Under the pieces are notes generated by a model that worked only from the letters and a program-made list of their open reading frames with translations, did not search any database and was not told the DNA's origin. Both the position numbers and the translations under genes were made by a program. Below, in pieces: positions 1-64,000 of a DNA stretch of 64,000 bases (position 1 is the stretch's first letter; the number at the start of each line of letters is the position of its first letter). Source of the stretch: Planctomycetota bacterium (GTDB taxonomy: Bacteria; Planctomycetota; UBA1135; UBA2386); contig JAPYTD010000006.1 of assembly GCA_029936315.1 (NCBI GenBank), forward strand, positions 16,442 to 80,441, in the 5' to 3' direction.

Positions 1-814
1 GTCGGTGCAGTTCTTCAACCAGCGTCGCGCAAGCACCGAGGCTCCACTCGCAGCGTCGCAGGCCGCGGCCGCGCGTATGTCCAGGTGGTCGGCGTAGGTC
101 GAGCACGACGCCGATAGTGCGCGGCAAGCGACCGCGAGTGACGCGGCGCACCAACGTTCCGAATGCTGCGCTGCGCAGCGCGTGCACGCCCCGGGCATCT
201 TCTTCGGGCAGGTACTCGCGCAGCGACTGGAACTCAGGGCCAGGCAGCATCGAGCGATCGACAGGCGCCGATTCGGCATCGGCGGCAGCGTCCAAGAAGT
301 CCGCTCGCAGGGCGACGCGCATCGGCTCGGTGATCAGGTCACACTGCGAACTGACGACCGAGCGGGTTGCGAACATGCCGAGTGGCCATTGCGACTCCAG
401 CACGAACACGCGTTCGAGCACATGGCTGCGCACGAGGCTGCGTTGGCGCAGTTCGATCTCGACCGGCTTGAACGGTTGTAAAGTCGGCAGCATGGTCGGC
501 GGCTCGCCACGCATCGATCGCGGTTCGTAGAATAGGCACGAGCGCAGGGGGCGACGGCCGTGATGTTCTACTGCGACTGTCTGGAAGTAGATGGCGCCGG
601 CGATCGTGCGCCGTGAGGCAACCCGGACATGGGTGAAGTGCAGTCGACGTTGTTTGGCGACGAAGTCGATCAGGATCGGTGCCGCCAGCATCGCAGCAGC
701 GAGGCGGGCATTATCGTCACCGCCAATCCAAGCCGCACCCGCGGCCAGACCCGCCAGCCACAGCACGATCTTGCCGCGTGGCGTTAGTTCGATCGAGCTG
801 TTCGGAGTTGCCAT
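1..814 (-). CDS. DUF58 domain protein. The 3' end runs off the window and is absent from the ORF track because no stop codon is in the window.
   Basis: My own translation from the ATG at 814 (minus strand) is open to position 1: MATPNSSIELTPRGKIVLWLAGLAAG...PGPEFQSLREYLPEEDARGVHALRSAAFGTLVRR. The EFxxxReYxxgDd.r.ihW-type motif is typical of DUF58. It starts 7 nt downstream of the MoxR stop, the classic MoxR-DUF58 arrangement. Confidence 0.75.
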   Translation of the reverse strand, partial: MATPNSSIELTPRGKIVLWLAGLAAGAAWIGGDDNARLAAAMLAAPILIDFVAKQRRLHFTHVRVASRRTIAGAIYFQTVAVEHHGRRPLRSCLFYEPRSMRGEPPTMLPTLQPFKPVEIELRQRSLVRSHVLERVFVLESQWPLGMFATRSVVSSQCDLITEPMRVALRADFLDAAADAESAPVDRSMLPGPEFQSLREYLPEEDARGVHALRSAAFGTLVRRVTRGRLPRTIGVVLDLRRPPGHTRGRGLRRCEWSLGACATLVEELHR

Positions 815-821
815 CTGCGGT

Positions 822-1760
822 CTAGTCCGGAAGCGCCGTCTCCGCGAGGATCTCGTGCAGCAGGGCATCCGCGTTGCCGCCGGAGCGCGGCGTCAGTCGG
901 TGCGCCCAAGCCGGTACCAGCAGGGCTCGAACGTCGTCTGGCACCACGAAGTCGCGTGCATGAACGTGGGCCCGCGCGCGGCAGGCACGGTGCAACGCTT
1001 GCGCGCCGCGCGTGCTGACGCCTTGCACGATATCGGACGAAGTGCGCGTGCGGTTGGCCAGTTCGACCATGAACGCAACCAGTTCGCGATCGCATCGCAC
1101 GTTGTCGATCGCTTGCTGTGCCGTGACCAGTTCTTCGCGGCTGGCAATCGGCTTCATGTTATCGGCGAGTCGGTGGCCGTCCTCACGGCCGACGACGTCG
1201 ATCTCGAATTCGGAATCGAGGTGGCCGATTTGGATACGCAACAAGAAGCGGTCGAGTTGGTTGTCCGGCAGCTGGTAGGTGCCGGCCGCGGTCAGCGGGT
1301 TCTGCGTCGCGATGACGAAGAACGGATCCTCCAATTGGTGTCGATTGCGATCGACCGTCACGCTGCGCTCCGCCATGCACTCGAGCAATGCCGATTGCGT
1401 GCGCGGCGGCGTGCGGTTGAGCTCGTCGGCCATCAGCACGGACGTAAACACAGGTCCTGGCCGAAAGGTCAGTTCGCCCGTTCGCGGGTGGTATATCTGC
1501 GCGCCGATCAGGTCACTGGGCAGCAGGTCTGCCGTGCACTGGATACGCTGGAAGGGCAGGTCTAGCGCTTTCGCCAGACTGCGGGCGAGTAGCGTCTTGC
1601 CGACGCCGGGAAGGTCTTCGATTAGCAGGTGTCCGCCGGCAAACAAGGTGATGACGGCCAATTCAATGGCGTCTTCCTTGCCGTGAACGCTCTGGCCGAC
1701 GGCCTCTATGAGTTTCTGCGCGAGTGGGGTCATTCGCTGAGTTGGGAACGCAGGCACCAT
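822..1760 (-). CDS. MoxR-family AAA+ ATPase
   Basis: 312 aa. Walker A is EDLPGVGKT and Walker B is LMADELNR. The VIATQNP..G.Y.LP.AQLDRF region is typical of the MoxR/AAA_3 family. Confidence 0.9.
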   Translation of the reverse strand: MVPAFPTQRMTPLAQKLIEAVGQSVHGKEDAIELAVITLFAGGHLLIEDLPGVGKTLLARSLAKALDLPFQRIQCTADLLPSDLIGAQIYHPRTGELTFRPGPVFTSVLMADELNRTPPRTQSALLECMAERSVTVDRNRHQLEDPFFVIATQNPLTAAGTYQLPDNQLDRFLLRIQIGHLDSEFEIDVVGREDGHRLADNMKPIASREELVTAQQAIDNVRCDRELVAFMVELANRTRTSSDIVQGVSTRGAQALHRACRARAHVHARDFVVPDDVRALLVPAWAHRLTPRSGGNADALLHEILAETALPD

Positions 1761-2102
1761 GCTAGCACCATTGCACGGAAGTTGGGCGGACGCATCGGGC
1801 TAGCCAACGGTGGGCGAACGGGTTGGGTTCGGTGATTCCGTCGCGATTAGGTGGCTACCTTCGATGGGCAGGCGCAATGCCTGCGCGGTCTGTAGTTGGC
1901 TGCCGGCTTCGTCTCGCGAGCTCTTGGCATGGGCGTCGCCAAAGGACCGCGTGGAGTTCCCCGACAAGGTTCTGGCACAACTGCCCGAGGTATCCGACTT
2001 GGATGTTCTGACCGAACTCTGCGGCTGGCACACATGGTTCGTCGCCCGCCTGCCTGCCGGGAACAAGCAGTGGCAGCATGTCATCGCTCTGCGACCGTCT
2101 CG

Positions 2103-3362
2103 TCACTGTGGCAGCCACCACTGGTCGAGTACTTCGCGCAACTTCGCGACTCGTTCGGGTGCTTGCTTAGCCAAATCGTGTTCTTCGGTCGGGTCGGCGA
2201 CAATGTCATACAGCTCCGCGTTGGCGTTCGTCGCGCTCGGCGCGATCAGCTTCCACTGGTTTCGAATCAACCACCTGTAGCGAAGGCTGCGACTGGGATT
2301 GTCGACGTCGGCTACGTCATGGCTGAAGATTTCGCCGTACACCGTTCGATCGGTAGTTGTCTCGTTTGCTGCAGCGGCAATGAGATCGTGGCCTGGCAGG
2401 TCGGTCGAGGCCTGCACCCCACATGCGCGCAAGATCGTCGGGGCAAGATCGATGGTGCTAGCCAGATGCGTACGCAGTCCTGGTGTTACATGCTCCGGCC
2501 ACGACACCATGATCGGAGTGCGCACACCACCTTCGTTGGGAGAACGCTTGCTGCGCGGGGCATACCCGCGGCGGTCGACTCGTTGAATCCAGCCGTTGTC
2601 GACAGCGAACAGCACAATGGTGTCGTCGCGCAGGCCGCGTTCTTCGAGATGATCGAGCAGTTGACCACAGGTCTCGTCGAACCACTCGCACATGGCGTAG
2701 TAGCGCGCGACATGTGGGCTTAGCCCGAGCCCTTGGTAGCGGGTCAGCAGCCGCTGGGGCGGATTGTGTGGCGTGTGCGGTAGGAACGGCGCGTACCAGA
2801 GGAAGAACGGTTGTTGGTCGCAGTCGGCGACGAAGTCGTAGATCGGCTGCATGGTCTTGCGGCCGATCTTCAAACCGTCGTCGCCGTGGCGGCCACCGCG
2901 AGTCGGGTCGCCATGCGTCATGCCGTCGGTGAAGTCCCCGCATCGGCAGTTGCCTTCCCACCACTTGCCGGTCTGCAGGCTGCGGTAGCCGCGCGTGGCA
3001 AGTAACTTGGGCAGCGTCGGAACTGCTGCGATGTGTTTCAGCATGCGATCGCGGTTGACTCCTGGCGGTGGATCATTACCAGTGATGCGGTGCTGATGCG
3101 GATAAAGCCCGGTGATCATGGTCGCGAGGCTTGGGCGGCACAGGCTCGACGGCACGTAGCCGCGCGTAAACACCGCGCTCTTTGCTGCGAGCCGATCCAG
3201 ATTTGGTGTGCGGATGACGGGATGCCCCATGAAGCCGAAGTCGCCCCACGCCTGGTCGTCCGAGATGATCAGCACGACGTTTGGCAAACGTGTGGTGAGT
3301 GGGGTGGTTCGACACCCGGCGATTGCCAGCAAGGCGGCGACCATAGCGAAGCGAGTAATCAT
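2103..3362 (-). CDS. Sulfatase-family lipoprotein (arylsulfatase-like)
   Basis: Metal-binding N-terminus NVVLIISDDQAWGDFG and sulfatase signature region SSLCRPSLATMITGLYPHQH. I chose the internal ATG at 3362, which gives the signal peptide MITRFAMVAALLAIAGC (lipobox). The track ORF extends to 3569. Confidence 0.85.
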   Translation of the reverse strand: MITRFAMVAALLAIAGCRTTPLTTRLPNVVLIISDDQAWGDFGFMGHPVIRTPNLDRLAAKSAVFTRGYVPSSLCRPSLATMITGLYPHQHRITGNDPPPGVNRDRMLKHIAAVPTLPKLLATRGYRSLQTGKWWEGNCRCGDFTDGMTHGDPTRGGRHGDDGLKIGRKTMQPIYDFVADCDQQPFFLWYAPFLPHTPHNPPQRLLTRYQGLGLSPHVARYYAMCEWFDETCGQLLDHLEERGLRDDTIVLFAVDNGWIQRVDRRGYAPRSKRSPNEGGVRTPIMVSWPEHVTPGLRTHLASTIDLAPTILRACGVQASTDLPGHDLIAAAANETTTDRTVYGEIFSHDVADVDNPSRSLRYRWLIRNQWKLIAPSATNANAELYDIVADPTEEHDLAKQAPERVAKLREVLDQWWLPQ

Positions 3363-3696
3363 GGCGGAGCATTGCAAGCGGTCGCCCTGCTGCGCGTCAA
3401 TCATTGCCGGCAAACACTGCACGCAAAAAGCACGGGGACCTCGATCGGTGATTGCTACCCACTCGGTTTCAACGGCCCGTCCGGAGCGATCTCGGACGCG
3501 CCTTGCCCGAGAATTCCTCACTCGAGTGAATACTCTGGAGCGGCGTGATTGGGAGGGGGCCACCCTCACCGCCTTGGCTGCGCTTGGGCCGCTTGCTTGG
3601 CTTCCCAGAGATCACAGCTACCAACTCGTTGGCCTTTAGTTGTGGAAGGTCCGGCAGTCCTGACTACTGCAAGTAGTCGGGTATGGTTCCAGTGCA

Positions 3697-4782
3697 ATGC
3701 CGCGCCATATCCCAAGCCTCGATGGCCTGCGTGCCATCGCCGTGATGCTGGTGCTGTGGTGCCACGTGCCCTTGACTCTGGAGGGGTACCCTTTGTGGCT
3801 CGCCGAAGCGCGTTGGTGGATCAACCCGGGCGACTTCGGCGTCGAGCTGTTCTTTGCACTGAGCGGGTTCTTGATCACTCGCATCCTGCTCGCCGAACGC
3901 GAAGCAGGCCAACAAGTACGCTGGTTTCTGCTCCGACGTCTGCTGCGGATCTTCCCGATCTACTACCTGTTGCTCCTCATCATGGCCAGTTGGCGGCCGG
4001 GTCGGGAGATCGCCTGGAACGCGCTCTACCTCAGCAACTTCACGGATGTGTTCGCGCCGACACCTGGCCTGAAGCCGCTCGGGCACACGTGGTCTTTGTG
4101 CGTCGAAGAACACTTCTACCTGATCTGGCCACTGATCGTCGGCTGCTGCGCCCCCAAGATCGCGCTGCGCATTCTCAAGTGGCTCATCATCCCAGTGGCC
4201 ATAGCTGTCGCGTTCCTCGTCTGCGCGTACGTTGAAAAACACGCTGCCGAATGGGCTGTTCAACGCCTATCACCCATCCGCTTTCTGACTCTCGCTTGTG
4301 GCGCGCTGATTGCCTACGGCGAAACCCGCCTCAACGCCTCTCCCAAACGTTTGCTCGTGATGGGCATTGCGCTGACAACCGTCGGCCTGCTCCTGCATCC
4401 GAACATCTGGTTTGTCTACGTTCCTTTCGGTTGGTTGCAGGCATCCTGGTGGCCGCTCGACATGGCGCCTGCATTCATCCGCGTGCAATCGGCCATCCTA
4501 TGCACAGGGATCCTGATGTGTTGCCTCGTAGCTCCAAGGCGCTTCGGGCTGGTCAACGGCATCCTCTCAGCAGCCCCGCTGCGCGCCATTGGACGCATCA
4601 GCTACGGCCTCTACTTGTACCACCTACCGATCTTTCAGATCCTCATTCACACCGACCAGCGGCCATCGCGTGTCTTGCTGGCGGTCGGTCTAACGTTCGC
4701 CGCTGCCACAACATCGTATTGGCTGATCGAGCGACCGATCCTGAAGTACGCCAGTCGGTTCCGTAATCGAGGGCGGTCGTAG
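3697..4782 (+). CDS. Acyltransferase family 3 (O-acyltransferase) membrane protein
   Basis: N-terminal LDGLRAIAVMLVLWCHV motif, about 10 predicted TM segments, and a C-terminal ISYGLYLYH motif. Confidence 0.8.
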   Translation: MPRHIPSLDGLRAIAVMLVLWCHVPLTLEGYPLWLAEARWWINPGDFGVELFFALSGFLITRILLAEREAGQQVRWFLLRRLLRIFPIYYLLLLIMASWRPGREIAWNALYLSNFTDVFAPTPGLKPLGHTWSLCVEEHFYLIWPLIVGCCAPKIALRILKWLIIPVAIAVAFLVCAYVEKHAAEWAVQRLSPIRFLTLACGALIAYGETRLNASPKRLLVMGIALTTVGLLLHPNIWFVYVPFGWLQASWWPLDMAPAFIRVQSAILCTGILMCCLVAPRRFGLVNGILSAAPLRAIGRISYGLYLYHLPIFQILIHTDQRPSRVLLAVGLTFAAATTSYWLIERPILKYASRFRNRGRS

Positions 4783-4956
4783 TCCTCACTGTGGATGCGC
4801 TGCTGTGCCAATCGCTGCGGTGGTCGCCGCACGCCGCTTGCGGCGTGCCACGATGCATTGCCGATCGCGAAGTTGCTGGGCGTCCCCGGGACTATCCGTC
4901 GAGTTACCGGGTTAGGTTCGCTGGTTCCGCCGCGATTTGACGGCTACGTTCGGTAT

Positions 4957-6192
4957 GTGAGCAAGCCGATCGTTGCGAAGTTCCAGGCCCGCGGGCACCT
5001 GATTGACTCCGGACTGCTGTCTGATGCGATGGAGGCGGTGCACGCCGCCGGGGCAGCCTATGAGGTGACGCATCTGGAGATCGGCCGCAAGCGGTCCGAC
5101 GACAGCGAACTGGAACTGGAGGTGACTTCGCCCGACCTGGCTTCGTTCGAGCGGCTTCGCGCTGACTTGATGTCGCTGGGGCTGAGTGAACTCGAGACCG
5201 AGGACGCCGTTTGGGGTGAGGTCGACCTCGATGGTACCGCGCCTGATGGCTTCTACTCGACCACCAATCTGGTCACGGAGATTCGCGTCAACGGCGCGTG
5301 GCTGCAGGTCACGCGGCAACGAATGGATGCGACGGTCGTCGATGACGACGGCGTGTTGATCTGCGTCAAACTGCGGGACCTGGTCAAGGGCCAGAAGGTC
5401 GTGGTTGGCTTTGCTGGTATTCGCATCACGCCGCATACGACTCGCAAGCTGCAGCAAGGCAACTTCGGCTTCATGCAGGGCGGGGTGAGCTCGGAACGGC
5501 GGCTTGCAGCACAAGTCAAAGCGGTTGCAGATGCCTGGCGTGACGTTCGCGCCGCGGGTCGCAAGGTTGTGATCGTTGCTGGTCCGGTGGTCGTGCACGT
5601 TGGTGCCGGGCCGGTGCTCGGCGCGATTCTCGAGGCGGGTTTGATCGACGGCTTGCTGAGCGGCAACGCACTTGCCGTTCATGACATTGAAGTCGCGCTC
5701 TACGGCACCAGCCTCGGCGTTGAGTTGGCGAATGGCAGGCCTGCGGTTCATGGCCACATGCACCACATGCGTGCGATCAACGTAGTTCGTCGCGCTGGCA
5801 ACATTGCCAATGCGGTTGCGCAAGGTGTGTTGACGAGTGGTGTGATGCACTCGTGTGTGCAAGCGCAGGTGCCGTTCTGTCTGGCTGGTTCGATCCGGGA
5901 CGACGGGCCGTTGCCGGACACCGAGATGGACTTGATCAAGGCACAGGCTGGCTACTCGAGCATTCTCGAAGGCGCTGGCCTTGTGGTGATTCTGAGTTCG
6001 ATGCTGCACGGCATCGGAACCGGCAACATGATCGCGGCGGATGTGAAGACGGTCTGTGTCGATATCCACCCGGCGGTCGTGAGCAAGCTCAGCGATCGTG
6101 GCTCGGCGCAGAGCCAGGGCATCGTGACGGACGTCGGGGCGTTCTTGGCCGCCCTGGCCATCGAATTGGACGTTTCCGTGCCCGCGAGCTAG
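4957..6192 (+). CDS. LOR/SDH conserved-domain protein (TIGR00300-like, ornithine-cyclodeaminase-like family)
   Basis: N-terminus KPIVAKFQARGHLIDSGLLSDAMEAV..YEVTHLEIG resembles the LOR/SDH N-terminal domain. The Gly-rich core VVIVAGPVVVHVGAGP follows. The start is uncertain: the GTG at 4957 gives about 411 aa, whereas the track ORF starts at ATG 4795. Confidence 0.6.
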   Translation: MSKPIVAKFQARGHLIDSGLLSDAMEAVHAAGAAYEVTHLEIGRKRSDDSELELEVTSPDLASFERLRADLMSLGLSELETEDAVWGEVDLDGTAPDGFYSTTNLVTEIRVNGAWLQVTRQRMDATVVDDDGVLICVKLRDLVKGQKVVVGFAGIRITPHTTRKLQQGNFGFMQGGVSSERRLAAQVKAVADAWRDVRAAGRKVVIVAGPVVVHVGAGPVLGAILEAGLIDGLLSGNALAVHDIEVALYGTSLGVELANGRPAVHGHMHHMRAINVVRRAGNIANAVAQGVLTSGVMHSCVQAQVPFCLAGSIRDDGPLPDTEMDLIKAQAGYSSILEGAGLVVILSSMLHGIGTGNMIAADVKTVCVDIHPAVVSKLSDRGSAQSQGIVTDVGAFLAALAIELDVSVPAS

Positions 6193-6284
6193 TCGGGATC
6201 GAAGCGGATAATTCTAGTCCTGGCACCGTACTATACCCTTCGGTTGGCTACGGGTTGGTTGGGTGAGTTGCCGATAGGGTCCTT

Positions 6285-7397
6285 GTGATGGGCTATTCGA
6301 TGCGTGCTTTGCTTTGCGTTGGTTTGGTGGGCGGGGTTGTTGTGGCGCAGGTGCCGGGGCAGACGGGTGGGCTGCGGCCGCTGGCGAAGAAGTTGCCCGA
6401 GGTCGTGCTTTCGGATGCCGTCAAGACGATTCCGGTTCGTGACTTTGGTCTCGGCGAGGGCGGCATTGCTCGTCGACGCGGTCGGCTTCGCTTTCATAAA
6501 GACGATGGATGTGTGACTCCGGGCGGTGTTCACGTTGCGTGTCGTGCGGTTGGGGTGAAGTTGAAGTTTCCGTCGGGGCGCGAGTTGCTCGTGGCACCGG
6601 ATGGCGCGGTGCATCTGCGTAGCGGGGAAGCCGCCGGTCCGTATCGCGCTGGGCTTGAGTTGATGCTCGGCGACGGATCGACGGTGCGCATCTCGTTGGC
6701 ACAAAGCCGAACGAAGCGCGTGCGGGATGTGTGGGTCTGCGATGGCGAGCGCTTCCTGCAGCCGTGGCGCCGCGGCAAGCCGGCCAAGAAGGACGGGGCC
6801 ACCAAGCACTGGTCGGGTATCCGTCTGGCCTGTTGCGGCGATGGCGGCGATCTGTATCGCCCAATGGCGATCGGTCCACTGTTGGTGCTCGATCGCGTTC
6901 TCGTTCCGCAGACAAGACTCGACGACACGCCGCGAGAACGCCTCGTGGTGTTGACGGATCCGATTCGCAAGTCTCTCGCGCGCATGCCACGCCAGCATCG
7001 CGAAACGGATGCGCCAGTTCGTCGCGCAGTCGCGGCGGTTGCCGCCGTTGCCGATCGTGGCGATGTGATCTTTCCTGCCGGTGCTGCGCTGCGTCGCGCC
7101 GAGCATGATCGCCTTCGTTGGTTGTTGGGCGGTGGCTTCGAACTGCAACTCGATACCAAAAAGTCGACGAAGCCGCGTCTGCAGTTGTTCGTTGGCCACA
7201 GTCCGTTGCCGATGGTCGAATGGCTGCTGGGCCCGTCAACGGCCGCCTACATGACGAATCCACGCACCGACCAGATCGGCAAGCGTTGGCACGGCAATGG
7301 CACTCGGCTGTCTGTAGTCATCCCCGAATTGCAGGTGCGCGACCATCTGTCCGAACTGCCGCAGGCGCTCAAGGTGATCCACCGGCTTGCGCGGTAG
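6285..7397 (+). CDS. Hypothetical secreted protein
   Basis: 370-aa ORF with signal peptide MRALLCVGLVGGVVVAQV and protein-like composition. The overlapping minus-strand ORFs are Arg/Ser/Pro-rich shadows. No family recognised. Confidence 0.5.
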   Translation: MMGYSMRALLCVGLVGGVVVAQVPGQTGGLRPLAKKLPEVVLSDAVKTIPVRDFGLGEGGIARRRGRLRFHKDDGCVTPGGVHVACRAVGVKLKFPSGRELLVAPDGAVHLRSGEAAGPYRAGLELMLGDGSTVRISLAQSRTKRVRDVWVCDGERFLQPWRRGKPAKKDGATKHWSGIRLACCGDGGDLYRPMAIGPLLVLDRVLVPQTRLDDTPRERLVVLTDPIRKSLARMPRQHRETDAPVRRAVAAVAAVADRGDVIFPAGAALRRAEHDRLRWLLGGGFELQLDTKKSTKPRLQLFVGHSPLPMVEWLLGPSTAAYMTNPRTDQIGKRWHGNGTRLSVVIPELQVRDHLSELPQALKVIHRLAR

Positions 7398-7412
7398 AAC
7401 CTCTGTCACGCC

Positions 7413-7429
7413 GGCAGTGTGACACTGCC
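7413..7429 (+). terminator. GC-rich hairpin 16 nt after the stop of 6285..7397
   Basis: GGCAGTG-tga-CACTGCC: a perfect 7-bp stem with a 3-nt loop, in a convergent intergenic region. There is no clear U-tract, so intrinsic-terminator function is tentative. Confidence 0.3.
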
Positions 7430-7541
7430 ATCGTTGCCCGTGGCGTTGACGTCAACGTCCCCAAACAACCCGTCCCAAATCCTCATCCGCCGCCTGGGAA
7501 TAGTCGGTTGGCAGCGTTTTGGCTTTCGCGAACCGAATCTG

Positions 7542-8504
7542 CTACTGGCGCCGGCTGTCGACGGCTTCCTTGGCACGCCGCGAACGGTGTTCGCGCAGCG
7601 CCGCGGTGACGGCTGCGTCCAACTTGTTCATGCGCAGCAACGTGTCGAGCGCAGACTTCGTATTGGTCGCACCAATCGCCAGCAGCAGCATCTTGCGATC
7701 CTGCTCACCACCGACGATGCGTAGGCGATCGGCAAGCTTGCCAGTCGCTTGTTCGCCATGCAGGGCCTTGCCGATGCGGCCAACGCAACGCGCGTAGCGC
7801 ACGTCGGTCACTGGGCCGAGCGATACAGCCAGTGCCTCGAGCAGGCCGTCGAGCCGCTGCGCCGCACACAGTTCTGCGAGGGCGATCTTGTATTCGATGT
7901 CTTCGACTTCGCCAGCTGCACGTGCGACCAGTTGGGTCCATTGTACGCTCGAGAGCTTGCCGCGAAGGTCACTACGTTCGCTGAGAAACCGTGCGATTTC
8001 GGTGCGAACTGGAGCCTTGGCGTTGATCGCCATCGTGCCGAGCGTCGCCGCCGTGATCTCGGGTGACGTGCCGCTCTCACCGTTGGCGAGCACGCGGGCG
8101 AAGCGCACGATTGGGTCCTTGTTGAGTTCTTTGCCCACCAACGGATGGCTTCCGGCCCAGCCGACCATCTTGTAGTAGGGGCCGCCGGCCGCCGGCAAAC
8201 CGATGCGGGTGGCGACCACGCTGGCGTCCTGCAGGCAGAACAGGCGCGATTGGCGCGGCGTTGGGCGCGTGTGCAGGGACAGCTTGGGCCAATCGATCAC
8301 CGTGATGGCCTTCTGGCCGGCTACGCCGCGCACGTTGTTGATGATCTGGATGCGATGCAGTGCAACTACGTCGCTGTGCGCCTTCTTGCCGACCTGGCGG
8401 CCGACAAACACAGCGTCCGCGCGCACGAGTCCTTTGCGAAGGCCTTGGCCCGATGCGATCGCCGCAAGGCCCAACACCGAAACGAGAATGGGGAAGGTGC
8501 GCAT
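7542..8504 (-). CDS. Hypothetical secreted protein, helical (HEAT-like) C-terminal half
   Basis: 320 aa with signal peptide MRTFPILVSVLGLAAIASGQG. It starts 2 nt after the stop of the upstream HExxH lipoprotein gene, so the two are likely co-transcribed. Confidence 0.55.
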   Translation of the reverse strand: MRTFPILVSVLGLAAIASGQGLRKGLVRADAVFVGRQVGKKAHSDVVALHRIQIINNVRGVAGQKAITVIDWPKLSLHTRPTPRQSRLFCLQDASVVATRIGLPAAGGPYYKMVGWAGSHPLVGKELNKDPIVRFARVLANGESGTSPEITAATLGTMAINAKAPVRTEIARFLSERSDLRGKLSSVQWTQLVARAAGEVEDIEYKIALAELCAAQRLDGLLEALAVSLGPVTDVRYARCVGRIGKALHGEQATGKLADRLRIVGGEQDRKMLLLAIGATNTKSALDTLLRMNKLDAAVTAALREHRSRRAKEAVDSRRQ

Positions 8505-8506
8505 GA

Positions 8507-10303
8507 TCAGTTGTAGAAGACCTGCTCGCGCAGGTAGGCCAGGTTGAGGGTGTTGAAGGCGGAGAAGAGACTCGTCGCCAAGGTGAAGTTCAGGGCCGGA
8601 CTCATCAGGTTGGTCGCGCCAGTTGGGAACAGGCTCGCGTTGCGGATGTGGGAGTCCCCCGAGCCGGGGAAGTTGGTGCTGTCGTTGGCGTAAAGGCCCG
8701 TTGGCATCGCGCCGTTCCTGACCAGGCCGACCGAGTGGCCGATCTCGTGCGCAGTCACTGTCGCGATGAAGCGCGCAATAGCCGAGATTGCTTCGTCGAT
8801 CTCTGTTTCGCGGCTGTCGCCGACGGTGTTGTTGAGGCGGTCTTCATCCTGGGCGACCTCGCCAATCGCGGTGCCGCCGTTCGCGGGAGTGAAGGGATCG
8901 TAGGTGATGCGGAACAGGCTCGTGTTTGTCTGGCCGACACCACTGTCGATGATCGTGTGCATGAAGACGCCGAGCCGTTCGGTGCCACCGCCGCTCGGAA
9001 AGTCCGTGATCGTGTTGTCGTTTTGCGTGGTGTTGGATGGATCGAAGATCGCCAAACCCAACACGCCGGTGGTCGCCGAAGCACCCGAGATCGAAATCTG
9101 CGAGAAACCGAGCGACGCGTAGCTGACACTCGTGTTGCCGTTGAAGCTGCCGGCCGGCTGAGTCAGCGTGAACGTGACGTTGGCGCCCGCGTAGTATGCG
9201 GCGAGCTTGGTGAGCACCTCGCTCTTGATGCGATTGATGACGACGGTGTTGCTGTTGTCTGCGCCACTGACGTTCGGGATCGGCGTTGGCGAGGTCAGGC
9301 CGATGATCAGCATTAGCTCCTCGAAGTCATTCGCGGCATTGGCGCCGTTCGTGATGTCGACCTGCGTTTGGCCGCCGGGTGCACTCGTCGAGTAGGACTC
9401 GAGGTCGCGCGAGTAGTCGAGGAACCAGACTTGGCTGGCGTTGACGCTGGTTTCGAACGGACGCACATTGTCGGTGAATGCTCGCGCGGTCAGCAAGAAC
9501 GTCGCCGGTGCCGACGATAATCCGGACGCGTCGACGACGATGCACGTCAACGTGATCGCTGAGACAGGGAATGTGACGGCCGCCGGAATCTGGTAGCTCG
9601 CCGTTGTGTTGGTGGCACTCAGTTGGGTCAAGAACGGCACCAGGTTGGTCCCGGGCAGTTGGGTCCCGGAAGCGGTGCCGACCGAGACGTTGGCACTGAT
9701 CACGGTCTGACTTGTCGCGATTGCACTGTTGTCTGAGTACGCGAGGTCGATTGTCCAGCCGGTGGTCGGCACCTGCAGCGTTCCGCCAGCAGCGCCCGTG
9801 CCGTTGAGTTCATCGTCGATGCTGGCGATCGTGACGTTGCGGATCACTGGCGAGGAACCATCACTCGTTCCGATCGTGACCGGGTCGCCGCCACCAGTTG
9901 GTGCCGTCGTCTGGCCGCCGGCTGCGTCGTTGTCCGCGGACAACGCGATCGTCGTTGTGCCCGGAGTGAACGTGACGCCGGCGCCGAGCGTGATCTGGAT
10001 CGTCGTCGTGCTCAAGACGCTTGGCACGGCCGTCACCGTGCCGAGCGTGGCTCCGCCTGACAGGGTGAAGTCCTCGTCGGTCATCAGCACGCCGGTCTGC
10101 AGCACGACCTCGGTCGAGAAACCGAGTAGCAGCGTGTCGCCGGCAGCTGGGGTCGCGCCGACGCCGGCGAAGGATGCAGTCGCGATGATGGGTATCGCCG
10201 TTGGCGCCACACCGCCGCCGCCGCTACCGCTGCATCCGACGAGCAGTGCCAAGAACGACACCGCAAGAAACCGCTGTGGTGAGGGGGGAGTAGTTCCGAT
10301 CAT
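8507..10303 (-). CDS. Lipoprotein with a C-terminal HExxH zinc-metalloprotease-like domain
   Basis: The ATG at 10303 gives the lipobox signal FLAVSFLALLVGCSG. It has a long Thr/Gly/Ala-rich beta-type N-terminal region and a TAHEIGHSVGL motif (codons 8735..8749) 80 aa from the C-terminus. The track ORF extends to 10426. Confidence 0.7.
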   Translation of the reverse strand: MIGTTPPSPQRFLAVSFLALLVGCSGSGGGGVAPTAIPIIATASFAGVGATPAAGDTLLLGFSTEVVLQTGVLMTDEDFTLSGGATLGTVTAVPSVLSTTTIQITLGAGVTFTPGTTTIALSADNDAAGGQTTAPTGGGDPVTIGTSDGSSPVIRNVTIASIDDELNGTGAAGGTLQVPTTGWTIDLAYSDNSAIATSQTVISANVSVGTASGTQLPGTNLVPFLTQLSATNTTASYQIPAAVTFPVSAITLTCIVVDASGLSSAPATFLLTARAFTDNVRPFETSVNASQVWFLDYSRDLESYSTSAPGGQTQVDITNGANAANDFEELMLIIGLTSPTPIPNVSGADNSNTVVINRIKSEVLTKLAAYYAGANVTFTLTQPAGSFNGNTSVSYASLGFSQISISGASATTGVLGLAIFDPSNTTQNDNTITDFPSGGGTERLGVFMHTIIDSGVGQTNTSLFRITYDPFTPANGGTAIGEVAQDEDRLNNTVGDSRETEIDEAISAIARFIATVTAHEIGHSVGLVRNGAMPTGLYANDSTNFPGSGDSHIRNASLFPTGATNLMSPALNFTLATSLFSAFNTLNLAYLREQVFYN

Positions 10304-10317
10304 GTGTTCATGGCGAA

Positions 10318-10725
10318 GTGGCGTTGGCTCTAAACCCGATGACATGGGTGCAACCCCATCTTGTGGTATCGGCACATGGTGGGCCAGTGCCTGAGCCGCC
10401 GGGCCCAAGCATCGCGATTCCTTCACTACACTATGTCGACGCTGCGGCTGCGTTTCGATGGTTGGACGGCGACGTCACCGGTCCGTTTAGCCTCGTCGTG
10501 CTTGCTGAGGACTACCTCCCGATCGCTCAGTTCGATGGCATCGAACGATCGCCGTTTCGCCCGGAAGAGGCCGCATCCGCGGCGCTACGCCCGGGAACGA
10601 GCTACGTGGCCTACCTGTTGGCGACCCATGAAGGTCGCAAGGTAAAAGCCTGCTCTCAACCTTCATTTGGCGGTGATATGGAAGTCCCGGTGGTACCGCG
10701 TCTCCACAGCTACTTCATGTCCTAA
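10318..10725 (+). CDS. Hypothetical small protein (start uncertain)
   Basis: The frame has protein-like composition (..FRWLDGDVTGPFSLVVLAEDYLPIAQFDGIERSPFRPEE..), unlike the overlapping R/S-rich frame 10361..10645. The true start is probably an internal ATG or GTG (for example 10339). No family recognised. Confidence 0.3.
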   Translation: MALALNPMTWVQPHLVVSAHGGPVPEPPGPSIAIPSLHYVDAAAAFRWLDGDVTGPFSLVVLAEDYLPIAQFDGIERSPFRPEEAASAALRPGTSYVAYLLATHEGRKVKACSQPSFGGDMEVPVVPRLHSYFMS

Positions 10726-10819
10726 CTCAACTCTGTGTAAGGAGATACCGAAAGCATGGCTCGCGGGGGGAAACGCTCCTCGCGAAGACTACGCGAAGAG
10801 TAACTGGGACATATAGCGG

Positions 10820-11749
10820 ATGATGAAGCTTGCGGTTGGTGAGATAGTAGAGGGGTACCGAATCACTCGGCTCCTTGGGCGCGGGGGCTTTGCCTCCGTC
10901 TACCTAGCCCAACACGAGCAGTCTGGGAGCAAGGTGGCGCTCAAAGTGGGCGGCATTTCAGGCGGCGGTCGTCAGGTTACTCGATTGCTCGAGGTGACTT
11001 CTCGTCGCACCGCGGAGGGCATCAGCCCGGATGAGTTGCCGGCGGAAGCCGTCTTCTTCGAACAGGGCGGTGTGCGGATCGACTTGTTCGACCAACAAGA
11101 AGTGTCGGCGATGCTGCGCGCCGAGGGCGATCTGCTTGCCAACTGCAATCACGAGAACCTGGTAGCAGTGCACGACCGCCTGATGGTCGACAACAGCCCG
11201 GTGCTGGTGCTCGATTACGTGCGCGGCAAGACGTTGCGCGAGAAGATCCGCAGCCTCGAAGGCATCCACCTCAATTGGTTCTTGGCGATTGTGCGTGCAC
11301 TGACGTCGCTCAAGGAAATGGGCACGATGGACTACCACGGCGATCTCAAGCCGGAGAACGTCATCGTCAAGCCGAGCGGCAAGGTCGTTTTGCTCGACCC
11401 GGCGATGCGCATGCCGGATCGCCCGGTCGTCACGACGACGCCGCACTACAACCCGATGCTCCTGACCGACAGCAAGGCTGACGTGATGGCGATTGGCATC
11501 ATGATCTACGAGATCCTGACGGGCACGCTGCCGTTCGATGAGGTGCCGTGGGAGTTCGCTGGCCGCCAAAGCGGTGGCGAGACACAGCGCTTGTCGTTGA
11601 GCTACTTCTTTAGCTACACGCCGCCGAACTCGCTCAACCCGAAGACGCCCGAAGAACTGGAGCGCATCGTCTACCGCTGCATCACGGTGGTCGACTACGG
11701 CCTCGCTGAGCTGCAGACCGATCTCGAAGCCTTCATCAGCAAGGCTTAG
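10820..11749 (+). CDS. Ser/Thr protein-kinase-like protein with an atypical activation segment
   Basis: Gly-loop GRGGFASVY, VAIK-like VALKV and catalytic loop YHGDLKPENVIV (HGD rather than HRD). The DFG position reads LLDPAM and no APE motif is present. It is a stand-alone 309-aa kinase domain. Confidence 0.8.
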   Translation: MMKLAVGEIVEGYRITRLLGRGGFASVYLAQHEQSGSKVALKVGGISGGGRQVTRLLEVTSRRTAEGISPDELPAEAVFFEQGGVRIDLFDQQEVSAMLRAEGDLLANCNHENLVAVHDRLMVDNSPVLVLDYVRGKTLREKIRSLEGIHLNWFLAIVRALTSLKEMGTMDYHGDLKPENVIVKPSGKVVLLDPAMRMPDRPVVTTTPHYNPMLLTDSKADVMAIGIMIYEILTGTLPFDEVPWEFAGRQSGGETQRLSLSYFFSYTPPNSLNPKTPEELERIVYRCITVVDYGLAELQTDLEAFISKA

Positions 11750-11752
11750 AAC

Positions 11753-11771
11753 GAGCGCGGGGATCGCGCTC
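11753..11771 (+). terminator. Hairpin directly after the kinase gene
   Basis: GAGCGCG-gggat-CGCGCTC: a perfect 7-bp stem starting 4 nt after the stop. There is no U-tract, so it is a weak call. Confidence 0.25.
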
Positions 11772-11921
11772 CGCGAGCAAGCTTACTTACGGCTTGCGCG
11801 TGAGCCAGTCGTTGCGTTGCACGCCGATCAGAGCGGCGCCGCTAATCACGACAAACACGCCGAGGAACAGCGCGAACACGCTTTCCGGCAGTTCGAGGCG
11901 ATCAGCGGACAGCCTGCACCG

Positions 11922-12524
11922 TCAGATCACGAACGGCGTGTCCCCGATGTCCGGCGAGTAGTACTTGATCCGCATCGCACTGACCTTGCCCGACGCCTGG
12001 TCAAACACATTGATCTCGTCTAGATCCCGCCCGTAGACGTGCAGCGAGATCGTTGGCTTGTCACTGGTGTTGCCGATGCGGTGGATCTCTTCGAACGGTG
12101 GCAGCAGATAGGCGACGCCGCCTTTGCCGACGTCGGTGCCACGGGTCTGCTCCAGTTCGCAGAAGTCGGGGCGCGAACCGTCGTCCAAACGGTCGTAGCA
12201 AATCTCTTCGAGCGTGTTGTCGACGATGCCCATGACGCCCCAGCAGGCGTGGTCGTGGATCGGGGTGATCTGGCCGGGTTGCCAGACCAACGACAGCACG
12301 ATGAAGCGGTTCTTCGGATCGCGGTGCAGCAAATGGCGGGTGTAGCGGTCTGGTTCGCCTAGCCGGAAGCGCTCTTCGAGCCAGCGATCATCGCTACAAA
12401 GCTCTTTGGTAGCCTTAGATACCTCTCGAATGATGACTCGGTTGGCCGGCCGTTTGTCGAGCACCTGCTCGATTGCGGCAACGTAGTCCTTTAGGCCGAA
12501 GGCGTTGGGTGTAGCTGTGGACAT
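11922..12524 (-). CDS. Cysteine dioxygenase type I-like cupin (thiol dioxygenase family)
   Basis: RYTRHLLHRDPKNRFIVLSLVWQPGQITPIHDHACWGVMGIV matches the CDO-type cupin motif (G-x5-H-x-H). I chose the ATG at 12524 (MSTATPNAFG..). The track ORF extends to 12608. Confidence 0.7.
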   Translation of the reverse strand: MSTATPNAFGLKDYVAAIEQVLDKRPANRVIIREVSKATKELCSDDRWLEERFRLGEPDRYTRHLLHRDPKNRFIVLSLVWQPGQITPIHDHACWGVMGIVDNTLEEICYDRLDDGSRPDFCELEQTRGTDVGKGGVAYLLPPFEEIHRIGNTSDKPTISLHVYGRDLDEINVFDQASGKVSAMRIKYYSPDIGDTPFVI

Positions 12525-12622
12525 CGTGGGGATCGGGGGGAAGATGGCGGGCGCTTCCGCGGTCTCAGTCGTCCGTGCATTCTGGCCCGTTCTGGCCCGG
12601 TTGGCCAACCCGCTGCTACGTC

Positions 12623-13954
12623 ATGATTCTCCTGCGATCCTTCCCAACGGTCCTTTCTGTGCTCGGTCTCCTCATCCTCGGGGGCTGCATAACCAACTCG
12701 GCGCTCGAAGCTAGCCGGAAGTTCGCCAGTGTGGGCGACTACAAACACGCCTTCGAGGAGCTGGATTCGGAGCGTACGCGCCAGCTGGAGGCTGGCGGCG
12801 TCGACGAGGTGCTGGAGACTGCCTACCAGAGCATTCGCCTTGAGTACCTGCGCGATCGAGCCCAGCAGCGCATCTTCACGGAGCGCGAAGACATGGCGCT
12901 GGACGATCTCGATCTGATCGCGGCCACGGATCCCGATTATCCCGGGCTCAAGAGACTCCGCTTCATGGCCTTCACGAAGAAGGCCAATCGCATCGTCGAT
13001 CTCGCCAACGAGAAGCTTTCGCAGAAGGACTTCCTGGCAGCCATGAAGGGATACATCGCGAGCCAGGTGTTGGTGGCTGGCTTTGAGCCGGCCAACGATG
13101 GCATTCGCAAGGTGCGGGATGAGATGGCTCGGTTGAGCGCTCGTGCGCAGCAGCAGTTCTTGCAGGCTGTGCGCAAGGTGCCTGATTTCCGGCATATCGA
13201 AGTTGCGTGGCACGCGGCGGCCGTGATCCATCTGACGCCGGACGAATCGGATGAACGGCGTGTCGAGGCTGCGGAGTTGCGAACGGCCGCGCGCAAGGAA
13301 AGCGCGCAGGCGACTTTTGCGCGGGCCAAGGCGTGTGAGGACGGCAACCAGTTTGGCGCGGCTCGCGTGCTCTACCTCGAGGCCCGACGACTCCATCCGA
13401 CTATCGAGGGCGTCGAAGCTGCCGTCGACAAGATGGACCAGGAGCTGAAGGCTCTCGGCATGTTGGAGAGGGCCCAGGTCCAAATGCGCAACGAGCGGTT
13501 CGACGAAGCGGATCAGTTGCTTGCGGATGCGCACAAGCTGTCGGCCTACTCGCGTGGCGCCATCAGCGAATTGATGATGGCTTCGCGCAGGCTCAGAGGA
13601 AAGATGCAGTATCGCCATGCGCTCGACTTCGAGGTCATGGGCAAGAAGATTGAAGCCCTCGCGGCCTTCAAAGCGCTGGCCAAGGCATGGCCCGCAGGTC
13701 TCGAAGATGAGGCTGCGCGGGTCGACGGCCTCCAGATTGACGTGGACAGTGCGAAGACCGAGTGGCAGGCGGCCGAGAAGGCCGAAGCCGATGGCGATCT
13801 CGTCAAGGCACTCGATCACTACCTGACCGCCGAGCGCTTCTACTCCGAATGGCGCGATGGCGAAGTGCACATTGCGCGCCTTCGCAAGGCGATTGCAGCG
13901 CAGGCAGTCGAAGAGGCCAGCGGCGGCACTCCGCCAGCTGGCGGAGGCGAATAG
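12623..13954 (+). CDS. Hypothetical helical (TPR-like) lipoprotein
   Basis: The ATG at 12623 gives MILLRSFPTVLSVLGLLILGGC (lipobox). The remainder is Ala/Glu/Arg/Leu-rich helical repeat sequence. Confidence 0.6.
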   Translation: MILLRSFPTVLSVLGLLILGGCITNSALEASRKFASVGDYKHAFEELDSERTRQLEAGGVDEVLETAYQSIRLEYLRDRAQQRIFTEREDMALDDLDLIAATDPDYPGLKRLRFMAFTKKANRIVDLANEKLSQKDFLAAMKGYIASQVLVAGFEPANDGIRKVRDEMARLSARAQQQFLQAVRKVPDFRHIEVAWHAAAVIHLTPDESDERRVEAAELRTAARKESAQATFARAKACEDGNQFGAARVLYLEARRLHPTIEGVEAAVDKMDQELKALGMLERAQVQMRNERFDEADQLLADAHKLSAYSRGAISELMMASRRLRGKMQYRHALDFEVMGKKIEALAAFKALAKAWPAGLEDEAARVDGLQIDVDSAKTEWQAAEKAEADGDLVKALDHYLTAERFYSEWRDGEVHIARLRKAIAAQAVEEASGGTPPAGGGE

Positions 13955-14011
13955 CACTCCGAGTTTGTTTGCATAGGTAGCGGGGTTCGCCGCACGCGGC
14001 ATAATCGGGTA

Positions 14012-15886
14012 GTGCACGCACTCTCGCTGGCCAGCCGGTTTCTGATCACTCTCGTGGTGTCGGCTGTGCTGCCACTCCTGCTTTACGGTTGGTTCTCGCT
14101 GCGCGGCATGCGCGAGCAGATCGACGAGCAAGTGGTTCGCGTGTTCCTGCCACAGTTGGCGGCTGATTACGCGCAGAAGATCGAGACCCGCCTCGAACGA
14201 ACCGACCAGGCCTGCGCGGTCATTCGCGAGATTGCGCGACGTGTCTTGGATGAGCCCAAGGCCGAAGAGCTAGAGGAAGAGCTAGAGGCCTTCGAAGAGA
14301 ACGTGCAGTTGGTGCCCGGCCTGCTCAGCAACTTCTTGGACCTGTTGCTGCTCGCCGACGCGGATGGCGATGTCGTCTATTGGCAGGATGGTCACCGACT
14401 AAATCCGAGCACGCACCAGCGCCGCGCCGAGTTGATTCCGAAAAACGTCGCCGACGCAGATTGGTTCAGGCACGCGCAGGCGCAGCGCGGCACGCACTTC
14501 TTACCGTGGGGCCGATCGAAGTACCTGCACCGCGGCCGCAACTTTCGTTCGATGGATCCGGGCAGCCACCACCTCGGGGTTGCGATGGATGTGCCGCAGG
14601 GCGATGGCAAGTCTGGCGTGTTGTTTGCCTTGCTGCGCTGGTCCGAAGTGCAGAGCGTCATCGACGCCGCGCGGGAAGTCTTGATCAAAGAAGCGCGGCT
14701 GCCTTCGGCGGAAGTGTTCTTGATCGGGCGCAGCGGCACCGTGCATGCGCATACCGACCGCAGACACTATGGCTTGCCTCTCGACCCGCCGGAGCTGGCG
14801 ATGCGGCTTGCGTCGGCCGATAGTCAGGGGCGTTGCGCCTCGATCGGTTCGGATGGCTGCATGTGGCGCGTCGGCTATGCCCCTGGTGGCGGCGAAGAGG
14901 CGCGTTCGTTTGTCATTGGCGTAGCGGTTCCCGAGGCGGAGCTGTTCGCGGCCAGCAACGCGTTCGAACGGGTGCTGTTGATCGCGATTGTGCTGAGCAT
15001 CATCGTGTTGGTGTTTTGGTCGCTGATTGCATCGCGTGCGATCACGGCTCCCGTCAAGCAGCTGGTCGATGCGACTCGTCGGGTGGCTCAGGGCGACCTC
15101 GACGTCAAAGTCCTTGCCAGTGGCGGCCCCGAACTCGGTGAGCTTGCGTTGGCGTTCAATCAGATGGCGCACGATCTGGCCGTCGGCCGCGAGCGGCTGG
15201 CGCATGCCGAGCGCGATCAGGCGTGGGCGGAGATGGCGCGCCAGGTTGCGCACGAGATCAAGAACCCGCTGCAGCCCATGCGCATGACCGCGCAGTTGTT
15301 GCGACGCGCGCGTGGCGACAACGACCCACGCGCGGATCAGGTCGCGGATCGCCTCGCGCGCACGGTCTTGGAACAGACCGAAGCACTCGATCGCATCGCC
15401 AGTGACTTCCGTTCGTTTGCCGGAGTTTCACCGGCCCAGAAAATGGTCGTGAGCGTTGATCCTTGGCTTGATGAGTTGCGCGACCAGACGGCGCGGTTGT
15501 TTGAGGATCGTTCGCTGACGCTGAAAGTTGATGCGCACGCCCCCGATGTGCGCATCTCGATTGATCAAGGTTCGATGGCGCGCGTCTTCGTCAACCTCGT
15601 GCAGAACGCCATCGAAGCTGCTGATCGCGCGGTCCAGGTGCGTCTGGCCTCACGAATCGATGGCAGCAAGGTTGTCGTTACCGTTACCGACGATGGCCCC
15701 GGGGTATCTGGCGAGGTTCGCGACAAGCTGTTCGACCCGTACTTCACGACCAAGTCGTCGGGCACGGGGCTCGGTCTGGCGATCTGCCGGCGCCTCATCG
15801 AGGCCCACGGCGGCACCATTCGCCTGGTCTCGACCAGGGCGGGTGAGACGCAGTTTGCGATCGAATTGCCGCTAGCTGCGTCTTGA
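14012..15886 (+). CDS. Sensor histidine kinase (extracytoplasmic sensor domain, HAMP, HisKA, HATPase_c)
   Basis: Two TM segments flank a sensor domain of roughly 290 aa. HAMP region is PVKQLVDATRRVAQGDLDV and the H-box is VAHEIKNPLQPM. The ATPase N, G1 and G2 boxes are NLVQNAIEA, DDGPGV and GTGLGLAI. No response regulator is adjacent. Confidence 0.9.
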   Translation: MHALSLASRFLITLVVSAVLPLLLYGWFSLRGMREQIDEQVVRVFLPQLAADYAQKIETRLERTDQACAVIREIARRVLDEPKAEELEEELEAFEENVQLVPGLLSNFLDLLLLADADGDVVYWQDGHRLNPSTHQRRAELIPKNVADADWFRHAQAQRGTHFLPWGRSKYLHRGRNFRSMDPGSHHLGVAMDVPQGDGKSGVLFALLRWSEVQSVIDAAREVLIKEARLPSAEVFLIGRSGTVHAHTDRRHYGLPLDPPELAMRLASADSQGRCASIGSDGCMWRVGYAPGGGEEARSFVIGVAVPEAELFAASNAFERVLLIAIVLSIIVLVFWSLIASRAITAPVKQLVDATRRVAQGDLDVKVLASGGPELGELALAFNQMAHDLAVGRERLAHAERDQAWAEMARQVAHEIKNPLQPMRMTAQLLRRARGDNDPRADQVADRLARTVLEQTEALDRIASDFRSFAGVSPAQKMVVSVDPWLDELRDQTARLFEDRSLTLKVDAHAPDVRISIDQGSMARVFVNLVQNAIEAADRAVQVRLASRIDGSKVVVTVTDDGPGVSGEVRDKLFDPYFTTKSSGTGLGLAICRRLIEAHGGTIRLVSTRAGETQFAIELPLAAS

Positions 15887-16007
15887 TCGCCCAACACGGC
15901 GAACACGGTCCTCCGCACCGGAAATAAATGGCCTGACAGGCTACGATGCGGGTTGGCTACCAGCTACGAGCCCCCGCTTGCCCTGGCGGGGCCACCATCC
16001 CACGCCC

Positions 16008-19000
16008 ATGCAAAACCGAGTAGTTGTCACGGCAGGCCTTGCCGTGCTCATTCTCGCTATCGTTCTGATCGCTCTGTTTGGATTTGGTGGCGGTGCTGAT
16101 GTCACCCTGCCAGCCGGCCCAGATGATCCGACGGTGAGCTCTGATGCCGACGCTGCCAAGGGCGATTTGGTTGCCGAAGTAGCCGGTGCGAGCGGATCGA
16201 TGGCGAATGCTGACCGCGAAGAGGTCGGTGACGGCCGGGCACCGACTGGTGTGCGCGGGATCGTTGTCGACGCCAAGACCGGCAAGCCGCTCGGAGGTGT
16301 CGAAGTGTATGCGGTCAAGGATCAGCCATCCCTGGCACCGCTCATCGATCGTTTTCGCGGTTTGTTCCAGCAGGGCATGTTCGTTGACACGCGTGCGCCG
16401 CGCCGCGAGTTGGGGCGCACCGTCAGCAATCCGGACGGCACGTTTGAGCTCAAAGGCCTGAAGCCGGGTCGCATGTTCCTCGATGGTCGCAGTGACGGTT
16501 GGTTTGTGCGCACGCCTGTGTCAACGAGGTTGGCAGAGGGCCAGATCAAGGAAGGTGTCGAGCTGCGCGCGTCGCCAGGTGGTCGCGTGCGCGGGATCGT
16601 TCTCGGTGCCGACGGTGCGCCGGCTGGTGGCGCCAACGTCAGCGTGCGACCGGGTCTCAACGCGTTCCTCGGCCAGTTGACGGACCGCCAATACCGCTGG
16701 CTTGACACCATTGCCGACGAAAACGGTCGCTTCGACATTCCTGGTGTGCCTCAAGGCAATGGCTACACGGTGTCGGCGACGGCGCCGTCGATCGCGCTCG
16801 AAGAAGTGCATGGCGTCGCGGTACATGCGAATCAGGTCACGACGCTGACAATCCAGGGCCATCAGGGCGCGCGCATCGCGGGTCAGGTGTTGGATCCGCT
16901 GGGTGAGCCAATGGCTGGTGCCAACATCGCGATGATCTACCTCGATCTGAGTCGCGTGTTGTTCTCAGCCGATGGGCGCAATGAAGCCATCGTCACCAAC
17001 GCCGAGGGCTACTTCGAAATCGAACATGTCGGCGCGGGTCGCGTGGCTGTGGTTGCCGCTGCGACCGACGTCGCGCCGAGCAACATCGTCGAGTTGGCCG
17101 TCGTCGATGGCGGTGTCTATGACGACCTGCTGCTAGAACTTGGCGCAGGTTCGACGGTCACCGGGATGGTCGTCGACGACCAGGACAACCCCGTTGCCGG
17201 TGCGGCAATTGTGATGCGCCCGTTCGAGCGCCCGAACGATCCGCAGTTCATGAAGATGATGCTGAAGGTGCGCCGCGTCGAGACCACGACCGATGTGCAG
17301 GGCAAGTTCGCGGTCAAGGGCATGACCGGCGACCAAATCGTCATCCAGGCGAGTAAGCCTGGCTATACGACGGCGATCGCTTCTGGCTATGACCTTGACG
17401 ACAAGGACATCATCGTCAAGGTGCAGCGCGGCGTGACGATTCGCGGCAGGGTCATGTCCGGCGACAAGCCGGTGACTCGGTTCCGCGTAGATACCCGCAC
17501 GCGCGAGGTTCCGAAGGACAAGGACGGCAATGTCATCGCTGCGGATACGACTTCCGATCGCAGTAGCCGTCGTGCGCGCGCGCGGTCCGATCGCGGTGAC
17601 GGTGACGGTGGTCGACGGTGGGGTCGCAGAGGCAAGCGCACTCGTCAACTACCGGAAGGCCAGAAGATGGGCGGGCGCGGCATGAGCGGCAATTGGCGCG
17701 AGATCAAGTCGAGCGATGGTACCTTCACGCTGACCGGGATTCCCCCGGGTCGCATTCGGGTTCGTGTGCGGGCCGATGGCTACATCGAACCGGAGAACCA
17801 GACGCTGGACCTGGCGCCGGCCACGAAGAGCGACGAACTCGTCTTCGAGTTGGTCGGCGGCCAACCGGTTGCTGGCCGCGTTGTCGATGACTTTGGCAGC
17901 CCTGTCAGTGATGCCCAAATCACGGCCTACAAGAAGAAAGACACGAGCGATGGAGGCCGCCGCAGCATGCGGATGAGCTTCTCCATCGATCCTGAGGACT
18001 TCGACTTCCTTGCCCTGTCGACGAATCGTCGCAGCGCGATGAGCAACACGAAGGGCGAGTTCACGGTGGCTGCGTTGGAGCCGGGCGAGTACCGGTTCAC
18101 GGCGCGACACCCGGATCTGGCCAAATCGTCGACCAAGAAAGTAGTCGTCGAAGCTGGCGTCGAAACGCCGATCGTCGAGATCGCGATCGATGCGGGTGGC
18201 GCTGTCGAGGGAACGGTAACTGGTCTCGCCATGCGTCCACTGCGCGATGCATTGATGGTCGCGTTTAGCCTGCAGGCTGGATCGATGCGAAGTGGCACGA
18301 CCGACCAGAACGGCTACTACAAGATCGCCGGTCTGCCGCCGGGGCAATACATCGTCTTCAAGTCGCGCTTGGATGAGCGCGCCGACAACATCGGCCTCGA
18401 GCTGATGAGTAACATGCGCCTGAAGACCGTCACGGTGCGGCGTGGTAAGGTCGCGCGGCTCGACGTTCATGACGAAGGCGAAGACGGTGTGCGCGTCTTT
18501 GGTGTTGTTCGCGAGAACGGCGTGCCGGTGCCGCGGGCGCTGATCACCCTGTTAGGCAGCGACCGTCAGGGGTTGCTTGGCATGGGCGTGCGCGCGAATG
18601 CTGCTGGCACGGATGGCCGCTACGAGTTGGTCGGCATCAAGCCCGGCGACTACGTGATGCAGGTCACGCGCTTCCAAGGCCAGCCGGTGCAGACGACGTT
18701 CGAGATCGAAGTTCCGGAAGAGGTCAGCGAATACGCGCTCGATATCACCTTGCCGACGAGCACGATCACCGGAACGGTTCTCGACACGCGTGGCAACCCG
18801 GTCAAGGGCATGCGGGTGACGCTTGGCAGCGACGACAGTTCTTTGTCGGGCAATGGTCTGATTGGCATGATCGCCGCCAACGGCCTCAGCCGGGCGCGCA
18901 CCAACGACGAAGGCGTGTTCACGATGAAGTCGGTTGCGGCCGGCACCTATCGCTTGACGGCGGGCAGTCGCATGGGCAGCGGTCGTCGTGGCCGTCGTGC

Positions 19001-19733
19001 TCGCGAAGGTGAGCCGCAGTATGGTGAGGCTAGCCTCAACGATGTTCTCGTGGATGGCTTCACGGCCGTCGAGGGCTTGGTGATCAACGTGCCGCTGGCT
19101 GGCAAGATCACTGGCATCGTGCTCGATGGCTCGAACCAGCCTGTTGCGAACGCCGAGATTTCGTACGCCGAGCAGACAGTCAAGAAGCGCCGCAAGAAGA
19201 GCAACCCATTGCTCGATCTGCTGGGCTCTCAGCAGCCGGTTCGAACGGGCGAAGATGGTCGCTTCGAGATTGCCGCGTTGACGCCAGGCAAGTACTCGTT
19301 GCGCGTAGAAAGTGAGGCTCTCGAAGCCGGTAAGCTCGACGAGGTGCAAGTCTACGAAGACTCGCCGAGCGAAGTGACGTTGCATGTCGTCACGGGCGCG
19401 ACCCTCAAGGTGCGCGCGACCAACGTCAGCAAGAAGCAGATTCCGTTTGGCAACATCACGCTGCTCGATGGTCGCGGCAAACCAATCGTGAGTCGGGTGT
19501 CGACGTTCTCGGTGTTGAAGCGGCTGATGAACAGCCGTGACAGCGTCGAAGATTCGGGCTGGTACGAGTTCGGTAGTGTGCCGCCAGACACCTACACCCT
19601 GGTCTTGAAGGAGGACGGGCAACCTGAAGTTCGCATCGTTCGCACGATTCGCGACGGCGAAACTGTGATGTGGGACATCGATGTCGAGGCCGAGTTGGCA
19701 GCTCGCGAGCGCGACAAGGAAAAGAAGAAGTAA
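16008..19733 (+). CDS. Large membrane-anchored or secreted protein built of carboxypeptidase-regulatory-like (CarboxypepD_reg) beta-sandwich repeats
   Basis: The ATG at 16008 gives an N-terminal TM/signal anchor (VVVTAGLAVLILAIVLIALFG). More than 10 repeats follow, of the type G.V.D..G.P..GA.V......(t..dG.f.i.gl.pG.y.l). Confidence 0.8.
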   Translation: MQNRVVVTAGLAVLILAIVLIALFGFGGGADVTLPAGPDDPTVSSDADAAKGDLVAEVAGASGSMANADREEVGDGRAPTGVRGIVVDAKTGKPLGGVEVYAVKDQPSLAPLIDRFRGLFQQGMFVDTRAPRRELGRTVSNPDGTFELKGLKPGRMFLDGRSDGWFVRTPVSTRLAEGQIKEGVELRASPGGRVRGIVLGADGAPAGGANVSVRPGLNAFLGQLTDRQYRWLDTIADENGRFDIPGVPQGNGYTVSATAPSIALEEVHGVAVHANQVTTLTIQGHQGARIAGQVLDPLGEPMAGANIAMIYLDLSRVLFSADGRNEAIVTNAEGYFEIEHVGAGRVAVVAAATDVAPSNIVELAVVDGGVYDDLLLELGAGSTVTGMVVDDQDNPVAGAAIVMRPFERPNDPQFMKMMLKVRRVETTTDVQGKFAVKGMTGDQIVIQASKPGYTTAIASGYDLDDKDIIVKVQRGVTIRGRVMSGDKPVTRFRVDTRTREVPKDKDGNVIAADTTSDRSSRRARARSDRGDGDGGRRWGRRGKRTRQLPEGQKMGGRGMSGNWREIKSSDGTFTLTGIPPGRIRVRVRADGYIEPENQTLDLAPATKSDELVFELVGGQPVAGRVVDDFGSPVSDAQITAYKKKDTSDGGRRSMRMSFSIDPEDFDFLALSTNRRSAMSNTKGEFTVAALEPGEYRFTARHPDLAKSSTKKVVVEAGVETPIVEIAIDAGGAVEGTVTGLAMRPLRDALMVAFSLQAGSMRSGTTDQNGYYKIAGLPPGQYIVFKSRLDERADNIGLELMSNMRLKTVTVRRGKVARLDVHDEGEDGVRVFGVVRENGVPVPRALITLLGSDRQGLLGMGVRANAAGTDGRYELVGIKPGDYVMQVTRFQGQPVQTTFEIEVPEEVSEYALDITLPTSTITGTVLDTRGNPVKGMRVTLGSDDSSLSGNGLIGMIAANGLSRARTNDEGVFTMKSVAAGTYRLTAGSRMGSGRRGRRAREGEPQYGEASLNDVLVDGFTAVEGLVINVPLAGKITGIVLDGSNQPVANAEISYAEQTVKKRRKKSNPLLDLLGSQQPVRTGEDGRFEIAALTPGKYSLRVESEALEAGKLDEVQVYEDSPSEVTLHVVTGATLKVRATNVSKKQIPFGNITLLDGRGKPIVSRVSTFSVLKRLMNSRDSVEDSGWYEFGSVPPDTYTLVLKEDGQPEVRIVRTIRDGETVMWDIDVEAELAARERDKEKKK

Positions 19734-19793
19734 GCCTATCTGCGCGCGGGTGGGTGGACGTGCACGGTATACAGGTCGCAAGATGGTGGCCCC

Positions 19794-21878
19794 ATGCCAT
19801 CCATCCGAAACGTCCTCGCGTTCTTCCTCGGCATGGTGCTGTTTGCGGCACCATCCGCGGCGACCTGGTCGATCGTCATCGTCAACCTTACGACTGGTGA
19901 GGTCGCAGTCGGCATCGCAACGTGCCTGGTCGGATTCGATCTTCGCCCAAACACGGTGGTGATCGTTCCCGGTTATGGCGTGGCCGCGGCGCAGTCGTTC
20001 GTCGGTCCGCTGTCGCTGCGGCAGTTGATCCGCGATGGCTTCCTCAGCGGCGAGTCTTCGACCCAGATCCTCGCGGCCCTCGCGGCGGCCGATCCCGGCC
20101 ATCAGTCACGCCAGTACGGCATCGTCAGCTTGGCTGGCGGCGAAGTGACGTTCACCGGCTCGGGAGCTGGCGGTTGGGCTGGCGGGGTCACTGGACAGGT
20201 CGGCAACTACCGCTACGCGATCCAGGGCAACGTGCTTACCGGTCAGCCGGTGGTCGCGGCCGCCGAGCAAGCGATCCTGACGACGGTCGGCGACTTGCCG
20301 GAGAAGCTGATGGCGGCGATGGATGCTGCGCGCCTGATGGGCGGTGATGGTCGTTGCTCGTGCAGCCAAGGCGCCCCGACATCGTGTGGTTCGCCGCCAC
20401 CGAGCTTTACCAAGTCCGCGCACATCGGCTTGATGATTGTCAGTCGCCCGAGTGATGTCGATTCGCCGTGCACTGGCGGTCTCGGTTGTGGGGCCGGTGA
20501 CTACTGGCTCGATCTCAACGTTGCCAACCAATCGGCGGCGGCGCTCGATCCCGTGCTGCAGCTGCAGGCTCTCTACAACACTTGGAAAACCAACCAGATT
20601 GGTCGCCCGGATCACTACCAGTCGGTGGTGACGCTGAGTGACACGACCATGCTCGCCAACGGCATCGACATGGTCACCGCGACCGTCGAGTTGCGTGATG
20701 CGCAGGGATCTCCGGTCGGTAACAGTTTGCCGCTCACAGTTGCACTCGCCGGCAACAGCACGGTCAGCAACGTGTCGTTTGGCCCGGTGAATCCACAAGC
20801 GAACGGTACCTATACCTTCACGATGCAGGGCAACCTGGAGTCCGGCGTTGCCGTTCTGGATATCGCCGCTACGGACACCTTCGGCCGCGTTGGTCTGTGG
20901 CCGCGCCCGATGGTGACAGTGACCGACTTGTTTGGCCCGTGCGGTGCTGGTGCGATTCCCGATGGCCAAGGCGGTGCCTTGGCAGCGCTGCGCATCAATG
21001 GCACTGCCGGTGTCGATCGAGTCGTCGAGGTCGGTTATGGCCAGCCATTCACGATCACGCTGCAGGCACCGGTCGGTGTGCCGGGGACCTTCCCAGTCGG
21101 CATGTTCGCGCTGTGGGCCAACGATGGCGTTCCGACGCCCGGCAGTGTGTTGCCGCTCGGCGGTGTTGGCGGGTCGATGTGCTTCACACCGTCGTTGTTG
21201 ATGCCGTCGGCACCGAACGTGTTGCTCGCCGATTCATTCGGCCTCGGCAGCGTGGTGCCATCGTCACCAGCTGCGTGGAGCCTCACCGTGCCCGGCCTGC
21301 CGGTCGTGCTCGATGCCTCCCTGCAGGGTGTCATGATCGTCGATCCACAAGCAAGCATCGCGGCGACCAACGCGGTGTTCCTGCGATTGACGGCATTGCC
21401 ATCTCCCGTCATCACGACGATCTCGCCGCCGGCGGCTACGCCTGGCCAGGTTGTTACGGTCACGGGCAGCAACTTCTTCTCTGGCATCGTGGGCCGTATC
21501 GGTGCGACCGTCGTGCCAGTGACGCTCGTGTCGCCGACCGAAGCAACGTTCCCGATGCCGGCTGGCGTGGCCTGCGATGCGATGCTCGAACTAGGCAACC
21601 TGACTGGCATGTCGGTGTTTGCGCCGGTCAATCCAACGCCGGTGCTTAACAGTGTGCCGATCACGAGTGGTCCCGCTGCTGGTGGCAACAACATCGTGTT
21701 GGTCGGAACGGGCATGGCGGGCGCGACGGTTGCGATTGGTGGTGTGCCGATGGTGATCACCACGCAGACGGCCAGTGTGATCTTCGCCGTTGTGCCTCCC
21801 GGCTCGGTTGGGCCAGCCACGATCGTCGTGCAAAACGCCAATGGCTGCCAGGTGTCGACGACCTACACCTACTTGTAG
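19794..21878 (+). CDS. Exported DUF1028 (Ntn-hydrolase-like) protein with C-terminal Ig-like and IPT/TIG domains
   Basis: The signal peptide is followed by ATWSIVIVNLTTGEVAVGIA, matching the DUF1028 T(F/W)SIV N-terminal nucleophile pattern. IPT/TIG-like repeats are PVITTISPPAATPGQVVTVTGSNF and PVLNSVPITSGPAAGGNNIVLVGTG. Confidence 0.7.
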   Translation: MPSIRNVLAFFLGMVLFAAPSAATWSIVIVNLTTGEVAVGIATCLVGFDLRPNTVVIVPGYGVAAAQSFVGPLSLRQLIRDGFLSGESSTQILAALAAADPGHQSRQYGIVSLAGGEVTFTGSGAGGWAGGVTGQVGNYRYAIQGNVLTGQPVVAAAEQAILTTVGDLPEKLMAAMDAARLMGGDGRCSCSQGAPTSCGSPPPSFTKSAHIGLMIVSRPSDVDSPCTGGLGCGAGDYWLDLNVANQSAAALDPVLQLQALYNTWKTNQIGRPDHYQSVVTLSDTTMLANGIDMVTATVELRDAQGSPVGNSLPLTVALAGNSTVSNVSFGPVNPQANGTYTFTMQGNLESGVAVLDIAATDTFGRVGLWPRPMVTVTDLFGPCGAGAIPDGQGGALAALRINGTAGVDRVVEVGYGQPFTITLQAPVGVPGTFPVGMFALWANDGVPTPGSVLPLGGVGGSMCFTPSLLMPSAPNVLLADSFGLGSVVPSSPAAWSLTVPGLPVVLDASLQGVMIVDPQASIAATNAVFLRLTALPSPVITTISPPAATPGQVVTVTGSNFFSGIVGRIGATVVPVTLVSPTEATFPMPAGVACDAMLELGNLTGMSVFAPVNPTPVLNSVPITSGPAAGGNNIVLVGTGMAGATVAIGGVPMVITTQTASVIFAVVPPGSVGPATIVVQNANGCQVSTTYTYL

Positions 21879-23686
21879 AGGTCTTGTCGCAGCGCGGCGA
21901 GCCAACGCCGCGGTCGCCGTTGCTCTTCGGGTAGCTCGCGCTCGATGCGCCAGAAGCCTTTGACGAACGGTTCGCCGCGCGTTAACCACTCGACGTCGCT
22001 GTACGACAGCCCGAACGCTGCTCCGACCGATACGTCGATCGTGGTCGTCAACTCGCGGCGTTGCTGTGCATTGGTCACTGGATCGCGCGCGCCGCACCAG
22101 CCTTCAGTTTGAGCCAGGTGCCACAGATCGTGAGTCCATCGTGTCGTCGCGCACAGGCGCAAGGCCAACACCGCCAGCTCGGTCGTGCGTTGTTCGTCGA
22201 CGACCGGCAGCATGCAATCGGTCAGCACAAAGCGGTTGAGGTTGGTGCCGCCGAGTCGCATGCGTAGCGCCCAGTCGAACGGTAGCGACGCGAGCATCGC
22301 AGTTGCCGCCGCCAGTTGCCGCAGCGGGGTCCCGCCCGGCTTGCGGGGCGTCAGCACGCCGAGCGAGTTGCCGCACGGCACATCGGGTAGCAGGCACGCG
22401 ATCGCCGTGCGTTCGTTGGTGGCGTTCGACAGCGCCCTTAGCCCGATGCGCGCCGGGAAGCGCGTTGTCTTGTTCCTGCGCCACGGCTCGGCTGCGACCA
22501 GGTAGAGCGGCACGAGTTCGTCGGGCCCGTTGGGCGTGCGCCAGCGAGTTTTATGGCCGACACCACAATCGTGCGCACCGGAGTTGGCTTGCAGGTCGTA
22601 GATCATCGCACCTTGGCGCAGTGCGATCAGGTCGCCCTGTCCCTTGCACCGCCAGATACCAGTGCCGTCATGACGATAGCCGTCTTGTTCCGCTTGCTCT
22701 CGTCGCACGAACTGATCCTTGTCCGACGTCATGTTGAAGTCGCCTTGCCGCCAAGTCAGCGAGCCGTGCTCGCCGAGCAGTGCTCGGCCGCGGGCATGCA
22801 TGCGCGTCAGGATGTCGAGATCCCGTCGGGTCGCAACCTCGACGAACGTGCCGGAGTGCGGGCTCAGGTGTTGCAGTTCTTGGCGCTGGTAGGCGACGTG
22901 CGTGGGGGCTCTTGCGGCCCAGTCCTCGAGCTTGGTCTTCCCAAACGCGACCTGCACCTCTTGCGTGCTGCCGCCCTTGGTCGCGATAACCGCGCCGAAG
23001 CGATAGCGGCTGTCGATGGCGAAGATGCGCTCGCGGTTTTCGAAACCAAACAGCCATTGCCACTCACACGTGTCGAGTAGCAGCCGACGCAGCGGCTCCG
23101 CGTCGCGATCAAACCAAAGGCTGGCTGGCACGATCAGGCCAAGCCGGCCGCCGGGGCGCAGCAGTTGCACCGCGCGTTCGACGAACAGGCGATAGGTGTA
23201 GAGCTTGCCTTTGCCCTGGTGTTGGAAGAGCGGTCGAAGCTTGGCTACGCGCGCCTTGGCATCATCGCCGTCCTGCAGCGTCTCCCATGGTGGGTTGGTC
23301 AACACACAGTCGAACGACTCCGGCTCGAGGTCCGTCAACCCATCGCCAACTTCGAGCGATAGACGTGGTTCGCCTTGCGTTCTCAGTGCCTTGACCGCGA
23401 GCTCGATGGCCGCCGCGTCGAGATCTACGCCGGCGAATTTATGGGTGCCAGCTGGGTGCTGCGCCCGTAGCGCCGTCGCCGCAGCCAGCAGGAATGAGCC
23501 ACCTCCGACCGCCGGGTCGCAGATGCGCAGTGCTCGCCCTGTGAGTGGCGCCAGCGTGCGTCGCGCAGTTGGCAACGCGAGTTCCATGGGCGTAAACCAG
23601 ATGCCGTCGCGCTTGCGGCGTTCGAGCGGCAGCCCGTCCTGGTAGCGAGCCGTCTCGGTGCTCCAACTCTCGTTGCTCTCACTCAC
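21869..23686 (-). CDS. N6-adenine DNA methyltransferase (Eco57I/TaqI-like gamma class) with a C-terminal specificity-like region
   Basis: Motif I is ICDPAVGGGSFLLAA and motif IV is DCVLTNPPWE, with an upstream DGIWFTP element. The GTG start at 23686 overlaps the ilvA TGA stop (GTGA). The 3' end overlaps the convergent gene by 10 nt. Confidence 0.85.
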   Translation of the reverse strand: MSESNESWSTETARYQDGLPLERRKRDGIWFTPMELALPTARRTLAPLTGRALRICDPAVGGGSFLLAAATALRAQHPAGTHKFAGVDLDAAAIELAVKALRTQGEPRLSLEVGDGLTDLEPESFDCVLTNPPWETLQDGDDAKARVAKLRPLFQHQGKGKLYTYRLFVERAVQLLRPGGRLGLIVPASLWFDRDAEPLRRLLLDTCEWQWLFGFENRERIFAIDSRYRFGAVIATKGGSTQEVQVAFGKTKLEDWAARAPTHVAYQRQELQHLSPHSGTFVEVATRRDLDILTRMHARGRALLGEHGSLTWRQGDFNMTSDKDQFVRREQAEQDGYRHDGTGIWRCKGQGDLIALRQGAMIYDLQANSGAHDCGVGHKTRWRTPNGPDELVPLYLVAAEPWRRNKTTRFPARIGLRALSNATNERTAIACLLPDVPCGNSLGVLTPRKPGGTPLRQLAAATAMLASLPFDWALRMRLGGTNLNRFVLTDCMLPVVDEQRTTELAVLALRLCATTRWTHDLWHLAQTEGWCGARDPVTNAQQRRELTTTIDVSVGAAFGLSYSDVEWLTRGEPFVKGFWRIERELPEEQRRPRRWLAALRQDLYK

Positions 23687-24894
23687 GAAACGGATTCCGC
23701 GGGGAAGCCCGCGTCACGCAAGCGAGCAAGGATGCTCTCGACGTGCGCGGGTCCCTTCGTCTCCATGACGACGTGCAGTTCTGCTTCACGCGGCGCCAAC
23801 ACGTTGAATAGTCGCTGGTGCTCGATGTCGATCACGTCGGCACCGGCGGCGCCGATCATCTGCGTGACCTTGGACAGCACGCCGGGTACGTCGTGGATGT
23901 GGATGTGCAATCTGGCGATCTTGCCATCGCGCTTCAGGCCGCGCAGCAGCACGGTGGCCAGCATGCGTCGATCGATGTTGCCGCCGCAGATGACGACGCC
24001 GACGTTGTGATTCGCGAATGTCTGCGTGTGTCGCAGCACCGCGGCGAACCCGGCCGCGCCGGCACCCTCGGCAACGACTTTCTGCTGGGAGGCGAGAATC
24101 TGCACGGCCTCTTCGATGTCGGTTTCGCTGACGAGCAGCAGTTCGTCGAGGTGCTTCTTCAGGATCTGCGTCGGGATGGTCCCGGGCGTCTTGACGGCAA
24201 TGCCATCGGCGAGCGTGTGCGTGTTGAGCTTTGGCATGGGCTCGCCGCGCAGCGTCGCATGCATCGAAGGGCAGCTCTCGGTCTGCACGCCAATGACGCG
24301 AATGTCTGGCTTCTGATGCTTGGCCCACAGCGCCATGCCAGCGCACAGGCCACCGCCACCAATCGGCACAACCAACGTGTCGAGTTCTGGAACGTCTGTC
24401 AGCATCTCGCGCGCCACCGTTGCTTGGCCGGCGATGACTTCTTCGTCGTCGTAAGGATGCACGAACACGAGTTGTTCGGCAGCTGCGAGTTCCTTCGCAT
24501 GCACGGTGCATTCCGCCACCGACTCGCCGTGCAGCAGAACCGTTGCCCCGTGGCCCTCCGTGCGTTCGACCTTCGCGAACGGCGTCGTCAACGGCATCAC
24601 GATCTTCGCCGGCAGTCCGAGTCGACCGGCATGGTAGGCAACTCCCTGAGCATGGTTGCCGGCCGAGGCGGCAATTACTCCAGAAGGCCTCGGGGTCGCG
24701 GCGGCGAGAATCTGCAGCTTGTGGCAGCTGCCACGATCCTTGAACGAACCGGTGTATTGCAGATTCTCGAGTTTGAGCCACAGTCGCACGCCCAACGGCT
24801 CGCCGAGACGAGGCGCCGGCACGGTTGGCGTGTGCAGAATGTTGCCGCGGATCGCTGCGTGCGCCGCCTCGACGTCCTGTGGGGTAACCGGCAT
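23683..24894 (-). CDS. ilvA: Threonine ammonia-lyase (threonine dehydratase) with a C-terminal ACT-like domain
   Basis: PLP-lysine motif YTGSFKDRGS, and the SAGNHAQG and GGGGL loops. The regulatory C-terminal domain is about 80 aa. Confidence 0.9.
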   Translation of the reverse strand: MPVTPQDVEAAHAAIRGNILHTPTVPAPRLGEPLGVRLWLKLENLQYTGSFKDRGSCHKLQILAAATPRPSGVIAASAGNHAQGVAYHAGRLGLPAKIVMPLTTPFAKVERTEGHGATVLLHGESVAECTVHAKELAAAEQLVFVHPYDDEEVIAGQATVAREMLTDVPELDTLVVPIGGGGLCAGMALWAKHQKPDIRVIGVQTESCPSMHATLRGEPMPKLNTHTLADGIAVKTPGTIPTQILKKHLDELLLVSETDIEEAVQILASQQKVVAEGAGAAGFAAVLRHTQTFANHNVGVVICGGNIDRRMLATVLLRGLKRDGKIARLHIHIHDVPGVLSKVTQMIGAAGADVIDIEHQRLFNVLAPREAELHVVMETKGPAHVESILARLRDAGFPAESVS

Positions 24895-24933
24895 TGATGC
24901 GGCGAGCCTATCCGCTGGCTAAGATCGCGCCAA

Positions 24934-25218
24934 ATGCGCGAACTGATCTGGTCCCTGGTGCTGCTGTGGAACGTCATCACCCTGGCCACCTACGGCTGGG
25001 ATAAGTGGCGCAGCAAGGGGCAGGGCAGCCGCATCTCTGAACGCACGCTGTTGTTGATGCTGTTCGCTACCGGGTGGTTGGGGGCATGGCTGGCGATGGG
25101 CTGGTTCAGGCACAAGACCGTCAAGCAGCCGTTCCGCCGCTATGCGATCACGTGGACCGTCATCAACCCGTTCTGGGCGCTGTTGTGGTGGACCTGGCAA
25201 GGTCCGGCGGCGGCATAG
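24934..25218 (+). CDS. DUF1294 membrane protein
   Basis: YGWDKWRSKGQGSRISERTLLLMLFATGWLGAWLAMGWFRHKTVKQPF is the characteristic DUF1294 pattern. Confidence 0.75.
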   Translation: MRELIWSLVLLWNVITLATYGWDKWRSKGQGSRISERTLLLMLFATGWLGAWLAMGWFRHKTVKQPFRRYAITWTVINPFWALLWWTWQGPAAA

Positions 25219-25246
25219 TTGTTCGCCGGCTTGGATTTAGCTGGGC

Positions 25247-26350
25247 CTACAGCAGCAGGCGCAGCTTGGTCTTTCTGCGGGCACCGAGCAGCAGACGCTC
25301 TTGCATGGCGCGCTGCATGACGATGCGCACCGACTCCATCGTGTCGTTGGTGAACAGGATGTAGATGTTCTGGTTGAACGCGACGCGGCGGATGAAGTGG
25401 TAACCGTACTGCGACTCGATCACATCCGTCGTGTGCTGGCCGTCTTTGAGCGACCACGCCGCGCGACATATCGTCGCCGGCAGGCGATCGTCAAAGCGGT
25501 GCACGTGGGCCAGTTCGCCACCTTTCTTGGCGGTGCGCGTGTCATCTGAGTAGAGCCGCACAAGTTCTTCGAAGTTGGAACCGTCCTGACGCAGTCGCGC
25601 TTGGACTTCGGCGATGCGAGCGTTGGCGCGTGCGACGCCTTCGTCATTCAGCAGGATGCCGGTGCCGCCATCGCGGTGTTGGATCAGGATGTGTTGCAGC
25701 GTGACCTGGCCGCCCATGAAGCGTGGGTTGGCGTTGAAGAAGTCACGGAGCTGGCGGGCCGTGTAGGTGTCCTTCTCCATGATGTTGAGCAGGCCCTGTA
25801 GCTCCGAACTCAAGCCGGTGCGCAGTTGGTACTCGGACAGCAGGCTGTTGACGCGTGCTTGCGAGATCTCTGGGTAGCCGCGCTGGCGACGGCGTTCGAC
25901 TTCTCTGCCAAGGTAGACCTCGAAGTTCTCCTTCAAGACTTTGGACTGTGCCTTCTCGAGGTCGACGGGGTCCATGTACTCATCGCCGTAGACCTGGCGC
26001 AGTGCCTCCATGTCGGCGAATTGGCGAACCCAGGGGGCGATCAAGTCTGACCTGAGATAGGCCTGCACCGTTGGCTGCGTCTCAAGCAGCTTCTTGAAGC
26101 CGGGGTAGTGGCGCGCGTCGATGTGGTCGACCAAGGCGCCCAGGGTCAGCGTCTTGTTGCCGACCACCGCGATCGCCACATCCTTGTCCGCTGGGTACCT
26201 GCGAACGATGTGGTGCGGCCCGTCATTGCTGGTTAGCGGATTCTGTTTCTTGCTCGGTCGGTCCTGGGCGAGCGTTGCGACGGACAGTCCCATAGCAAGG
26301 CAGGCGAACGTGATTGTGCGGGTGAGCATGGGCATCATCGTCAATAGCAA
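25247..26350 (-). CDS. Parvulin-type peptidyl-prolyl isomerase (SurA/PpiC-like), exported
   Basis: Signal peptide, then a SurA-like helical region, then a PpiC domain: VTLQHILI...GGELAHVHRFDDRLPATICRAAWSLKDGQHTTDVIESQYGYHFIRR. Confidence 0.8.
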   Translation of the reverse strand: MLLTMMPMLTRTITFACLAMGLSVATLAQDRPSKKQNPLTSNDGPHHIVRRYPADKDVAIAVVGNKTLTLGALVDHIDARHYPGFKKLLETQPTVQAYLRSDLIAPWVRQFADMEALRQVYGDEYMDPVDLEKAQSKVLKENFEVYLGREVERRRQRGYPEISQARVNSLLSEYQLRTGLSSELQGLLNIMEKDTYTARQLRDFFNANPRFMGGQVTLQHILIQHRDGGTGILLNDEGVARANARIAEVQARLRQDGSNFEELVRLYSDDTRTAKKGGELAHVHRFDDRLPATICRAAWSLKDGQHTTDVIESQYGYHFIRRVAFNQNIYILFTNDTMESVRIVMQRAMQERLLLGARRKTKLRLLL

Positions 26351-26648
26351 GCGTGCACGCGGGCGTCACACCATTGTGCGCTCGACAGCATACATCGGAA
26401 ACCCGGGTGGATCTGGTCTCGAGTCTGGACACCGCGTGTCGCGAGTTGTCGGGCTTGGCAAGGTATCGGCACATCCGGGGCGGGCAACAGATTGGCTGCG
26501 CCGATTCGAACAGGTGCTGCGTGGCTTTGACGGTGGCTACGGCAGTTCCTCGATGCCCGAAATGGGCCTTGGTTGCAGCGTGGTCCGGGCCGATGGCATG
26601 GGTTCCCCTTCTCTTGTGGCCTGGGGCAGTTCCTTGCACTGGGACCAC

Positions 26649-27860
26649 ATGGACAGTTCGATGATCAGTGTGACAGCGCCTGAACGCACCCGATTGCTCG
26701 ATGCCATCGAGACGCGATTCCGTCAGGACTTTGGCCAAGGCGAGCTTCGCTACTTTTTCGCCCCGGGCCGCATCAACCTGGTAGGCGCGCACCTCGACTA
26801 CAACGGCGGCGACGTCATGCCCATGGCTGTGGACCGTGGCATTTCGGTCGGCGTGCGGCTGCGCGACGATGGTCGCATCCGTCTGCGCAGCGTCGATCAG
26901 CAGAAAACCATCGATGTTGATGTCGAGCACGTTGGCGACAAGGCCCAGGCAGAGTGGGGGTGGGGCGGATATCCGCTTGGCATCTTCCGCGGCTTCCAGC
27001 GAGATCACGGCGTGCAGCAGGGTTTCGAGGCGGTCTACGCCGGTGACCTGCCGATGGCGTCCGGGTTGTCATCGTCGGCTGCGATCGAAGTGGTCACAGC
27101 AATCGCGCTCGACACGTTGCATGGCACGGACATCGGTCGCGAGCAGATCGCCAGTATGGCACACCGCGCCGAGAACGATTTCGTCGGGGTTCGTTGCGGC
27201 ATCATGGATCAATACGCGTCGGCGCTGGGCCAACCCGGCCACGTGCTATGGATGCATTGCCAAGGACCGCACTGGGAGCACGTGCCGTTTGATCCGGACG
27301 CCTGCGAAGTGCTGGTGATGGACACCAAGAAGCCGCGCAAACTGGCGGTGAGCGGCTTCAACGAGCGCGTCGCGCAATGCGCAACGGCTCACGAAGTGCT
27401 CTGCAAGAATGTGCGCGGGCTCCCCAATCTGGCAGCGTTCTCGCTTGCCGATCTGGAGTCTTGCCGCGCCGAGATGGACGAAGTTCTGTACAAACGTGCG
27501 CGCCACGTCGTCACCGAGATGGCGCGCATCGCCGCTGGAGTTGCGTGCTTGCGTGCTGGTGACTACAGAGGCCTTGGTGCTCAGCTCAACGCGAGCCATC
27601 ATTCCACTTCGACCGACTACGACGTCAGCTGCGAAGAACTCGATGTGATCACGGCTGCTGCGCGTGCCTGCGAAGGCGTGCTCGGTGCGCGTCTAACGGG
27701 CGCCGGCTTTGGCGGCTGCGCGATTGCTTTGATTCGCCCCGGCTACCGTGAACAGGTCGCTGCGCACGTCGGCAAGGCGTTTGCGGATCGATTCGGCGTC
27801 GTGCCGGGGTTCGATCTGCTGCGCATCGGCAATGGGCCTGGCGAGATTCGGGCTGAGTAG
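26649..27860 (+). CDS. galK: Galactokinase
   Basis: Galactokinase signature APGRINLVGAHLDYNGG and GHMP ATP motif PMASGLSSSAAIEV. I chose the ATG at 26649 (or 26661). The upstream 176 codons of the track ORF (from 26121) overlap the divergent PPIase gene and look non-coding. Confidence 0.9.
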   Translation: MDSSMISVTAPERTRLLDAIETRFRQDFGQGELRYFFAPGRINLVGAHLDYNGGDVMPMAVDRGISVGVRLRDDGRIRLRSVDQQKTIDVDVEHVGDKAQAEWGWGGYPLGIFRGFQRDHGVQQGFEAVYAGDLPMASGLSSSAAIEVVTAIALDTLHGTDIGREQIASMAHRAENDFVGVRCGIMDQYASALGQPGHVLWMHCQGPHWEHVPFDPDACEVLVMDTKKPRKLAVSGFNERVAQCATAHEVLCKNVRGLPNLAAFSLADLESCRAEMDEVLYKRARHVVTEMARIAAGVACLRAGDYRGLGAQLNASHHSTSTDYDVSCEELDVITAAARACEGVLGARLTGAGFGGCAIALIRPGYREQVAAHVGKAFADRFGVVPGFDLLRIGNGPGEIRAE

Positions 27861-27872
27861 CAATTCGGCGCG

Positions 27873-28607
27873 CTACAAGAATCCGCCGTCGACTCCGATC
27901 ACCTGGCCGGTCACGTAGCTCGCGGGTTCGGACGCCAAGAACCCGACTACCGAAGCTACTTCGTCGGCCGACCCCATGCGCTGCATCGGGATCATCTTCT
28001 TGACGAAGTCGGGCACGCCCGCCGTCATGTCGGTTTCGATCAGGCCGGGGGCGACGGCGTTGACGGTGATGTTGCGTTTGGCCATCTCGATCGCCAGCGA
28101 CTTGGTCGCGCCGATGATGCCTGCCTTGGCGGCGGCGTAGTTGCTTTGGCCTCGGTTGCCCTTGATCGCCGAGATCGACGACATGCTGATGATGCGGCCC
28201 CAGCGCTTTTGCACCATCTGCATGAGCAGCGGCTTGGTGACGTTGTAGAAGCCGCCGAGAGTCGTCGCGATCACGTCGTGCCACTGATCGCACGACATGG
28301 CCGGCAGCGGCGCATCGCGCACGATGCCAGCGTTGTTGACGATCACCGAGATCGGGCGCTTGTCGGAGAGCAGTTGTTCGATTGCCGCTCCGGTTGCATC
28401 TCCGTCCGCGACGTCGAATTGCACCGCATCTGCCTCGCCACCGTCTGACCGGATGGACTCGACGACGCGGTCGGCTGCTTCGCGATTGCTGGCGAAGTTG
28501 ACAATGACGGGATGGCCCATCTGGGCCAGATGGCGGCAAACCGCCGCACCAATCCCGCGACTACCACCAGTTACCAGTGCGCGTCGATCCGAAGCTGCCT
28601 TGCTCAT
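27873..28607 (-). CDS. fabG: 3-oxoacyl-ACP reductase-like short-chain dehydrogenase
   Basis: ALVTGGSRGIGAAV (TGxxxGxG), NNAGI, and catalytic S...YAAAKAG. I chose the ATG at 28607. Confidence 0.85.
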   Translation of the reverse strand: MSKAASDRRALVTGGSRGIGAAVCRHLAQMGHPVIVNFASNREAADRVVESIRSDGGEADAVQFDVADGDATGAAIEQLLSDKRPISVIVNNAGIVRDAPLPAMSCDQWHDVIATTLGGFYNVTKPLLMQMVQKRWGRIISMSSISAIKGNRGQSNYAAAKAGIIGATKSLAIEMAKRNITVNAVAPGLIETDMTAGVPDFVKKMIPMQRMGSADEVASVVGFLASEPASYVTGQVIGVDGGFL

Positions 28608-28818
28608 GCCACGGGAATTACTTGGCCAGAAGGGCAAGCGTCAATCAACGCTTCGGCCCTGGAGTCGTTGTTGCATGCGGCCGATCATGCCGCACACTTC
28701 CGCTATGCCGATGCGAAACCCTGCTCGTTGGGGGATTCCCCTTCTCTTGCTCGTGATTTCTTCTACGCCGAGTTGCCGCGTGGCGCAGCCTCCCCAGGTC
28801 GAGTCGGCTGGCATGTGA

Positions 28819-29133
28819 GTGAACGTCACTTCCGCCAGGCAGAAGCGTGGCCTGATTGACTGTCGCATTCGGGTTTGGAACGACCACGACCACGACGTGA
28901 CCTTCTCGTCGAGCAGTGTGCGGTTGATGTTTGGCGACGAGCGTGAGTGTTCCGCCAAGATCGGCCGCCGCGTCTCGGAAGCTATGGTGCCAGCCCGCGG
29001 CAACAGCGACCTGCGGTTGATCTTCGAACCCGGCATTGGCTTGCGCCGCGGGTCGTATACGGTCGAAGACCGCGACTTCCAGATCGATGGCGTGCCGTCC
29101 GGCGAGACGTGCGTGTTTTCGATCAACATCTAG
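28819..29133 (+). CDS. Hypothetical small protein
   Basis: 104-aa GTG-start ORF with plausible beta-rich composition (..DVTFSSSSVRLMFGDERECSAKIGRRVSEAMVPARGNSDLRLIFEP..). No family recognised. Two minus-strand ORFs compete with it and look like shadows. Confidence 0.3.
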   Translation: MNVTSARQKRGLIDCRIRVWNDHDHDVTFSSSSVRLMFGDERECSAKIGRRVSEAMVPARGNSDLRLIFEPGIGLRRGSYTVEDRDFQIDGVPSGETCVFSINI

Positions 29134-29208
29134 CAAACGTTCCCCCCGAATGTGGGGCTGTGAGCCGCGGTCCTTTTGCTGGGGCCCTCATTGGGCGATG
29201 ATGAGCAC

Positions 29209-30543
29209 ATGCCGTCCCTGCGCCGAATAGCCCTGGATCGTCGAACGCTTCTGCGTGGCGGTGCTGCCTGTCTGGCGTTGCCGTGGCTCGATGCAATGCT
29301 GCCAGCGCTGACCAGGCCAGTAAGGCCGAAGCCGCGGGCCGTGTTCATCTACTCGCCCAACGGCATGAACATGGCGAAGTGGCGGCCAGACGGCGGCGGC
29401 ACCGACACCAAGTTTGGCCCTACGTTGGCGCCGCTTGAGTCGATCCGGAAGCGCGTCACGGTGTTTTCGGGGTTGGGCATCAACGCCGGCTTTGCTCACG
29501 GCGACGGACCGGGCGATCATGCGCGCTCGGTTGCGACCTATCTGACCTGTGCGCACCCGCGCAAGACCGGCGGTGCTGACTTGCACGTTGGCGTCTCGGT
29601 TGATCAGGTCATTGCCAAGCAAGCTGGGCGCGGGTCGCCGTTTGCTTCGCTCGAAGTTGGCATGGATCGCGGGCGCTCCGCCGGCATCTGTGATTCCGGT
29701 TACTCGTGCGCCTACAGCAACAACGTTTCGTGGCTTGCTCCGGACCAACCGGTTGCCAAAGAAGCGGACCCGCGGGCAGTGTTTGCCCGCCTGTTTGGAG
29801 ACCCTGAAGCCGCGCTGAGCCGCGACCAACAGAAGAAGGATCGCGATTGGCAGCGTTCGGTGCTCGATCTCGTGCTGGCCGATGCGAAGTCCCTGCGCAG
29901 CAAGTTGGGCGTGGCCGATAAGCGCAAGTTGGCGCAGTACCTTGAGTCGGTGCGTGAGTTAGAAAAACGCCTGCAGGCTGACGTGGATCCGCAACTTGAG
30001 ACGCCAGTCCCCGTTGGCTTGCTCGAACGCAAGCGGGGCTTCGCGGAGCGCATGCAGCTGATGTATGAACTCGTCTTGCTGGCGCTGTCGACCGAGCGTA
30101 CGCGCGTTGTGACGTTCATGCTCGGCAACGGCGGCAGCAACCGCAGCTTTCGTTTCCTTGGTGTTCCACAAGGCCACCACACGTTGAGCCACCATGGTCG
30201 CATCGGCAAGAAACTCGATGCGATCGCGAAGATTGATCGCTTCCACGTCGAGCAGTTTGTGCAGTTCGTGCAGCGCATGACCCTGCAGCAGGAAGGCGAA
30301 CACGACTTGCTGAGCAACAGCATGGTGCTGTTCGGTTCGGGTATCAGTGACGGCAATAGGCACAACCACAACGATCTTCCGATGCTGATGTGTGGCGAAG
30401 GCGGTGGAGTGGCAAAGGCGCGCGGCCACGTGTCCTTCGAGGGCAAGCCCCCGATGGCCAACCTCTACCTCGCAGTGATGCGCGCAATGGGCTGCAAGGA
30501 CGACACGTTCGCCGACAGCACCGAAGTGCTACCGCTGCGCTAG
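29209..30543 (+). CDS. DUF1552 domain protein with a Tat-type signal
   Basis: The ATG at 29209 gives MPSLRRIALDRRTLLRGGAACLALPWLDAM, the characteristic DUF1552 N-terminus. Length is about 444 aa. Confidence 0.8.
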   Translation: MPSLRRIALDRRTLLRGGAACLALPWLDAMLPALTRPVRPKPRAVFIYSPNGMNMAKWRPDGGGTDTKFGPTLAPLESIRKRVTVFSGLGINAGFAHGDGPGDHARSVATYLTCAHPRKTGGADLHVGVSVDQVIAKQAGRGSPFASLEVGMDRGRSAGICDSGYSCAYSNNVSWLAPDQPVAKEADPRAVFARLFGDPEAALSRDQQKKDRDWQRSVLDLVLADAKSLRSKLGVADKRKLAQYLESVRELEKRLQADVDPQLETPVPVGLLERKRGFAERMQLMYELVLLALSTERTRVVTFMLGNGGSNRSFRFLGVPQGHHTLSHHGRIGKKLDAIAKIDRFHVEQFVQFVQRMTLQQEGEHDLLSNSMVLFGSGISDGNRHNHNDLPMLMCGEGGGVAKARGHVSFEGKPPMANLYLAVMRAMGCKDDTFADSTEVLPLR

Positions 30544-31358
30544 ATCTTGGTCGCGATAAACTCGTAGACGGCCGGGCACTGGACAAATCCCTCGCCGTTC
30601 TCAATCTTCTTGAGGTCGTCGATCAGCTCATCGCAGTCACTCTGCGCGAGTTCCCCCATTGCCACCAGCTTTGGCCCGAACGAGTGCCACCATGTGTTTG
30701 GCCACGCGAACATGGTGTCGCTGCCCCGTGCGACGCGCAGGTGCGCACGCACATCGTCGAGGCGAAGGCCATGCTTCTCAAACATCGCGGGCAGGCGTTG
30801 ACCAATGTCTGGGTCGCCGCCGCGGCCGCTCCACAAACGCATGGTTGCGGCGACTGCGAGATCGTGGCTGCGCCGGCGCGGCACCAGCGTCATTGAGTTG
30901 TAGTCGAAGTAGTCCTGCACGGCGAGGCGGCCACCAGGTGCCAGTGCGTTGGCGATGCCACGCACGACGGCTTCCGGGTCCGGCACGAAGCACAGCACCC
31001 AACGTGCGTAGGCAAAGTCGAATGGTTCTTGGCCTTCGAGCACAGCATCGAGTTCTTGCACATCGCCGACGGCACCTTGAAAGTGTGCGATGCCGCGCGC
31101 CTCGGCCATTTGGGTGGCATGTTCGATAAACGTCTCCGACTCGTCTACCCCGAGCACGCTGCCGTAGCGCGTGACTACGTCTGCCAAGTCGAACGAGGCG
31201 TAGCCTGGACCGCAACCAACGTCGAGAACGCGCTGCCCCATCTTGAGTTCTGCGCGGCGGAAGGCCTTTGCGGAGACATCGCCCCACAGGCGGTTCTGCA
31301 GCGCCAGGCGGGCCAGTTCGTCGTCGCCAGTTCCGAGCACGTATTCGCGTTCTGTCAT
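30540..31358 (-). CDS. Class I SAM-dependent methyltransferase
   Basis: SAM-binding motif I RVLDVGCGPGYASFDLA, followed by an acidic loop and post-I motifs. 272 aa. Confidence 0.8.
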   Translation of the reverse strand: MTEREYVLGTGDDELARLALQNRLWGDVSAKAFRRAELKMGQRVLDVGCGPGYASFDLADVVTRYGSVLGVDESETFIEHATQMAEARGIAHFQGAVGDVQELDAVLEGQEPFDFAYARWVLCFVPDPEAVVRGIANALAPGGRLAVQDYFDYNSMTLVPRRRSHDLAVAATMRLWSGRGGDPDIGQRLPAMFEKHGLRLDDVRAHLRVARGSDTMFAWPNTWWHSFGPKLVAMGELAQSDCDELIDDLKKIENGEGFVQCPAVYEFIATKI

Positions 31359-31703
31359 CGAACGCGATCTTCTCGCCAGCGCCTGTGCACGGCCACCCGC
31401 AGTATGCGCGGATATGGCAACTACTCGCCGAAAGTTCCTCTCTTCGATGGCGGCAGCTAGCGCCGCGCTTCCGCTTGCTGCGGAGCTTGCAGGCCTTGAA
31501 CAGTGCCGCCAGCGCTGTCGCTGCCGCCACCACAGCTGGTCAGAACGGCAAGAATGAGGGAAGTGGGGAGGAGCTTCGACATGGATTCTCTAGATGAACT
31601 TGTTTGGCAGGGGCGCTCTGTAGGCCGCTTGCGGAACCGCTCGCATCGGCAGTTCTGTTCTTCCCGGTTGAGAGGCTTAGGGCCGTCCGCGTAGTCTGGT
31701 CTC

Positions 31704-33014
31704 ATGAAGATCTGGCGATTGCTGTGCTCGGCGTTGGTGTTTGCCCCAGGTGTGCTTTTGGCCCAGGACAAGCCCCATGCGTTTGTCGGGGCGCGGATCG
31801 AACCCTGTGATGGGCCCGCAATTGAGAACGGCGTGCTCGTGGTGCACCGCGGCAAGATCGTCGCGATTGGTCGTGCCGGCGACGTAGAGGTTGATCCTGA
31901 TGCGGTGATCGTCAACACCTCGGGGCGCACGATCATGCCGGGGCTGGTTTGCAGCCATTCGCATGTCGGTTCGGTGTCCGGAGCTGACGGCAGCGGTCCG
32001 ATCCAACCCGAAGTGCGCGCGTTGGACTCGATCAACGCGCGCGATCCTGGCATCCAAAAGGCGCAGGCGGGTGGTATCACGACGGTCAACGTCATGCCCG
32101 GTTCTGGCCACCTACTGTCGGGGCAGACCATTTACATGAAGCTGCGAGATGTGAATACGGTCGAAGAGCTCGCCGTGCGCAACGCCGATGGCAGTATCGC
32201 GGGTGGCATCAAGATGGCCAACGGCACCAACCCGAGAAAGGCGGCGCCGTTCCCCGGAACGCGTGGCAAGGCGGCGGCGTTGGTGCGCGCGCAGTTCCAT
32301 CGAGCCCGAGACTATCAACGCAAAGTTGCGGCGGCCAACGGCGACCCCGAGAAGATGCCTGATCGCAAACTCGGCATGGAAGCGCTGATCGAAGCGATGG
32401 AAGGAAAACGCGTTGTGCACCACCACACGCATCGCCAAGACGACATCCTCACCGTGTTGCGGTTGCAGAAGGAGTTTGGGTTCCGTTGCGTACTGCATCA
32501 CGTCAGTGAGGGATGGCTCGTTGCAAAGGAGATCGCCGAAGCCAAGGTGCCGTGCTCGGTCATCGTGATCGACTCTCCCGGCGGCAAGCTCGAGGCAGCT
32601 CGACTGTTGCTTGAGACGGGCGCCATCCTCGATCGTGCTGGTGTGCTCGTAGGCTTCCACACCGATGACGGCATCACCGATAGTCGCTTGTTTCTGCGTT
32701 CCGCAGCGCTCGCGGTGCGCGCCGGCATGGATCGTCAGAAGGCTCTCGAAGCCGTGACCATTGCCAACGCGCGCATGCTGGACATGCAGGATCGCATTGG
32801 CACGTTGACGGTCGGCAAGGATGCGGACCTGGTCATTTTGACTGGCGATCCGTTGTCGGTTTACACGCGCGTGCAGCAGACGTGGGTAGAGGGCAAGAAG
32901 GTGTTCGATCTGACGGATCCGAAGGACCGCTTGATGGCAACCGGTGGCTTTGGTGCCAGCAGCGACCAGGCATTGTCGATGTGCTGCTACGGTCTGCAGG
33001 GAGGTGGCCAATGA
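31704..33014 (+). CDS. Amidohydrolase-family metallohydrolase, exported
   Basis: Signal peptide MKIWRLLCSALVFAPGVLLAQ. HxH motif PGLVCSHSHVG. C-terminal GTLTVGKDADLVIL motif typical of the amidohydrolase superfamily. Confidence 0.85.
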   Translation: MKIWRLLCSALVFAPGVLLAQDKPHAFVGARIEPCDGPAIENGVLVVHRGKIVAIGRAGDVEVDPDAVIVNTSGRTIMPGLVCSHSHVGSVSGADGSGPIQPEVRALDSINARDPGIQKAQAGGITTVNVMPGSGHLLSGQTIYMKLRDVNTVEELAVRNADGSIAGGIKMANGTNPRKAAPFPGTRGKAAALVRAQFHRARDYQRKVAAANGDPEKMPDRKLGMEALIEAMEGKRVVHHHTHRQDDILTVLRLQKEFGFRCVLHHVSEGWLVAKEIAEAKVPCSVIVIDSPGGKLEAARLLLETGAILDRAGVLVGFHTDDGITDSRLFLRSAALAVRAGMDRQKALEAVTIANARMLDMQDRIGTLTVGKDADLVILTGDPLSVYTRVQQTWVEGKKVFDLTDPKDRLMATGGFGASSDQALSMCCYGLQGGGQ

Positions 33015-34249
33015 GCGTTCGCATGCTGACGTTTGCGCTGACCTCTTTGTCGGTGGCAATTCTCTCGGGTGGGCTCCTTGGTCAAGAGGGCGGCAAGCCC
33101 AGCGCGTCGAAGGTGACGCTCATCCAGGCAGAGACGCTGTTCACGATGGTTGGCCCGCCGATCAAAGATGGCTTCATCTTGATCCGCGGCAACAAAATCG
33201 CCGGCGTTGGCGCCGCGAACCAGATGCCCAAGGACCTGCCAATCACCAAGGTCAAGGTCGCGACTCCCGGCTTCATCGATGCCCACTCGGTCGTTGGCTT
33301 GACCGGCTTGCTCAACATTCCGCATGACCAGGATCAGCTGGAGAAGTCCTCGCCGATGCAGCCGGAGCTGCGTGCGCTGGACGCGTATCATCCGAAGGAC
33401 CTACTGGTTGAGTGGGTGCGCAGTCTTGGTGTGACGACGTTGCACACCGGCCACGGTCCGGGTGCGTTGATTTCGGGGCAGACCATGGTCATCAAGACGC
33501 ATGGCCGCAGCGTCGACCAGGACGTTGTGAAGCCATTGGCGATGGTCGCGGTGACACTCGCGGACTCGGGGCGTTCGAGAACTGGCAAGGCACCTGGTAC
33601 CCGGGCGAAGTCGGTCGCGATGCTGCGCGAAAAACTGCTCGAGGCGCGTGCCTATGGTGCCAAGAAGAAGCGCGATGCAGATGCCGCGACCGACCTCGGT
33701 CTCGAAACGATGTTGAAGGTGCTCAGTGGCGATGTGCCGCTGTTGATCACTGCCCACCGGGCACACGATCTTGCGTCGGCACTGCGGGTGGCGGAAGAAT
33801 TCGGAATCTTGATCGTGCTCGATGGTGCGGCCGAGGCCTACCTGATGTTGCCGCGAATCAAGAAGGCCGACGTTTGGGTGTTGCCGCATCCAGCGATGGC
33901 TCGCACTCGCGGTGATCTTGAAAACGGCACGATGGAACTCGCCAAACTGCTGTTCGATGCCAAGGTGCCGTTCGCGATGCAGAGTGGCTTTGAATCCTAC
34001 GTGCCGAAGACTCGCGTCGTGCTGTGGGAGACTGGCATCTCGGTGATGCATGGTCTTGGGCGCGAAGATGCGTTGCGTGCCTTGACCGTCAACCCGGCCA
34101 AGATGCTTGGCATCGACGATCGCGTCGGCATTCTCCGTGCGGGCATGGATGCGGACATTGCGCTCTTTGATGGCGACCCGTTTGAATACACGACCCACTG
34201 CTTGGGAACGTTTATCGACGGCGTGAACTATACGGGCACGAGCCGGTGA
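33011..34249 (+). CDS. Amidohydrolase-family protein, paralogous partner, exported
   Basis: The ATG at 33011 overlaps the upstream stop (ATGA). It has a signal peptide and the motifs PGFIDAHSVVG and GILRAGMDADIALF. Confidence 0.85.
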   Translation: MSVRMLTFALTSLSVAILSGGLLGQEGGKPSASKVTLIQAETLFTMVGPPIKDGFILIRGNKIAGVGAANQMPKDLPITKVKVATPGFIDAHSVVGLTGLLNIPHDQDQLEKSSPMQPELRALDAYHPKDLLVEWVRSLGVTTLHTGHGPGALISGQTMVIKTHGRSVDQDVVKPLAMVAVTLADSGRSRTGKAPGTRAKSVAMLREKLLEARAYGAKKKRDADAATDLGLETMLKVLSGDVPLLITAHRAHDLASALRVAEEFGILIVLDGAAEAYLMLPRIKKADVWVLPHPAMARTRGDLENGTMELAKLLFDAKVPFAMQSGFESYVPKTRVVLWETGISVMHGLGREDALRALTVNPAKMLGIDDRVGILRAGMDADIALFDGDPFEYTTHCLGTFIDGVNYTGTSR

Positions 34250-34301
34250 CGCTGCACTGCGTTCGCGTCGCCCATCGGGCTGATCGTTCTACCACCAAGC
34301 C

Positions 34302-35435
34302 TTAGGCGCCGATTTCCTCATACACCGTGGAACGCTGAACGGGTTTGTAGCCCGCTTCGCGAATGAGGTGTGCGATCTGGTCAACGCTGAGCGCCTCCGG
34401 TTCGGTGGTGCCTGCGTCGTGCGTGATCTTCTCCTCGGTCACGGTGCCGTCGATATCGTTGGCGCCAAAGCTCAAAGCAGTCTGTGCTGATTCCTGGGTC
34501 AGCATGATCCAGTAGGCCTTGATATGAGGGAAGTTGTCGAGCATCAGGCGGCCGACGGCAATGGACCTCAGGTCAAGGTGGCCCGTTGTGACATGCCCGA
34601 AGTTCTTGAGGTCCGTGTGGTACGGCCAGAAGGCGAGCGGGATGTACGCCATGAAGCCGCCACACTCGTCCTGCACTTCACGCAAGCGAATCAGGTGCTG
34701 GACCCGCTCTTCGACGCGCTCGATGTGGCCATAGAGCATCGTGGCATTCATCTTGAAGCCGTTGCGCTGCACCTTGCGTGCCGCTTCGAGCCAACGATCG
34801 GGGCCCATCTTCTCGCGGAAGACCGCTTTGTGCACACGATCAACGAGCACTTCGGCGCCGCCGCCAGGGCACGAACCGAGACCAGCATCGCGCAGATCCT
34901 GGAACACCTGCTCTTCGGTCTTGCCTGAGATGTTGAGCATGTGCTCGATCTCAACCATCGTGAACGCCTTTACGTGGATGTCGGGTCGCGCGCGCTTGGC
35001 GGCCTTGACGACGTCGATGTAGTACTCGTAGGGCATCGTCGGGTGGATGCCCGCGACCATGTGCACTTCGGTGACCGGCCGGTGCATTTGCTCGCGCACC
35101 TTCTGCTCGACGACTTCCGGAGTCATCAGGTAGCCGCGCTCCTCATCAACCTTTGCCGCGAACGCGCAGAACTTGCACGAGTACATGCAGATGTTGGTGT
35201 AGTTGACGTGCTGGTTGATGTTGAAGAACACCTTCCTGCCGTGCTTCTCGGTGCGCACGCGGTGCGCCATCAAGCCAACGGCCGCGAGGTGCGGCGTCTT
35301 GTAGAGCATGACGCCGTCATCGAACGTCAGGCGTTCGCCGTTGCGGACCTTACGATCGATTTCGCCGAGACCGGCGCGGTCGATCAGCTTTCGGGCCAGG
35401 GATTCGTCGAGGTGGTCGTAGTCGAAGTTCTGCAT
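34302..35435 (-). CDS. mqnE: Aminofutalosine synthase-like radical SAM enzyme (futalosine menaquinone pathway)
   Basis: NYTNICMYSCKFCAF (CxxxCxxC) and VTEVHMVAGIHPTMPYEYYIDVV..DIHVKAFTMVEIEH match my recollection of the MqnE pattern. ATG at 35435 (alternative 35477). Confidence 0.75.
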   Translation of the reverse strand: MQNFDYDHLDESLARKLIDRAGLGEIDRKVRNGERLTFDDGVMLYKTPHLAAVGLMAHRVRTEKHGRKVFFNINQHVNYTNICMYSCKFCAFAAKVDEERGYLMTPEVVEQKVREQMHRPVTEVHMVAGIHPTMPYEYYIDVVKAAKRARPDIHVKAFTMVEIEHMLNISGKTEEQVFQDLRDAGLGSCPGGGAEVLVDRVHKAVFREKMGPDRWLEAARKVQRNGFKMNATMLYGHIERVEERVQHLIRLREVQDECGGFMAYIPLAFWPYHTDLKNFGHVTTGHLDLRSIAVGRLMLDNFPHIKAYWIMLTQESAQTALSFGANDIDGTVTEEKITHDAGTTEPEALSVDQIAHLIREAGYKPVQRSTVYEEIGA

Positions 35436-35475
35436 TGGGGGATTCAGCGAACAAGGTAACGGCGCACCGCCGGGC

Positions 35476-35514
35476 ACGAGAGACGAAACCGCCGGTTGTC
35501 CTGCAAACGGCGGT
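35476..35514 (-). terminator. Hairpin plus U-rich tract on the minus strand, 246 nt after the engB stop and about 50 nt before the mqnE ATG
   Basis: On the minus strand: ACCGCCG-uuugcaggacaac-CGGCGGU followed by UUCGUCUCUCG. The perfect 7-bp stem spans 35488..35514. It could terminate engB transcripts or act as an attenuator for mqnE. Confidence 0.35.
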
Positions 35515-35759
35515 CACCAGGTGGGAATTGCCTCGCGGTGGGGGTTGTGGCCCTGCCGGCTGCCGTTATCTTCCCGCGCCACTCGGAGGCCAAAATGCCA
35601 AGCATCTGCACATCTGTGTCCGCGCTCTGGTTCGCGCGCGACTGACCAGACCCTCCCTAGGTTCTCCTGGCGCCTATTGGCACGTCTGCGTGCGCCGAGG
35701 CAGAAGTCGACCCCGCCCAACTTCCCGGGCTCAGTGAGCCGAAGTCGAAGGATGTATCT

Positions 35760-36347
35760 TCACTTGTTGGTGTGTTCGCGGATGGCTTCGCGGAGGCGGG
35801 TGATGCCGGTGCGCTTGGTGGCGCTGACCCAGATGATGTCGTCTTTGGCGAGGTGGCACTGGGTGGCGAACTCGCGTTCGCGCTTGAAGCGTTTGGCTGG
35901 CTTGACCTTGTCGTGCTTGGTGGCGACGACGGTGTGGTCGACGTCGCTGTCGCGTAGGAAGCCGAGCATGTCGAGGTCGGAGGCGGTTGGGCCGACTTCG
36001 CCGTCGACCAGTAAGAACGCCATGACCAGTGCTTCGCGGCCGAGTAGGTAGCTGGTCAGCATCGGGAGCCAGGTGGCGCGCGTCGACTTGGAGACCTTGG
36101 CGTAGCCGTAGCCGGGGCAGTCGACGAGTGTGCCGCCCGATTTGTCCATGAGGAAACAGCCGAGCGCTCTGGTTCGACCGGGCTTCTGGGAGACCGGGGC
36201 GAGGTCCTTGTCGCCGCCGATTGCGTTAAGCAGCGAGGACTTGCCGACGTTCGACCTGCCGATGAACACGACCTCTGCCGGCGAATCGGGCAGCTCTTGG
36301 AAGTCGGTCGCCGCATCGACGAAGCTCAATTGGATCGGCTGACTCAT
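35760..36347 (-). CDS. engB: Ribosome-biogenesis GTPase YsxC/EngB
   Basis: G1 motif GRSNVGKSSLLNA, G3 DCPGYG, G4 TKHDK. 195 aa. Confidence 0.9.
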   Translation of the reverse strand: MSQPIQLSFVDAATDFQELPDSPAEVVFIGRSNVGKSSLLNAIGGDKDLAPVSQKPGRTRALGCFLMDKSGGTLVDCPGYGYAKVSKSTRATWLPMLTSYLLGREALVMAFLLVDGEVGPTASDLDMLGFLRDSDVDHTVVATKHDKVKPAKRFKREREFATQCHLAKDDIIWVSATKRTGITRLREAIREHTNK

Positions 36348-36482
36348 GACGCCTGATTCTGACTGCTAAGGCGCCGCATCCCTAACACTCGTAGCGGTTT
36401 TGTCGGGCACTGGGCTGGGTGGCAGCAAGGAAGTCGGAACTGCGTCGTTGCGCTTTGCTCGCGCGTCCGCAGGATCGCGGTA

Positions 36483-37073
36483 ATGAGCTCCGCCCCACGC
36501 CGGCGGCTGCCGCATTGGGTGCGGTGGCTGCACACTTACCTGTCAATGTTCGCGTTTGCCGCGATCCTGCTGTTTGCGGTGACGGGTCTGACGCTGAACC
36601 ACGCCGATTGGTTTGAGGGCGGTGAGCCTTCGGTGCATGTGATCGAGGGCAAGATTGACGCCGTCATGCTGCAGGGCGGAGTCGACAAGCTCGCGATCGC
36701 CGAAGAACTGCGCGCGAAGCATGGTTTGAAGGGCAAGGTCAAGGAGTTCACCGTCGACGACCACGAGTGCTTTGTGCTGTGGAAGGGACCGGGCTACTCC
36801 GCCGATGTTGTCATCGACCGCGAGCTGGCCAGTTACGCTGGCGAGGTGGCGAGTCGATCTTGGGTTGCCGTCATTGACGACCTGCACACGGGGCGAGATT
36901 GCGGGCCAGTGTGGTCGCTATTGATCGACATATCGGCCGTGCTGTTGTCGGTGCTGTCGATCACGGGCTTGTGCATGCTGTTCTATCTCAAGAAACGGCG
37001 ACGCACTGGCCTGATCGTCGCGGCAGTGGGGGGCGTGTTGCTCGTGCTCGCCTTTGCGTTCGGCGTGCACTAG
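36483..37073 (+). CDS. PepSY-associated TM helix protein
   Basis: WVRWLHTYLSMFAFAAILLFAVTGLTLNH is the PepSY_TM-like motif. There is a second TM region near the C-terminus. Confidence 0.7.
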   Translation: MSSAPRRRLPHWVRWLHTYLSMFAFAAILLFAVTGLTLNHADWFEGGEPSVHVIEGKIDAVMLQGGVDKLAIAEELRAKHGLKGKVKEFTVDDHECFVLWKGPGYSADVVIDRELASYAGEVASRSWVAVIDDLHTGRDCGPVWSLLIDISAVLLSVLSITGLCMLFYLKKRRRTGLIVAAVGGVLLVLAFAFGVH

Positions 37074-37098
37074 CTCGCCTCGGTCATGCGAGTTTCGC

Positions 37099-37440
37099 CT
37101 ACGTGATCTTGCGCACGAACTCCGACTTCAGGCCCATCTGGCCAATGCCGTCGATCTTGCAGTCGATGTTGTGATCGTCGTCGACGAGACGGATGTTGCG
37201 CACCTTGGTGCCGACCTTGACGACTTGCGATGACCCCTTGAGTTTGAGGTCCTTGATGACGGTGACGTTGTCGCCGCTTTCAAGCACGGTACCGTTGGAG
37301 TCCTTGACCAACTTGGCTTCGGCTGCAGCTTTGGCGTCTGCCTCGCTCCATTCGTGCGCGCACTCCGGGCACGTGTAGATGTCGCGGTCGAGGTAGGTGT
37401 AGTTCGAGTCGCACTTCGGGCAGTTCGGTTGATCGCTCAT
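37099..37440 (-). CDS. yjdM: Zinc-ribbon protein YjdM/PhnA
   Basis: The ATG at 37440 gives 113 aa with CPKC...CPEC. The C-terminal region [39 protein letters not shown] is typical of PhnA/YjdM. Confidence 0.85.
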
Positions 37441-37469
37441 CTTGAGGGGGTTCGTCGCATGCTTGTCGC

Positions 37470-38945
37470 TCAGAGATTCGCGTCGATGGCTTTGGCCCAT
37501 CTCGCGAGGTGGTCCTGGACAAGCTCAGGGGTCATCGTTGGGCGGAACGCGCGTTCTTCGGGCAGTGTCTTGGCGATTGCGGCCTTTGAGGGCCACAAAC
37601 CACAGCCGAGCCCAGCGAGCAATGCCGCACCGATCGCGGTTGTTTCAAGCAGTTCTGGTCGCGAGATCGCGACGCCGAGCACGTCGCATTGGAACTGCAT
37701 CAACAGGTTATTGGCAGCAGCGCCGCCATCGACTTTCAGGATCGCGAGCGAACGGCCAGAGTCGCCTTCCATTGCACGCAGGACGTCGACGTTTTGTAGG
37801 GCGATGCCTTCGAGCGTGGCGCGGGCGATGTGGGCGCGGGTCGTGCCGCGCGTCAGTCCCGTGATGCTGCCGCGTGCGTTCGGTCGCCAGTGCGGGGCTC
37901 CGAGCCCGGCAAACGCAGGTACGACTACGACGCCACCCGAATCTGGCACACTCTGCGCCATGGCCTCGACTTCTGCCGCTGACTCGAAGAACTGCAAGCC
38001 GTCGCGCAGCCATTGCACGGCGGCTCCGGCGACAAACGCGGAGCCTTCGAGCGCATAGGCCTTCTCGCCGGGAATCTGCCACGCCACGGTTGTCACGAGC
38101 CCATTCGTAGATGGAACCGGCGTTGATCCGGTGTTCATCAGCAAGAACGCACCGGTGCCAAACGTGCACTTGGCATCGCCGGGTGTGAAGCACGCCTGGC
38201 CGAACAGGGCTGCTTGTTGGTCGCCCGCGATACCGGTAATGGGCACGCCATCGGGAAGTGATGCAACCGAGCGCACCTTGCCAAACTCTCCGGCGCTCGG
38301 TGCGATCTCGGGTAGCAGCGCGCGTGGAATGTTGAACTGCTCAAGCAGCGTGTCCGACCAGTCCATCTTGTGGATGTCGAACAGCAACGTGCGTGATGCA
38401 TTGCTGACATCGGTGACGTGGTGTGCGCCACCGGTCAGGCAGAAGACCAAAAAGCAGTCGATCGTGCCGAAGGCCAGTTCGCCGCGCTCAGCTCGTTGCC
38501 GTAGGTCGCCTTGGTCGAGCATCCATGCGAGCTTGGTCGCCGAGAAATACGGATCGATCGGTAGCCCGGTCGCTGCGCGCACCGCATCTTGTTCGCCCGC
38601 AGCAATCCTCGCGGCACACCAGTCACTGGTGCGTCGGTCCTGCCAGACGATCGCGTTGTGCACGGCCTTGCCGGTCTTGCGATCCCATAGCACTACGGTC
38701 TCACGCTGGTTGGTGATGCCGATCCCGGCCCAATCGCCGTCGGCGACGCTGCTCTGCCGCACCGCGGTGCCGAGCGCATCGAACACCGAGGCAAGGATCG
38801 CATCGGGGTCATGTTCGACCCATCCCGGTTGCGGGTAGATCTGGGCGAACTCGCAGTAGCCCCGTCCCTTCACGTTTAGTTGTTCATCGAGTACGAGCAC
38901 GGTCGTGCCCGTGGTACCTTGATCGATCGCGAGGATGTGTTGCAT
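37470..38945 (-). CDS. glpK: Glycerol kinase
   Basis: [23 protein letters not shown] and FGTGAF motifs. 491 aa, FGGY kinase family. Confidence 0.95.
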
Positions 38946-39074
38946 GATTGTCGTTGGTCACGATAGCAAGATCACGACGGTATTCGCTCGAACTGATGGC
39001 GAGTATCGTTGGAGTTCAAAGCGTTCGCCGATCCCGATCAGCTGTTTCGCAAGTGACGTCGCGTCAAGCGTGCG

Positions 39075-40019
39075 CTACTTCGTCCAGAGGCCGCGATGAC
39101 GCGCCTGGTCGAGCTCGAGGTGGATGATCTCCGGCCGCGAGTAGTGCCCCGAGATGTCGAAGTTCTGCCGTTCGCGTCGAACGAACGCGTGATCCAGTTC
39201 GGCGACCAGAAGTTCTTCACGACCAACTACTGGCGCAACCACCCAGGTCGCATCCGGTGCCGCAATGCATGAGCCACCGTTGCCACTCATCGCCGGAAGC
39301 GCCGCCCGCAACTCATCTGCGCGCGGCACACTGTCCGGAATGTCCTCGCGCCGCATCAGGCTCGACACCGACAAGACGTAGCTGCGGCCTTCGCGCGCCG
39401 CGAATCGTGTGATCTCTTCGGTGTTTTTCTTGTTGCCGGGCCAGATCGCGACGTGCAGGTCTTCACCTTGCGCATGCAGAGCGGCGCGCGATAGCGGCAT
39501 CCAGTTCTCCCAGCAGTTGAGCACTCCCATGCGGAACGGCGGCAAGGTATTGGTGCGCAACCCGTGGCCGTCGCCTTGGGCCCACACCAACCGTTCTTCA
39601 TGGGTTGGCATCAACTTGCGGTGCGTCGGTTGGATGAGGCCGTTTTGCCCAATGGTCACCGCCGAGCAGTAGATCGAGTGGCCGCCACGATCGAGCGCAC
39701 GCTCCATGCAGCCGAGCACGATCGCCATGTTGTGTTCGCGCGCCACCTCGGCGAGCTCCTTGAAGTGCATTTGCGGCTCACAGCTCTGGTCGCTGTAGTG
39801 CGCAAACCACTCCTTCTGCCGCATGTCATCAAAGCGCGCGCCATCGGTGTGCTCGATCCACCAAGGGTAGCCGGGCACCAGCGCTTCGCCGAACGCGACC
39901 AGGCCGGCGCCCTTAGCGGCAGCGCGTTCTGCCCACTCGCGCACCTTCTCGATCGTGCGGTCGCGGTCGAGCCAGACTGGCGCAATCTGCGCCAACGCCA
40001 CCGTCAGCTTCTCACTCAT
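39075..40019 (-). CDS. Nitrilase (carbon-nitrogen hydrolase branch 1)
   Basis: VALAQIAPVWLDR, FGEALVPGYPWW and the catalytic Cys motif LNCWENWMP. It starts 19 nt downstream of the mqnC stop. Confidence 0.85.
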   Translation of the reverse strand: MSEKLTVALAQIAPVWLDRDRTIEKVREWAERAAAKGAGLVAFGEALVPGYPWWIEHTDGARFDDMRQKEWFAHYSDQSCEPQMHFKELAEVAREHNMAIVLGCMERALDRGGHSIYCSAVTIGQNGLIQPTHRKLMPTHEERLVWAQGDGHGLRTNTLPPFRMGVLNCWENWMPLSRAALHAQGEDLHVAIWPGNKKNTEEITRFAAREGRSYVLSVSSLMRREDIPDSVPRADELRAALPAMSGNGGSCIAAPDATWVVAPVVGREELLVAELDHAFVRRERQNFDISGHYSRPEIIHLELDQARHRGLWTK

Positions 40020-40037
40020 GATGACGTTCGTCCTGTG

Positions 40038-41240
40038 CTACGCCTCGACCTTGGAGACGATCTTCTTCTTCTTTTTGGCACTCTTGTCGACACCGAACTT
40101 GTCGGTCTCTGGCGTGTCGATGTGCTCGTACAGCATGTTGCGACGTTGCGGCACGAAGCCGGCGTCCTTGATGTGGCGTTCGATTTCGGGGATGGAGGTC
40201 GGGTGCGTGCAGCCAGCGGAGCTGACGACGTTCTCTTCGAGCATCGCGGAGCCGAAGTCGTCGGCGCCCATCGACAAGCCGATCTGGCACGTCTTCATGC
40301 CTTGCGTGACGAAGCTCGATTGGATGTGCGGAACGTTTTGCAGGTAGAGGCGCGAGGTGCTCAACGTGCGCAGGTATTCGGCGACCGTTGCCTTCTGGCC
40401 TCCACGCGCGGCCAAGAACTCATCGCCCTTCTCGGTGTTTTCCGGCTGGAACGTCCACGGGATGAACGCGGTGAACACGTTCGTCTCGTCTTGCAGTTCG
40501 CGGATGCGCGTCATGTGCTCGATGCGATCGGCGTCACTCTCGACGTGACCAAACATCATCGTTGCGGTGCCCTTGCCACCCATGCGGCCCCATTGGCGCA
40601 TGACCTCAAGCCATTCGTCGGTCGTGGCCTTCTTTGGCGCGATGATCTTGCGCACACTCTCGACCAGGATCTCGGCACCACCACCAGGAATCGATTGCAG
40701 ACCGGCCGCCTTCAAATCGGCAAGCACGTTCTGCACAGGGCGCTTCTCCATCTTGGCGACGTGCGTGATCTCTGGCGGGCTCATGCCGTGGATCCAAACC
40801 TGCGGGTAGCGAGCCTTCAGATCCTGGAACAGCTCGGCGTACCACTCGGTCTTGAGACCAGGGTGGTGTCCACCTTGCAGCAGCAACTGCATGCCACCTT
40901 GTGCGATCAGTTCGTCGACCTTCTGGTAGATGACTTCGCGCGGCAGGATGTAGGCGTCGGCGTCGCCCGGCGATCGATAGAACGCGCAGAAACCGCAGTC
41001 GGTGATGCAGACGTTCGTTGGGTTGAGGTTGCGATCGACGATGTAGGTGACTTTTTGCTTGCCGTCCTCACCGGGTGGGTTGAGGCGCGTGCGCACGTCG
41101 TTGGCCAGCAGGCTGAGCGACGGTTGGTCGAGGCCGCGGTATAGCACGAGTGCTTCGTCAGCAGTCAGCACACCGCCATCGACGGCCTTGGTTGCGAGTT
41201 CAGAGATACGGTTCAAGTCAGGGGTGCCAGCGGAAGCCAT
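40038..41240 (-). CDS. mqnC: Cyclic dehypoxanthinyl futalosine synthase-like radical SAM enzyme
   Basis: VTYIVDRNLNPTNVCITDCGFCAFYR (CxxxCxxC) and GGMQLLLQGGHHPGLKTEWYAELFQDLKARYPQVWIHGMSPPEI match my recollection of the MqnC pattern. Confidence 0.75.
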   Translation of the reverse strand: MASAGTPDLNRISELATKAVDGGVLTADEALVLYRGLDQPSLSLLANDVRTRLNPPGEDGKQKVTYIVDRNLNPTNVCITDCGFCAFYRSPGDADAYILPREVIYQKVDELIAQGGMQLLLQGGHHPGLKTEWYAELFQDLKARYPQVWIHGMSPPEITHVAKMEKRPVQNVLADLKAAGLQSIPGGGAEILVESVRKIIAPKKATTDEWLEVMRQWGRMGGKGTATMMFGHVESDADRIEHMTRIRELQDETNVFTAFIPWTFQPENTEKGDEFLAARGGQKATVAEYLRTLSTSRLYLQNVPHIQSSFVTQGMKTCQIGLSMGADDFGSAMLEENVVSSAGCTHPTSIPEIERHIKDAGFVPQRRNMLYEHIDTPETDKFGVDKSAKKKKKIVSKVEA

Positions 41241-41508
41241 AGGGGAGAGAACGGTAGGCGGGACGGGGGCTCGCGAGAAGCGTTGTGCCCCCAGAGAATG
41301 CGTTCGGTGAGGTCAAATTGCGTTTGGGCAGAGCGGTCGGGCGTTACGGCCGGAGTTTGGCTGGCTAGGAGCAGGGGCAATGAGAGTCTGCCCAGCGACG
41401 TTTCTCCTGTCGTTCGGAGTCAACGCCAGCGAATGCAGCGGCCCGAATAGCTGTGCCCGTGAATCTCGATCGGTAGACCCATGAGAGCAGGCACTGCGCT
41501 CGCAAGTG

Positions 41509-42858
41509 TTAGCGCTTGCTCTTGCCGAGATTCACTTCTGTGGTCAGTGCCGACAGTCGTTTGCGATCGGCATCACTCAGTTCCCATCCGGCAACGTTGA
41601 GCGACTTGAGGTGCGTGGCTGCACATAGATTGTCGATTGCGTCCTGGTCCATGCCCTTGCACCAGCCCAGGTGCAGGTCCCGCAAACTCGTGCGCGCAAG
41701 CAGTGCCTGCATCATGCTGGCGTCGAGTTGCTGATGGCCAATGAGATGCAGTGATGAGATACCTGCGGGCAGTGCGTCGATGCCAGCTGCCGTGATCTCT
41801 CCGACGCCGCCGAGGTCGAGTTCGCGCAGCGAGGGGATCTTCTGCAATGCCTGCACACCCTTGTCTGTGACCGAGCCAGCGGAGAGGCTCAGGCGGCGCA
41901 GCTTCGGCAGTGGGGCGAGTTGTTGCATCAGGCGATCGGTGACGCCGCTACCGGGCGCCGGTTCGGGTAGTGGGTTGAGTCGAATGCCTGTGAATATGGT
42001 GTGGCTGCCGATCCCGCCGAGGTTCAGCGCCTCAAGGGACGCCATGCCGGACAGGTTGGCGATCCAGTGATCTTCGAGGTGCGTGCAACCGCGCAGCGAG
42101 ACTTCCCGGAGAGTTGCCGAGCTAGCGATGGCCTTTATTCCGGCGTCGCCAAACGATTGCGACCCGTTCAAACGAAGTGCCAGGAGCGGCAGTTCGCACA
42201 GGTCCGCGAGCAGTTTGTCGGGGATGGCCATGCTCACGAGGTTGAGTTCGCGGAGCGTCGTGTTCTTGACCAGGCGCACGAGGCCCGGCCCTTGGATTCT
42301 CAGTTGGCCCTCCAGGATCAGCGCCTGCAGCTTTGGCAGGGCGGCAAGTCGTTCGATGCCATCATCGGTGACGAAGATCGGCGCCGTCTTCGGCTTGAGA
42401 GGTCCACCGCGAAGTGCTTCGAACGTGCTGACGGTCATCGCGATCGCCTCGAGTTTCTGCAGCCGCAGTAGGGCAGGCAACGCATCGTCGCTGAGGTTGA
42501 TGCCGAACACTTGCTTCGTGTCCTTGGGTAGCGCTTCGATGTCTTGGCGGGTGCGGACAATGGTTGGCGTGTGCCATACGATGAACTTGGGTTCGCCGTC
42601 TTGGTGTGCGCCTGTTTGGTCAGATGGTCGTGCGCCAGAAATCTGGGACACGGCGATGACCGCGCCGATGCCGATCACGACGAGTGCTGCGGCGAGCCAC
42701 CGGCTACTTTGCGTGGCTGGGTTGGCCGTCTCACTTTCCGTCTGCAACTGGCTTAGCACCGCGTGTTGCAGATCGGGTGGCGTCTCGCCCCCGACTCGCT
42801 CCTTGAGCAGCCAGTCGATGCGGGCGTTCTTGGCGTCTTCCTGGTTTGGTTCAGTCAT
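41509..42858 (-). CDS. Anti-sigma-factor-like membrane protein with an extracytoplasmic leucine-rich-repeat domain
   Basis: Short cytoplasmic N-terminus and one TM segment (WLAAALVVIGIGAVIAV), then more than 8 LRR units (L..L.L.g..itD.gl..L..l..L). Its ATG overlaps the sigma-factor stop (TGATG). Confidence 0.7.
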   Translation of the reverse strand: MTEPNQEDAKNARIDWLLKERVGGETPPDLQHAVLSQLQTESETANPATQSSRWLAAALVVIGIGAVIAVSQISGARPSDQTGAHQDGEPKFIVWHTPTIVRTRQDIEALPKDTKQVFGINLSDDALPALLRLQKLEAIAMTVSTFEALRGGPLKPKTAPIFVTDDGIERLAALPKLQALILEGQLRIQGPGLVRLVKNTTLRELNLVSMAIPDKLLADLCELPLLALRLNGSQSFGDAGIKAIASSATLREVSLRGCTHLEDHWIANLSGMASLEALNLGGIGSHTIFTGIRLNPLPEPAPGSGVTDRLMQQLAPLPKLRRLSLSAGSVTDKGVQALQKIPSLRELDLGGVGEITAAGIDALPAGISSLHLIGHQQLDASMMQALLARTSLRDLHLGWCKGMDQDAIDNLCAATHLKSLNVAGWELSDADRKRLSALTTEVNLGKSKR

Positions 42859-43340
42859 CAGATTCTCCGTTCGATGCAGTCGCGAAGTGCCTTGCGCAGT
42901 CGTTGCATCATGTTCCGGACTCCGTGTTCGGTCAGGTTGAGTTCGGTCGCCAGCTCTTGGCGAGTGGCGCCATCGTGGTAGCTGCGTTCGAGCGCCGTTC
43001 TGCTGCGCTCAGGCAACTCAGCGACACACCGTTCGAGCGCGTCGAGTAACTGGTTGCCGTCGTCGGGTGCGGCGTCGCGCTGCCACAGTTGTTCTGCAGC
43101 ATCGATTAGCCGCTCGGCGCGGCGGCGATCACTGTGGCGTCGTTTCATCCACAGGTTGCGCGCCGTCGTTCGCAAGAACGCGGCCGCAGTGCGTTGTTCT
43201 CGCGAGGCCACGTCGCGACGGAGCGCGATGAGCAGCGTGTCCTGGGTCAGTTCGTCGGCGAGTGCCGCGTCACAGCCAGCCGAACGCAGGAAGCGCCACA
43301 GACCGACCTGGTGTTTTCTTACGAAGGCGGTGGCTTCCAT
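42858..43340 (-). CDS. ECF-type RNA polymerase sigma factor
   Basis: Region 2 is LADELTQDTLLIALRR...FLRTTARNLWMKRRH and the region 4 HTH is YHDGATRQELATELNLTEHGVRNMMQRLRKAL. I chose the ATG at 43340 (alternative GTG 43391). Confidence 0.8.
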   Translation of the reverse strand: MEATAFVRKHQVGLWRFLRSAGCDAALADELTQDTLLIALRRDVASREQRTAAAFLRTTARNLWMKRRHSDRRRAERLIDAAEQLWQRDAAPDDGNQLLDALERCVAELPERSRTALERSYHDGATRQELATELNLTEHGVRNMMQRLRKALRDCIERRI

Positions 43341-43454
43341 GTCCTTGGCTGGCGAACTGGATCCGGGCGGCAGGTGCGAAAAAGCTGGCACACATGACAG
43401 TCCCCGGGGCGTGACTCAGAGTACCCAGAAAAATCGATTGTTGTCGTGCGACCG

Positions 43455-43841
43455 TCAGCTACCCCGGCAGCGGATCGATTCGCCCGCGGAGACGGCTTGT
43501 TTGCAGCACGCCATCAGGGCCTCGAGCTTTATGTGCACCGGATTGCGGCGCACGATCCCGTCGAATACCGAGGCGCGCACGATGGGGTCATCGGCCGTCA
43601 CCATGCCGAGGCTCTCTAGTTGCGATTCCTTCCGTGCTCGGAAGGCATCGAGCAAGCGGAACAGTTCGTCTGCGAGTTGGCGCAGTTCGGCTCCTTCGAT
43701 CTCGAAGCTTTGGTCGAATTGATCCGAGATGCGTGCAAACTGCGGGCAAGGAATGTCGAGCCGTTCGGGTAGCTCGAGGATCGGTTCGTCCAGGTCCTCG
43801 ATGCGCACCGTCGAGTTGGGGCCACGGATGTCGAACGCCAT
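43455..43841 (-). CDS. Hypothetical acidic cytoplasmic protein
   Basis: 128-aa ORF with protein-like composition, directly upstream of the ECF sigma gene on the same strand. No family recognised. Confidence 0.45.
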   Translation of the reverse strand: MAFDIRGPNSTVRIEDLDEPILELPERLDIPCPQFARISDQFDQSFEIEGAELRQLADELFRLLDAFRARKESQLESLGMVTADDPIVRASVFDGIVRRNPVHIKLEALMACCKQAVSAGESIRCRGS

Positions 43842-43930
43842 AGATGTGACAGCATCCCCTACAGCAGATCGTGGTCAATGCCAGCGACTAAAGACTGGCC
43901 TTGTACCGCCGCTCACGCCAAAACTTCGTC

Positions 43931-46048
43931 ATGCGCAAGCTTGTGCTCGTCGGACTGCTTTCGATTGCTGCCTGCACTGCCGTTATGACCAACGAATCTC
44001 CGCTACCTCCGGTCGCCAAGACCGTGCCTCACCAAAACCACTGGCACGGCGAGGTCTTCGTCGATGACTACTATTGGATGCGCGAGAAGGAGCACCCGGA
44101 TGTGCGCGCCTACCTCGCAGCTGAGAACGTCTACACCAAGGCGAAGACCGGGCACTTGCAGCCGCTCAAGACGAAGCTCTATGAGGAAATGATCGCGCGT
44201 GTGCAGCAAACCGACCTGAGCGTGCCCATGCGCATGGGCGGCTTCTACTACTACCACCGCACCGTTGAAGGTAAGCAGTACCCGATCTACTGCCGCAAAC
44301 CCGCGTCACCGGATGGCAGCTACGACAAGGGCGCCCAAGAGCAGGTGTTGCTCGAGCAGAACGAGATGGCCGAGGGCTTGACGTACCTTGGCTTCGGTGA
44401 CATTGAGGTCAGCGATAACGACAACCTGTATGCGTACACGACGGACGTGACGGGGTTTCGGCAGTACACGTTGCACGTCAAGAACCTGACCACTGGCGCG
44501 GTGCAGGCAGACCTTGCCGAGCGAGTGACATCCGTCGAGTGGGCGGCGGACAACCGCACGTTGTTCTACGTCACTGAAGATGCGGTCACGAAGCGGTCCA
44601 ACAAGCTGTGGCGACACACACTCGATGGCGAGCCTGAGCTGCTGCTCGAAGAATCGGATGAGCTGTTCCGCATCGGTGTTGGCCGCACGAAGGACAAGCG
44701 CTATCTGACGGTTGGTGCGTTTAGCACGGACACGTACGAGCAGCGTTACCTCGACGCCAACGATGCGAACGGCGAATTCAAGATCCTGCAGCCGCGCGAG
44801 AAGGGTCACCGCTACTCGATGACGCACCGCGATGGCGTCTTCTATCTGCGCACCGATCGTAACGCGTTGAACTTCCGCATCGTCAAGGTTGCGGCGCACG
44901 ACCCGCGCGAAGCCAACTGGCAAGACATTGTGCCGCACAAGCACGATGTCCTGGTCAGCAGCTTCCAGGTGTTTGGCGACTACGCTGTCGTGCAGGAGCG
45001 CGTGCTCGGGCTCAATCGCTTTCGAGTGCTCGACTTTGCCGATGGTTCGTGGCGGGAGATTGCGTTCCCGGAGGCCGTCTATTCCGCCAGCAGTGGCGGC
45101 ACGCCGGAGTTCTCGTCGTCCACGTTTCGCATTTCGTATGAATCGATGGTGACGCCGCCGTGTGTCTTTGACTACGACCTGAAATCGCTGGATCGCGAGC
45201 TCAAGAAGCAGCGCGAGGTGTTCGACTACGACCCTTCGCAGTACGAGACCGAACGCGTCTGGGCCACTGCTCGGGATGGGGTCAAGGTGCCGGTGTCGAT
45301 CGTCTATAAGAAGGGCACGTCTCGCGACGGCACGGCGCCGCTCTGGCTCTACGGCTACGGTTCGTATGGCATTTCGATTCCACCGACGTTTAGTAGCGAA
45401 CGCCTCAGCCTGTTGGATCGCGGTGTCATCTGGGCCACGGCCCACATTCGTGGCAGTGCAACCCTCGGCGAAGCCTGGCGCAAGTCCGGCATGCTGATGA
45501 AGAAGAAGAACACGTTCACCGACTTCATCGATTGCGGCGAACACCTGGTCGCTGACAAGTGGACCAGCAAGGATCGCCTGATGGCCGAGGGCGGCAGCGC
45601 CGGTGGATTGCTGATGGGCGCGGTTGCCAACATGCAGCCGGATTTGTTCCGCGCGATCCACAGCGCGGTGCCGTTCGTCGACCTCATGAACACGATGATG
45701 GATGCATCGCTGCCGCTGACGGTCGGTGAGTATCTTGAGTGGGGTGACCCCAATGAGAAGCCGGCGTTCGACTACATGATGTCGTACAGCCCCTACGATC
45801 AACTTGAGGCGAAGGCGTATCCAGCGACGTTGATCACGACGAGCTTCAACGACTCGCAGGTCATGTATTGGGAACCGGCCAAGTACATCGCCAAGCTGCG
45901 CACACTCAAGACGGACGACAACGAGCTGCTACTTGAGTGCAAACTCGAAGCCGCCGGTCACGGCGGCGCGTCGGGTCGCTACGACCGTTGGAAGGACCGT
46001 GCCTTCCAGATGGCGTGGATGCTCGGACAGGTCGGCATCACGCAGTGA
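43931..46048 (+). CDS. ptrB: Oligopeptidase B / prolyl oligopeptidase family S9A lipoprotein
   Basis: The ATG at 43931 gives MRKLVLVGLLSIAAC (lipobox). N-terminal DDYYWMREKEHPDV motif, catalytic Ser in GGSAGGLLMG, and the D and H of the triad in the C-terminal region (GHGG). Confidence 0.9.
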   Translation: MRKLVLVGLLSIAACTAVMTNESPLPPVAKTVPHQNHWHGEVFVDDYYWMREKEHPDVRAYLAAENVYTKAKTGHLQPLKTKLYEEMIARVQQTDLSVPMRMGGFYYYHRTVEGKQYPIYCRKPASPDGSYDKGAQEQVLLEQNEMAEGLTYLGFGDIEVSDNDNLYAYTTDVTGFRQYTLHVKNLTTGAVQADLAERVTSVEWAADNRTLFYVTEDAVTKRSNKLWRHTLDGEPELLLEESDELFRIGVGRTKDKRYLTVGAFSTDTYEQRYLDANDANGEFKILQPREKGHRYSMTHRDGVFYLRTDRNALNFRIVKVAAHDPREANWQDIVPHKHDVLVSSFQVFGDYAVVQERVLGLNRFRVLDFADGSWREIAFPEAVYSASSGGTPEFSSSTFRISYESMVTPPCVFDYDLKSLDRELKKQREVFDYDPSQYETERVWATARDGVKVPVSIVYKKGTSRDGTAPLWLYGYGSYGISIPPTFSSERLSLLDRGVIWATAHIRGSATLGEAWRKSGMLMKKKNTFTDFIDCGEHLVADKWTSKDRLMAEGGSAGGLLMGAVANMQPDLFRAIHSAVPFVDLMNTMMDASLPLTVGEYLEWGDPNEKPAFDYMMSYSPYDQLEAKAYPATLITTSFNDSQVMYWEPAKYIAKLRTLKTDDNELLLECKLEAAGHGGASGRYDRWKDRAFQMAWMLGQVGITQ

Positions 46049-46118
46049 GCAGTGGTTTGGGGAGAGCGGAGTTCTCGTCGAGGCGGCGGATCCGAGACGA
46101 GCGGCGCGCGCCAGAATC

Positions 46119-46145
46119 GACACAGATTTGTGTCTGCTCGCTTTT
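46119..46145 (+). terminator. Weak intrinsic-terminator-like hairpin after ptrB
   Basis: GACACA-gatt-TGTGTC (6-bp stem, 46119..46134) followed by TGCTCGCTTTTCC. It lies in a convergent intergenic region. Confidence 0.3.
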
Positions 46146-46189
46146 CCCTGCGGATTGGTTCGCCTACTGGGCGACTACTGGCTGGGCAA

Positions 46190-47461
46190 CTACTGGGGCA
46201 GCAGTGGCGGCTTGCCCGTCGCGTCCTCGGGCAGCGAGAACTTCTTGCCGCGTTTTGTGCTCCGGATCGCGAAGTTGCCGTGTTGCAAGAAGAAGCGGCC
46301 ATTGCGCACGCCGCCGCGCCGATCGGAGCGAAGCTTGCCGTGGCCATCGTGCGAGAAGCTGGCGGAGCGCACCGAAAGCCACTCGCCCGCCTTGTCGCGC
46401 AGCCAGATATTGCCGTAGTCGCACTGCCGATCGCGGTCGCCGTTGGCACCGCTGAAGTTCTCGCTAAACGAATAGAGGCTGTGCAGGTGCTTGCCGTCGC
46501 GCGGCGCCTTGAAGCTCGCGACGAGTTGCCACGCATCAGCCGCGTCCGGTTTGCCACCCTTGGGAATGTGTGAGAACCAACCCGTGTAGGTCGTGTGCGT
46601 GCCCTGTGGCTCTGCATGCACCAGGAAGCGAATCGTGTCGCCCAACTTCCAGTCGTGCACGAGGTGACTGTGGCCGCCGGTGCCTTCGTTGCCAAAGCCG
46701 CCGGCGTAGACGCCGTCACCCTTGCGCACAAGTTGCACCAGGTCTTCGGCCTTCACCTTCTTGCGATCGACGGCTTCGTTGCCGGAGTCCCAGACACTGA
46801 AGATCACACGACGCTCGGTCTTGGAGTTGACCTGCATGCCGAAGTAGCCGCGGTGCCAACCGGTCGCCATGTAGTAGGTCCACAGCGGATCAGTCTTCGG
46901 AGTCAGTTCGCAGTAGAACCACTCGATGTCGTCCTGGTGTTCTCTTGGCGCCTTGTAGCTCAAGTGCACCGAGGACGCGTTGCGGCGCTCGACCGTGACT
47001 GCACGAAGGGGGCACCCGCTGAGCACGATGGCCTGCAGGTTCTGTAGGGCACTGCCGTCGGTTGTCTTGATGACGAGCTTGTGCACTCCGGGAAGATGCA
47101 GGCCAAACGTGCCGATCCAAGCCTTGCCGGCGCCCTGCGGTAGTTGTGTTTTGACGCGGGCAGGAGTGTTGCCGGGGTGGGGCCCGACGTTGATCTCGAC
47201 CGTGGCCGCTTTGGCGTTGCCGACCCGTTCGATCTCAACCTTCACCTGGCCGGGGGTCGCGCACTCAAAGTAGTAGTGCAGCTCGCCCTTGCACTCGCGC
47301 ACGACGCCAGTCTTGTGATTGCGTTTGGCGGCCCGTGCATCGGGATACGCGTAGCCACAGAAGGCTGGGATGCTCAGGCTTGCTTGCTTCTCTTGTGCGT
47401 AACTCGGAGTCGCCGCGAACAGAATTGCAGCGAGGGCGAAATGACTGGCTGAGGTGTGCAC
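46190..47461 (-). CDS. Exported DUF5077/DUF3472-like protein
   Basis: Signal peptide ALAAILFAATPSYAQE. The central region WHRGYFGMQVNSKTERRVIFSVWDSG...GGFGNEGTGGHS resembles DUF3472 as I recall it. Confidence 0.6.
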   Translation of the reverse strand: MHTSASHFALAAILFAATPSYAQEKQASLSIPAFCGYAYPDARAAKRNHKTGVVRECKGELHYYFECATPGQVKVEIERVGNAKAATVEINVGPHPGNTPARVKTQLPQGAGKAWIGTFGLHLPGVHKLVIKTTDGSALQNLQAIVLSGCPLRAVTVERRNASSVHLSYKAPREHQDDIEWFYCELTPKTDPLWTYYMATGWHRGYFGMQVNSKTERRVIFSVWDSGNEAVDRKKVKAEDLVQLVRKGDGVYAGGFGNEGTGGHSHLVHDWKLGDTIRFLVHAEPQGTHTTYTGWFSHIPKGGKPDAADAWQLVASFKAPRDGKHLHSLYSFSENFSGANGDRDRQCDYGNIWLRDKAGEWLSVRSASFSHDGHGKLRSDRRGGVRNGRFFLQHGNFAIRSTKRGKKFSLPEDATGKPPLLPQ

Positions 47462-47483
47462 GGCGTCAGTCTACGCTTTTGTG

Positions 47484-48665
47484 ATGCAGAGACGATGCTT
47501 GGCGTTCTCACTGTTGGCTGCCGCCCTGTGCGCGTCACTTGCTGGCCAAGGAGATGGTGCGAAGGTAGCCCGCGGGTGCGATGTCGAAGCCCTCAACAAG
47601 GCCGCCGCTTCGATCGAGCAACTGATCGCCAAGCACGAAGTCTGCGGGGCGGTCGTGATGGTCTCGTACTGTGGCTCGCCAGTCTTGCATGAAGCGTTTG
47701 GCTTTCGCGATGTGCACGGCAAGACGCCAATGCAGAAGGACACGCTGTTTCGCATGGCGTCCAACACCAAGGCGATTACTGCAGCCGCTGTGTTGACGCT
47801 CGTCGACGAAGGCAAGGTCGGGCTCGACGACCCGATCAGCAAGTGGTTCCCGACGTGGGTTGCAGGCGAAGCCGAGAAGATCACTGTGCGGCAGTTGTTG
47901 ACGCACTCAAGTGGCCTGCGCATCAGCAGCCTGTTCATGCGGCCGTTGATGAAGAAGTCCGAGAAGCATCCTGATGCACCCAGCCTCGTGCTCGAGTGCG
48001 CGCGCTTCGGCAAGGTTGGTCCGAAGGAAGAGCCCGGAACGACCTATAGCTACAGCAACCCTGGCTACAACACGCTCGCGGGACTTGTCGAAGTCGTCAC
48101 TGGCACGAGCTTCGAGCAGTACTGCACTGAGCGATTCTACAAACCGCTTGGCATGGTCGACACCAACAACCACGAGTCGCGTGCCGACCTCGATCGCATG
48201 TCGGTCGTTGTGCGCGGCCGCAGCAAGGCACGCTGGAACGCACGCTGGAACGCACGCTGGTCACCCGGCGATCGTGCGACGATGCCGTTCGTTCGCGGCT
48301 CCGGTGGACTGATCTCAACGGCCACCGACTACGAGAAGTTTTGCCGCATGGTTCTGATCGGCGGCAGCGTCGGCGCCAAACGCCTGCTGTCGACCGAACT
48401 GGTCAACGAGGCCACCAAGAACCAGATCCCACACATCGAAGGTGGTCGCTACGGCTTCGGCTGGCGCATCGATCCGGACGGTGCGTTTTCCCACGGCGGC
48501 TCCGACGGGACGTTTATCTGGTGCGATCCGGCGCGCGATCTGGTGGGCATGGTGTTGACCCAGACTCAGGGCAGCAAGGCCCTCGCGCCAGCCCGGAAAC
48601 GCTTCCGCAAGCTCGTAACTGTTGCCTGCACTCCCGTCGAGGCCATCCGCAGAGCGCCGCGGTGA
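47484..48665 (+). CDS. Serine hydrolase of the beta-lactamase (class C / penicillin-binding) fold, exported
   Basis: The ATG at 47484 gives signal MQRRCLAFSLLAAALCASLAG. It carries the SxxK motif FRMASNTKAIT and a YSN motif (YSYSNPGY). Confidence 0.85.
   Translation: MQRRCLAFSLLAAALCASLAGQGDGAKVARGCDVEALNKAAASIEQLIAKHEVCGAVVMVSYCGSPVLHEAFGFRDVHGKTPMQKDTLFRMASNTKAITAAAVLTLVDEGKVGLDDPISKWFPTWVAGEAEKITVRQLLTHSSGLRISSLFMRPLMKKSEKHPDAPSLVLECARFGKVGPKEEPGTTYSYSNPGYNTLAGLVEVVTGTSFEQYCTERFYKPLGMVDTNNHESRADLDRMSVVVRGRSKARWNARWNARWSPGDRATMPFVRGSGGLISTATDYEKFCRMVLIGGSVGAKRLLSTELVNEATKNQIPHIEGGRYGFGWRIDPDGAFSHGGSDGTFIWCDPARDLVGMVLTQTQGSKALAPARKRFRKLVTVACTPVEAIRRAPR
48229..48261 (+). repeat. In-frame 12-nt tandem repeat (about 2.75 copies) inside the hydrolase gene
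   Basis: GCACGCTGGAAC GCACGCTGGAAC GCACGCTGG encodes ARWN-ARWN-ARW. Confidence 0.85.
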
Positions 48666-48768
48666 ACTTGTCGGCATCGCCTGTTCATGCTTGCCGGAAG
48701 GGCCTCCGTTGCTACCATTCCGCGTCCCCCATGGAGCCTTGCTGGGCTCCTCAAGTTGGCTCATAAGT

Positions 48769-48845
48769 CGGAGCGTGGCGCAGCCTGGTAGCGCACCTGC
48801 CTGGGGGGCAGGTGGTCGGAGGTTCAAATCCTCTCGCTCCGACCA
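48769..48845 (+). tRNA. tRNA-Pro (anticodon GGG), with encoded CCA
   Basis: CGGAGCG acceptor stem paired with CGCTCCG. D-arm is GCGCAGCCTGGTAGCGC. The anticodon stem-loop is CCTGC-CTGGGGG-GCAGG, placing GGG at the anticodon position. T-arm is GGAGGTTCAAATCCTCT, followed by ACCA. Confidence 0.9.
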
Positions 48846-48954
48846 TTCCGCCAAAGGCGGTATGCACGGCGCGACAGGCTTTGGGGATGTCGCGTGCCAC
48901 TGCTGCGCAGCGACTCGCATGCACCGGCAAATCCTGTTGGCCCGGCCGTCGCAA

Positions 48955-49386
48955 TCAGACCTGCTTGTAGACCTTGGCGAGGCTCTCGCCGTGCACGTCG
49001 AGTTGCCACTCGCAGAAGTAGCCGAATGGCGTGTTCTTGACCGTGTAGCTGGTGTTGGTCAGGCGCTCGGACAACTCCACCAAGAACGCCTGGGCGAACT
49101 CAGGCGAGGCGTTTTGGCCGCCGAGGTGCGTGAATGAGTGCAGCACGATGTTCTTGTAGTCACGTTTGTTCGCGAGCCACTTGACGTGTTTCAGCGTGTG
49201 CCGAAACACACGGGCGCGTTCTTCGGGCGGCTCGTCTTGGCTCTCAGCGTGGGCGAACACAACGACGCAGTCGTGCATCTCGTCATCGATGGTGACATCG
49301 GCGACCTTGTCGCCACCGATTTCGTCGAGCGTCTTCCGGAAGCTCTTCCAGCCGAAGTGCCGCGCTTGGAAGCAGAGCAGCTTCAT
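48955..49386 (-). CDS. Free-standing archaeal-type ThrRS editing-domain-like protein (tRNA-Thr_ED / DTD-like fold)
   Basis: The ATG at 49386 gives 143 aa: MKLLCFQARHFGWKSF..CVVVFAHAE..NIVLHSFTHLGG..ASPEFAQ..TPFGYFCEWQLDVHGESLAK. From memory this is co-linear with the N-terminal editing domain of archaeal ThrRS (..LIHSDYIEYE..VAFISVE..VFVYPFAHLS..APFGYYKAF..KGHPL). Confidence 0.55.
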   Translation of the reverse strand: MKLLCFQARHFGWKSFRKTLDEIGGDKVADVTIDDEMHDCVVVFAHAESQDEPPEERARVFRHTLKHVKWLANKRDYKNIVLHSFTHLGGQNASPEFAQAFLVELSERLTNTSYTVKNTPFGYFCEWQLDVHGESLAKVYKQV

Positions 49387-50219
49387 CGTTGGCGGCGACG
49401 CCTCGGCCTCCAAGTTGCTTCGAACGTGCGCGTTTCCGCATCGCGCGGTTTGTCCGCAACGATGAGAGAGCGTGAGGTCGCGTTTTTGGCAAAGAACGTA
49501 AACACGTCGAGCACGCGCGCACCCTTCTTGCCGGCGACGAGGTCGTGGATGTTCTCGCGCTTTTTGCCGAGTGACGAGAAGCGGCCCGGAAGGATCAGGT
49601 CGTCGCGCGTCTCGCGAATCTCAAAGGTGTCGGGTGAATCAATCGCTGGCACGTTGCCTTGGAAGTCGTAGTTGCGAATGCGCGCTTCGCCTTCGAGGCC
49701 CATGATCACGCCGTTGTAGTTGAGGTGGTCGTGGTGCGAGAAGCCCTTGCCTGGCTTGAGGTGTATCGCCATGACACCAATCGGGAAGCGCTCCCCTTGC
49801 TTGCGATGCTGCTTCGAGAACTTGCGCATGGCGTCACGAATCGGCGCCTTGGGATCGCGCAACCGACTCATCGCTGCGGCGACCGTCATCAGGTAGGCCT
49901 GTTCGTCCTCACCCTTCGAGTCGACCAGGCGACGAGCTTGCGGGTAGAGCTGCTCAAGGAACTCGGCGTGCGTCAATTTGCCCATGCCCTCCTGTGGCCC
50001 CGTGCGGTCTGGTGGCGTTGGCGCTGGCTTGGGGTCTTGGGCGGGCAGAGAAACTGCGCCGACGAGCATCGAGCTCACGGCGGCGGCCGATAGCCACAGG
50101 ATGCTGCGCCGTTCGATGACGACTCCGTCTTCGATCTCGACACCACATTCCGTGTCCTGGACCGCGCAGCGTTCATCGTCGCTAAGTAGCGTCTCATCGT
50201 CTCGGCCGAAGTAGCTCAT
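49383..50219 (-). CDS. Cupin-domain protein with a Tat-like signal
   Basis: RRSILWLSAAAVSSMLVGAVSLPA is a twin-arginine-like signal. The cupin metal motif is GKGFSHHDH (G-x5-H-x-H). Its stop overlaps the start of the downstream gene by 4 nt. The start is uncertain. Confidence 0.55.
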   Translation of the reverse strand: MSYFGRDDETLLSDDERCAVQDTECGVEIEDGVVIERRSILWLSAAAVSSMLVGAVSLPAQDPKPAPTPPDRTGPQEGMGKLTHAEFLEQLYPQARRLVDSKGEDEQAYLMTVAAAMSRLRDPKAPIRDAMRKFSKQHRKQGERFPIGVMAIHLKPGKGFSHHDHLNYNGVIMGLEGEARIRNYDFQGNVPAIDSPDTFEIRETRDDLILPGRFSSLGKKRENIHDLVAGKKGARVLDVFTFFAKNATSRSLIVADKPRDAETRTFEATWRPRRRRQR

Positions 50220-50283
50220 GCCGGGATCCTACCGTGAGATGGCTCGTCACACGTTGACTTCGCGGTCGGATCAGATCCACTGC

Positions 50284-51585
50284 ATGCCGATGACTGCCCG
50301 AGATGTACCGATTCTGTTTGGCGATGGCCGGCTTTCGCTGCGTGTGCCATCGTCGGCGGACATCCTGACCGGGCCGGTCATCCCTGTTCTCGCGGATCCG
50401 GCAGACGCCGTGACAACAGCTTTGCGCAGCCCAATCGGTAGCCCGTCGCTGCGTGCGATTGCCGAATCGAGGCAGCCGAGTTCGGTCGTGATCACGATGA
50501 GTGACATCACGCGGCCGGTTCCGAACGAACTGCTGATCACGGCGATCCTCGCGGAACTCAATGCGACCGGCATCCCGGACAGTGCGTGCACGATCTTGAT
50601 CGCGACGGGCATGCATCGTGCGTCGACACGCAAAGAGCGTGAGATCATGCTCGGCAAAGATCTGTTGCGCCGGTGTCGGGTCGTCGATCACGAGTCGGAC
50701 CAACCAGAGACCCTGGTGCAGATCAGCGAAGAACCGCCGGTCGGCATCAACCGCATCTATGCCGATGCGGACCTCAAGATCGTGACTGGTTTGATCGAGC
50801 CGCATTTCATGGCGGGCTACTCTGGCGGTCGCAAGGGCATCTGTCCTGGGTTGGTCGACATGCGCACGGTGCAACGCTTCCACGGCCACAAGACGATGGG
50901 GGACCCGGATGCCGTCGAGGGCAAGTTGCTCGGCAACCCATGCCATGAGATCGCGATGCAGGTCGTTGCCTTGACCAGCTGCGACTTCTTGGTGAACGCG
51001 GCGATCACCAACAACCGTGAGTTGGCCGGCGTGTTTGCCGGCGACTTGTTTGCCGCCCACGAGCAAGGCTGCAAGCAGGTCTCTGTGTGGACGTCGGCAA
51101 AGGTCGAACAACCCTACGATCTGGTGGTGCAGTCTGCCGGTGGCTACCCGCTCGACCAGAGTTTCTACCAGACGGTCAAAGGCATGGTCACGGCATTGCC
51201 CGCGCTGCACGAGGGCTCGACGTTGTTGATGTGCTCGGCGTGCACGGAGGTCGGTTCGCCCGAATACACCGAGTTGATGTTGCAGCGTGGCAGCGACTAC
51301 CGCGGGTTCTTGGATCACATAAAGGCGACCGAGGTTACCCAGAAGGACCAGTGGCAGTTCCAGATGCAGACGCGCGTGTTGGATCGCGTCGGTGTCACCG
51401 GGCTTGTGATGGCGAACGATGGGTTGCCGCTGGACGTGCAGCAGGGTCTCGCTGTGACGCCGGCTGTTGGCAGTGGCGATGCGCCGCAGCGAGCGCAGGC
51501 GCTGATCGATGCCTACGTTGCCCGAGCGCCGGATGCGCGGATCGCGATCATTCCGGACGGTCCTTACACGATGTTGCGCAACTAA
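50284..51585 (+). CDS. LarA-like (lactate racemase / DUF2088) domain protein
   Basis: DITRPVPNELL, ATGMHR and GLIEPHFMAGYSGGRKGICPG are LarA-family motifs. I chose the ATG at 50284 because the track start at 50218 would overlap the divergent gene start. Confidence 0.8.
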   Translation: MPMTARDVPILFGDGRLSLRVPSSADILTGPVIPVLADPADAVTTALRSPIGSPSLRAIAESRQPSSVVITMSDITRPVPNELLITAILAELNATGIPDSACTILIATGMHRASTRKEREIMLGKDLLRRCRVVDHESDQPETLVQISEEPPVGINRIYADADLKIVTGLIEPHFMAGYSGGRKGICPGLVDMRTVQRFHGHKTMGDPDAVEGKLLGNPCHEIAMQVVALTSCDFLVNAAITNNRELAGVFAGDLFAAHEQGCKQVSVWTSAKVEQPYDLVVQSAGGYPLDQSFYQTVKGMVTALPALHEGSTLLMCSACTEVGSPEYTELMLQRGSDYRGFLDHIKATEVTQKDQWQFQMQTRVLDRVGVTGLVMANDGLPLDVQQGLAVTPAVGSGDAPQRAQALIDAYVARAPDARIAIIPDGPYTMLRN

Positions 51586-51644
51586 GCCGTGAACTGGCAG
51601 TCTGCTGTGGAACGCGCGCGTTTGCGCCCTACCATGCTCGCCCA

Positions 51645-52187
51645 ATGAACCTGACTCAGCTTGTCGATTTCCTCCTTAAGTGGCGGGATACGAACCCCAA
51701 TGGAACGAAGAAGGCGTTGGCTGCGGCGGTGACTGCGCAATCTGATCTGCGTCTCGACAAGGCACTGTTGGTCGGCGCTGAGTGCGTGCTGCGCATCAAC
51801 CAGATGCAGCAAGCCGGCGACGACTCCTACGCCGTCGCCGCCTTGCACAAGCTGTGTGAATACGATGATCGGCCGATTGTGGTGTGCTTGCTGACGACGC
51901 GCGGCATGCGCTTGTTGTTGGCCAACACGTCGTTGATCGAGAAGGTCTCGGAACGTTCGTATCGTTTGGCGAACGAGAACCTGACTGGCAGCGTGCTCGA
52001 TACGGACATCCTGGCGGCGCTCGATGGGATCGCCAATCTGCCGGACAACTTCGAGAAGCTGTGGACTGCCCACCAGGCGAGTGATCGCATCGCCAACATC
52101 GAGCGCATTGTCGGCACGACGCAGGCGATGCACGCGGTGTCCGCCGCCGAGAACCCCGGTAGCGTCAAGCCCCGTACTTCTCGCTAA
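51645..52187 (+). CDS. Hypothetical protein
   Basis: The ATG at 51645 (MNLTQLVDFLLKWRD..) gives 180 aa with protein-like composition. The upstream part of track ORF 51087..52187 overlaps larA in another frame. No family recognised. Confidence 0.5.
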   Translation: MNLTQLVDFLLKWRDTNPNGTKKALAAAVTAQSDLRLDKALLVGAECVLRINQMQQAGDDSYAVAALHKLCEYDDRPIVVCLLTTRGMRLLLANTSLIEKVSERSYRLANENLTGSVLDTDILAALDGIANLPDNFEKLWTAHQASDRIANIERIVGTTQAMHAVSAAENPGSVKPRTSR

Positions 52188-52217
52188 GCGGTCTACTTCT
52201 GCGGAGCGATGTGCAAG

Positions 52218-52871
52218 TCACCGATGTCGGTGAGCACGGCGGTCGCTTCTGGCAAAGCGCGGCAGGAAAAACTGCACCAGAGGCCCAATGCTGATCGCGA
52301 ACCATGCGGTGCCGAATCCGATCGAGCCGCCGAGGAAGATGCCGATCGTCATGACGCTGACTTCGAGGATCGTGCGCACCTTCCACACCGCAAACCCTCG
52401 CTTGGCGAACCCGGTCATGATGCCGTCACGTGGGCCCGGGCCGAGGCCGCCACCGATGTAGAGCCCCGATGCGATTGCAATCAGCACAGGACCGGCGGTT
52501 GTTAGCGCAATGCGCGCCCACATCGCTTCCGGTTGCTGTAACCAGCTGAGTGTCCAGTCGACTGAGATGCCGATCAGCAGTGCGTTAAGGACAGTGCCAA
52601 GGCCGACTTTCTCGCGCAGTGGTATGAACGCGAGCACCACGACAATGCCGGTCACGATGATCGCAACGCCGAGGCTGATGCCGCTGACCCGCGCGAGGCC
52701 TTGGTGGAACACGTCCCACGGTGCCGTGCCGAGGCCGCCGGCGACCATCAAGGCGATGCCTACGCCAAACAGTCCTAGGCCGAGTACGACTTGCGGGAGC
52801 CGCCGTAACGTGTCGCGCCACGGCCGCAAGATCAGCATGCGCGAGAGCATGTTGTTGGTGGTGCTCACCAA
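52218..52871 (-). CDS. YczE/YyaS/YitT-like integral membrane protein
   Basis: Six hydrophobic segments. LGLGLFGVGIALMVAGGLGTAPWDVFHQGLARVSGISLG is the pattern I associate with the YczE family. Confidence 0.6.
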   Translation of the reverse strand: MVSTTNNMLSRMLILRPWRDTLRRLPQVVLGLGLFGVGIALMVAGGLGTAPWDVFHQGLARVSGISLGVAIIVTGIVVVLAFIPLREKVGLGTVLNALLIGISVDWTLSWLQQPEAMWARIALTTAGPVLIAIASGLYIGGGLGPGPRDGIMTGFAKRGFAVWKVRTILEVSVMTIGIFLGGSIGFGTAWFAISIGPLVQFFLPRFARSDRRAHRHR

Positions 52872-53116
52872 CTACTCGCCTTGACCTTGCTCTGCGGACA
52901 TCGATGGCAGATCGTAGCCACGTAGTGGCTGCGACTGCCAGAGCGATGCAGAGTTGCGGCGCGGCCATTGCATGCGCAGGTGCCAGACCTGCTTGCCCAG
53001 CGGACCGTCGGCGATGGCCTGTGTGGCCGAAAACAGGATGCTGATCAGCGAGCAGGTTGCGATGGTGCGTGGTCGTGGTGTTCGTAGTGTCCTGTGATTG
53101 ATGCACTCTCCGCAGG

Positions 53117-54139
53117 TCACGCAGGCCTGAGCGCAATCGCATCGAAGCGCACCTGGGTCTCCGCCCAGTGGTGTTTGTAATCCATGGCGGGGCCCATGTC
53201 GTAGCGGGCGACTCCCTCTTCGCACAGCCAGCGTAGTTGTTCCATCTGGAGCAAACTGCCGATGGATGCTGACCGCCACTCGTCGTCAAAGCTGAACTGC
53301 TGTCCGCGATAGCTGCTGCCCTCCGGCGAGCTATCGCATAGGCCACCGAGGATGAAACCGATGTCGCTGTCCTCGTGGCGTGCGAAGATCACGCGACTGG
53401 TGCGTCTTGCAGCCATGCGGTGCAGCATCGCCGCGTAGAATTCGCGTGACGGCGAGTTGTTCATTCCGCACTTGCCGATGCCTTTCCAACTGCGTTGTTC
53501 CACCGCCTGGATGCGCGCGTAGACCGCGTCGACCTCTTCGGAAGTGCCCGCGGCGTGCCGCTCAAACGACACGCCGCGCTCGTTTGCGCGACGTTCCGAA
53601 TTGCGAGTTGACCGCCGCAGTTTGGCCGAACGACGAGACAAGTAGCAATCGAAGCCATCACTCAGGTCGGCCCGGCAAGCCGTCTCGGACATGATGTGCA
53701 GGATGTCGTAGCGGTGTTCGAACGTGGCGACGATCTGCCGCATCACCTCTCCCTCGAGGTCAATACCACTCAGGACTACAGGCGTATGCGGATGCGATTC
53801 GAGCAACCGGGCCAGCATCGGCACGGCTCCTGGACCGAGCAGTGGGCAGCCAAATAGCCAGCTGGATTCGATTGGTTCGAACAACGGTCCGGCAGTAGTT
53901 TCGGCGTGACGCGCGAGCGCGACCACGCTGTCGTCATCGTGCGCGACCCACAGTTGTCGGCCGGGCGCGAACGTCTCGTGGAACGACAGTTGCCATTCGG
54001 TACGACAACAGAATGGCTCGGCGTGCGCGGCCGTATCGATGGCGCGGTTCCAGGCGGAATCCGGGTGATCGAACTCTGATAAGTTCGTGATCATGCGTGG
54101 GTTGTTGCCACGGCCGCCGCCAGTTGCTGGCGCGGCCAT
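53117..54139 (-). CDS. GNAT-fold acetyltransferase of the FemAB/CelD-like type (Acetyltransf_6-like)
   Basis: The central region YLSRRSAKLRRSTRNSERRANERGVSFE and the C-terminal FARHEDSDIGFILGG...YRGQQFSFDDEW resemble the BioF2-like/CelD acetyltransferase domain. An alternative start is the ATG at 54094. Confidence 0.65.
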   Translation of the reverse strand: MAAPATGGGRGNNPRMITNLSEFDHPDSAWNRAIDTAAHAEPFCCRTEWQLSFHETFAPGRQLWVAHDDDSVVALARHAETTAGPLFEPIESSWLFGCPLLGPGAVPMLARLLESHPHTPVVLSGIDLEGEVMRQIVATFEHRYDILHIMSETACRADLSDGFDCYLSRRSAKLRRSTRNSERRANERGVSFERHAAGTSEEVDAVYARIQAVEQRSWKGIGKCGMNNSPSREFYAAMLHRMAARRTSRVIFARHEDSDIGFILGGLCDSSPEGSSYRGQQFSFDDEWRSASIGSLLQMEQLRWLCEEGVARYDMGPAMDYKHHWAETQVRFDAIALRPA

Positions 54140-54177
54140 GCATGTGGAGGCGAGTCGAATGTCGACTCAGCGAACTC

Positions 54178-54711
54178 CTACTTTTCCTTCTTGGCGGCGA
54201 CGGTGACCGGCACGGTCACAGCCTTGTCGCCAAACGTGATCGCGATCGAGCACGTGCCCTTCTTGGCCGACGGCTCAAGGCTGACCTTGAGGCATGCGCT
54301 CTTGGTCTTGATGTCGGTCAATGCCATGCGCCAGCGGATCGGCTCGCCATCGGCGGGCTTGAGGTTGAGCAACCAGCCAGCATCCTTGTGCACCGTGAAG
54401 TACATCGAGTATTCGCCCGCCGGGACCTTGCGGCCAGCGGCTGCTAGATCGCAGGAAGTCTTGACGCTGCCGATCGGCGTGCTGGCGGCAAACTTGTTGA
54501 AGCGCTCGTGGCGATCGGCGTTGTCCTTGATCTTCTGCCAGGCGCCTTCACCAAAGCGGATGGCCGTGTAGTTGACTTCCAGCTTGTTCTGGCCCATCTC
54601 GATGGTGTTCGAGACCTTTGGCGCGCCGCGGTTGATGCTGCCGCTGATTTGAGCTTGCAGGCCACACGTCATCAGTGCGGCGCAGGTGAGTGCGATAACA
54701 GACTTCATCAT
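54178..54711 (-). CDS. Hypothetical exported protein (DUF2911-like)
   Basis: The ATG at 54711 gives signal MMKSVIALTCAALMTCGLQAQ. The beta-rich body contains the AAGRKVPAGEYSMYFTV motif, which resembles DUF2911. Confidence 0.45.
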   Translation of the reverse strand: MMKSVIALTCAALMTCGLQAQISGSINRGAPKVSNTIEMGQNKLEVNYTAIRFGEGAWQKIKDNADRHERFNKFAASTPIGSVKTSCDLAAAGRKVPAGEYSMYFTVHKDAGWLLNLKPADGEPIRWRMALTDIKTKSACLKVSLEPSAKKGTCSIAITFGDKAVTVPVTVAAKKEK

Positions 54712-54953
54712 GATTGGATCCTTTCGTTCAGTAGTGGTGTCGAAGTGGGGCAAGAGTCTAGCGAACGGGTGGCGATGATTGCGCGAATCCTGACAATTGG
54801 CGCGCCGCGAATCGGTCCGAGTTATTGGGAACACACGCAAGCAAGTTCGTAGGTGCGCACGTAAGCCATGCCGTGTGCGGCATCCATGCCGGGAGTTGTG
54901 GCAGCAGTGTCTCAGCGCCTTACGCGCGCCCCGGATCTGGCTGCATCACACCA

Positions 54954-55826
54954 CTAGAGCCCGCGCAGCCACTCGGGCCGAAGCGGCACTTCGCCTTTCA
55001 GGGCGCCATCGATCGCCGCAACGATGTCGCCGCGATCGCGCGGCAACCGGCCTGCGATCGCCAGGCGGTTGGATGCGTGGTTGGTCCGAAAGATCGCATC
55101 GCTCGGGTTCGCGTAGGCGACGAACGTGCGCAATTCGCGCAGCGCCGTCGGAATGTCGGGCATCGTGAACAGACCCTTCTCTTCGGCACGCGCGATCGGC
55201 GTGCCGGGCACGACCGTCAACGTCAGTGCCGACAAGAAGCGCGGATTCATCGCAGTTGCCAGCTCGGCAGATGCCCGTGCGTGTTGTTCACTGCGTTCGA
55301 CACCACCGGCACCTAACAGGAAGATCACCGAGGTCTTCATGCCCGCCGCGTGGGCGCGCTGGGCTGCTTCGACGTGCTCCGCCGCGGTGCTGCCTTTGGC
55401 GATGCGCTTGAGGGTTTGGTCATCGCCGCTTTCGGGGCCGATGTACAGTTGCGTCAGGCCGAGCCCGCATAGTTCACGCAGTTCGGCTTCACTCTTCTCG
55501 AGGATATTGCTCGCCATCGCGTAGCACGACACGCGGCGCAACGACGGAAACGTGTTCTTGCAGGCCGCGAGGATCGCGCGCCACGACGGCATGTCGAGGA
55601 TCAGCGAGTCGCCATCGGCGACGAACACCTTTTTCGTATTCGCACCGTAGGTCTTGCCCGCCAACGCGATGTCGGCGAGCACCTCATCGAGCGCGCGCAC
55701 CACGAACTTCTTGTCGCGGTACATGTCACAGTAGGTGCACTTGTTCCAGCTGCAGCCGATGGTCGCCTGCAGAATGTAGGCGTCAGCTTCGCTGGGCGGG
55801 CGGTAGATGCTGCCTTCGTAGCGCAT
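54954..55826 (-). CDS. Radical SAM domain protein (about 290 aa, no SPASM or B12 domain)
   Basis: The ATG at 55826 gives MRYEGSIYRPPSEADAYILQATIGCSWNKCTYCDMY. Further Elp3/HemN-like core motifs are VFVADGDSL, LYIGPESGDDQTLKRIAKG and VIFLLGAGG. It starts 4 nt after the stop of the M49 peptidase gene. The longer track ORF (to 56060) overlaps that gene. Confidence 0.8.
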   Translation of the reverse strand: MRYEGSIYRPPSEADAYILQATIGCSWNKCTYCDMYRDKKFVVRALDEVLADIALAGKTYGANTKKVFVADGDSLILDMPSWRAILAACKNTFPSLRRVSCYAMASNILEKSEAELRELCGLGLTQLYIGPESGDDQTLKRIAKGSTAAEHVEAAQRAHAAGMKTSVIFLLGAGGVERSEQHARASAELATAMNPRFLSALTLTVVPGTPIARAEEKGLFTMPDIPTALRELRTFVAYANPSDAIFRTNHASNRLAIAGRLPRDRGDIVAAIDGALKGEVPLRPEWLRGL

Positions 55827-55830
55827 GCGC

Positions 55831-57822
55831 CTACTTGCGACCGCTCCAACGCAGCATCTGGTCAGCGAGGTCCATGCAGTGATGCACCTCGACGTCTGTG
55901 GCAACGCCGTCATTCTCGACGACTCGCAGCTCTGGTTGCACAAAACCGGTAACCGACGGCAGGTTGAGTCGCTCCATGCGGGCGATGACTTCCTTGTGCA
56001 GGGTGGGGTCGATCTTGATGCCGTACTTCTCGACCAACGCCTTACCGGCCTTGAAATCACCTTCGGCCTTGATGCGCATGATCTCGGCGAGAAGCTTGCC
56101 GCAGCCTTCGCGGAACTTGTCGGCCGAATCGACGACGTAGAACGTCTTGCCGTCTTTCTTCTCGGCGTGCACGCCAGCGTTGTTCTCGAGCAGCCACAAC
56201 ACGATCAGTTGGCGGTTGCGCATGTGATCTTCTTCGACGCGCTCACCGAGCGGCACGCGGCGCAGCTGCACCAGTGCGTTGCGGGCGTAGGACTCATACT
56301 TGGCCAGCACGGCTTCGTCGTTGGGCACAAAGCCGAGGTCCTTCATCTTCTGGTCGGCGATCCAGTAGAGGCCCACCAGGTCGGCGCGGCCTTCTTCGAG
56401 CGTGCTGTAGAACAAACCGAGGCGCTGCGCCGGATTCTTGATCTCCGGCATCAGCTGGCCCGAGGCATGACCGACGACTTCGTGCAGATTGGTGTGCATG
56501 TCGCTCATCGCGGCCGAGTAGAGACGCGCGCGCGCTTCCTCTGCCGAGGTGAAAGAGAACTCACCGAGGCTGCCCGACGCCTTCACGAAGTTGTAGGTTT
56601 CGACGACGTTGGCGAGGTTGACCGACTTGGTGCCGTATTGCTCGCGCACGTCGGCCTCGTTGGGAAGGTTGATGCCGATTGGCGTGATTGGGCCGCTGTC
56701 GCCGGTTTCGGTGACGACCGAGATGGCGCGCGCCGAGATGCCTTTGACATCTGCCTTCTTGAACTTTTCTGCCCACGGCATGCGCGCTTCGAACCACGGC
56801 GCTTCGAGCGCGAGCTTGGCGATGTTGCGGCTCTTGATCTCGTCGCGGAAGCTGATCACGGATTCCCACGAACCCTTCATGCCGCGCGCGTCGACGTAGA
56901 CCTCGATGAAGCCGAGGATGAAGTCGATTGTCGAATCGTTGTCCTGCACCCATGCGATGTTGAACTCGCGCCAGTCCGCCATGCTGCCGGTCTGGTTGTA
57001 GCGGATCAGATTGGTGATCGCCTTTTGGGTCGGCTCTGGTGCGTAGGGTAACGCGGCCGTCAGGTGCACGTTGATCTGTGCGATCTCTTTGGCGTAGCGG
57101 CCTGGGGGGATGCTCGCGCCATCTCCGCAGCGGTAGATCTCTTCGATGAGCTTGCCGTTTTTCTTGACCAAGCGCGAGTTGAGGGCGTTCTTCTCGGTGA
57201 AGCCTTCGAGGTCCGCAGTGGTGACGTTGACGTAGAAGTTGTTGCAGCTCGCCGCGACCGGGTCGTTGCCGTGCTCGGTGCTCTTGTTCGTCACCGACAC
57301 GAACGTGTTGGGTTCGGTCATGATCTCCCACGCGTGACGAGGGCTATTGATTGGCGCCAGTGTCTCAGCCGACATGCTGTGGCCCTTGGTGACCGCGACG
57401 TCGCAGGCCGCCGTGAACTGCTTGAGGGTCAGCTTCAGCGGCACTTTCTTGGTTGTCAGGTTGTCGTGGATGCCCGAGTGCACCCAGAACAGTTTGCAGT
57501 AGCGCGTGACTTCTTCGGCGACGTCTGCCGGCAGGTCTTCGCGAACGAGCCAAAGCGACTCAAGCACCCAGCGCAGCGGCAGCGCGTATTCAAAGCGTTG
57601 GTCCAAGTAGATGTCTCGCCCTGCGATCGCCGCCTGCGACAGGTGGTAGGCCAACATCTTGTCGTTGAGCGACAGCGCCTCGAAGCCATCTGCGTACAAC
57701 TGCACGACGACGGTGTTGCCGACGCGGTCGAGCTGGTACTTGCGTGGATTGGCGGGGGATTCGGTGCACGCAGCAACGAATAGCAGCGTGGCGAACGAGA
57801 GGGGGAGCGACGACTTCTTCAT
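55831..57822 (-). CDS. Dipeptidyl-peptidase III-like M49 metallopeptidase lipoprotein
   Basis: The ATG at 57822 gives MKKSSLPLSFATLLFVAAC (lipobox). The M49 zinc motifs are HEVVGH (HExxGH) and EEGRAD (EExRAE/D). Confidence 0.85.
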   Translation of the reverse strand: MKKSSLPLSFATLLFVAACTESPANPRKYQLDRVGNTVVVQLYADGFEALSLNDKMLAYHLSQAAIAGRDIYLDQRFEYALPLRWVLESLWLVREDLPADVAEEVTRYCKLFWVHSGIHDNLTTKKVPLKLTLKQFTAACDVAVTKGHSMSAETLAPINSPRHAWEIMTEPNTFVSVTNKSTEHGNDPVAASCNNFYVNVTTADLEGFTEKNALNSRLVKKNGKLIEEIYRCGDGASIPPGRYAKEIAQINVHLTAALPYAPEPTQKAITNLIRYNQTGSMADWREFNIAWVQDNDSTIDFILGFIEVYVDARGMKGSWESVISFRDEIKSRNIAKLALEAPWFEARMPWAEKFKKADVKGISARAISVVTETGDSGPITPIGINLPNEADVREQYGTKSVNLANVVETYNFVKASGSLGEFSFTSAEEARARLYSAAMSDMHTNLHEVVGHASGQLMPEIKNPAQRLGLFYSTLEEGRADLVGLYWIADQKMKDLGFVPNDEAVLAKYESYARNALVQLRRVPLGERVEEDHMRNRQLIVLWLLENNAGVHAEKKDGKTFYVVDSADKFREGCGKLLAEIMRIKAEGDFKAGKALVEKYGIKIDPTLHKEVIARMERLNLPSVTGFVQPELRVVENDGVATDVEVHHCMDLADQMLRWSGRK

Positions 57823-57960
57823 GGCGATGACTCGAAAACGGGCGCGGCAGCATACCCGGAGTCGCACGGGATCCACGCTCAGGCCGCCGGTATGCGGGCG
57901 GGATGTTGCGCGAACGTGACGCAAGTTGCTTTCTCGTCCCTCATGGGCTGAGATCTGCCT

Positions 57961-58722
57961 ATGACCGAATCCGCGGATTTGCTCGTCGTCGAGGAGCTTC
58001 GCTACGCCTATGGCGATCGAGTCGCCGTGAAGTCCGCCAGCCTGACGTGTCGGCGCGGCGAGATCCTCGGTCTACTTGGCCCAAATGGCGCGGGCAAGAC
58101 CACGTTGCTGTCGTGCATCGCCGGCCTGCTGCCGAGCTTCGGCGGCAAACTGACGTTCGATGGTCAGCCGTTCTGGCCCGCGGATGACGCCCCGAGTCGT
58201 TCCCGTCTCGGACTCGTGCCGCAAGAACTGGCGCTCTACGGCGACATGACCGGTGCAGAGAACCTGCAGTTTTTCGCGCGCATGCAGGGAGTCGAATCGG
58301 CACAAGTCGCCGGCGCGGTGCAACGCGGTCTCGAACTCGCGGGCCTGGTCGATCGCGCCTCTGACCGGGTATCCGCCTACTCGGGTGGCATGAAGCGACG
58401 CCTGAACCTGGCCGTCGGCGATCTGCACAGCCCAGAGTTGCTGCTGTTGGACGAGCCGACGACCGGCGTGGATCCGCAATCACGCAACCACTTGTTCGAG
58501 TGCCTGCACGCGTTGCGCGACCGCGGTCGCACGATCATCTACACGTCGCACTACATGGAGGAGGTGCAGCGTCTCTGCGACCGCATCGTCGTCGTCAACG
58601 AAGGTGTCGTCATCGGCATTGGCACGACCGCCGAATTGGCTGAGCAAGCTGGCAAGCCCGGCGCCAACCTCGAAGAAGCCTTCCTGGCCATGACTGGTCG
58701 TTCGCTGAGGGATGAAGCATGA
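57961..58722 (+). CDS. ABC transporter ATP-binding protein
   Basis: Walker A GPNGAGKTT, signature YSGGMKRRL, Walker B LLLLDEPT. Confidence 0.9.
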   Translation: MTESADLLVVEELRYAYGDRVAVKSASLTCRRGEILGLLGPNGAGKTTLLSCIAGLLPSFGGKLTFDGQPFWPADDAPSRSRLGLVPQELALYGDMTGAENLQFFARMQGVESAQVAGAVQRGLELAGLVDRASDRVSAYSGGMKRRLNLAVGDLHSPELLLLDEPTTGVDPQSRNHLFECLHALRDRGRTIIYTSHYMEEVQRLCDRIVVVNEGVVIGIGTTAELAEQAGKPGANLEEAFLAMTGRSLRDEA

Positions 58723-60065
58723 ACACTTGGTCTACAGCACTCATCATCGCCCGTAAGGACCTGTCGCTGTACAGGCGCGACCGCACTGGTCTGCTCCTAG
58801 GCTTGTTGTTGCCAGTTGTGCTGGTGGCGGTGTTTGGCTCCGTCATGAAGTTCGCGTTCGGCGGCGAAGGAGGCATGCCGAGGGTGACTCTCTGGGTCGC
58901 TGACGAAGACGGCAGTCCCGAGAGTCAGAAGTTCGTCGGTGCTCTTCGCAACGTGTCGATGATCAGTGTTCGTCCGCGCGCCAATCAGGACCCGGCGACT
59001 GCAGCAGCGTTGCGCGGCAAGGTCAACGACGGCGAAGCGCACCACGCGTTGCTGGTCGGAGAGGGCTTTGGCGAAGCGCTATCCGAGGCGAAGGAACCGC
59101 CGTTGGTGTTGGTGCGCGATCCAGGTCGTCTGATGGAGGACCGCCTGATTGGCATTGCCATGATGCAGGCGATGATGTCGGCCGGCGATGGTCGCAGCAT
59201 GTCCTGGATGATGGGCAGCATGATGCGTCGTAACGGCATGAGCGAGCAAGGAGTCAAGCGGCTGCAAGCCAGCATGGAAGCCGTGCAGAGCGTCATCGGC
59301 ATGTTCGCCGGCGGCTCGGATCCAGAGTTGCGCAGCGAGACGGCGCCCGCCGCCTCTGCGGACAACTTCGACATGACGGCGATGTTCGAGGGCATGGTGC
59401 CGGTCACCAAAGAAGACGTCGCACCACCGGATCGCCCCAAGAACCTCGGCTTCCAGTTGGCGCAGAGCGTCTCCGGCATGTGCGTAATGATGTTGATGTT
59501 CGGTTTGATGGCTTGCAGCAGCATGCTGCTGGTCGAACGCGATCAAGGTACCTTGCGTCGTCTGTTGGTTAGCTGCGCACCGCGTCACGCGTTGCTGCTC
59601 GGTAAGTTCTTGTTCTGCTTCGTGGTTGGCTTTTTGCAACTGATCGTGCTGTTTGCCTTTGGCGAATTGGTGTTCTCGATTGGTGCCTTTCGCGATCCAT
59701 TGACGTTGCTCGCGTTGGCTACGACGTGGGTTGCCGCGGCGACGAGCTTTGGCATCTTGATCTCGGTGTGGGCGAAGTCGACCAAGCAGGCTGAAGGCTT
59801 GGCGACCCTCCTCATTCTGGTCATGGCTGCGCTCGGTGGTTGTTGGTTCCCGGTCCAGATGGTCGAGTTGCCATGGTACGGCGAGGTGATCACGCGCTCG
59901 ACGCTGACGTTTTGGGCGATGGAGGGCTTCCAGGGCATGTTTTGGCACCAGAAGCCATTGACGGATCCGGTCATGCTGCGCGCGATGGCGGTGCAGTGGG
60001 GGTTCGTTGTCATTGCGTCTTTCGCCGCGGTGCGGTTGTGGCGTCGCCGCTTCTTGGGCACGTAG
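58719..60065 (+). CDS. ABC-2 type transporter permease
   Basis: ATGA overlap with the ATPase gene. It has an N-terminal TM segment, a large extracytoplasmic loop and five C-terminal TM segments, the typical ABC-2 architecture. Confidence 0.8.
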   Translation: MNTWSTALIIARKDLSLYRRDRTGLLLGLLLPVVLVAVFGSVMKFAFGGEGGMPRVTLWVADEDGSPESQKFVGALRNVSMISVRPRANQDPATAAALRGKVNDGEAHHALLVGEGFGEALSEAKEPPLVLVRDPGRLMEDRLIGIAMMQAMMSAGDGRSMSWMMGSMMRRNGMSEQGVKRLQASMEAVQSVIGMFAGGSDPELRSETAPAASADNFDMTAMFEGMVPVTKEDVAPPDRPKNLGFQLAQSVSGMCVMMLMFGLMACSSMLLVERDQGTLRRLLVSCAPRHALLLGKFLFCFVVGFLQLIVLFAFGELVFSIGAFRDPLTLLALATTWVAAATSFGILISVWAKSTKQAEGLATLLILVMAALGGCWFPVQMVELPWYGEVITRSTLTFWAMEGFQGMFWHQKPLTDPVMLRAMAVQWGFVVIASFAAVRLWRRRFLGT

Positions 60066-60236
60066 TCTCCTGGGAGGGTTACGCCGCACGGTGTCTGCTA
60101 GTGCTGCGCGGTGGTGTGGTGGGCTCAAGGTCATAGCGGCGGCGAATGCATCAGCTTTGTCTGTTGCTCGATGCATGCGTGCACGCGTTATGATCGTCAT
60201 CACACAGACCAGAAACCTCCTTTCGGAATCAGCCAC

Positions 60237-61601
60237 GTGCGCGTTGCAATACTGCCTCTTCTTCTATCCTTGCTGACTACGGCTCTCGCTGCCCAGTCCT
60301 GGTCGCAAGTAACCACCATCAACAACCCGGGCCAGGTCCGCGATGCGTCGATGGCTTTCCACAACGCGAGTGGCAATTGCGTGCTGTTTGGCGGTTGGCC
60401 GGCACTCAATGCCACTTGGCTGTATGACGGCAGCAACTGGACTAACGCCGCGTCGGCGACGTCGCCGCCCGGCCGTCGTGACTTCGCCATGGCGTCTGAC
60501 ATCGCTCGAGGTGTCATCGTCCTGTTTGGTGGCTCCGGCCCACTAGGCGATACTTGGGAGTTTGACGGTAGCAACTGGAGCAACGTCACACCTGCGAGCA
60601 GCCCGCCGGCGCGCCTTGGCCACGTGATGGCATACGACGTCGCGCGTGGCGTGACGGTACTCTTTGGCGGCACCGGTAACCCAAACCTTCCGCCGGTCTT
60701 CATGGACACGTGGGAGTGGAACGGCACGACTTGGACACAAGTCGTCACGGCCAGCACGCCGAACGAACCGACCTTTTCGTGCATGTGCTACGACATCGCA
60801 CGCGCCGTCTGTGTCTTGACCGGTGGCACCAGCTTGTTTGGCGCCCCCGACCAGAAGACGTGGGAATACGACGGCAGCAACTGGGTCGACCGCACCGTGT
60901 CGGTTGGTCCGGCACCGAGTGCCATCCCGGGCCTTGGCGTGCAGAACGCGAAGATGGTCTATGACTCGACACGCGGCGTGTCGATGCTCTACGGCGGACG
61001 CACCCCGAACGGCACGTTCTCGACCGATACGTTCGAATACGACGGCAGCTCGTGGGGGGTTGTCGCGAGCGGCACACCGAGTTCGCGCACGCGCAACTCG
61101 ATGGCGTTCGACATGGCTCGCGGCGTGCCGGTTATCTACGGTGGCCTGACCGGCAACTTCCAAACGTGGTTTCAGGAGACGTGGGAGTTTAGTGCTCCGG
61201 TCTCGGCATCCTACGTGGTGTTTGGCGCAGGTTGCGCTGGCTCGGCTGGTGTTCCGACCAACAGCGCTTCGGCGTTACCCGTGCTCGGCCAGACCATGGT
61301 CGTCGACGTCGCCAACATGCCGGCGCCCGAAATCATGGCAATGGTCGTCGGCCTCAGCATCGTAAGCCCGTCGATTGACCTGGGCGTGATCGGCGCGCCC
61401 GGTTGCCCAGCGCGTGTGACGCCTGACTTGCTGAGCTTGGTGACGGGTGCCGCAGGTACTGCGTCCTACAGCCTTGCCATTCCGGCGACTGCGAATCTCG
61501 CGGGCTTCGAGCTACATACACAGGCAGTTGTGTTCGATGGCGCAGTTAACGCGTTTGGCGCGGTCGTTTCATCGGCAGCAACGGCAACCCTCGGCAATTA
61601 G
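60237..61601 (+). CDS. Secreted six-bladed Kelch-repeat propeller protein with a C-terminal beta domain
   Basis: The GTG at 60237 gives signal (M)RVAILPLLLSLLTTALAAQS. There are six repeats of W..v......P..R......yd..rgv.vLFGG. Alternative starts are ATG 60171 and the track start at 60111. Confidence 0.75.
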   Translation: MRVAILPLLLSLLTTALAAQSWSQVTTINNPGQVRDASMAFHNASGNCVLFGGWPALNATWLYDGSNWTNAASATSPPGRRDFAMASDIARGVIVLFGGSGPLGDTWEFDGSNWSNVTPASSPPARLGHVMAYDVARGVTVLFGGTGNPNLPPVFMDTWEWNGTTWTQVVTASTPNEPTFSCMCYDIARAVCVLTGGTSLFGAPDQKTWEYDGSNWVDRTVSVGPAPSAIPGLGVQNAKMVYDSTRGVSMLYGGRTPNGTFSTDTFEYDGSSWGVVASGTPSSRTRNSMAFDMARGVPVIYGGLTGNFQTWFQETWEFSAPVSASYVVFGAGCAGSAGVPTNSASALPVLGQTMVVDVANMPAPEIMAMVVGLSIVSPSIDLGVIGAPGCPARVTPDLLSLVTGAAGTASYSLAIPATANLAGFELHTQAVVFDGAVNAFGAVVSSAATATLGN

Positions 61602-61692
61602 GCGGAACGCCTGTACTCGTAACGATGTGTCCCAGCATCGAATCAGGTGGGGCTAGCGGTGGATTGCTCGGCAATCTACCGTTTCGCCATTC

Positions 61693-62781
61693 ATGAACCG
61701 CATTTCCTACGGTGCAGCTGCTTGCGTGCTGCTGCTTTCTTGTGACGCGCTTGCGCAGGGCCGCGGCGGTCGCCAGCGCGGCGTCAACGTCGCTCGCATG
61801 CTCGAAAGATACGACGCCAACGACGACGGCAAGTTGACCAAGGATGAGGTTGCAAGCGCGTCGATGTGGCGACGACTGGTTGCTGTGGACAAGGATAAGG
61901 ATGGTGCCGTCACCAAGAAGGAGATGGAATCGTTGACGAGCGGCCGCGGTGGTCGCAGTCGCGGCGGCGAAGCGACGTGGAAGTTCTTGCAAGAGAAGTA
62001 CGACGGCGACAAAGACGGCAAGATCAGTGCGAAGGAGTACACACGCGGCAAGGCGACGTTCGCGCGGCTTGACAAGGACAAGGATGGAGTCCTGACCAAG
62101 AAGGATTGGGACGTGCCAGGCGAGCGTCGTTCGCGCGGCGGCAATCGAGACCGCAACGCCAAGAGCTCCGCGCCCGAAGCGGGCGATCGCGCACCAGACT
62201 TTACGTTGACCTACGTCGGTGACGCCAAGAAGAGCATGAAGCTGTCGGACTACGTCGGCAAGAAGCCCGTCGCGTTGGTGTTCGGGAGCTGTACTTGACG
62301 ACCGTTCGTGAGCTCAGCTGGTCAGCTGAGCGATCTCTACGCGGAGTTCTCCAAGGACGTTCAGTTCTTCCTCGTCTACTGCCGTGAGGCCCATGCGATC
62401 GATGGCAAGAATCCAGGCAGCAAGCCGGTCGAAGATCCCATCAGTGACGCGGAGCGCCGCTCCGTCGCGAAGAAGTTTGTTGCGGATATGAACCTGGAGA
62501 TCCCGACGTTGCTTGATGGTGTCGACGATGCCGTAGGCAAGGCCTACGCATCCCACCCAGATCGTCTCTACCTGATTGGCAAGGATGGTCTGGTTGCTTA
62601 CGCCGGCGACCGCGGACCCTCTGGCTTCGAACCGCGCGAACTTGCTGAGGCGATCGAGGACGAGTTGTTCCGCATCGAGGCGAAGCAGCCAGCGAAGGAT
62701 AAGCCCGCCAAGAAGAAGGCCGGCAAGACCACGTCGGACCGAAAGAAGTCTGGCAAGAAGGGGCCGTCGTACATTCGCTGA
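61693..62781 (+). CDS. Exported selenoprotein with four EF-hands and an iodothyronine-deiodinase-like thioredoxin fold. The in-frame TGA at 62296..62298 is read as selenocysteine.
   Basis: Track ORFs 61693..62298 and 62308..62781 share one frame. The junction reads KPVALVFGSCT-TGA-RPFVSSAGQLSDLYAEFSKDVQFFLVYCREAHAIDG ... DRLYLIGKDGLVAYAGDRGPSGFEPRELAEAIE. This parallels the deiodinase active site FGSCT-U-PSF ... EEAHASDGW ... ERLYI..G.I.YKG..GPW.Y.PEEV. The N-terminal half has a signal peptide and four EF-hand loops. Confidence 0.75.
62312..62331 (+). promoter_or_regulatory. Bacterial SECIS-like stem-loop downstream of the in-frame UGA
   Basis: GCUCAGCU-GGUC-AGCUGAGC: a perfect 8-bp stem with a GGUC apical loop. 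The stem starts 14 nt after the UGA, and the loop GGU lies at +25 to +27 counting the U of UGA as +1. Confidence 0.55.
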
Positions 62782-62852
62782 CAGCGAGCAATAATGCGCC
62801 GGCGTGGGGTGGGCTGGAATACAGTCCTGCCAACTCCGTCCCGCGAGGCCAA

Positions 62853-63248
62853 ATGAGAATCTACAGGCACCTGCTTTCTGTCAGCCTTGCGTTGGTAGGC
62901 GCGGCTCTTACGAGTTGCGCGACCACGAACGGCGACCCGTCAGCGACCGTAAACACCGACGCCTACAGCGTTGTCTTCCAAGGCAGCAAGGTCGAGGTGA
63001 CGTGCAGGCGGCCGATGGTACTAGGGGACTTCCTCAAGATGGCTCAGGCCGTAACCGGGAGGGTGTACATCTTCAAGAGCCCGGTCCCTGGCGGGGTGCG
63101 CTGGGAGTGGGTGGGCACCGTGAACGTCGAACGCGCGGAATTTGATGACTTCGTGGCCACCATGCTCAAGGTGAATGGCATGACCGCAGAGGCGCGACGG
63201 CACGGGGACGTAGACTTCATCGAGGTCATCCCCTTCAAGCGCGGCTGA
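62853..63248 (+). CDS. Small lipoprotein with a secretin-N0/STN-like fold pattern
   Basis: Signal MRIYRHLLSVSLALVGAALTSC (lipobox). VLGDFLKMAQAVTGRVYIF...VERAEFDDFVATMLKVNGM resembles the short N-terminal domain of secretins and TonB-dependent receptors. Weak call. Confidence 0.5.
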   Translation: MRIYRHLLSVSLALVGAALTSCATTNGDPSATVNTDAYSVVFQGSKVEVTCRRPMVLGDFLKMAQAVTGRVYIFKSPVPGGVRWEWVGTVNVERAEFDDFVATMLKVNGMTAEARRHGDVDFIEVIPFKRG

Positions 63249-63356
63249 GCAATCTCCGTCCCAAGAATGTCAGGCGCAGAGCTCAGCGCCGTGACGGACC
63301 GATGTGCAGACTAGGATTACGTGCGTTCACCGGGGCATGCGGTGAGGTCTGTGCAA

Positions 63357-64000
63357 ATGAATAGGTCGTCACTGCTGATATCCGTCTTGGGCCTGATGCT
63401 CACATCCTTTGCGGTCATGATGTGGCTGGGCAGTGAGCAGAGTGTGCCGCCGGCACCTCCGGCGACCGATGGCCCAGCGCTTGAGATTGCGAGCGAGGTT
63501 GCGTCTTCAGCAGTCGAAGCGGCGTTTGTGGTTGCTGACCCCGATGACGAAGCGGAAGACGTCGTCGATGACGAAGCCCGCGAAGAAGTCGTCATCGAGA
63601 TGGACGACTCGCCGCAGCTCCTCATCCAGGTATGGACCGGCAAGCGTGGTGTCGTTGCGCCCGAGGCCGAGGTGTTCGTGTTGGAAGGGTACAAGCGCTC
63701 CGGACCGCGCGATGCCTTTCAGCCGCATCGTTGTGAATTGGCGATCACACTCGGCAAGCGCTACCGCGCGTCGTCCGAGGGGCGAGTTGCTGTGCCAAGG
63801 CTCAAGGCCGACGCCATCGTCGCGGCGCGGCTGCCAGGCGCGGCTGGCATGGTCAGCGTTCGCAAGCACTACTCCAAAAGCTCAGTCGTGCTGCAGCCAG
63901 ATGAAACTGTCACTGTGCGCGTGGTCAACTACCTAGGTCGACCCGCAGCTGGCGTGCCCGTAGGGATTCAGCAGCGCATTGCCAGTCGTGTGCCGGTCAA
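63357..64000 (+). CDS. Hypothetical membrane-anchored protein. The 3' end runs off the window, so it is absent from the ORF track.
   Basis: My own translation from the ATG at 63357 is open to the window end: MNRSSLLISVLGLMLTSFAVMMWLG (TM anchor), an acidic linker (DPDDEAEDVVDDEAREE), then a beta-sandwich-like region (VTVRVVNYLGRPAAGVPVGI). Confidence 0.55.
   Translation, partial: MNRSSLLISVLGLMLTSFAVMMWLGSEQSVPPAPPATDGPALEIASEVASSAVEAAFVVADPDDEAEDVVDDEAREEVVIEMDDSPQLLIQVWTGKRGVVAPEAEVFVLEGYKRSGPRDAFQPHRCELAITLGKRYRASSEGRVAVPRLKADAIVAARLPGAAGMVSVRKHYSKSSVVLQPDETVTVRVVNYLGRPAAGVPVGIQQRIASRVPV

Follow-up and report, generated by a model that had tools for sequence, protein, structure and literature searches.

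A probable deiodinase-like selenoprotein gene with predicted EF-hands, split at an in-frame TGA in a Planctomycetota contig

Two neighbouring forward-strand open reading frames (ORFs) in a Planctomycetota contig raise the question of whether they are separate genes or a single gene interrupted by a UGA codon that is read as selenocysteine (Sec). The window, i.e. the whole analyzed stretch of 64,000 nucleotides, contains an ORF of 201 aa (61693..62298) closed by the TGA at 62296-62298 and an ORF of 157 aa (62308..62781) that starts with GTG. The first-pass annotation had read the pair as one hidden selenoprotein gene. Recomputing the coordinates, we found that the two ORFs indeed lie in one frame (offset 615 = 205x3), that nothing but TGA CGA CCG TTC separates them and that the junction peptide had been quoted correctly (VALVFGSCT-stop-RPFVSSAGQLSDLYAEFSKDVQFFLVYCREAHAIDG ... 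DRLYLIGKDGLVAYAGDRGPSGFEPRELAEAIE). The selenoprotein reading was further borne out by a PF00837 match across the TGA, by homologues with TGA or a Cys codon at the same site and by a SECIS-type hairpin with covariation. It is therefore very likely that the two ORFs are one gene and that UGA 62296-62298 is decoded as Sec, residue 202 of the product. The complete gene (61693..62781, forward strand) has 362 codons including Sec202, its true stop being the TGA at 62779-62781; this extent is based on the single frame, the Pfam domains and the two-sided homology. The product is predicted to be a secreted, Ca2+-binding, deiodinase-like enzyme with Sec as its catalytic residue. No other convincing case of a TGA-split gene was found in the 64-kb window, and a promoter and terminator scan returned nothing above shuffle expectation.

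The family assignment rests on profile searches and on sequence alignments with deiodinases of solved structure. Pfam T4_deiodinase (PF00837), the check proposed at the outset, gave a single match that runs across the TGA (aa 202), covering aa 162-322 and profile positions 74-234 of 237 (85.5 bits, cut-off 27; E=4.6e-24). The AhpC-TSA (38.8 bits, cut-off 26) and Redoxin (37 bits, cut-off 26.6) models were also passed. Since these peroxiredoxin (Prx)-type scores are far below that of the deiodinase model, we classed the protein as deiodinase-like. In the alignment with mouse Dio3 (4TR3; E=2.5e-19) the TGA falls on the position of catalytic Sec170, and the aligned motifs of Dio3 and Dio2 are FGSCT-C/U-PPF ... 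IYIEEAHPSDGW ... ERLYVI.

The 362-aa read-through product combines a signal peptide with four EF-hand loops and a deiodinase domain of thioredoxin fold. The predicted Sec-type signal peptide (aa 1-21, MNRISYGAAACVLLLSCDALA / QG; 61693..61755, forward strand) was recognized from the sequence. In relatives of the EF-hand clade the N-terminus is equivalent and combines a basic n-region with a hydrophobic core and an A-x-A/Q site; the short family forms (~200 aa) have no signal-peptide-like N-terminus. The EF-hand region (61792..62112, forward strand), mapped with Pfam EF-hand models, holds four canonical 12-residue loops: aa 41-52 (DANDDGKLTKDE), aa 66-77 (DKDKDGAVTKKE), aa 104-115 (DGDKDGKISAKE) and aa 127-138 (DKDKDGVLTKKD). 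All four models scored above their cut-offs (EF-hand_5 55.8, EF-hand_1 52.5, EF-hand_6 41.8 and EF-hand_7 41.1 bits), and together with the DxDxDG...E pattern of the loops these scores define an EF-hand domain for which Ca2+ binding is predicted. The catalytic domain (aa 162-322; 62176..62658, forward strand) is supported by PF00837, by alignments with 4TR3 and 9H48 and by site conservation in 83 Sec-containing homologues; its sites are Ser199, Cys200, Thr201, Sec202, Tyr229, Cys230, Glu232, His234, Asp290 and Arg307. The protein ends in a low-complexity tail rich in Lys and Arg (14 of the 36 residues of aa 327-362; 62671..62778, forward strand). The tails of relatives differ in length and content, and some relatives have extra EF-hands instead. 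The EF-hand fusion, the predicted export and the C-x-U motif with a co-occurring second Cys are features specific to the EF-hand clade. We found no relevant literature on a fusion of EF-hands with a deiodinase-like domain or on a characterised bacterial member.

Homologues were expected to carry either Sec or Cys at the aligned position, and they do. Among the 88 best related loci (42-100% identity) the aligned codon is TGA in every case, with homology flanking it on either side. Full-length Cys homologues exist as well: P0034, P0039 and P0051 all have FGSCTCPPF at the aligned site, and in the two Cys homologues fetched as DNA (L093 and L094) the codon is TGC. Orthologues that terminate at the TGA position and lack downstream in-frame homology, which had been named as potential counter-evidence, were not seen among the related loci. 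In the 83 distinct Sec forms, Sec, Pro172, Tyr197, Glu200 and His202 (Dio3 numbering) are invariant, Ser167 is present in 81, and position 169 is occupied by Thr (77) or Ser (6). All of them carry U-x-P-F/Y, and the window clade also has C-x-U. Likewise kept at the amino-acid level (x-P-F/Y) is the stretch of three codons that separates the TGA from the annotated GTG; alignment columns C7, C8, T10 and T11 are invariant, and columns 9 and 12 are variable. Because these codons are conserved as protein while their third positions vary, translation runs through the TGA.

A SECIS-like hairpin had also been reported downstream of the TGA. We evaluated this candidate bacterial SECIS element (62312..62331, forward strand), which lies within the ORF, using bSECIS criteria, control TGAs and covariation. 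The hairpin starts 13 nt after the UGA, has an 8-bp stem (GCUCAGCU / AGCUGAGC) and an apical loop GGUC at 62320-62323 (UGA-to-loop spacing 21 nt), and encodes SSAGQLS. The bSECIS consensus calls for an apical loop of 3-9 nt with G in its first two positions, an upper stem of 4-16 bp, a UGA-to-loop distance of 16-37 nt and an MFE (minimum free energy) of -7.5 kcal/mol or lower (PMC13188914). With -12.3 kcal/mol, the hairpin conforms to all four criteria of that study. An equally good hairpin was found at only 23 of the 1696 control TGAs (1.4%). Across 29 sequences the covariation score is 0.344, a value that none of 500 shuffles reaches, versus 0.159 in shuffles; double-sided changes occur in five of the eight pairs, and the hairpin register is 87.9% paired compared with 12-45% in slid registers. 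The loop-closing pair is C-G in 17 of these sequences, U-A in 11 and U-G in one, and is never unpaired. At the codon level, the third position of Ala GCU/GCC covaries with Gln CAG / Arg CGG. These patterns point to a hairpin maintained through compensatory substitutions. Folded as a whole, the 71-nt segment has an MFE no better than that of shuffles (z = -0.69; a further whole-segment z = -0.75); the information is carried only by this particular hairpin, by where it lies and by how it covaries, and not by whole-segment energy. A strict bSECIS test that allows no bulges is passed by 44 of 81, with about half of the distant homologues failing. The Cys homologue L093 has no passing bSECIS-type hairpin (-6.0 kcal/mol), a control that is only weakly informative because the L093 and L094 segments, both GC-rich, fold strongly overall. 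At the gathering threshold, Rfam reported a tRNA-Pro as the only match in the whole window and no SECIS family.

How else might the arrangement be explained? Gene callers in three NCBI assemblies, and throughout the protein database, treat the TGA as a genuine stop separating a 201-aa EF-hand protein from a 157-aa deiodinase-like fragment that begins at GTG 62308, and TGA is a common stop in the window. We nevertheless regard two genes as extremely unlikely. Each product would be only half a thioredoxin fold: the first would stop a single residue short of the catalytic one, and the second would be devoid of beta1 and the active-site turn. Moreover, the supposedly intergenic codons vary synonymously while the amino acids they encode are kept, full-length Cys homologues exist, and all 88 loci have the TGA at one and the same codon. 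Relatives have no conserved start codon either: all eight N-terminal fragments, taken from different contigs, stop at ...VALVFGSCT, but the C-terminal fragments begin at differing Met or Val codons, so no restart is conserved. The splitting by gene callers had been foreseen, and the 201-aa and 157-aa genes do occur in three NCBI metagenome assemblies, GCA_029936035.1, GCA_029935895.1 and GCA_029935935.1; the presence of the same DNA there means that the TGA is not a sequencing error of the window. More generally, a single base change would suffice to turn a Cys codon (TGC or TGT) into TGA, be it by mutation in a pseudogene or by an assembly or sequencing error. We give this a practically negligible probability, as the sequence is identical in three other independent assemblies, TGA is found in all 88 divergent loci from many samples, and strong purifying selection acts downstream of the TGA, where the hairpin covaries.

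Alternatively, the UGA could be read through by a near-cognate or reassigned decoding that inserts Trp, Cys or Gly in place of Sec. Consistent with this, no sel genes were found in the 64-kb window, and the public gene call P0044 prints W at the site. However, the DNA of P0044 has TGA at this position, and the W appears because the gene call did not read TGA as a stop. An alternative genetic code with TGA as a sense codon is excluded, since of the window's 39 long ORFs that end in a stop, 16 end in TGA. In addition, homologues have Cys, the usual counterpart of Sec, at the aligned position, and a conserved SelB-type hairpin would have no role in near-cognate decoding. Taken together, such read-through is very unlikely. 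As for the Sec machinery, selA, selB and selD were found neither in the window nor in the fetched loci, although 64 kb says nothing either way, and the lack of a tRNA-Sec in the window and in 47 loci is uninformative at such a span; the window search comprised Pfam annotation of 40 ORFs and by-eye inspection of three shadow-ORF stretches.

If the UGA is indeed decoded as Sec, then by analogy with E. coli fdhF the hairpin at 62312-62331 would recruit SelB loaded with GTP and Sec-tRNA(Sec); UGA 62296-62298 would not be read as a stop in translation, and Sec would be inserted at position 202. The 362-aa product would have its signal peptide cleaved, leaving a region with four putative Ca2+-binding EF-hand loops and, as the catalytic part, a thioredoxin-fold domain in which the animal deiodinase network Ser-x-Thr-Sec ... 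Tyr-x-x-Glu-x-His is kept. In the most probable chemistry, the selenolate of Sec202 would attack an electrophilic substrate atom, yielding a selenenic acid or selenenyl halide. Cys200, two residues upstream, would then resolve this intermediate to a selenenyl-sulfide, possibly with relay to Cys230, and an extracytoplasmic thiol reductant would recycle the selenenyl-sulfide. Predicted export and the four EF-hands suggest an extracytoplasmic, calcium-dependent role, and the dominance of Sec (88/88 best loci) is a hint of chemistry that cannot easily do without selenium.

As to the substrate, a peroxiredoxin-like activity on hydroperoxides or disulfide-type compounds approaches an even chance, a class other than these or organohalogens is conceivable though rather unlikely, and organohalogens, which would make the enzyme a true dehalogenase, are unlikely. 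Under the last alternative the protein would be a periplasmic or extracellular reductive dehalogenase of halogenated phenolics rather than a thiol oxidoreductase or a peroxidase of the peroxiredoxin-like type, which we find doubtful. The margin of the deiodinase model (85.5 bits) over the Prx models (38.8 and 37), the invariant proton-relay residues and, within the window clade, the match of Arg307 to the substrate-clamp Arg275 of Dio3 all argue for it. So does the unusual frequency of Sec forms relative to Cys forms (22 versus 21 in the GOS survey, PMC2398784; 88/88 here), as would be expected of an enzyme in which selenium is not readily substituted. On the other hand, the window protein lacks the loop-D residues Trp207 and His219, bacteria are not expected to contain thyroid hormones (PMC1088965), and no dehalogenation-related genes lie next to the selenoprotein gene. 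The neighbourhood itself is conserved only among the closest relatives (window, L001 and L003) and so reveals no functional operon partner. That the EF-hand-fused C-x-U/Cys230 clade represents a Ca2+-dependent extracytoplasmic selenoenzyme reductively dehalogenating marine organo-iodine or organo-bromine compounds is improbable. Were dehalogenation nevertheless the true activity, thyroid-hormone deiodinase chemistry in bacteria would predate animals, and the EF-hand clade would offer a tractable bacterial model of it.

Whatever the substrate, bacterial deiodinase-like selenoproteins have catalytic residues in common with the animal thyroid-hormone deiodinases, and to our knowledge none of the bacterial members has been assayed so far. 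Public assemblies wrongly annotate the gene as two proteins. Database entries of close homologues are nearly all half-proteins, and the selenoproteomes of Planctomycetota and of metagenomes are therefore undercounted. The current picture of selenoprotein biology is unchanged by this gene.

Several known systems can be compared with the window gene. The SECIS element of E. coli fdhF is a coding-sequence hairpin located soon after the UGA, with G-G-U in the apical loop, and its minimal form begins about 11 nt after the UGA. The window hairpin also has a G-G-U-containing loop, but its stem sequence differs, a 13-nt gap precedes the stem, and the stem is a perfect 8 bp with no bulged U evident. 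The protein shares its fold with Peroxiredoxin/AhpC-TSA/Redoxin proteins and ResA-type oxidoreductases; PDB matches to Prx and ResA, however, reach only E ~1e-3 versus 2.5e-19 for Dio3, and the active site reads S-C-T-U instead of PxxxTxxC or CxxC. The RLYLIGKDG strand bears an apparent resemblance to the catalytic-Arg strand of Prx, and the deiodinase mechanism is called peroxiredoxin-like in parts of the literature. The best NCBIfam match is NF038285 (deiodinase_rel), a hypothetical equivalog of 347 positions, of which 173-340 cover the catalytic domain and 37-86 match the EF-hand region (aa 94-143). This match scores 197.3 bits (its two parts 42.8 and 159.1), under the curated cut-off of 250, and the window protein is thus a relative and not a member of the equivalog.

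With the animal deiodinases Dio1-3 (Dio3, 4TR3; Dio2, 9H48) the protein shares a thioredoxin-fold domain, the FGSCT-U-xPF turn, in which Sec occupies the same place, as well as Tyr-x-x-Glu-x-His, Asp205, the ERLY/DRLY strand and an equivalent of Arg275. The active-site set Ser199, Thr201, Sec202, Tyr229, Glu232 and His234 is complete, with roles described for the Ser/Thr/Sec residues and the Tyr/Glu/His proton relay (PMC11592359). Differences are also seen: Pro171 of the turn is replaced by Arg, and Trp207 (Lys), His219 (Pro) and Cys239 of Dio3 are not conserved, although after the EAH motif a loop-D segment of equal length aligns with a one-residue gap. Animal deiodinases, in the descriptions available, are membrane-anchored homodimers, and they use a eukaryotic SECIS in the 3'-UTR (PMC1088965). 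Unlike them, the window protein has no N-terminal membrane anchor but a cleavable-type signal peptide followed by the EF-hand domain, and its SECIS lies inside the ORF.

The closest comparison is with the bacterial deiodinase-like selenoprotein family described in 2005 by Zhang, Fomenko and Gladyshev (PMC1088965), which is abundant in metagenomes, with at least 575 members there, and was later treated in PMC2398784 (GOS), PMC9312934 and PMC13188914. The first-pass annotation described such proteins as known from marine metagenomes yet uncharacterised, in agreement with all four papers. This family and the window gene share PF00837, the in-frame UGA and a bacterial SECIS directly downstream; for the family, Sec and Cys forms, a marine or metagenomic origin and a presumed redox role are on record. 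The family motif is given as UxxC in PMC9312934 and PMC13188914, and the GOS survey (PMC2398784) gives none, whereas we find U-x-P-F/Y and, in the window clade, C-x-U. None of these papers describes a signal peptide, a set of four EF-hands or a Cys200/Cys230 pair. The window gene is thus a well-supported further member of an established family, which it extends.

The two ORFs annotated at this locus lie on the forward strand in one reading frame. The first (61693..62298) has an ATG start, encodes 201 aa and ends with the TGA at 62296-62298; the second (62308..62781), identical in frame, has a GTG start and encodes 157 aa. Only TGA, CGA, CCG and TTC stand between the last sense codon of the first and the GTG of the second. 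Read through, they form a single gene of 362 codons (61693..62781) with the junction ...KPVALVFGSCT-[TGA]-RPFVSSAGQLSDLYAEFSKDVQFFLVYCREAHAIDG..., exactly as the first-pass annotation had described. Identical DNA is present in three NCBI metagenome assemblies, so the TGA does not stem from an error confined to the window. In these assemblies it is annotated as separate 201-aa and 157-aa genes, and the homologs are likewise mostly fragments, bearing out the expectation that gene callers would split the gene. A genetic code in which TGA is a sense codon was excluded, because TGA is an ordinary stop elsewhere in the window, terminating 16 of the 39 stop-terminated long ORFs. We found no other convincing TGA-split gene in the 64-kb window.

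The profile search was run with the window protein carrying Cys in place of the TGA codon (Sec202). Pfam T4_deiodinase (PF00837) matched with E = 4.6e-24 and 85.5 bits (gathering score 27) as one stretch, residues 162-322, that crosses residue 202, so the proposed domain match across the junction is indeed continuous. AhpC-TSA and Redoxin also exceeded their cut-offs, more weakly than T4_deiodinase, as did four EF-hand models over residues ~35-140. Among solved structures, the best matches were the catalytic domains of mouse Dio3 (4TR3, E = 2.5e-19) and Dio2 (9H48, E = 3.9e-10), followed by thioredoxin-family, peroxiredoxin and ResA proteins at E ~1e-3. The alignment with Dio3 puts the TGA at Sec170, the catalytic position, where the crystallised protein has Cys (FGSCTCPPF). 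The assignment of the TGA to the deiodinase Sec position was thus confirmed, together with its corollary: if translation ended at the TGA, the upstream product would fall one residue short of the catalytic residue and the downstream product would be missing the N-terminal part of the fold.

Searching 5.8 billion proteins returned 62 relatives, nearly all of them fragments. Eight N-terminal fragments from different contigs all finish at exactly ...VALVFGSCT. The C-terminal fragments start at differing downstream Met/Val codons (MSSAGQL..., MQFFLVY..., MVYCREAH..., MEDPIS...), and hence no restart codon is conserved. Three full-length homologs (P0034, P0039 and P0051) have Cys at the TGA-aligned position (FGSCTCPPF), and the codon is TGC in both of those for which DNA was fetched. 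A further homolog, P0044 (193-864 of the TARA scaffold L095), is given with Trp at the Sec position in the public gene call (FGSFTWPPF). Its DNA carries TGA, and the deposited protein is not obtained from it under the standard bacterial code (code 11); P0044 is therefore another Sec form, and its mistranslation comes from a gene call in which TGA was not taken as a stop.

Homologous DNA comprised 9 loci from GTDB genomes, three of them full-length relatives and the taxon-named one (L001) a Planctomycetota MAG, and 80 loci from JGI metagenomes, where at least 575 of 600 candidate stretches were confirmed. Among the matches listed, at 42-100% identity, the aligned codon is TGA in 88 of 88 instances, and homology continues on both sides of it in all 88. 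The three codons following the TGA, which would be intergenic if there were two genes, keep x-Pro-Phe/Tyr among relatives. Alignment columns C7, C8, T10 and T11 are invariant and columns 9 and 12 vary; variation thus falls mostly at third positions, a pattern diagnostic of translation. One metagenome contig (L044) carries two tandem deiodinase-like Sec genes with TGA at 2202 and 3112, one FGSCT-U and the other FGSYT-U, so the family has undergone paralogous duplication.

The hairpin proposed downstream of the TGA lies at 62312-62331 (+), begins 13 nt after the UGA and reads GCUCAGCU-GGUC-AGCUGAGC, a perfect 8-bp stem within the SSAGQLS codons. The bacterial SECIS (bSECIS) model specifies an apical loop of 3-9 nt and an upper stem of 4-16 bp, a G within the first two positions of the loop, usually as G[G/U], a UGA-to-loop distance of 16-37 nt and an MFE of <= -7.5 kcal/mol (PMC13188914). 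With its 4-nt GGUC loop, 8-bp stem, 21-nt spacing and -12.3 kcal/mol, the hairpin agrees with the model on all four counts. Of the remaining 1,696 TGA trinucleotides in the window, only 1.4% (23) have an element as good, and perfect 8-bp hairpins are scarce (10 on the + strand in 64 kb).

Covariation was assessed in 29 relatives that align without gaps in the register of the hairpin. The GGUC loop is invariant in all of them. The loop-closing pair is C-G in 17, U-A in 11, U-G in 1 and unpaired in none; pair 19-34 is U-A in 21, G-C in 5 and U-G in 2. Paired cells make up 87.9% (shuffles, 76.5%) and the covariation score reaches 0.344 (shuffles, 0.159), neither value being reached in any of 500 shuffles; sliding the 3' arm by 1-3 columns reduces pairing to 12-45%. 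One pair couples a synonymous Ala third position (GCU/GCC) with a Gln/Arg replacement (CAG/CGG), a coupling that protein constraint alone does not readily explain. In more distant clades, other hairpins occupy roughly the same place, with AGGCU or CGUGA loops, and only 44 of 81 sequences passed a strict no-bulge bSECIS test. Taken as a whole, the segment has an MFE no better than shuffled sequence; the SECIS evidence is accordingly the specific hairpin rather than general foldedness.

The window protein begins with a putative Sec-type signal peptide (residues 1-21, MNRISYGAAACVLLLSCDALA followed by QG), equivalents of which are shared by relatives in the EF-hand clade and absent from the short ~200-aa forms. 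Four canonical EF-hand loops (residues 41-52, 66-77, 104-115 and 127-138) precede the catalytic domain (162-322) and a Lys/Arg-rich tail (327-362). Dio3 residues Ser167, Cys168, Thr169, Sec170, Tyr197, Glu200, His202, Asp205 and Arg275 are retained, window equivalents including Ser199, Cys200, Thr201, Sec202, Tyr229, Glu232, His234 and Arg307; Trp207, His219 and Cys239 are not. Across the 83 bacterial Sec forms among the matches listed, Sec, Pro172, Tyr197, Glu200 and His202 (Dio3 numbering) are invariant, Ser167 is Ser in 81, and Thr169 is Thr in 77 and Ser in 6. The structural literature on deiodinases assigns these residues to a catalytic proton relay, and Arg275 and His202 to substrate binding (PMC11592359). 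Two additional cysteines mark the window clade, Cys200 (62290-62292, at -2 from Sec) and Cys230 (62380-62382, the Ile198 position of Dio3), which may form a resolving relay. They occur together in 11 of the 12 sequences having Cys200, and Cys230 never occurs alone, a suggestive but not statistically independent association, since all the sequences come from one clade.

EF-hands are present in 22 of 68 complete read-through ORFs (N-terminal only in 16, on both sides in 6) and absent from 46. C-terminal or both-sided EF-hands occur in, among others, proteins P0012-P0017 and P0022-P0025 and loci L001, L002, L013 and L016-L019; the predicted Ca2+-binding module has been joined to the catalytic domain in more than one way. 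Against NF038285 ('deiodinase_rel') of NCBIfam the score is 197 bits, under the 250-bit cut-off, placing the window protein outside the equivalog. Profile positions 37-86 of this model also match part of the EF-hand region, so the fusion is implicitly known to curators; our literature search found no paper describing an EF-hand and deiodinase-like fusion.

The gene's neighbors encode an ABC-2 transporter pair, a Kelch-repeat protein, an M49 peptidase and two ORFs that match no family, with synteny limited to the closest relatives. Directly 3' lies a 131-aa ORF (62853-63248, +); its N-terminus is lipoprotein-like (...LVGAALTSC), neither Pfam nor NCBIfam has a match for it, and it is syntenic in L001 and L003 only. 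A 1251-aa protein (15978-19733, +) has at least eight CarboxypepD_reg repeats (309 bits), and a large relative of it sits downstream of the selenoprotein gene in loci L010 and L011. Elsewhere the window has a planctomycete-like appearance, with DUF1552/HXXSHH, sulfatase and CarboxypepD_reg repeats and a large number of secreted proteins. SelA, SelB, SelD and tRNA-Sec genes are absent from the 64-kb window, where the sole tRNA is tRNA-Pro (GGG) at 48769-48845 (+).

Two radical-SAM ORFs, one matching Radical_SAM and the CofH/MqnC C-terminal domain (34302-35477, -) and one MqnC/MqnE-like by eye only (40038-41240, -), together hint at menaquinone synthesis by the futalosine route; beside the second of them lies an ORF that is nitrilase-like, also by eye (39075-40019, -). 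A 605-aa Eco57I/N6-DNA-methylase-like protein (21869-23686, -) may be a restriction-modification enzyme of type IIG or IIL. At 62% GC, picking the longest ORFs misleads here: the long arginine-rich ORFs at 39564-41144 (+), 50194-51645 (-) and 591-1565 (+) are shadows of genuine genes on the opposite strand, one such genuine gene being a 455-aa ORF, LarA-like by eye (50218-51585, +).

The locus is a single ORF in which both the Sec/Cys site and a covarying hairpin of SECIS type are conserved. By analogy with the established scheme of bacterial Sec insertion (summarised in PMC13188914), SelB with GTP and Sec-tRNA(Sec) would bind the hairpin and bring Sec to the UGA. The fold and conserved residues suggest that Sec202 would act as the nucleophile in a two-electron redox cycle like that of peroxiredoxins and deiodinases. 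Cys200, perhaps also Cys230, would resolve the oxidised selenium to a selenenyl-sulfide, which an external thiol system would recycle; the putative enzyme would act outside the cytoplasm and bind Ca2+. As to the substrate, a peroxide or disulfide-type compound is tentatively rated most likely, approaching an even chance. A halogenated aromatic ranks next and appears rather unlikely; in its favor, the deiodinase-specific residues are invariant and Sec forms predominate over Cys forms to an unusual degree (88 of 88 instances among the matches listed; 22 Sec against 21 Cys forms of the family in the GOS metagenomic survey; PMC2398784).

Overall, the finding is real and its first-pass interpretation correct: every test of a bacterial selenoprotein gene gave a positive result, save those requiring a whole genome or an experiment. 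In practice, the annotation is corrected and attention drawn to an enzyme family of predicted redox function. The first-pass statement that such proteins had been predicted from marine metagenomes is accurate. In 2005, bacterial deiodinase-like selenoproteins with a bacterial SECIS, and their Cys homologs, were described from the Sargasso Sea (PMC1088965); the GOS survey counted them (PMC2398784), and reviews of 2022 and 2026 list the family (PMC9312934, PMC13188914). The window gene belongs to this family and passes the PF00837 tests; it adds a new member, whose architecture shows a modest twist, to a family already known and abundant. The reviews give its motif as UxxC (PMC9312934, PMC13188914) and the GOS paper gives none (PMC2398784), whereas all 83 distinct bacterial Sec forms aligned among the matches listed have U-x-P-F/Y and none has UxxC. 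From the animal deiodinases, the window protein differs in membrane topology and SECIS type.

Follow-up and report, generated by a model that had tools for sequence, protein, structure and literature searches.

The hairpin at positions 62312–62331 on the forward strand of the 64-kb stretch of DNA analyzed here (64,000 nt, hereafter the window) is very probably a bacterial SECIS element, lying inside the coding region of one gene for a secreted selenoprotein that combines EF-hands with a deiodinase-like domain. This reading is supported by the protein domain that spans the in-frame TGA just upstream of the hairpin, by the presence of TGA at this codon in 74 of 80 related loci, by covariation in the stem, by the bias of the loop codon to GGU, and by the loss of the hairpin in the forms of the protein that carry Cys instead of selenocysteine (Sec).

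The gene occupies 61693–62781 on the forward strand and consists of 362 codons and a stop codon. The ORF at 61693–62298 and the continuation of the same frame to 62781 form one coding sequence, in which the TGA at 62296–62298 (codon 202) is the sole interruption of the translation. The true stop codon at 62779–62781 is also TGA and is read as a stop. The product begins with a probable signal peptide (MNRISYGAAACVLLLSCDALAQ, 61693–61758), recognized by reading the translation and possibly containing a lipobox-like LLSC. The signal peptide is followed by four EF-hand calcium-binding loops (DANDDGKLTKDE, DKDKDGAVTKKE, DGDKDGKISAKE, and DKDKDGVLTKKD, within 61783–62109; Pfam EF-hand_5/1/6/7, E = 2e-15 to 2e-10), a thioredoxin-fold domain of the iodothyronine deiodinase family (62176–62658), and a Lys-rich tail.

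The position of the TGA in the deiodinase-family domain should be noted. In a Pfam search of the gene product with Cys placed at the TGA position, T4_deiodinase (PF00837) matches residues 162–322 (E = 4.6e-24) and spans codon 202. The score of 85.5 bits exceeds the gathering cut-off of 27. The NCBIfam profile NF038285 (“deiodinase family protein,” deiodinase_rel, a hypothetical equivalog) gives 197.3 bits. This is less than the 250 bits of its curated cut-off, since the match is limited to the C-terminal domain (residues 158–321 against profile positions 173–340) and the N-terminal half differs. The domain also matches the structures of mouse Dio3 (PDB 4tr3, E = 4.5e-19) and Dio2 (PDB 9h48, E = 4.6e-10). 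The TGA aligns with the catalytic Sec of 4tr3, which is Cys in the crystallized construct (FGSCT-U-RPF in the window protein and FGSCTCPPF in the structure). The predicted Sec codon thus coincides with the catalytic position of the family motif FGSxT-U/C-xxF, where Sec or Cys is found.

The EF-hands do not occupy a constant place in the family. They are N-terminal in the window protein and in its orthologs from two Planctomycetota MAGs (L031 and L032), and C-terminal, past the deiodinase domain, in many relatives (P0013, P0016, P0024, P0026, P0030, P0047, and P0053). This distribution suggests that calcium-binding modules have been fused to the deiodinase-like enzyme repeatedly or by shuffling. 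In the window, the gene is preceded by an ABC-2 type permease (58719–60065) and a Kelch/beta-propeller repeat protein (60111–61601). It is followed by a small putative lipoprotein (62853–63248) and then by the start of a protein of ~980 aa with a faint CarboxypepD_reg match (62853–64000 for the downstream region as a whole). The same gene order is found in three metagenome contigs (L161–L163).

All elements of the hairpin lie on the forward strand. A 13-nt spacer (62299–62311) separates the UGA from the base of the hairpin. The 5′ arm of the stem is GCUCAGCU in RNA and GCTCAGCT in DNA (62312–62319), the apical loop is GGUC (GGTC in DNA, 62320–62323), and the 3′ arm is AGCUGAGC in RNA and AGCTGAGC in DNA (62324–62331). 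The whole element, GCUCAGCU-GGUC-AGCUGAGC, therefore has a perfect 8-bp stem and a 4-nt loop. When the U of the UGA is counted as +1, the loop lies at +25 to +28, with G, G, and U at +25, +26, and +27, respectively. An earlier note on this DNA had placed a perfect 8-bp stem with a GGUC loop 13 nt past the TGA and GGU at +25 to +27, and both its coordinates and its arithmetic are confirmed. That note had also proposed folding the segment with RNAfold. Exactly the 8-bp/4-nt hairpin appears in both the MFE and the centroid structures of a 60-nt segment, the free energies being −12.3 kcal/mol for the isolated hairpin and −20.6 kcal/mol for the segment. Both arms are supported by the sequence itself, RNAfold, covariation, and RNAalifold. 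The codons within the hairpin are AGC TCA GCT GGT CAG CTG AGC, encoding SSAGQLS.

The hairpin by itself is no rarer than chance. The 60-nt segment folds about as well as its dinucleotide shuffles (z = −1.03; 31 of 200 shuffles fold as well), and the window contains 10 perfect hairpins with stems of at least 8 bp and loops of 3–8 nt, while ~15 are expected from a first-order Markov simulation. The earlier view that a perfect 8-bp stem is unlikely to be incidental thus fails for the hairpin taken alone. The weight of the argument rests on where the hairpin is placed and how it behaves in relatives. Its position right after a catalytic-site TGA, its codon choice, and its conservation with covariation in orthologs are beyond chance, as described below.

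We scanned one genome per species with a profile and obtained 80 related loci. Most of them are in Planctomycetota MAGs, and the others are in genomes labeled Gaiellaceae, Chloroflexota, Deltaproteobacteria/Myxococcota, Latescibacteria, and Gammaproteobacteria, among others. The active-site codon is TGA in 74 of the 80 loci, which belong to several phyla, and TGC in the other six (L053, L060, two copies in L067, L072, and L076). The two copies in L067, a Planctomycetota MAG, are tandem Cys-form deiodinase-like paralogs located at 2808 and 4105, ~1.3 kb apart.

The TGA might be a real stop codon. In that case, the region would encode a 201-aa EF-hand protein and a separate 157-aa protein starting from the GTG at 62308, or it would be a pseudogene with a nonsense mutation, and the hairpin would be incidental or serve coupling or re-initiation. 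Public gene calls give exactly these two ORFs, cutting the gene at the TGA into products of 201 and 157 aa, and nearly all database homologs are likewise C-terminal fragments. TGA is also an ordinary stop elsewhere in the window, where it terminates 12 of the 34 long ORFs, including the hairpin gene at its own end, and perfect 8-bp hairpins arise by chance at the density observed. However, the TGA cuts the thioredoxin-fold domain in the middle of the active site, so that neither half is a complete fold. The occurrence of TGA at the same codon in 74 loci of several phyla is not expected of a pseudogene, the Cys homologs are continuous reading frames, and the genes for tRNA-Sec, SelA, and SelB adjoin orthologs, as described later. 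We consider a real stop at this codon quite improbable.

The stop codons of the 34 long ORFs are TAG in 18, TGA in 12, and TAA in 4, which is unusual for a genome with 62% G+C. Genome-wide reassignment of TGA is ruled out by the 12 ORFs that end with it. A SECIS-style scan of the window gave seven further in-frame TGA candidates, none of which has a redox motif or a convincing hairpin, and these were taken as frame artefacts.

The TGA sequences fall into two classes according to the position of the hairpin. Class 1 consists of the window sequence and 42 loci (43 sequences), which align without gaps (alignment A2) with the hairpin at identical columns. The GGUC loop (columns 25–28) is invariant in all 43 sequences. 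When the class is read on the structure given in the earlier note, 87.5% of the cells are paired, and changes affect both sides in six of the eight pairs. The covariation score, in which counts are per sequence and not per independent evolutionary event, is 0.436, against 0.206 ± 0.019 in column shuffles (none of 500 reaches 0.436). In slid controls, where the 3′ partners are moved by 1–3 columns, covariation is at most 0.155. RNAalifold predicts the inner seven pairs from the alignment alone. Conservation of the hairpin in TGA orthologs, which had been proposed as a check on its function, is thus found together with compensatory changes.

The loop-closing pair is particularly informative. It is C-G in 25 of the class 1 sequences and U-A in 17, and it is unpaired in none. 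On its 5′ side, this pair uses the third, synonymous base of an Ala (or Val) codon, and on its 3′ side the base that decides between Gln and Arg. The pair therefore couples a silent base with the Gln/Arg base, so that the silent site tracks an amino acid change across the loop. Adjacent to it in the stem is a pair that is C-G in 37 sequences and U-A in 5, and likewise unpaired in none. G-U pairs are tolerated in the stem, with a change from A-U to G-U in 10 sequences (pair 21–32) and from U-A to U-G in 5.

One class 1 gene deserves a separate remark. In L048, a MAG labeled Pseudohongiellaceae, the gene carries the SECIS hairpin together with an in-frame TAG 13 codons past the TGA (RLKQL*SQYGDD, ~2789–2835). 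It may be a pseudogene, an assembly error, or something else.

Class 2 consists of 29 other TGA sequences (alignment A4, a subset of L038–L080). Their hairpin is 4–5 nt closer to the UGA, with a loop of AGGUU, AGUUG, or AGGCU at +20 to +24, and falls on different codons of the same conserved peptide region. It covaries as well, the score being 0.356 against 0.101 in shuffles (none of 500 reaches the observed value). Covariation of a hairpin that uses different codons indicates selection on the RNA and not on the peptide. There are accordingly two SECIS registers within one protein family, one with the loop at +25 to +28 (GGUC) and the other with the loop at +20 to +24.

Scanning again, this time with Cys forms as seeds, we obtained 80 further metagenomic loci and reached a total of 52 distinct Cys-form sequences. 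These Cys controls are a more distant subfamily (FGNFTCGPF, about 45–50% identity), neither sister lineages nor recent Sec-to-Cys converts, and in this comparison the free energy of the best simple hairpin within +8 to +45 has a median of −8.2 kcal/mol among 75 distinct TGA sequences, compared with −2.5 kcal/mol among the 52 Cys forms (Mann-Whitney p = 3e-14). The G+C contents of the two sets are similar (0.62 and 0.61, respectively). We also applied the bacterial SECIS (bSECIS) descriptor to both sets, with a stem of at least 4 bp, a loop of 3–9 nt, a G in loop positions 1–2, and a distance of 16–37 nt to the loop. A compliant hairpin of −7.5 kcal/mol or lower is present in 51% of the TGA sequences and in none of the 52 Cys forms. 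With the limit set at −4 kcal/mol, the proportions are 89% and 12%, respectively, and of the 67 TGA sequences that have such a hairpin, 65 show a distance of 16, 17, 20, or 21 nt from the UGA to the loop. Loss of the hairpin in Cys-containing homologs, another check that had been suggested beforehand, is therefore observed.

The palindrome might instead be kept for the sake of the peptide SSAGQLS, with its conserved Gly, or by codon bias, with no RNA signal involved and the TGA read through or suppressed in another way. The Gly at codon +8 is indeed kept in Sec and Cys forms alike, and since the self-complementary CAGCTG occurs twice in the hairpin, the symmetry could be partly compositional. 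However, the Cys forms retain the Gly without the hairpin, and the codon differs. All 42 distinct class 1 sequences use GGU for the Gly in the loop, but only 2 of 38 Cys forms do so at the homologous Gly. GGU accounts for 76 of the 411 Gly codons (18%) over the next 100 codons of the same class 1 genes. The U in the loop is thus a synonymous position that is nevertheless fixed. Moreover, only 0.5% of 5000 synonymous recodings of the window peptide, drawn with the codon usage of the hairpin gene and its two upstream neighbors, reach −12.3 kcal/mol. The covariation of synonymous with nonsynonymous sites across the stem and the use of different codons by the class 2 hairpin also stand against preservation of the peptide or codon bias as the cause, which is largely refuted and in our judgment very improbable. 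The statement in the earlier note that the hairpin constrains the codons agrees with the uniform GGU and with the third base of the Ala codon, which covaries with the facing Gln/Arg codon.

It is extremely improbable, and largely refuted, that the hairpin is a transcriptional element unrelated to decoding, such as an intrinsic terminator, an attenuator, or a protein-binding DNA palindrome: the inverted repeat is perfect in DNA and present on both strands alike, but no T-run follows it, a scan for intrinsic terminators and promoters finds none at the site, the GGUC loop is strand-specific and invariant, the tolerated G-U pairs fit RNA rather than recognition of duplex DNA, and the presence of the hairpin tracks TGA versus TGC.

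The Sec machinery was sought in the window and near the orthologs. In the 64-kb window, ARAGORN detects a tRNA-Pro only and no tRNA-Sec, and tblastn searches with SelA and SelB of L031 give no matches. Since these genes are absent from the window, we infer the Sec competence of the source genome from its relatives. In class 1 orthologs, ARAGORN finds tRNA-SeC(TCA) 129 nt past the gene in L031, 16 nt past it in L032, and ~2.5 kb off in L028. The next ORFs in L031 and L032 encode SelA (PF03841, E ~1e-136) and SelB (GTP_EFTU and SelB winged helix), and both genes are on the opposite strand within a few kb of the tRNA-SeC gene. The corresponding coordinates are 3383–7626 in L031, 4001–8479 in L032, and 6954–7050 in L028, all of which are Planctomycetota MAGs. 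Some orthologs are thus linked to selC-selA-selB, and the family belongs to genomes that decode Sec.

In the standard bacterial mechanism, the SelB-GTP-Sec-tRNA(Sec) complex binds the apical loop of the SECIS element while the ribosome is at the UGA (PMC8659212, PMC13188914). If the window gene is decoded in this way, a ribosome at the UGA (62296–62298) would have the hairpin just outside its mRNA entry channel. The apical GGUC loop, in which G26 and U27 are the putative counterparts of G23 and U24 in E. coli fdhF, would be bound by the C-terminal winged-helix domain of SelB. Competing with release factor 2, SelB-GTP would then place Sec-tRNA(Sec) in the A site, and the UGA would be read as the catalytic Sec of FGSCT-U-RPF and not as a stop. 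The nucleotides of the hairpin also encode SSAGQLS, so the stem and the loop would have to be kept through codon choice and coupled amino acid changes. SelB binding and actual Sec insertion, as well as the machinery in the source genome, are presumed here by analogy with this mechanism and with the relatives.

Clues to what bacterial deiodinase-like proteins do come from the fusion to EF-hands and from the probable export signal. It is conceivable, though we think it rather unlikely, that the combination represents a calcium-regulated exported selenoenzyme (a reductive dehalogenase or peroxidase, for example) and is a main reason why the Planctomycetota that carry it keep the Sec machinery, a thought that arises because the gene adjoins selC-selA-selB in some relatives; on the same speculative view, the family, whose hairpin has shifted by 4–5 nt against the reading frame (loop at +25 or +20) with a G-U/G-G motif preserved in the loop, would be a natural experiment on the spacing tolerance of SelB. 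As for annotation, public assemblies list two “hypothetical” ORFs where a single selenoprotein gene should be given. The comparative set comprises 72 TGA sequences, which fall into two spacing classes, and 52 distinct Cys controls. It could be of use in studies of how SelB recognizes its target outside Enterobacteria and in making selenoprotein gene finders better. The hairpin leaves the present view of Sec decoding as it is. It provides a well-supported bacterial SECIS element whose GGUC loop resembles that of E. coli but which lacks the bulged U and is spaced one codon further from the UGA.

The hairpin was compared with the published bSECIS model (bSECISearch of Zhang and Gladyshev; PMC13188914, Fig. 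2A), in which the loop is 3–9 nt, the stem is 4–16 bp, at least one G is in loop positions 1–2 (usually G[G/U]), the distance from the UGA to the loop is 16–37 nt, and the MFE is −7.5 kcal/mol or lower. The window hairpin agrees with the model on all four counts, namely the size of loop and stem (4 nt and 8 bp), the loop sequence (GGUC), the distance between the UGA and the loop (21 nt, 62299–62319), and the free energy (−12.3 kcal/mol). The earlier note had placed such a spacing within the published range, which is correct. The descriptor is permissive, and agreement with it is weak evidence by itself; it is the comparative data that provide the support. As for a functional SECIS element, the in-frame UGA aligns with Cys/Sec, and the structure is kept in UGA orthologs and lost in Cys homologs. 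Rfam gives no match to a SECIS family in the window at the gathering threshold, and a search of 62250–62400 at E ≤ 10 returns only a meaningless lncRNA match (E = 5).

The SECIS element of E. coli fdhF has a GGUC apical loop whose GGU is in frame as a Gly codon. Like it, the window element is a hairpin within the coding region that directly follows the Sec UGA on the 3′ side and has the same loop and the same Gly codon. In fdhF, 11 nt separate the UGA from a stem-loop of 17 nt whose loop contains G23 and U24 and whose U17 is bulged (PMC8659212), in agreement with the +23/+24 positions given in the earlier note. In contrast, 13 nt lie between the UGA and the window stem, so that the G and U are at +26 and +27. 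Its stem is a perfect 8 bp, with neither the bulged U17, which is essential in fdhF, nor an extended lower stem reaching back to the UGA. The window hairpin is therefore not a strict fdhF-type element, as it departs from both the 11-nt start and the bulged U17.

Animal DIO1–3 share the active-site motif FGSCT-U-xPF and the fold with the window protein. Their SECIS elements, however, are kink-turn structures in the 3′ UTR read by SBP2/eEFSec, whereas that of the window gene is a hairpin in the coding region, probably read by SelB. Thyroid hormones, the substrates of the animal deiodinases, are not expected in bacteria (PMC1088965). The closest parallel is provided by the bacterial deiodinase-like selenoproteins, which were reported in 2005 in work on the Sargasso Sea selenoproteome, together with their bacterial SECIS elements and Cys homologs (PMC1088965), and are included in current reviews (PMC13188914). 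The window protein is like them in its thioredoxin fold, its catalytic Sec, the bacterial-type SECIS element just downstream, and the existence of both Sec and Cys forms, and it differs in its four EF-hands, which lie in the N-terminal half, and in the probable signal peptide before them. Bacteria are thus already known to have deiodinase-like selenoproteins with SECIS elements, and the window gene adds one more.
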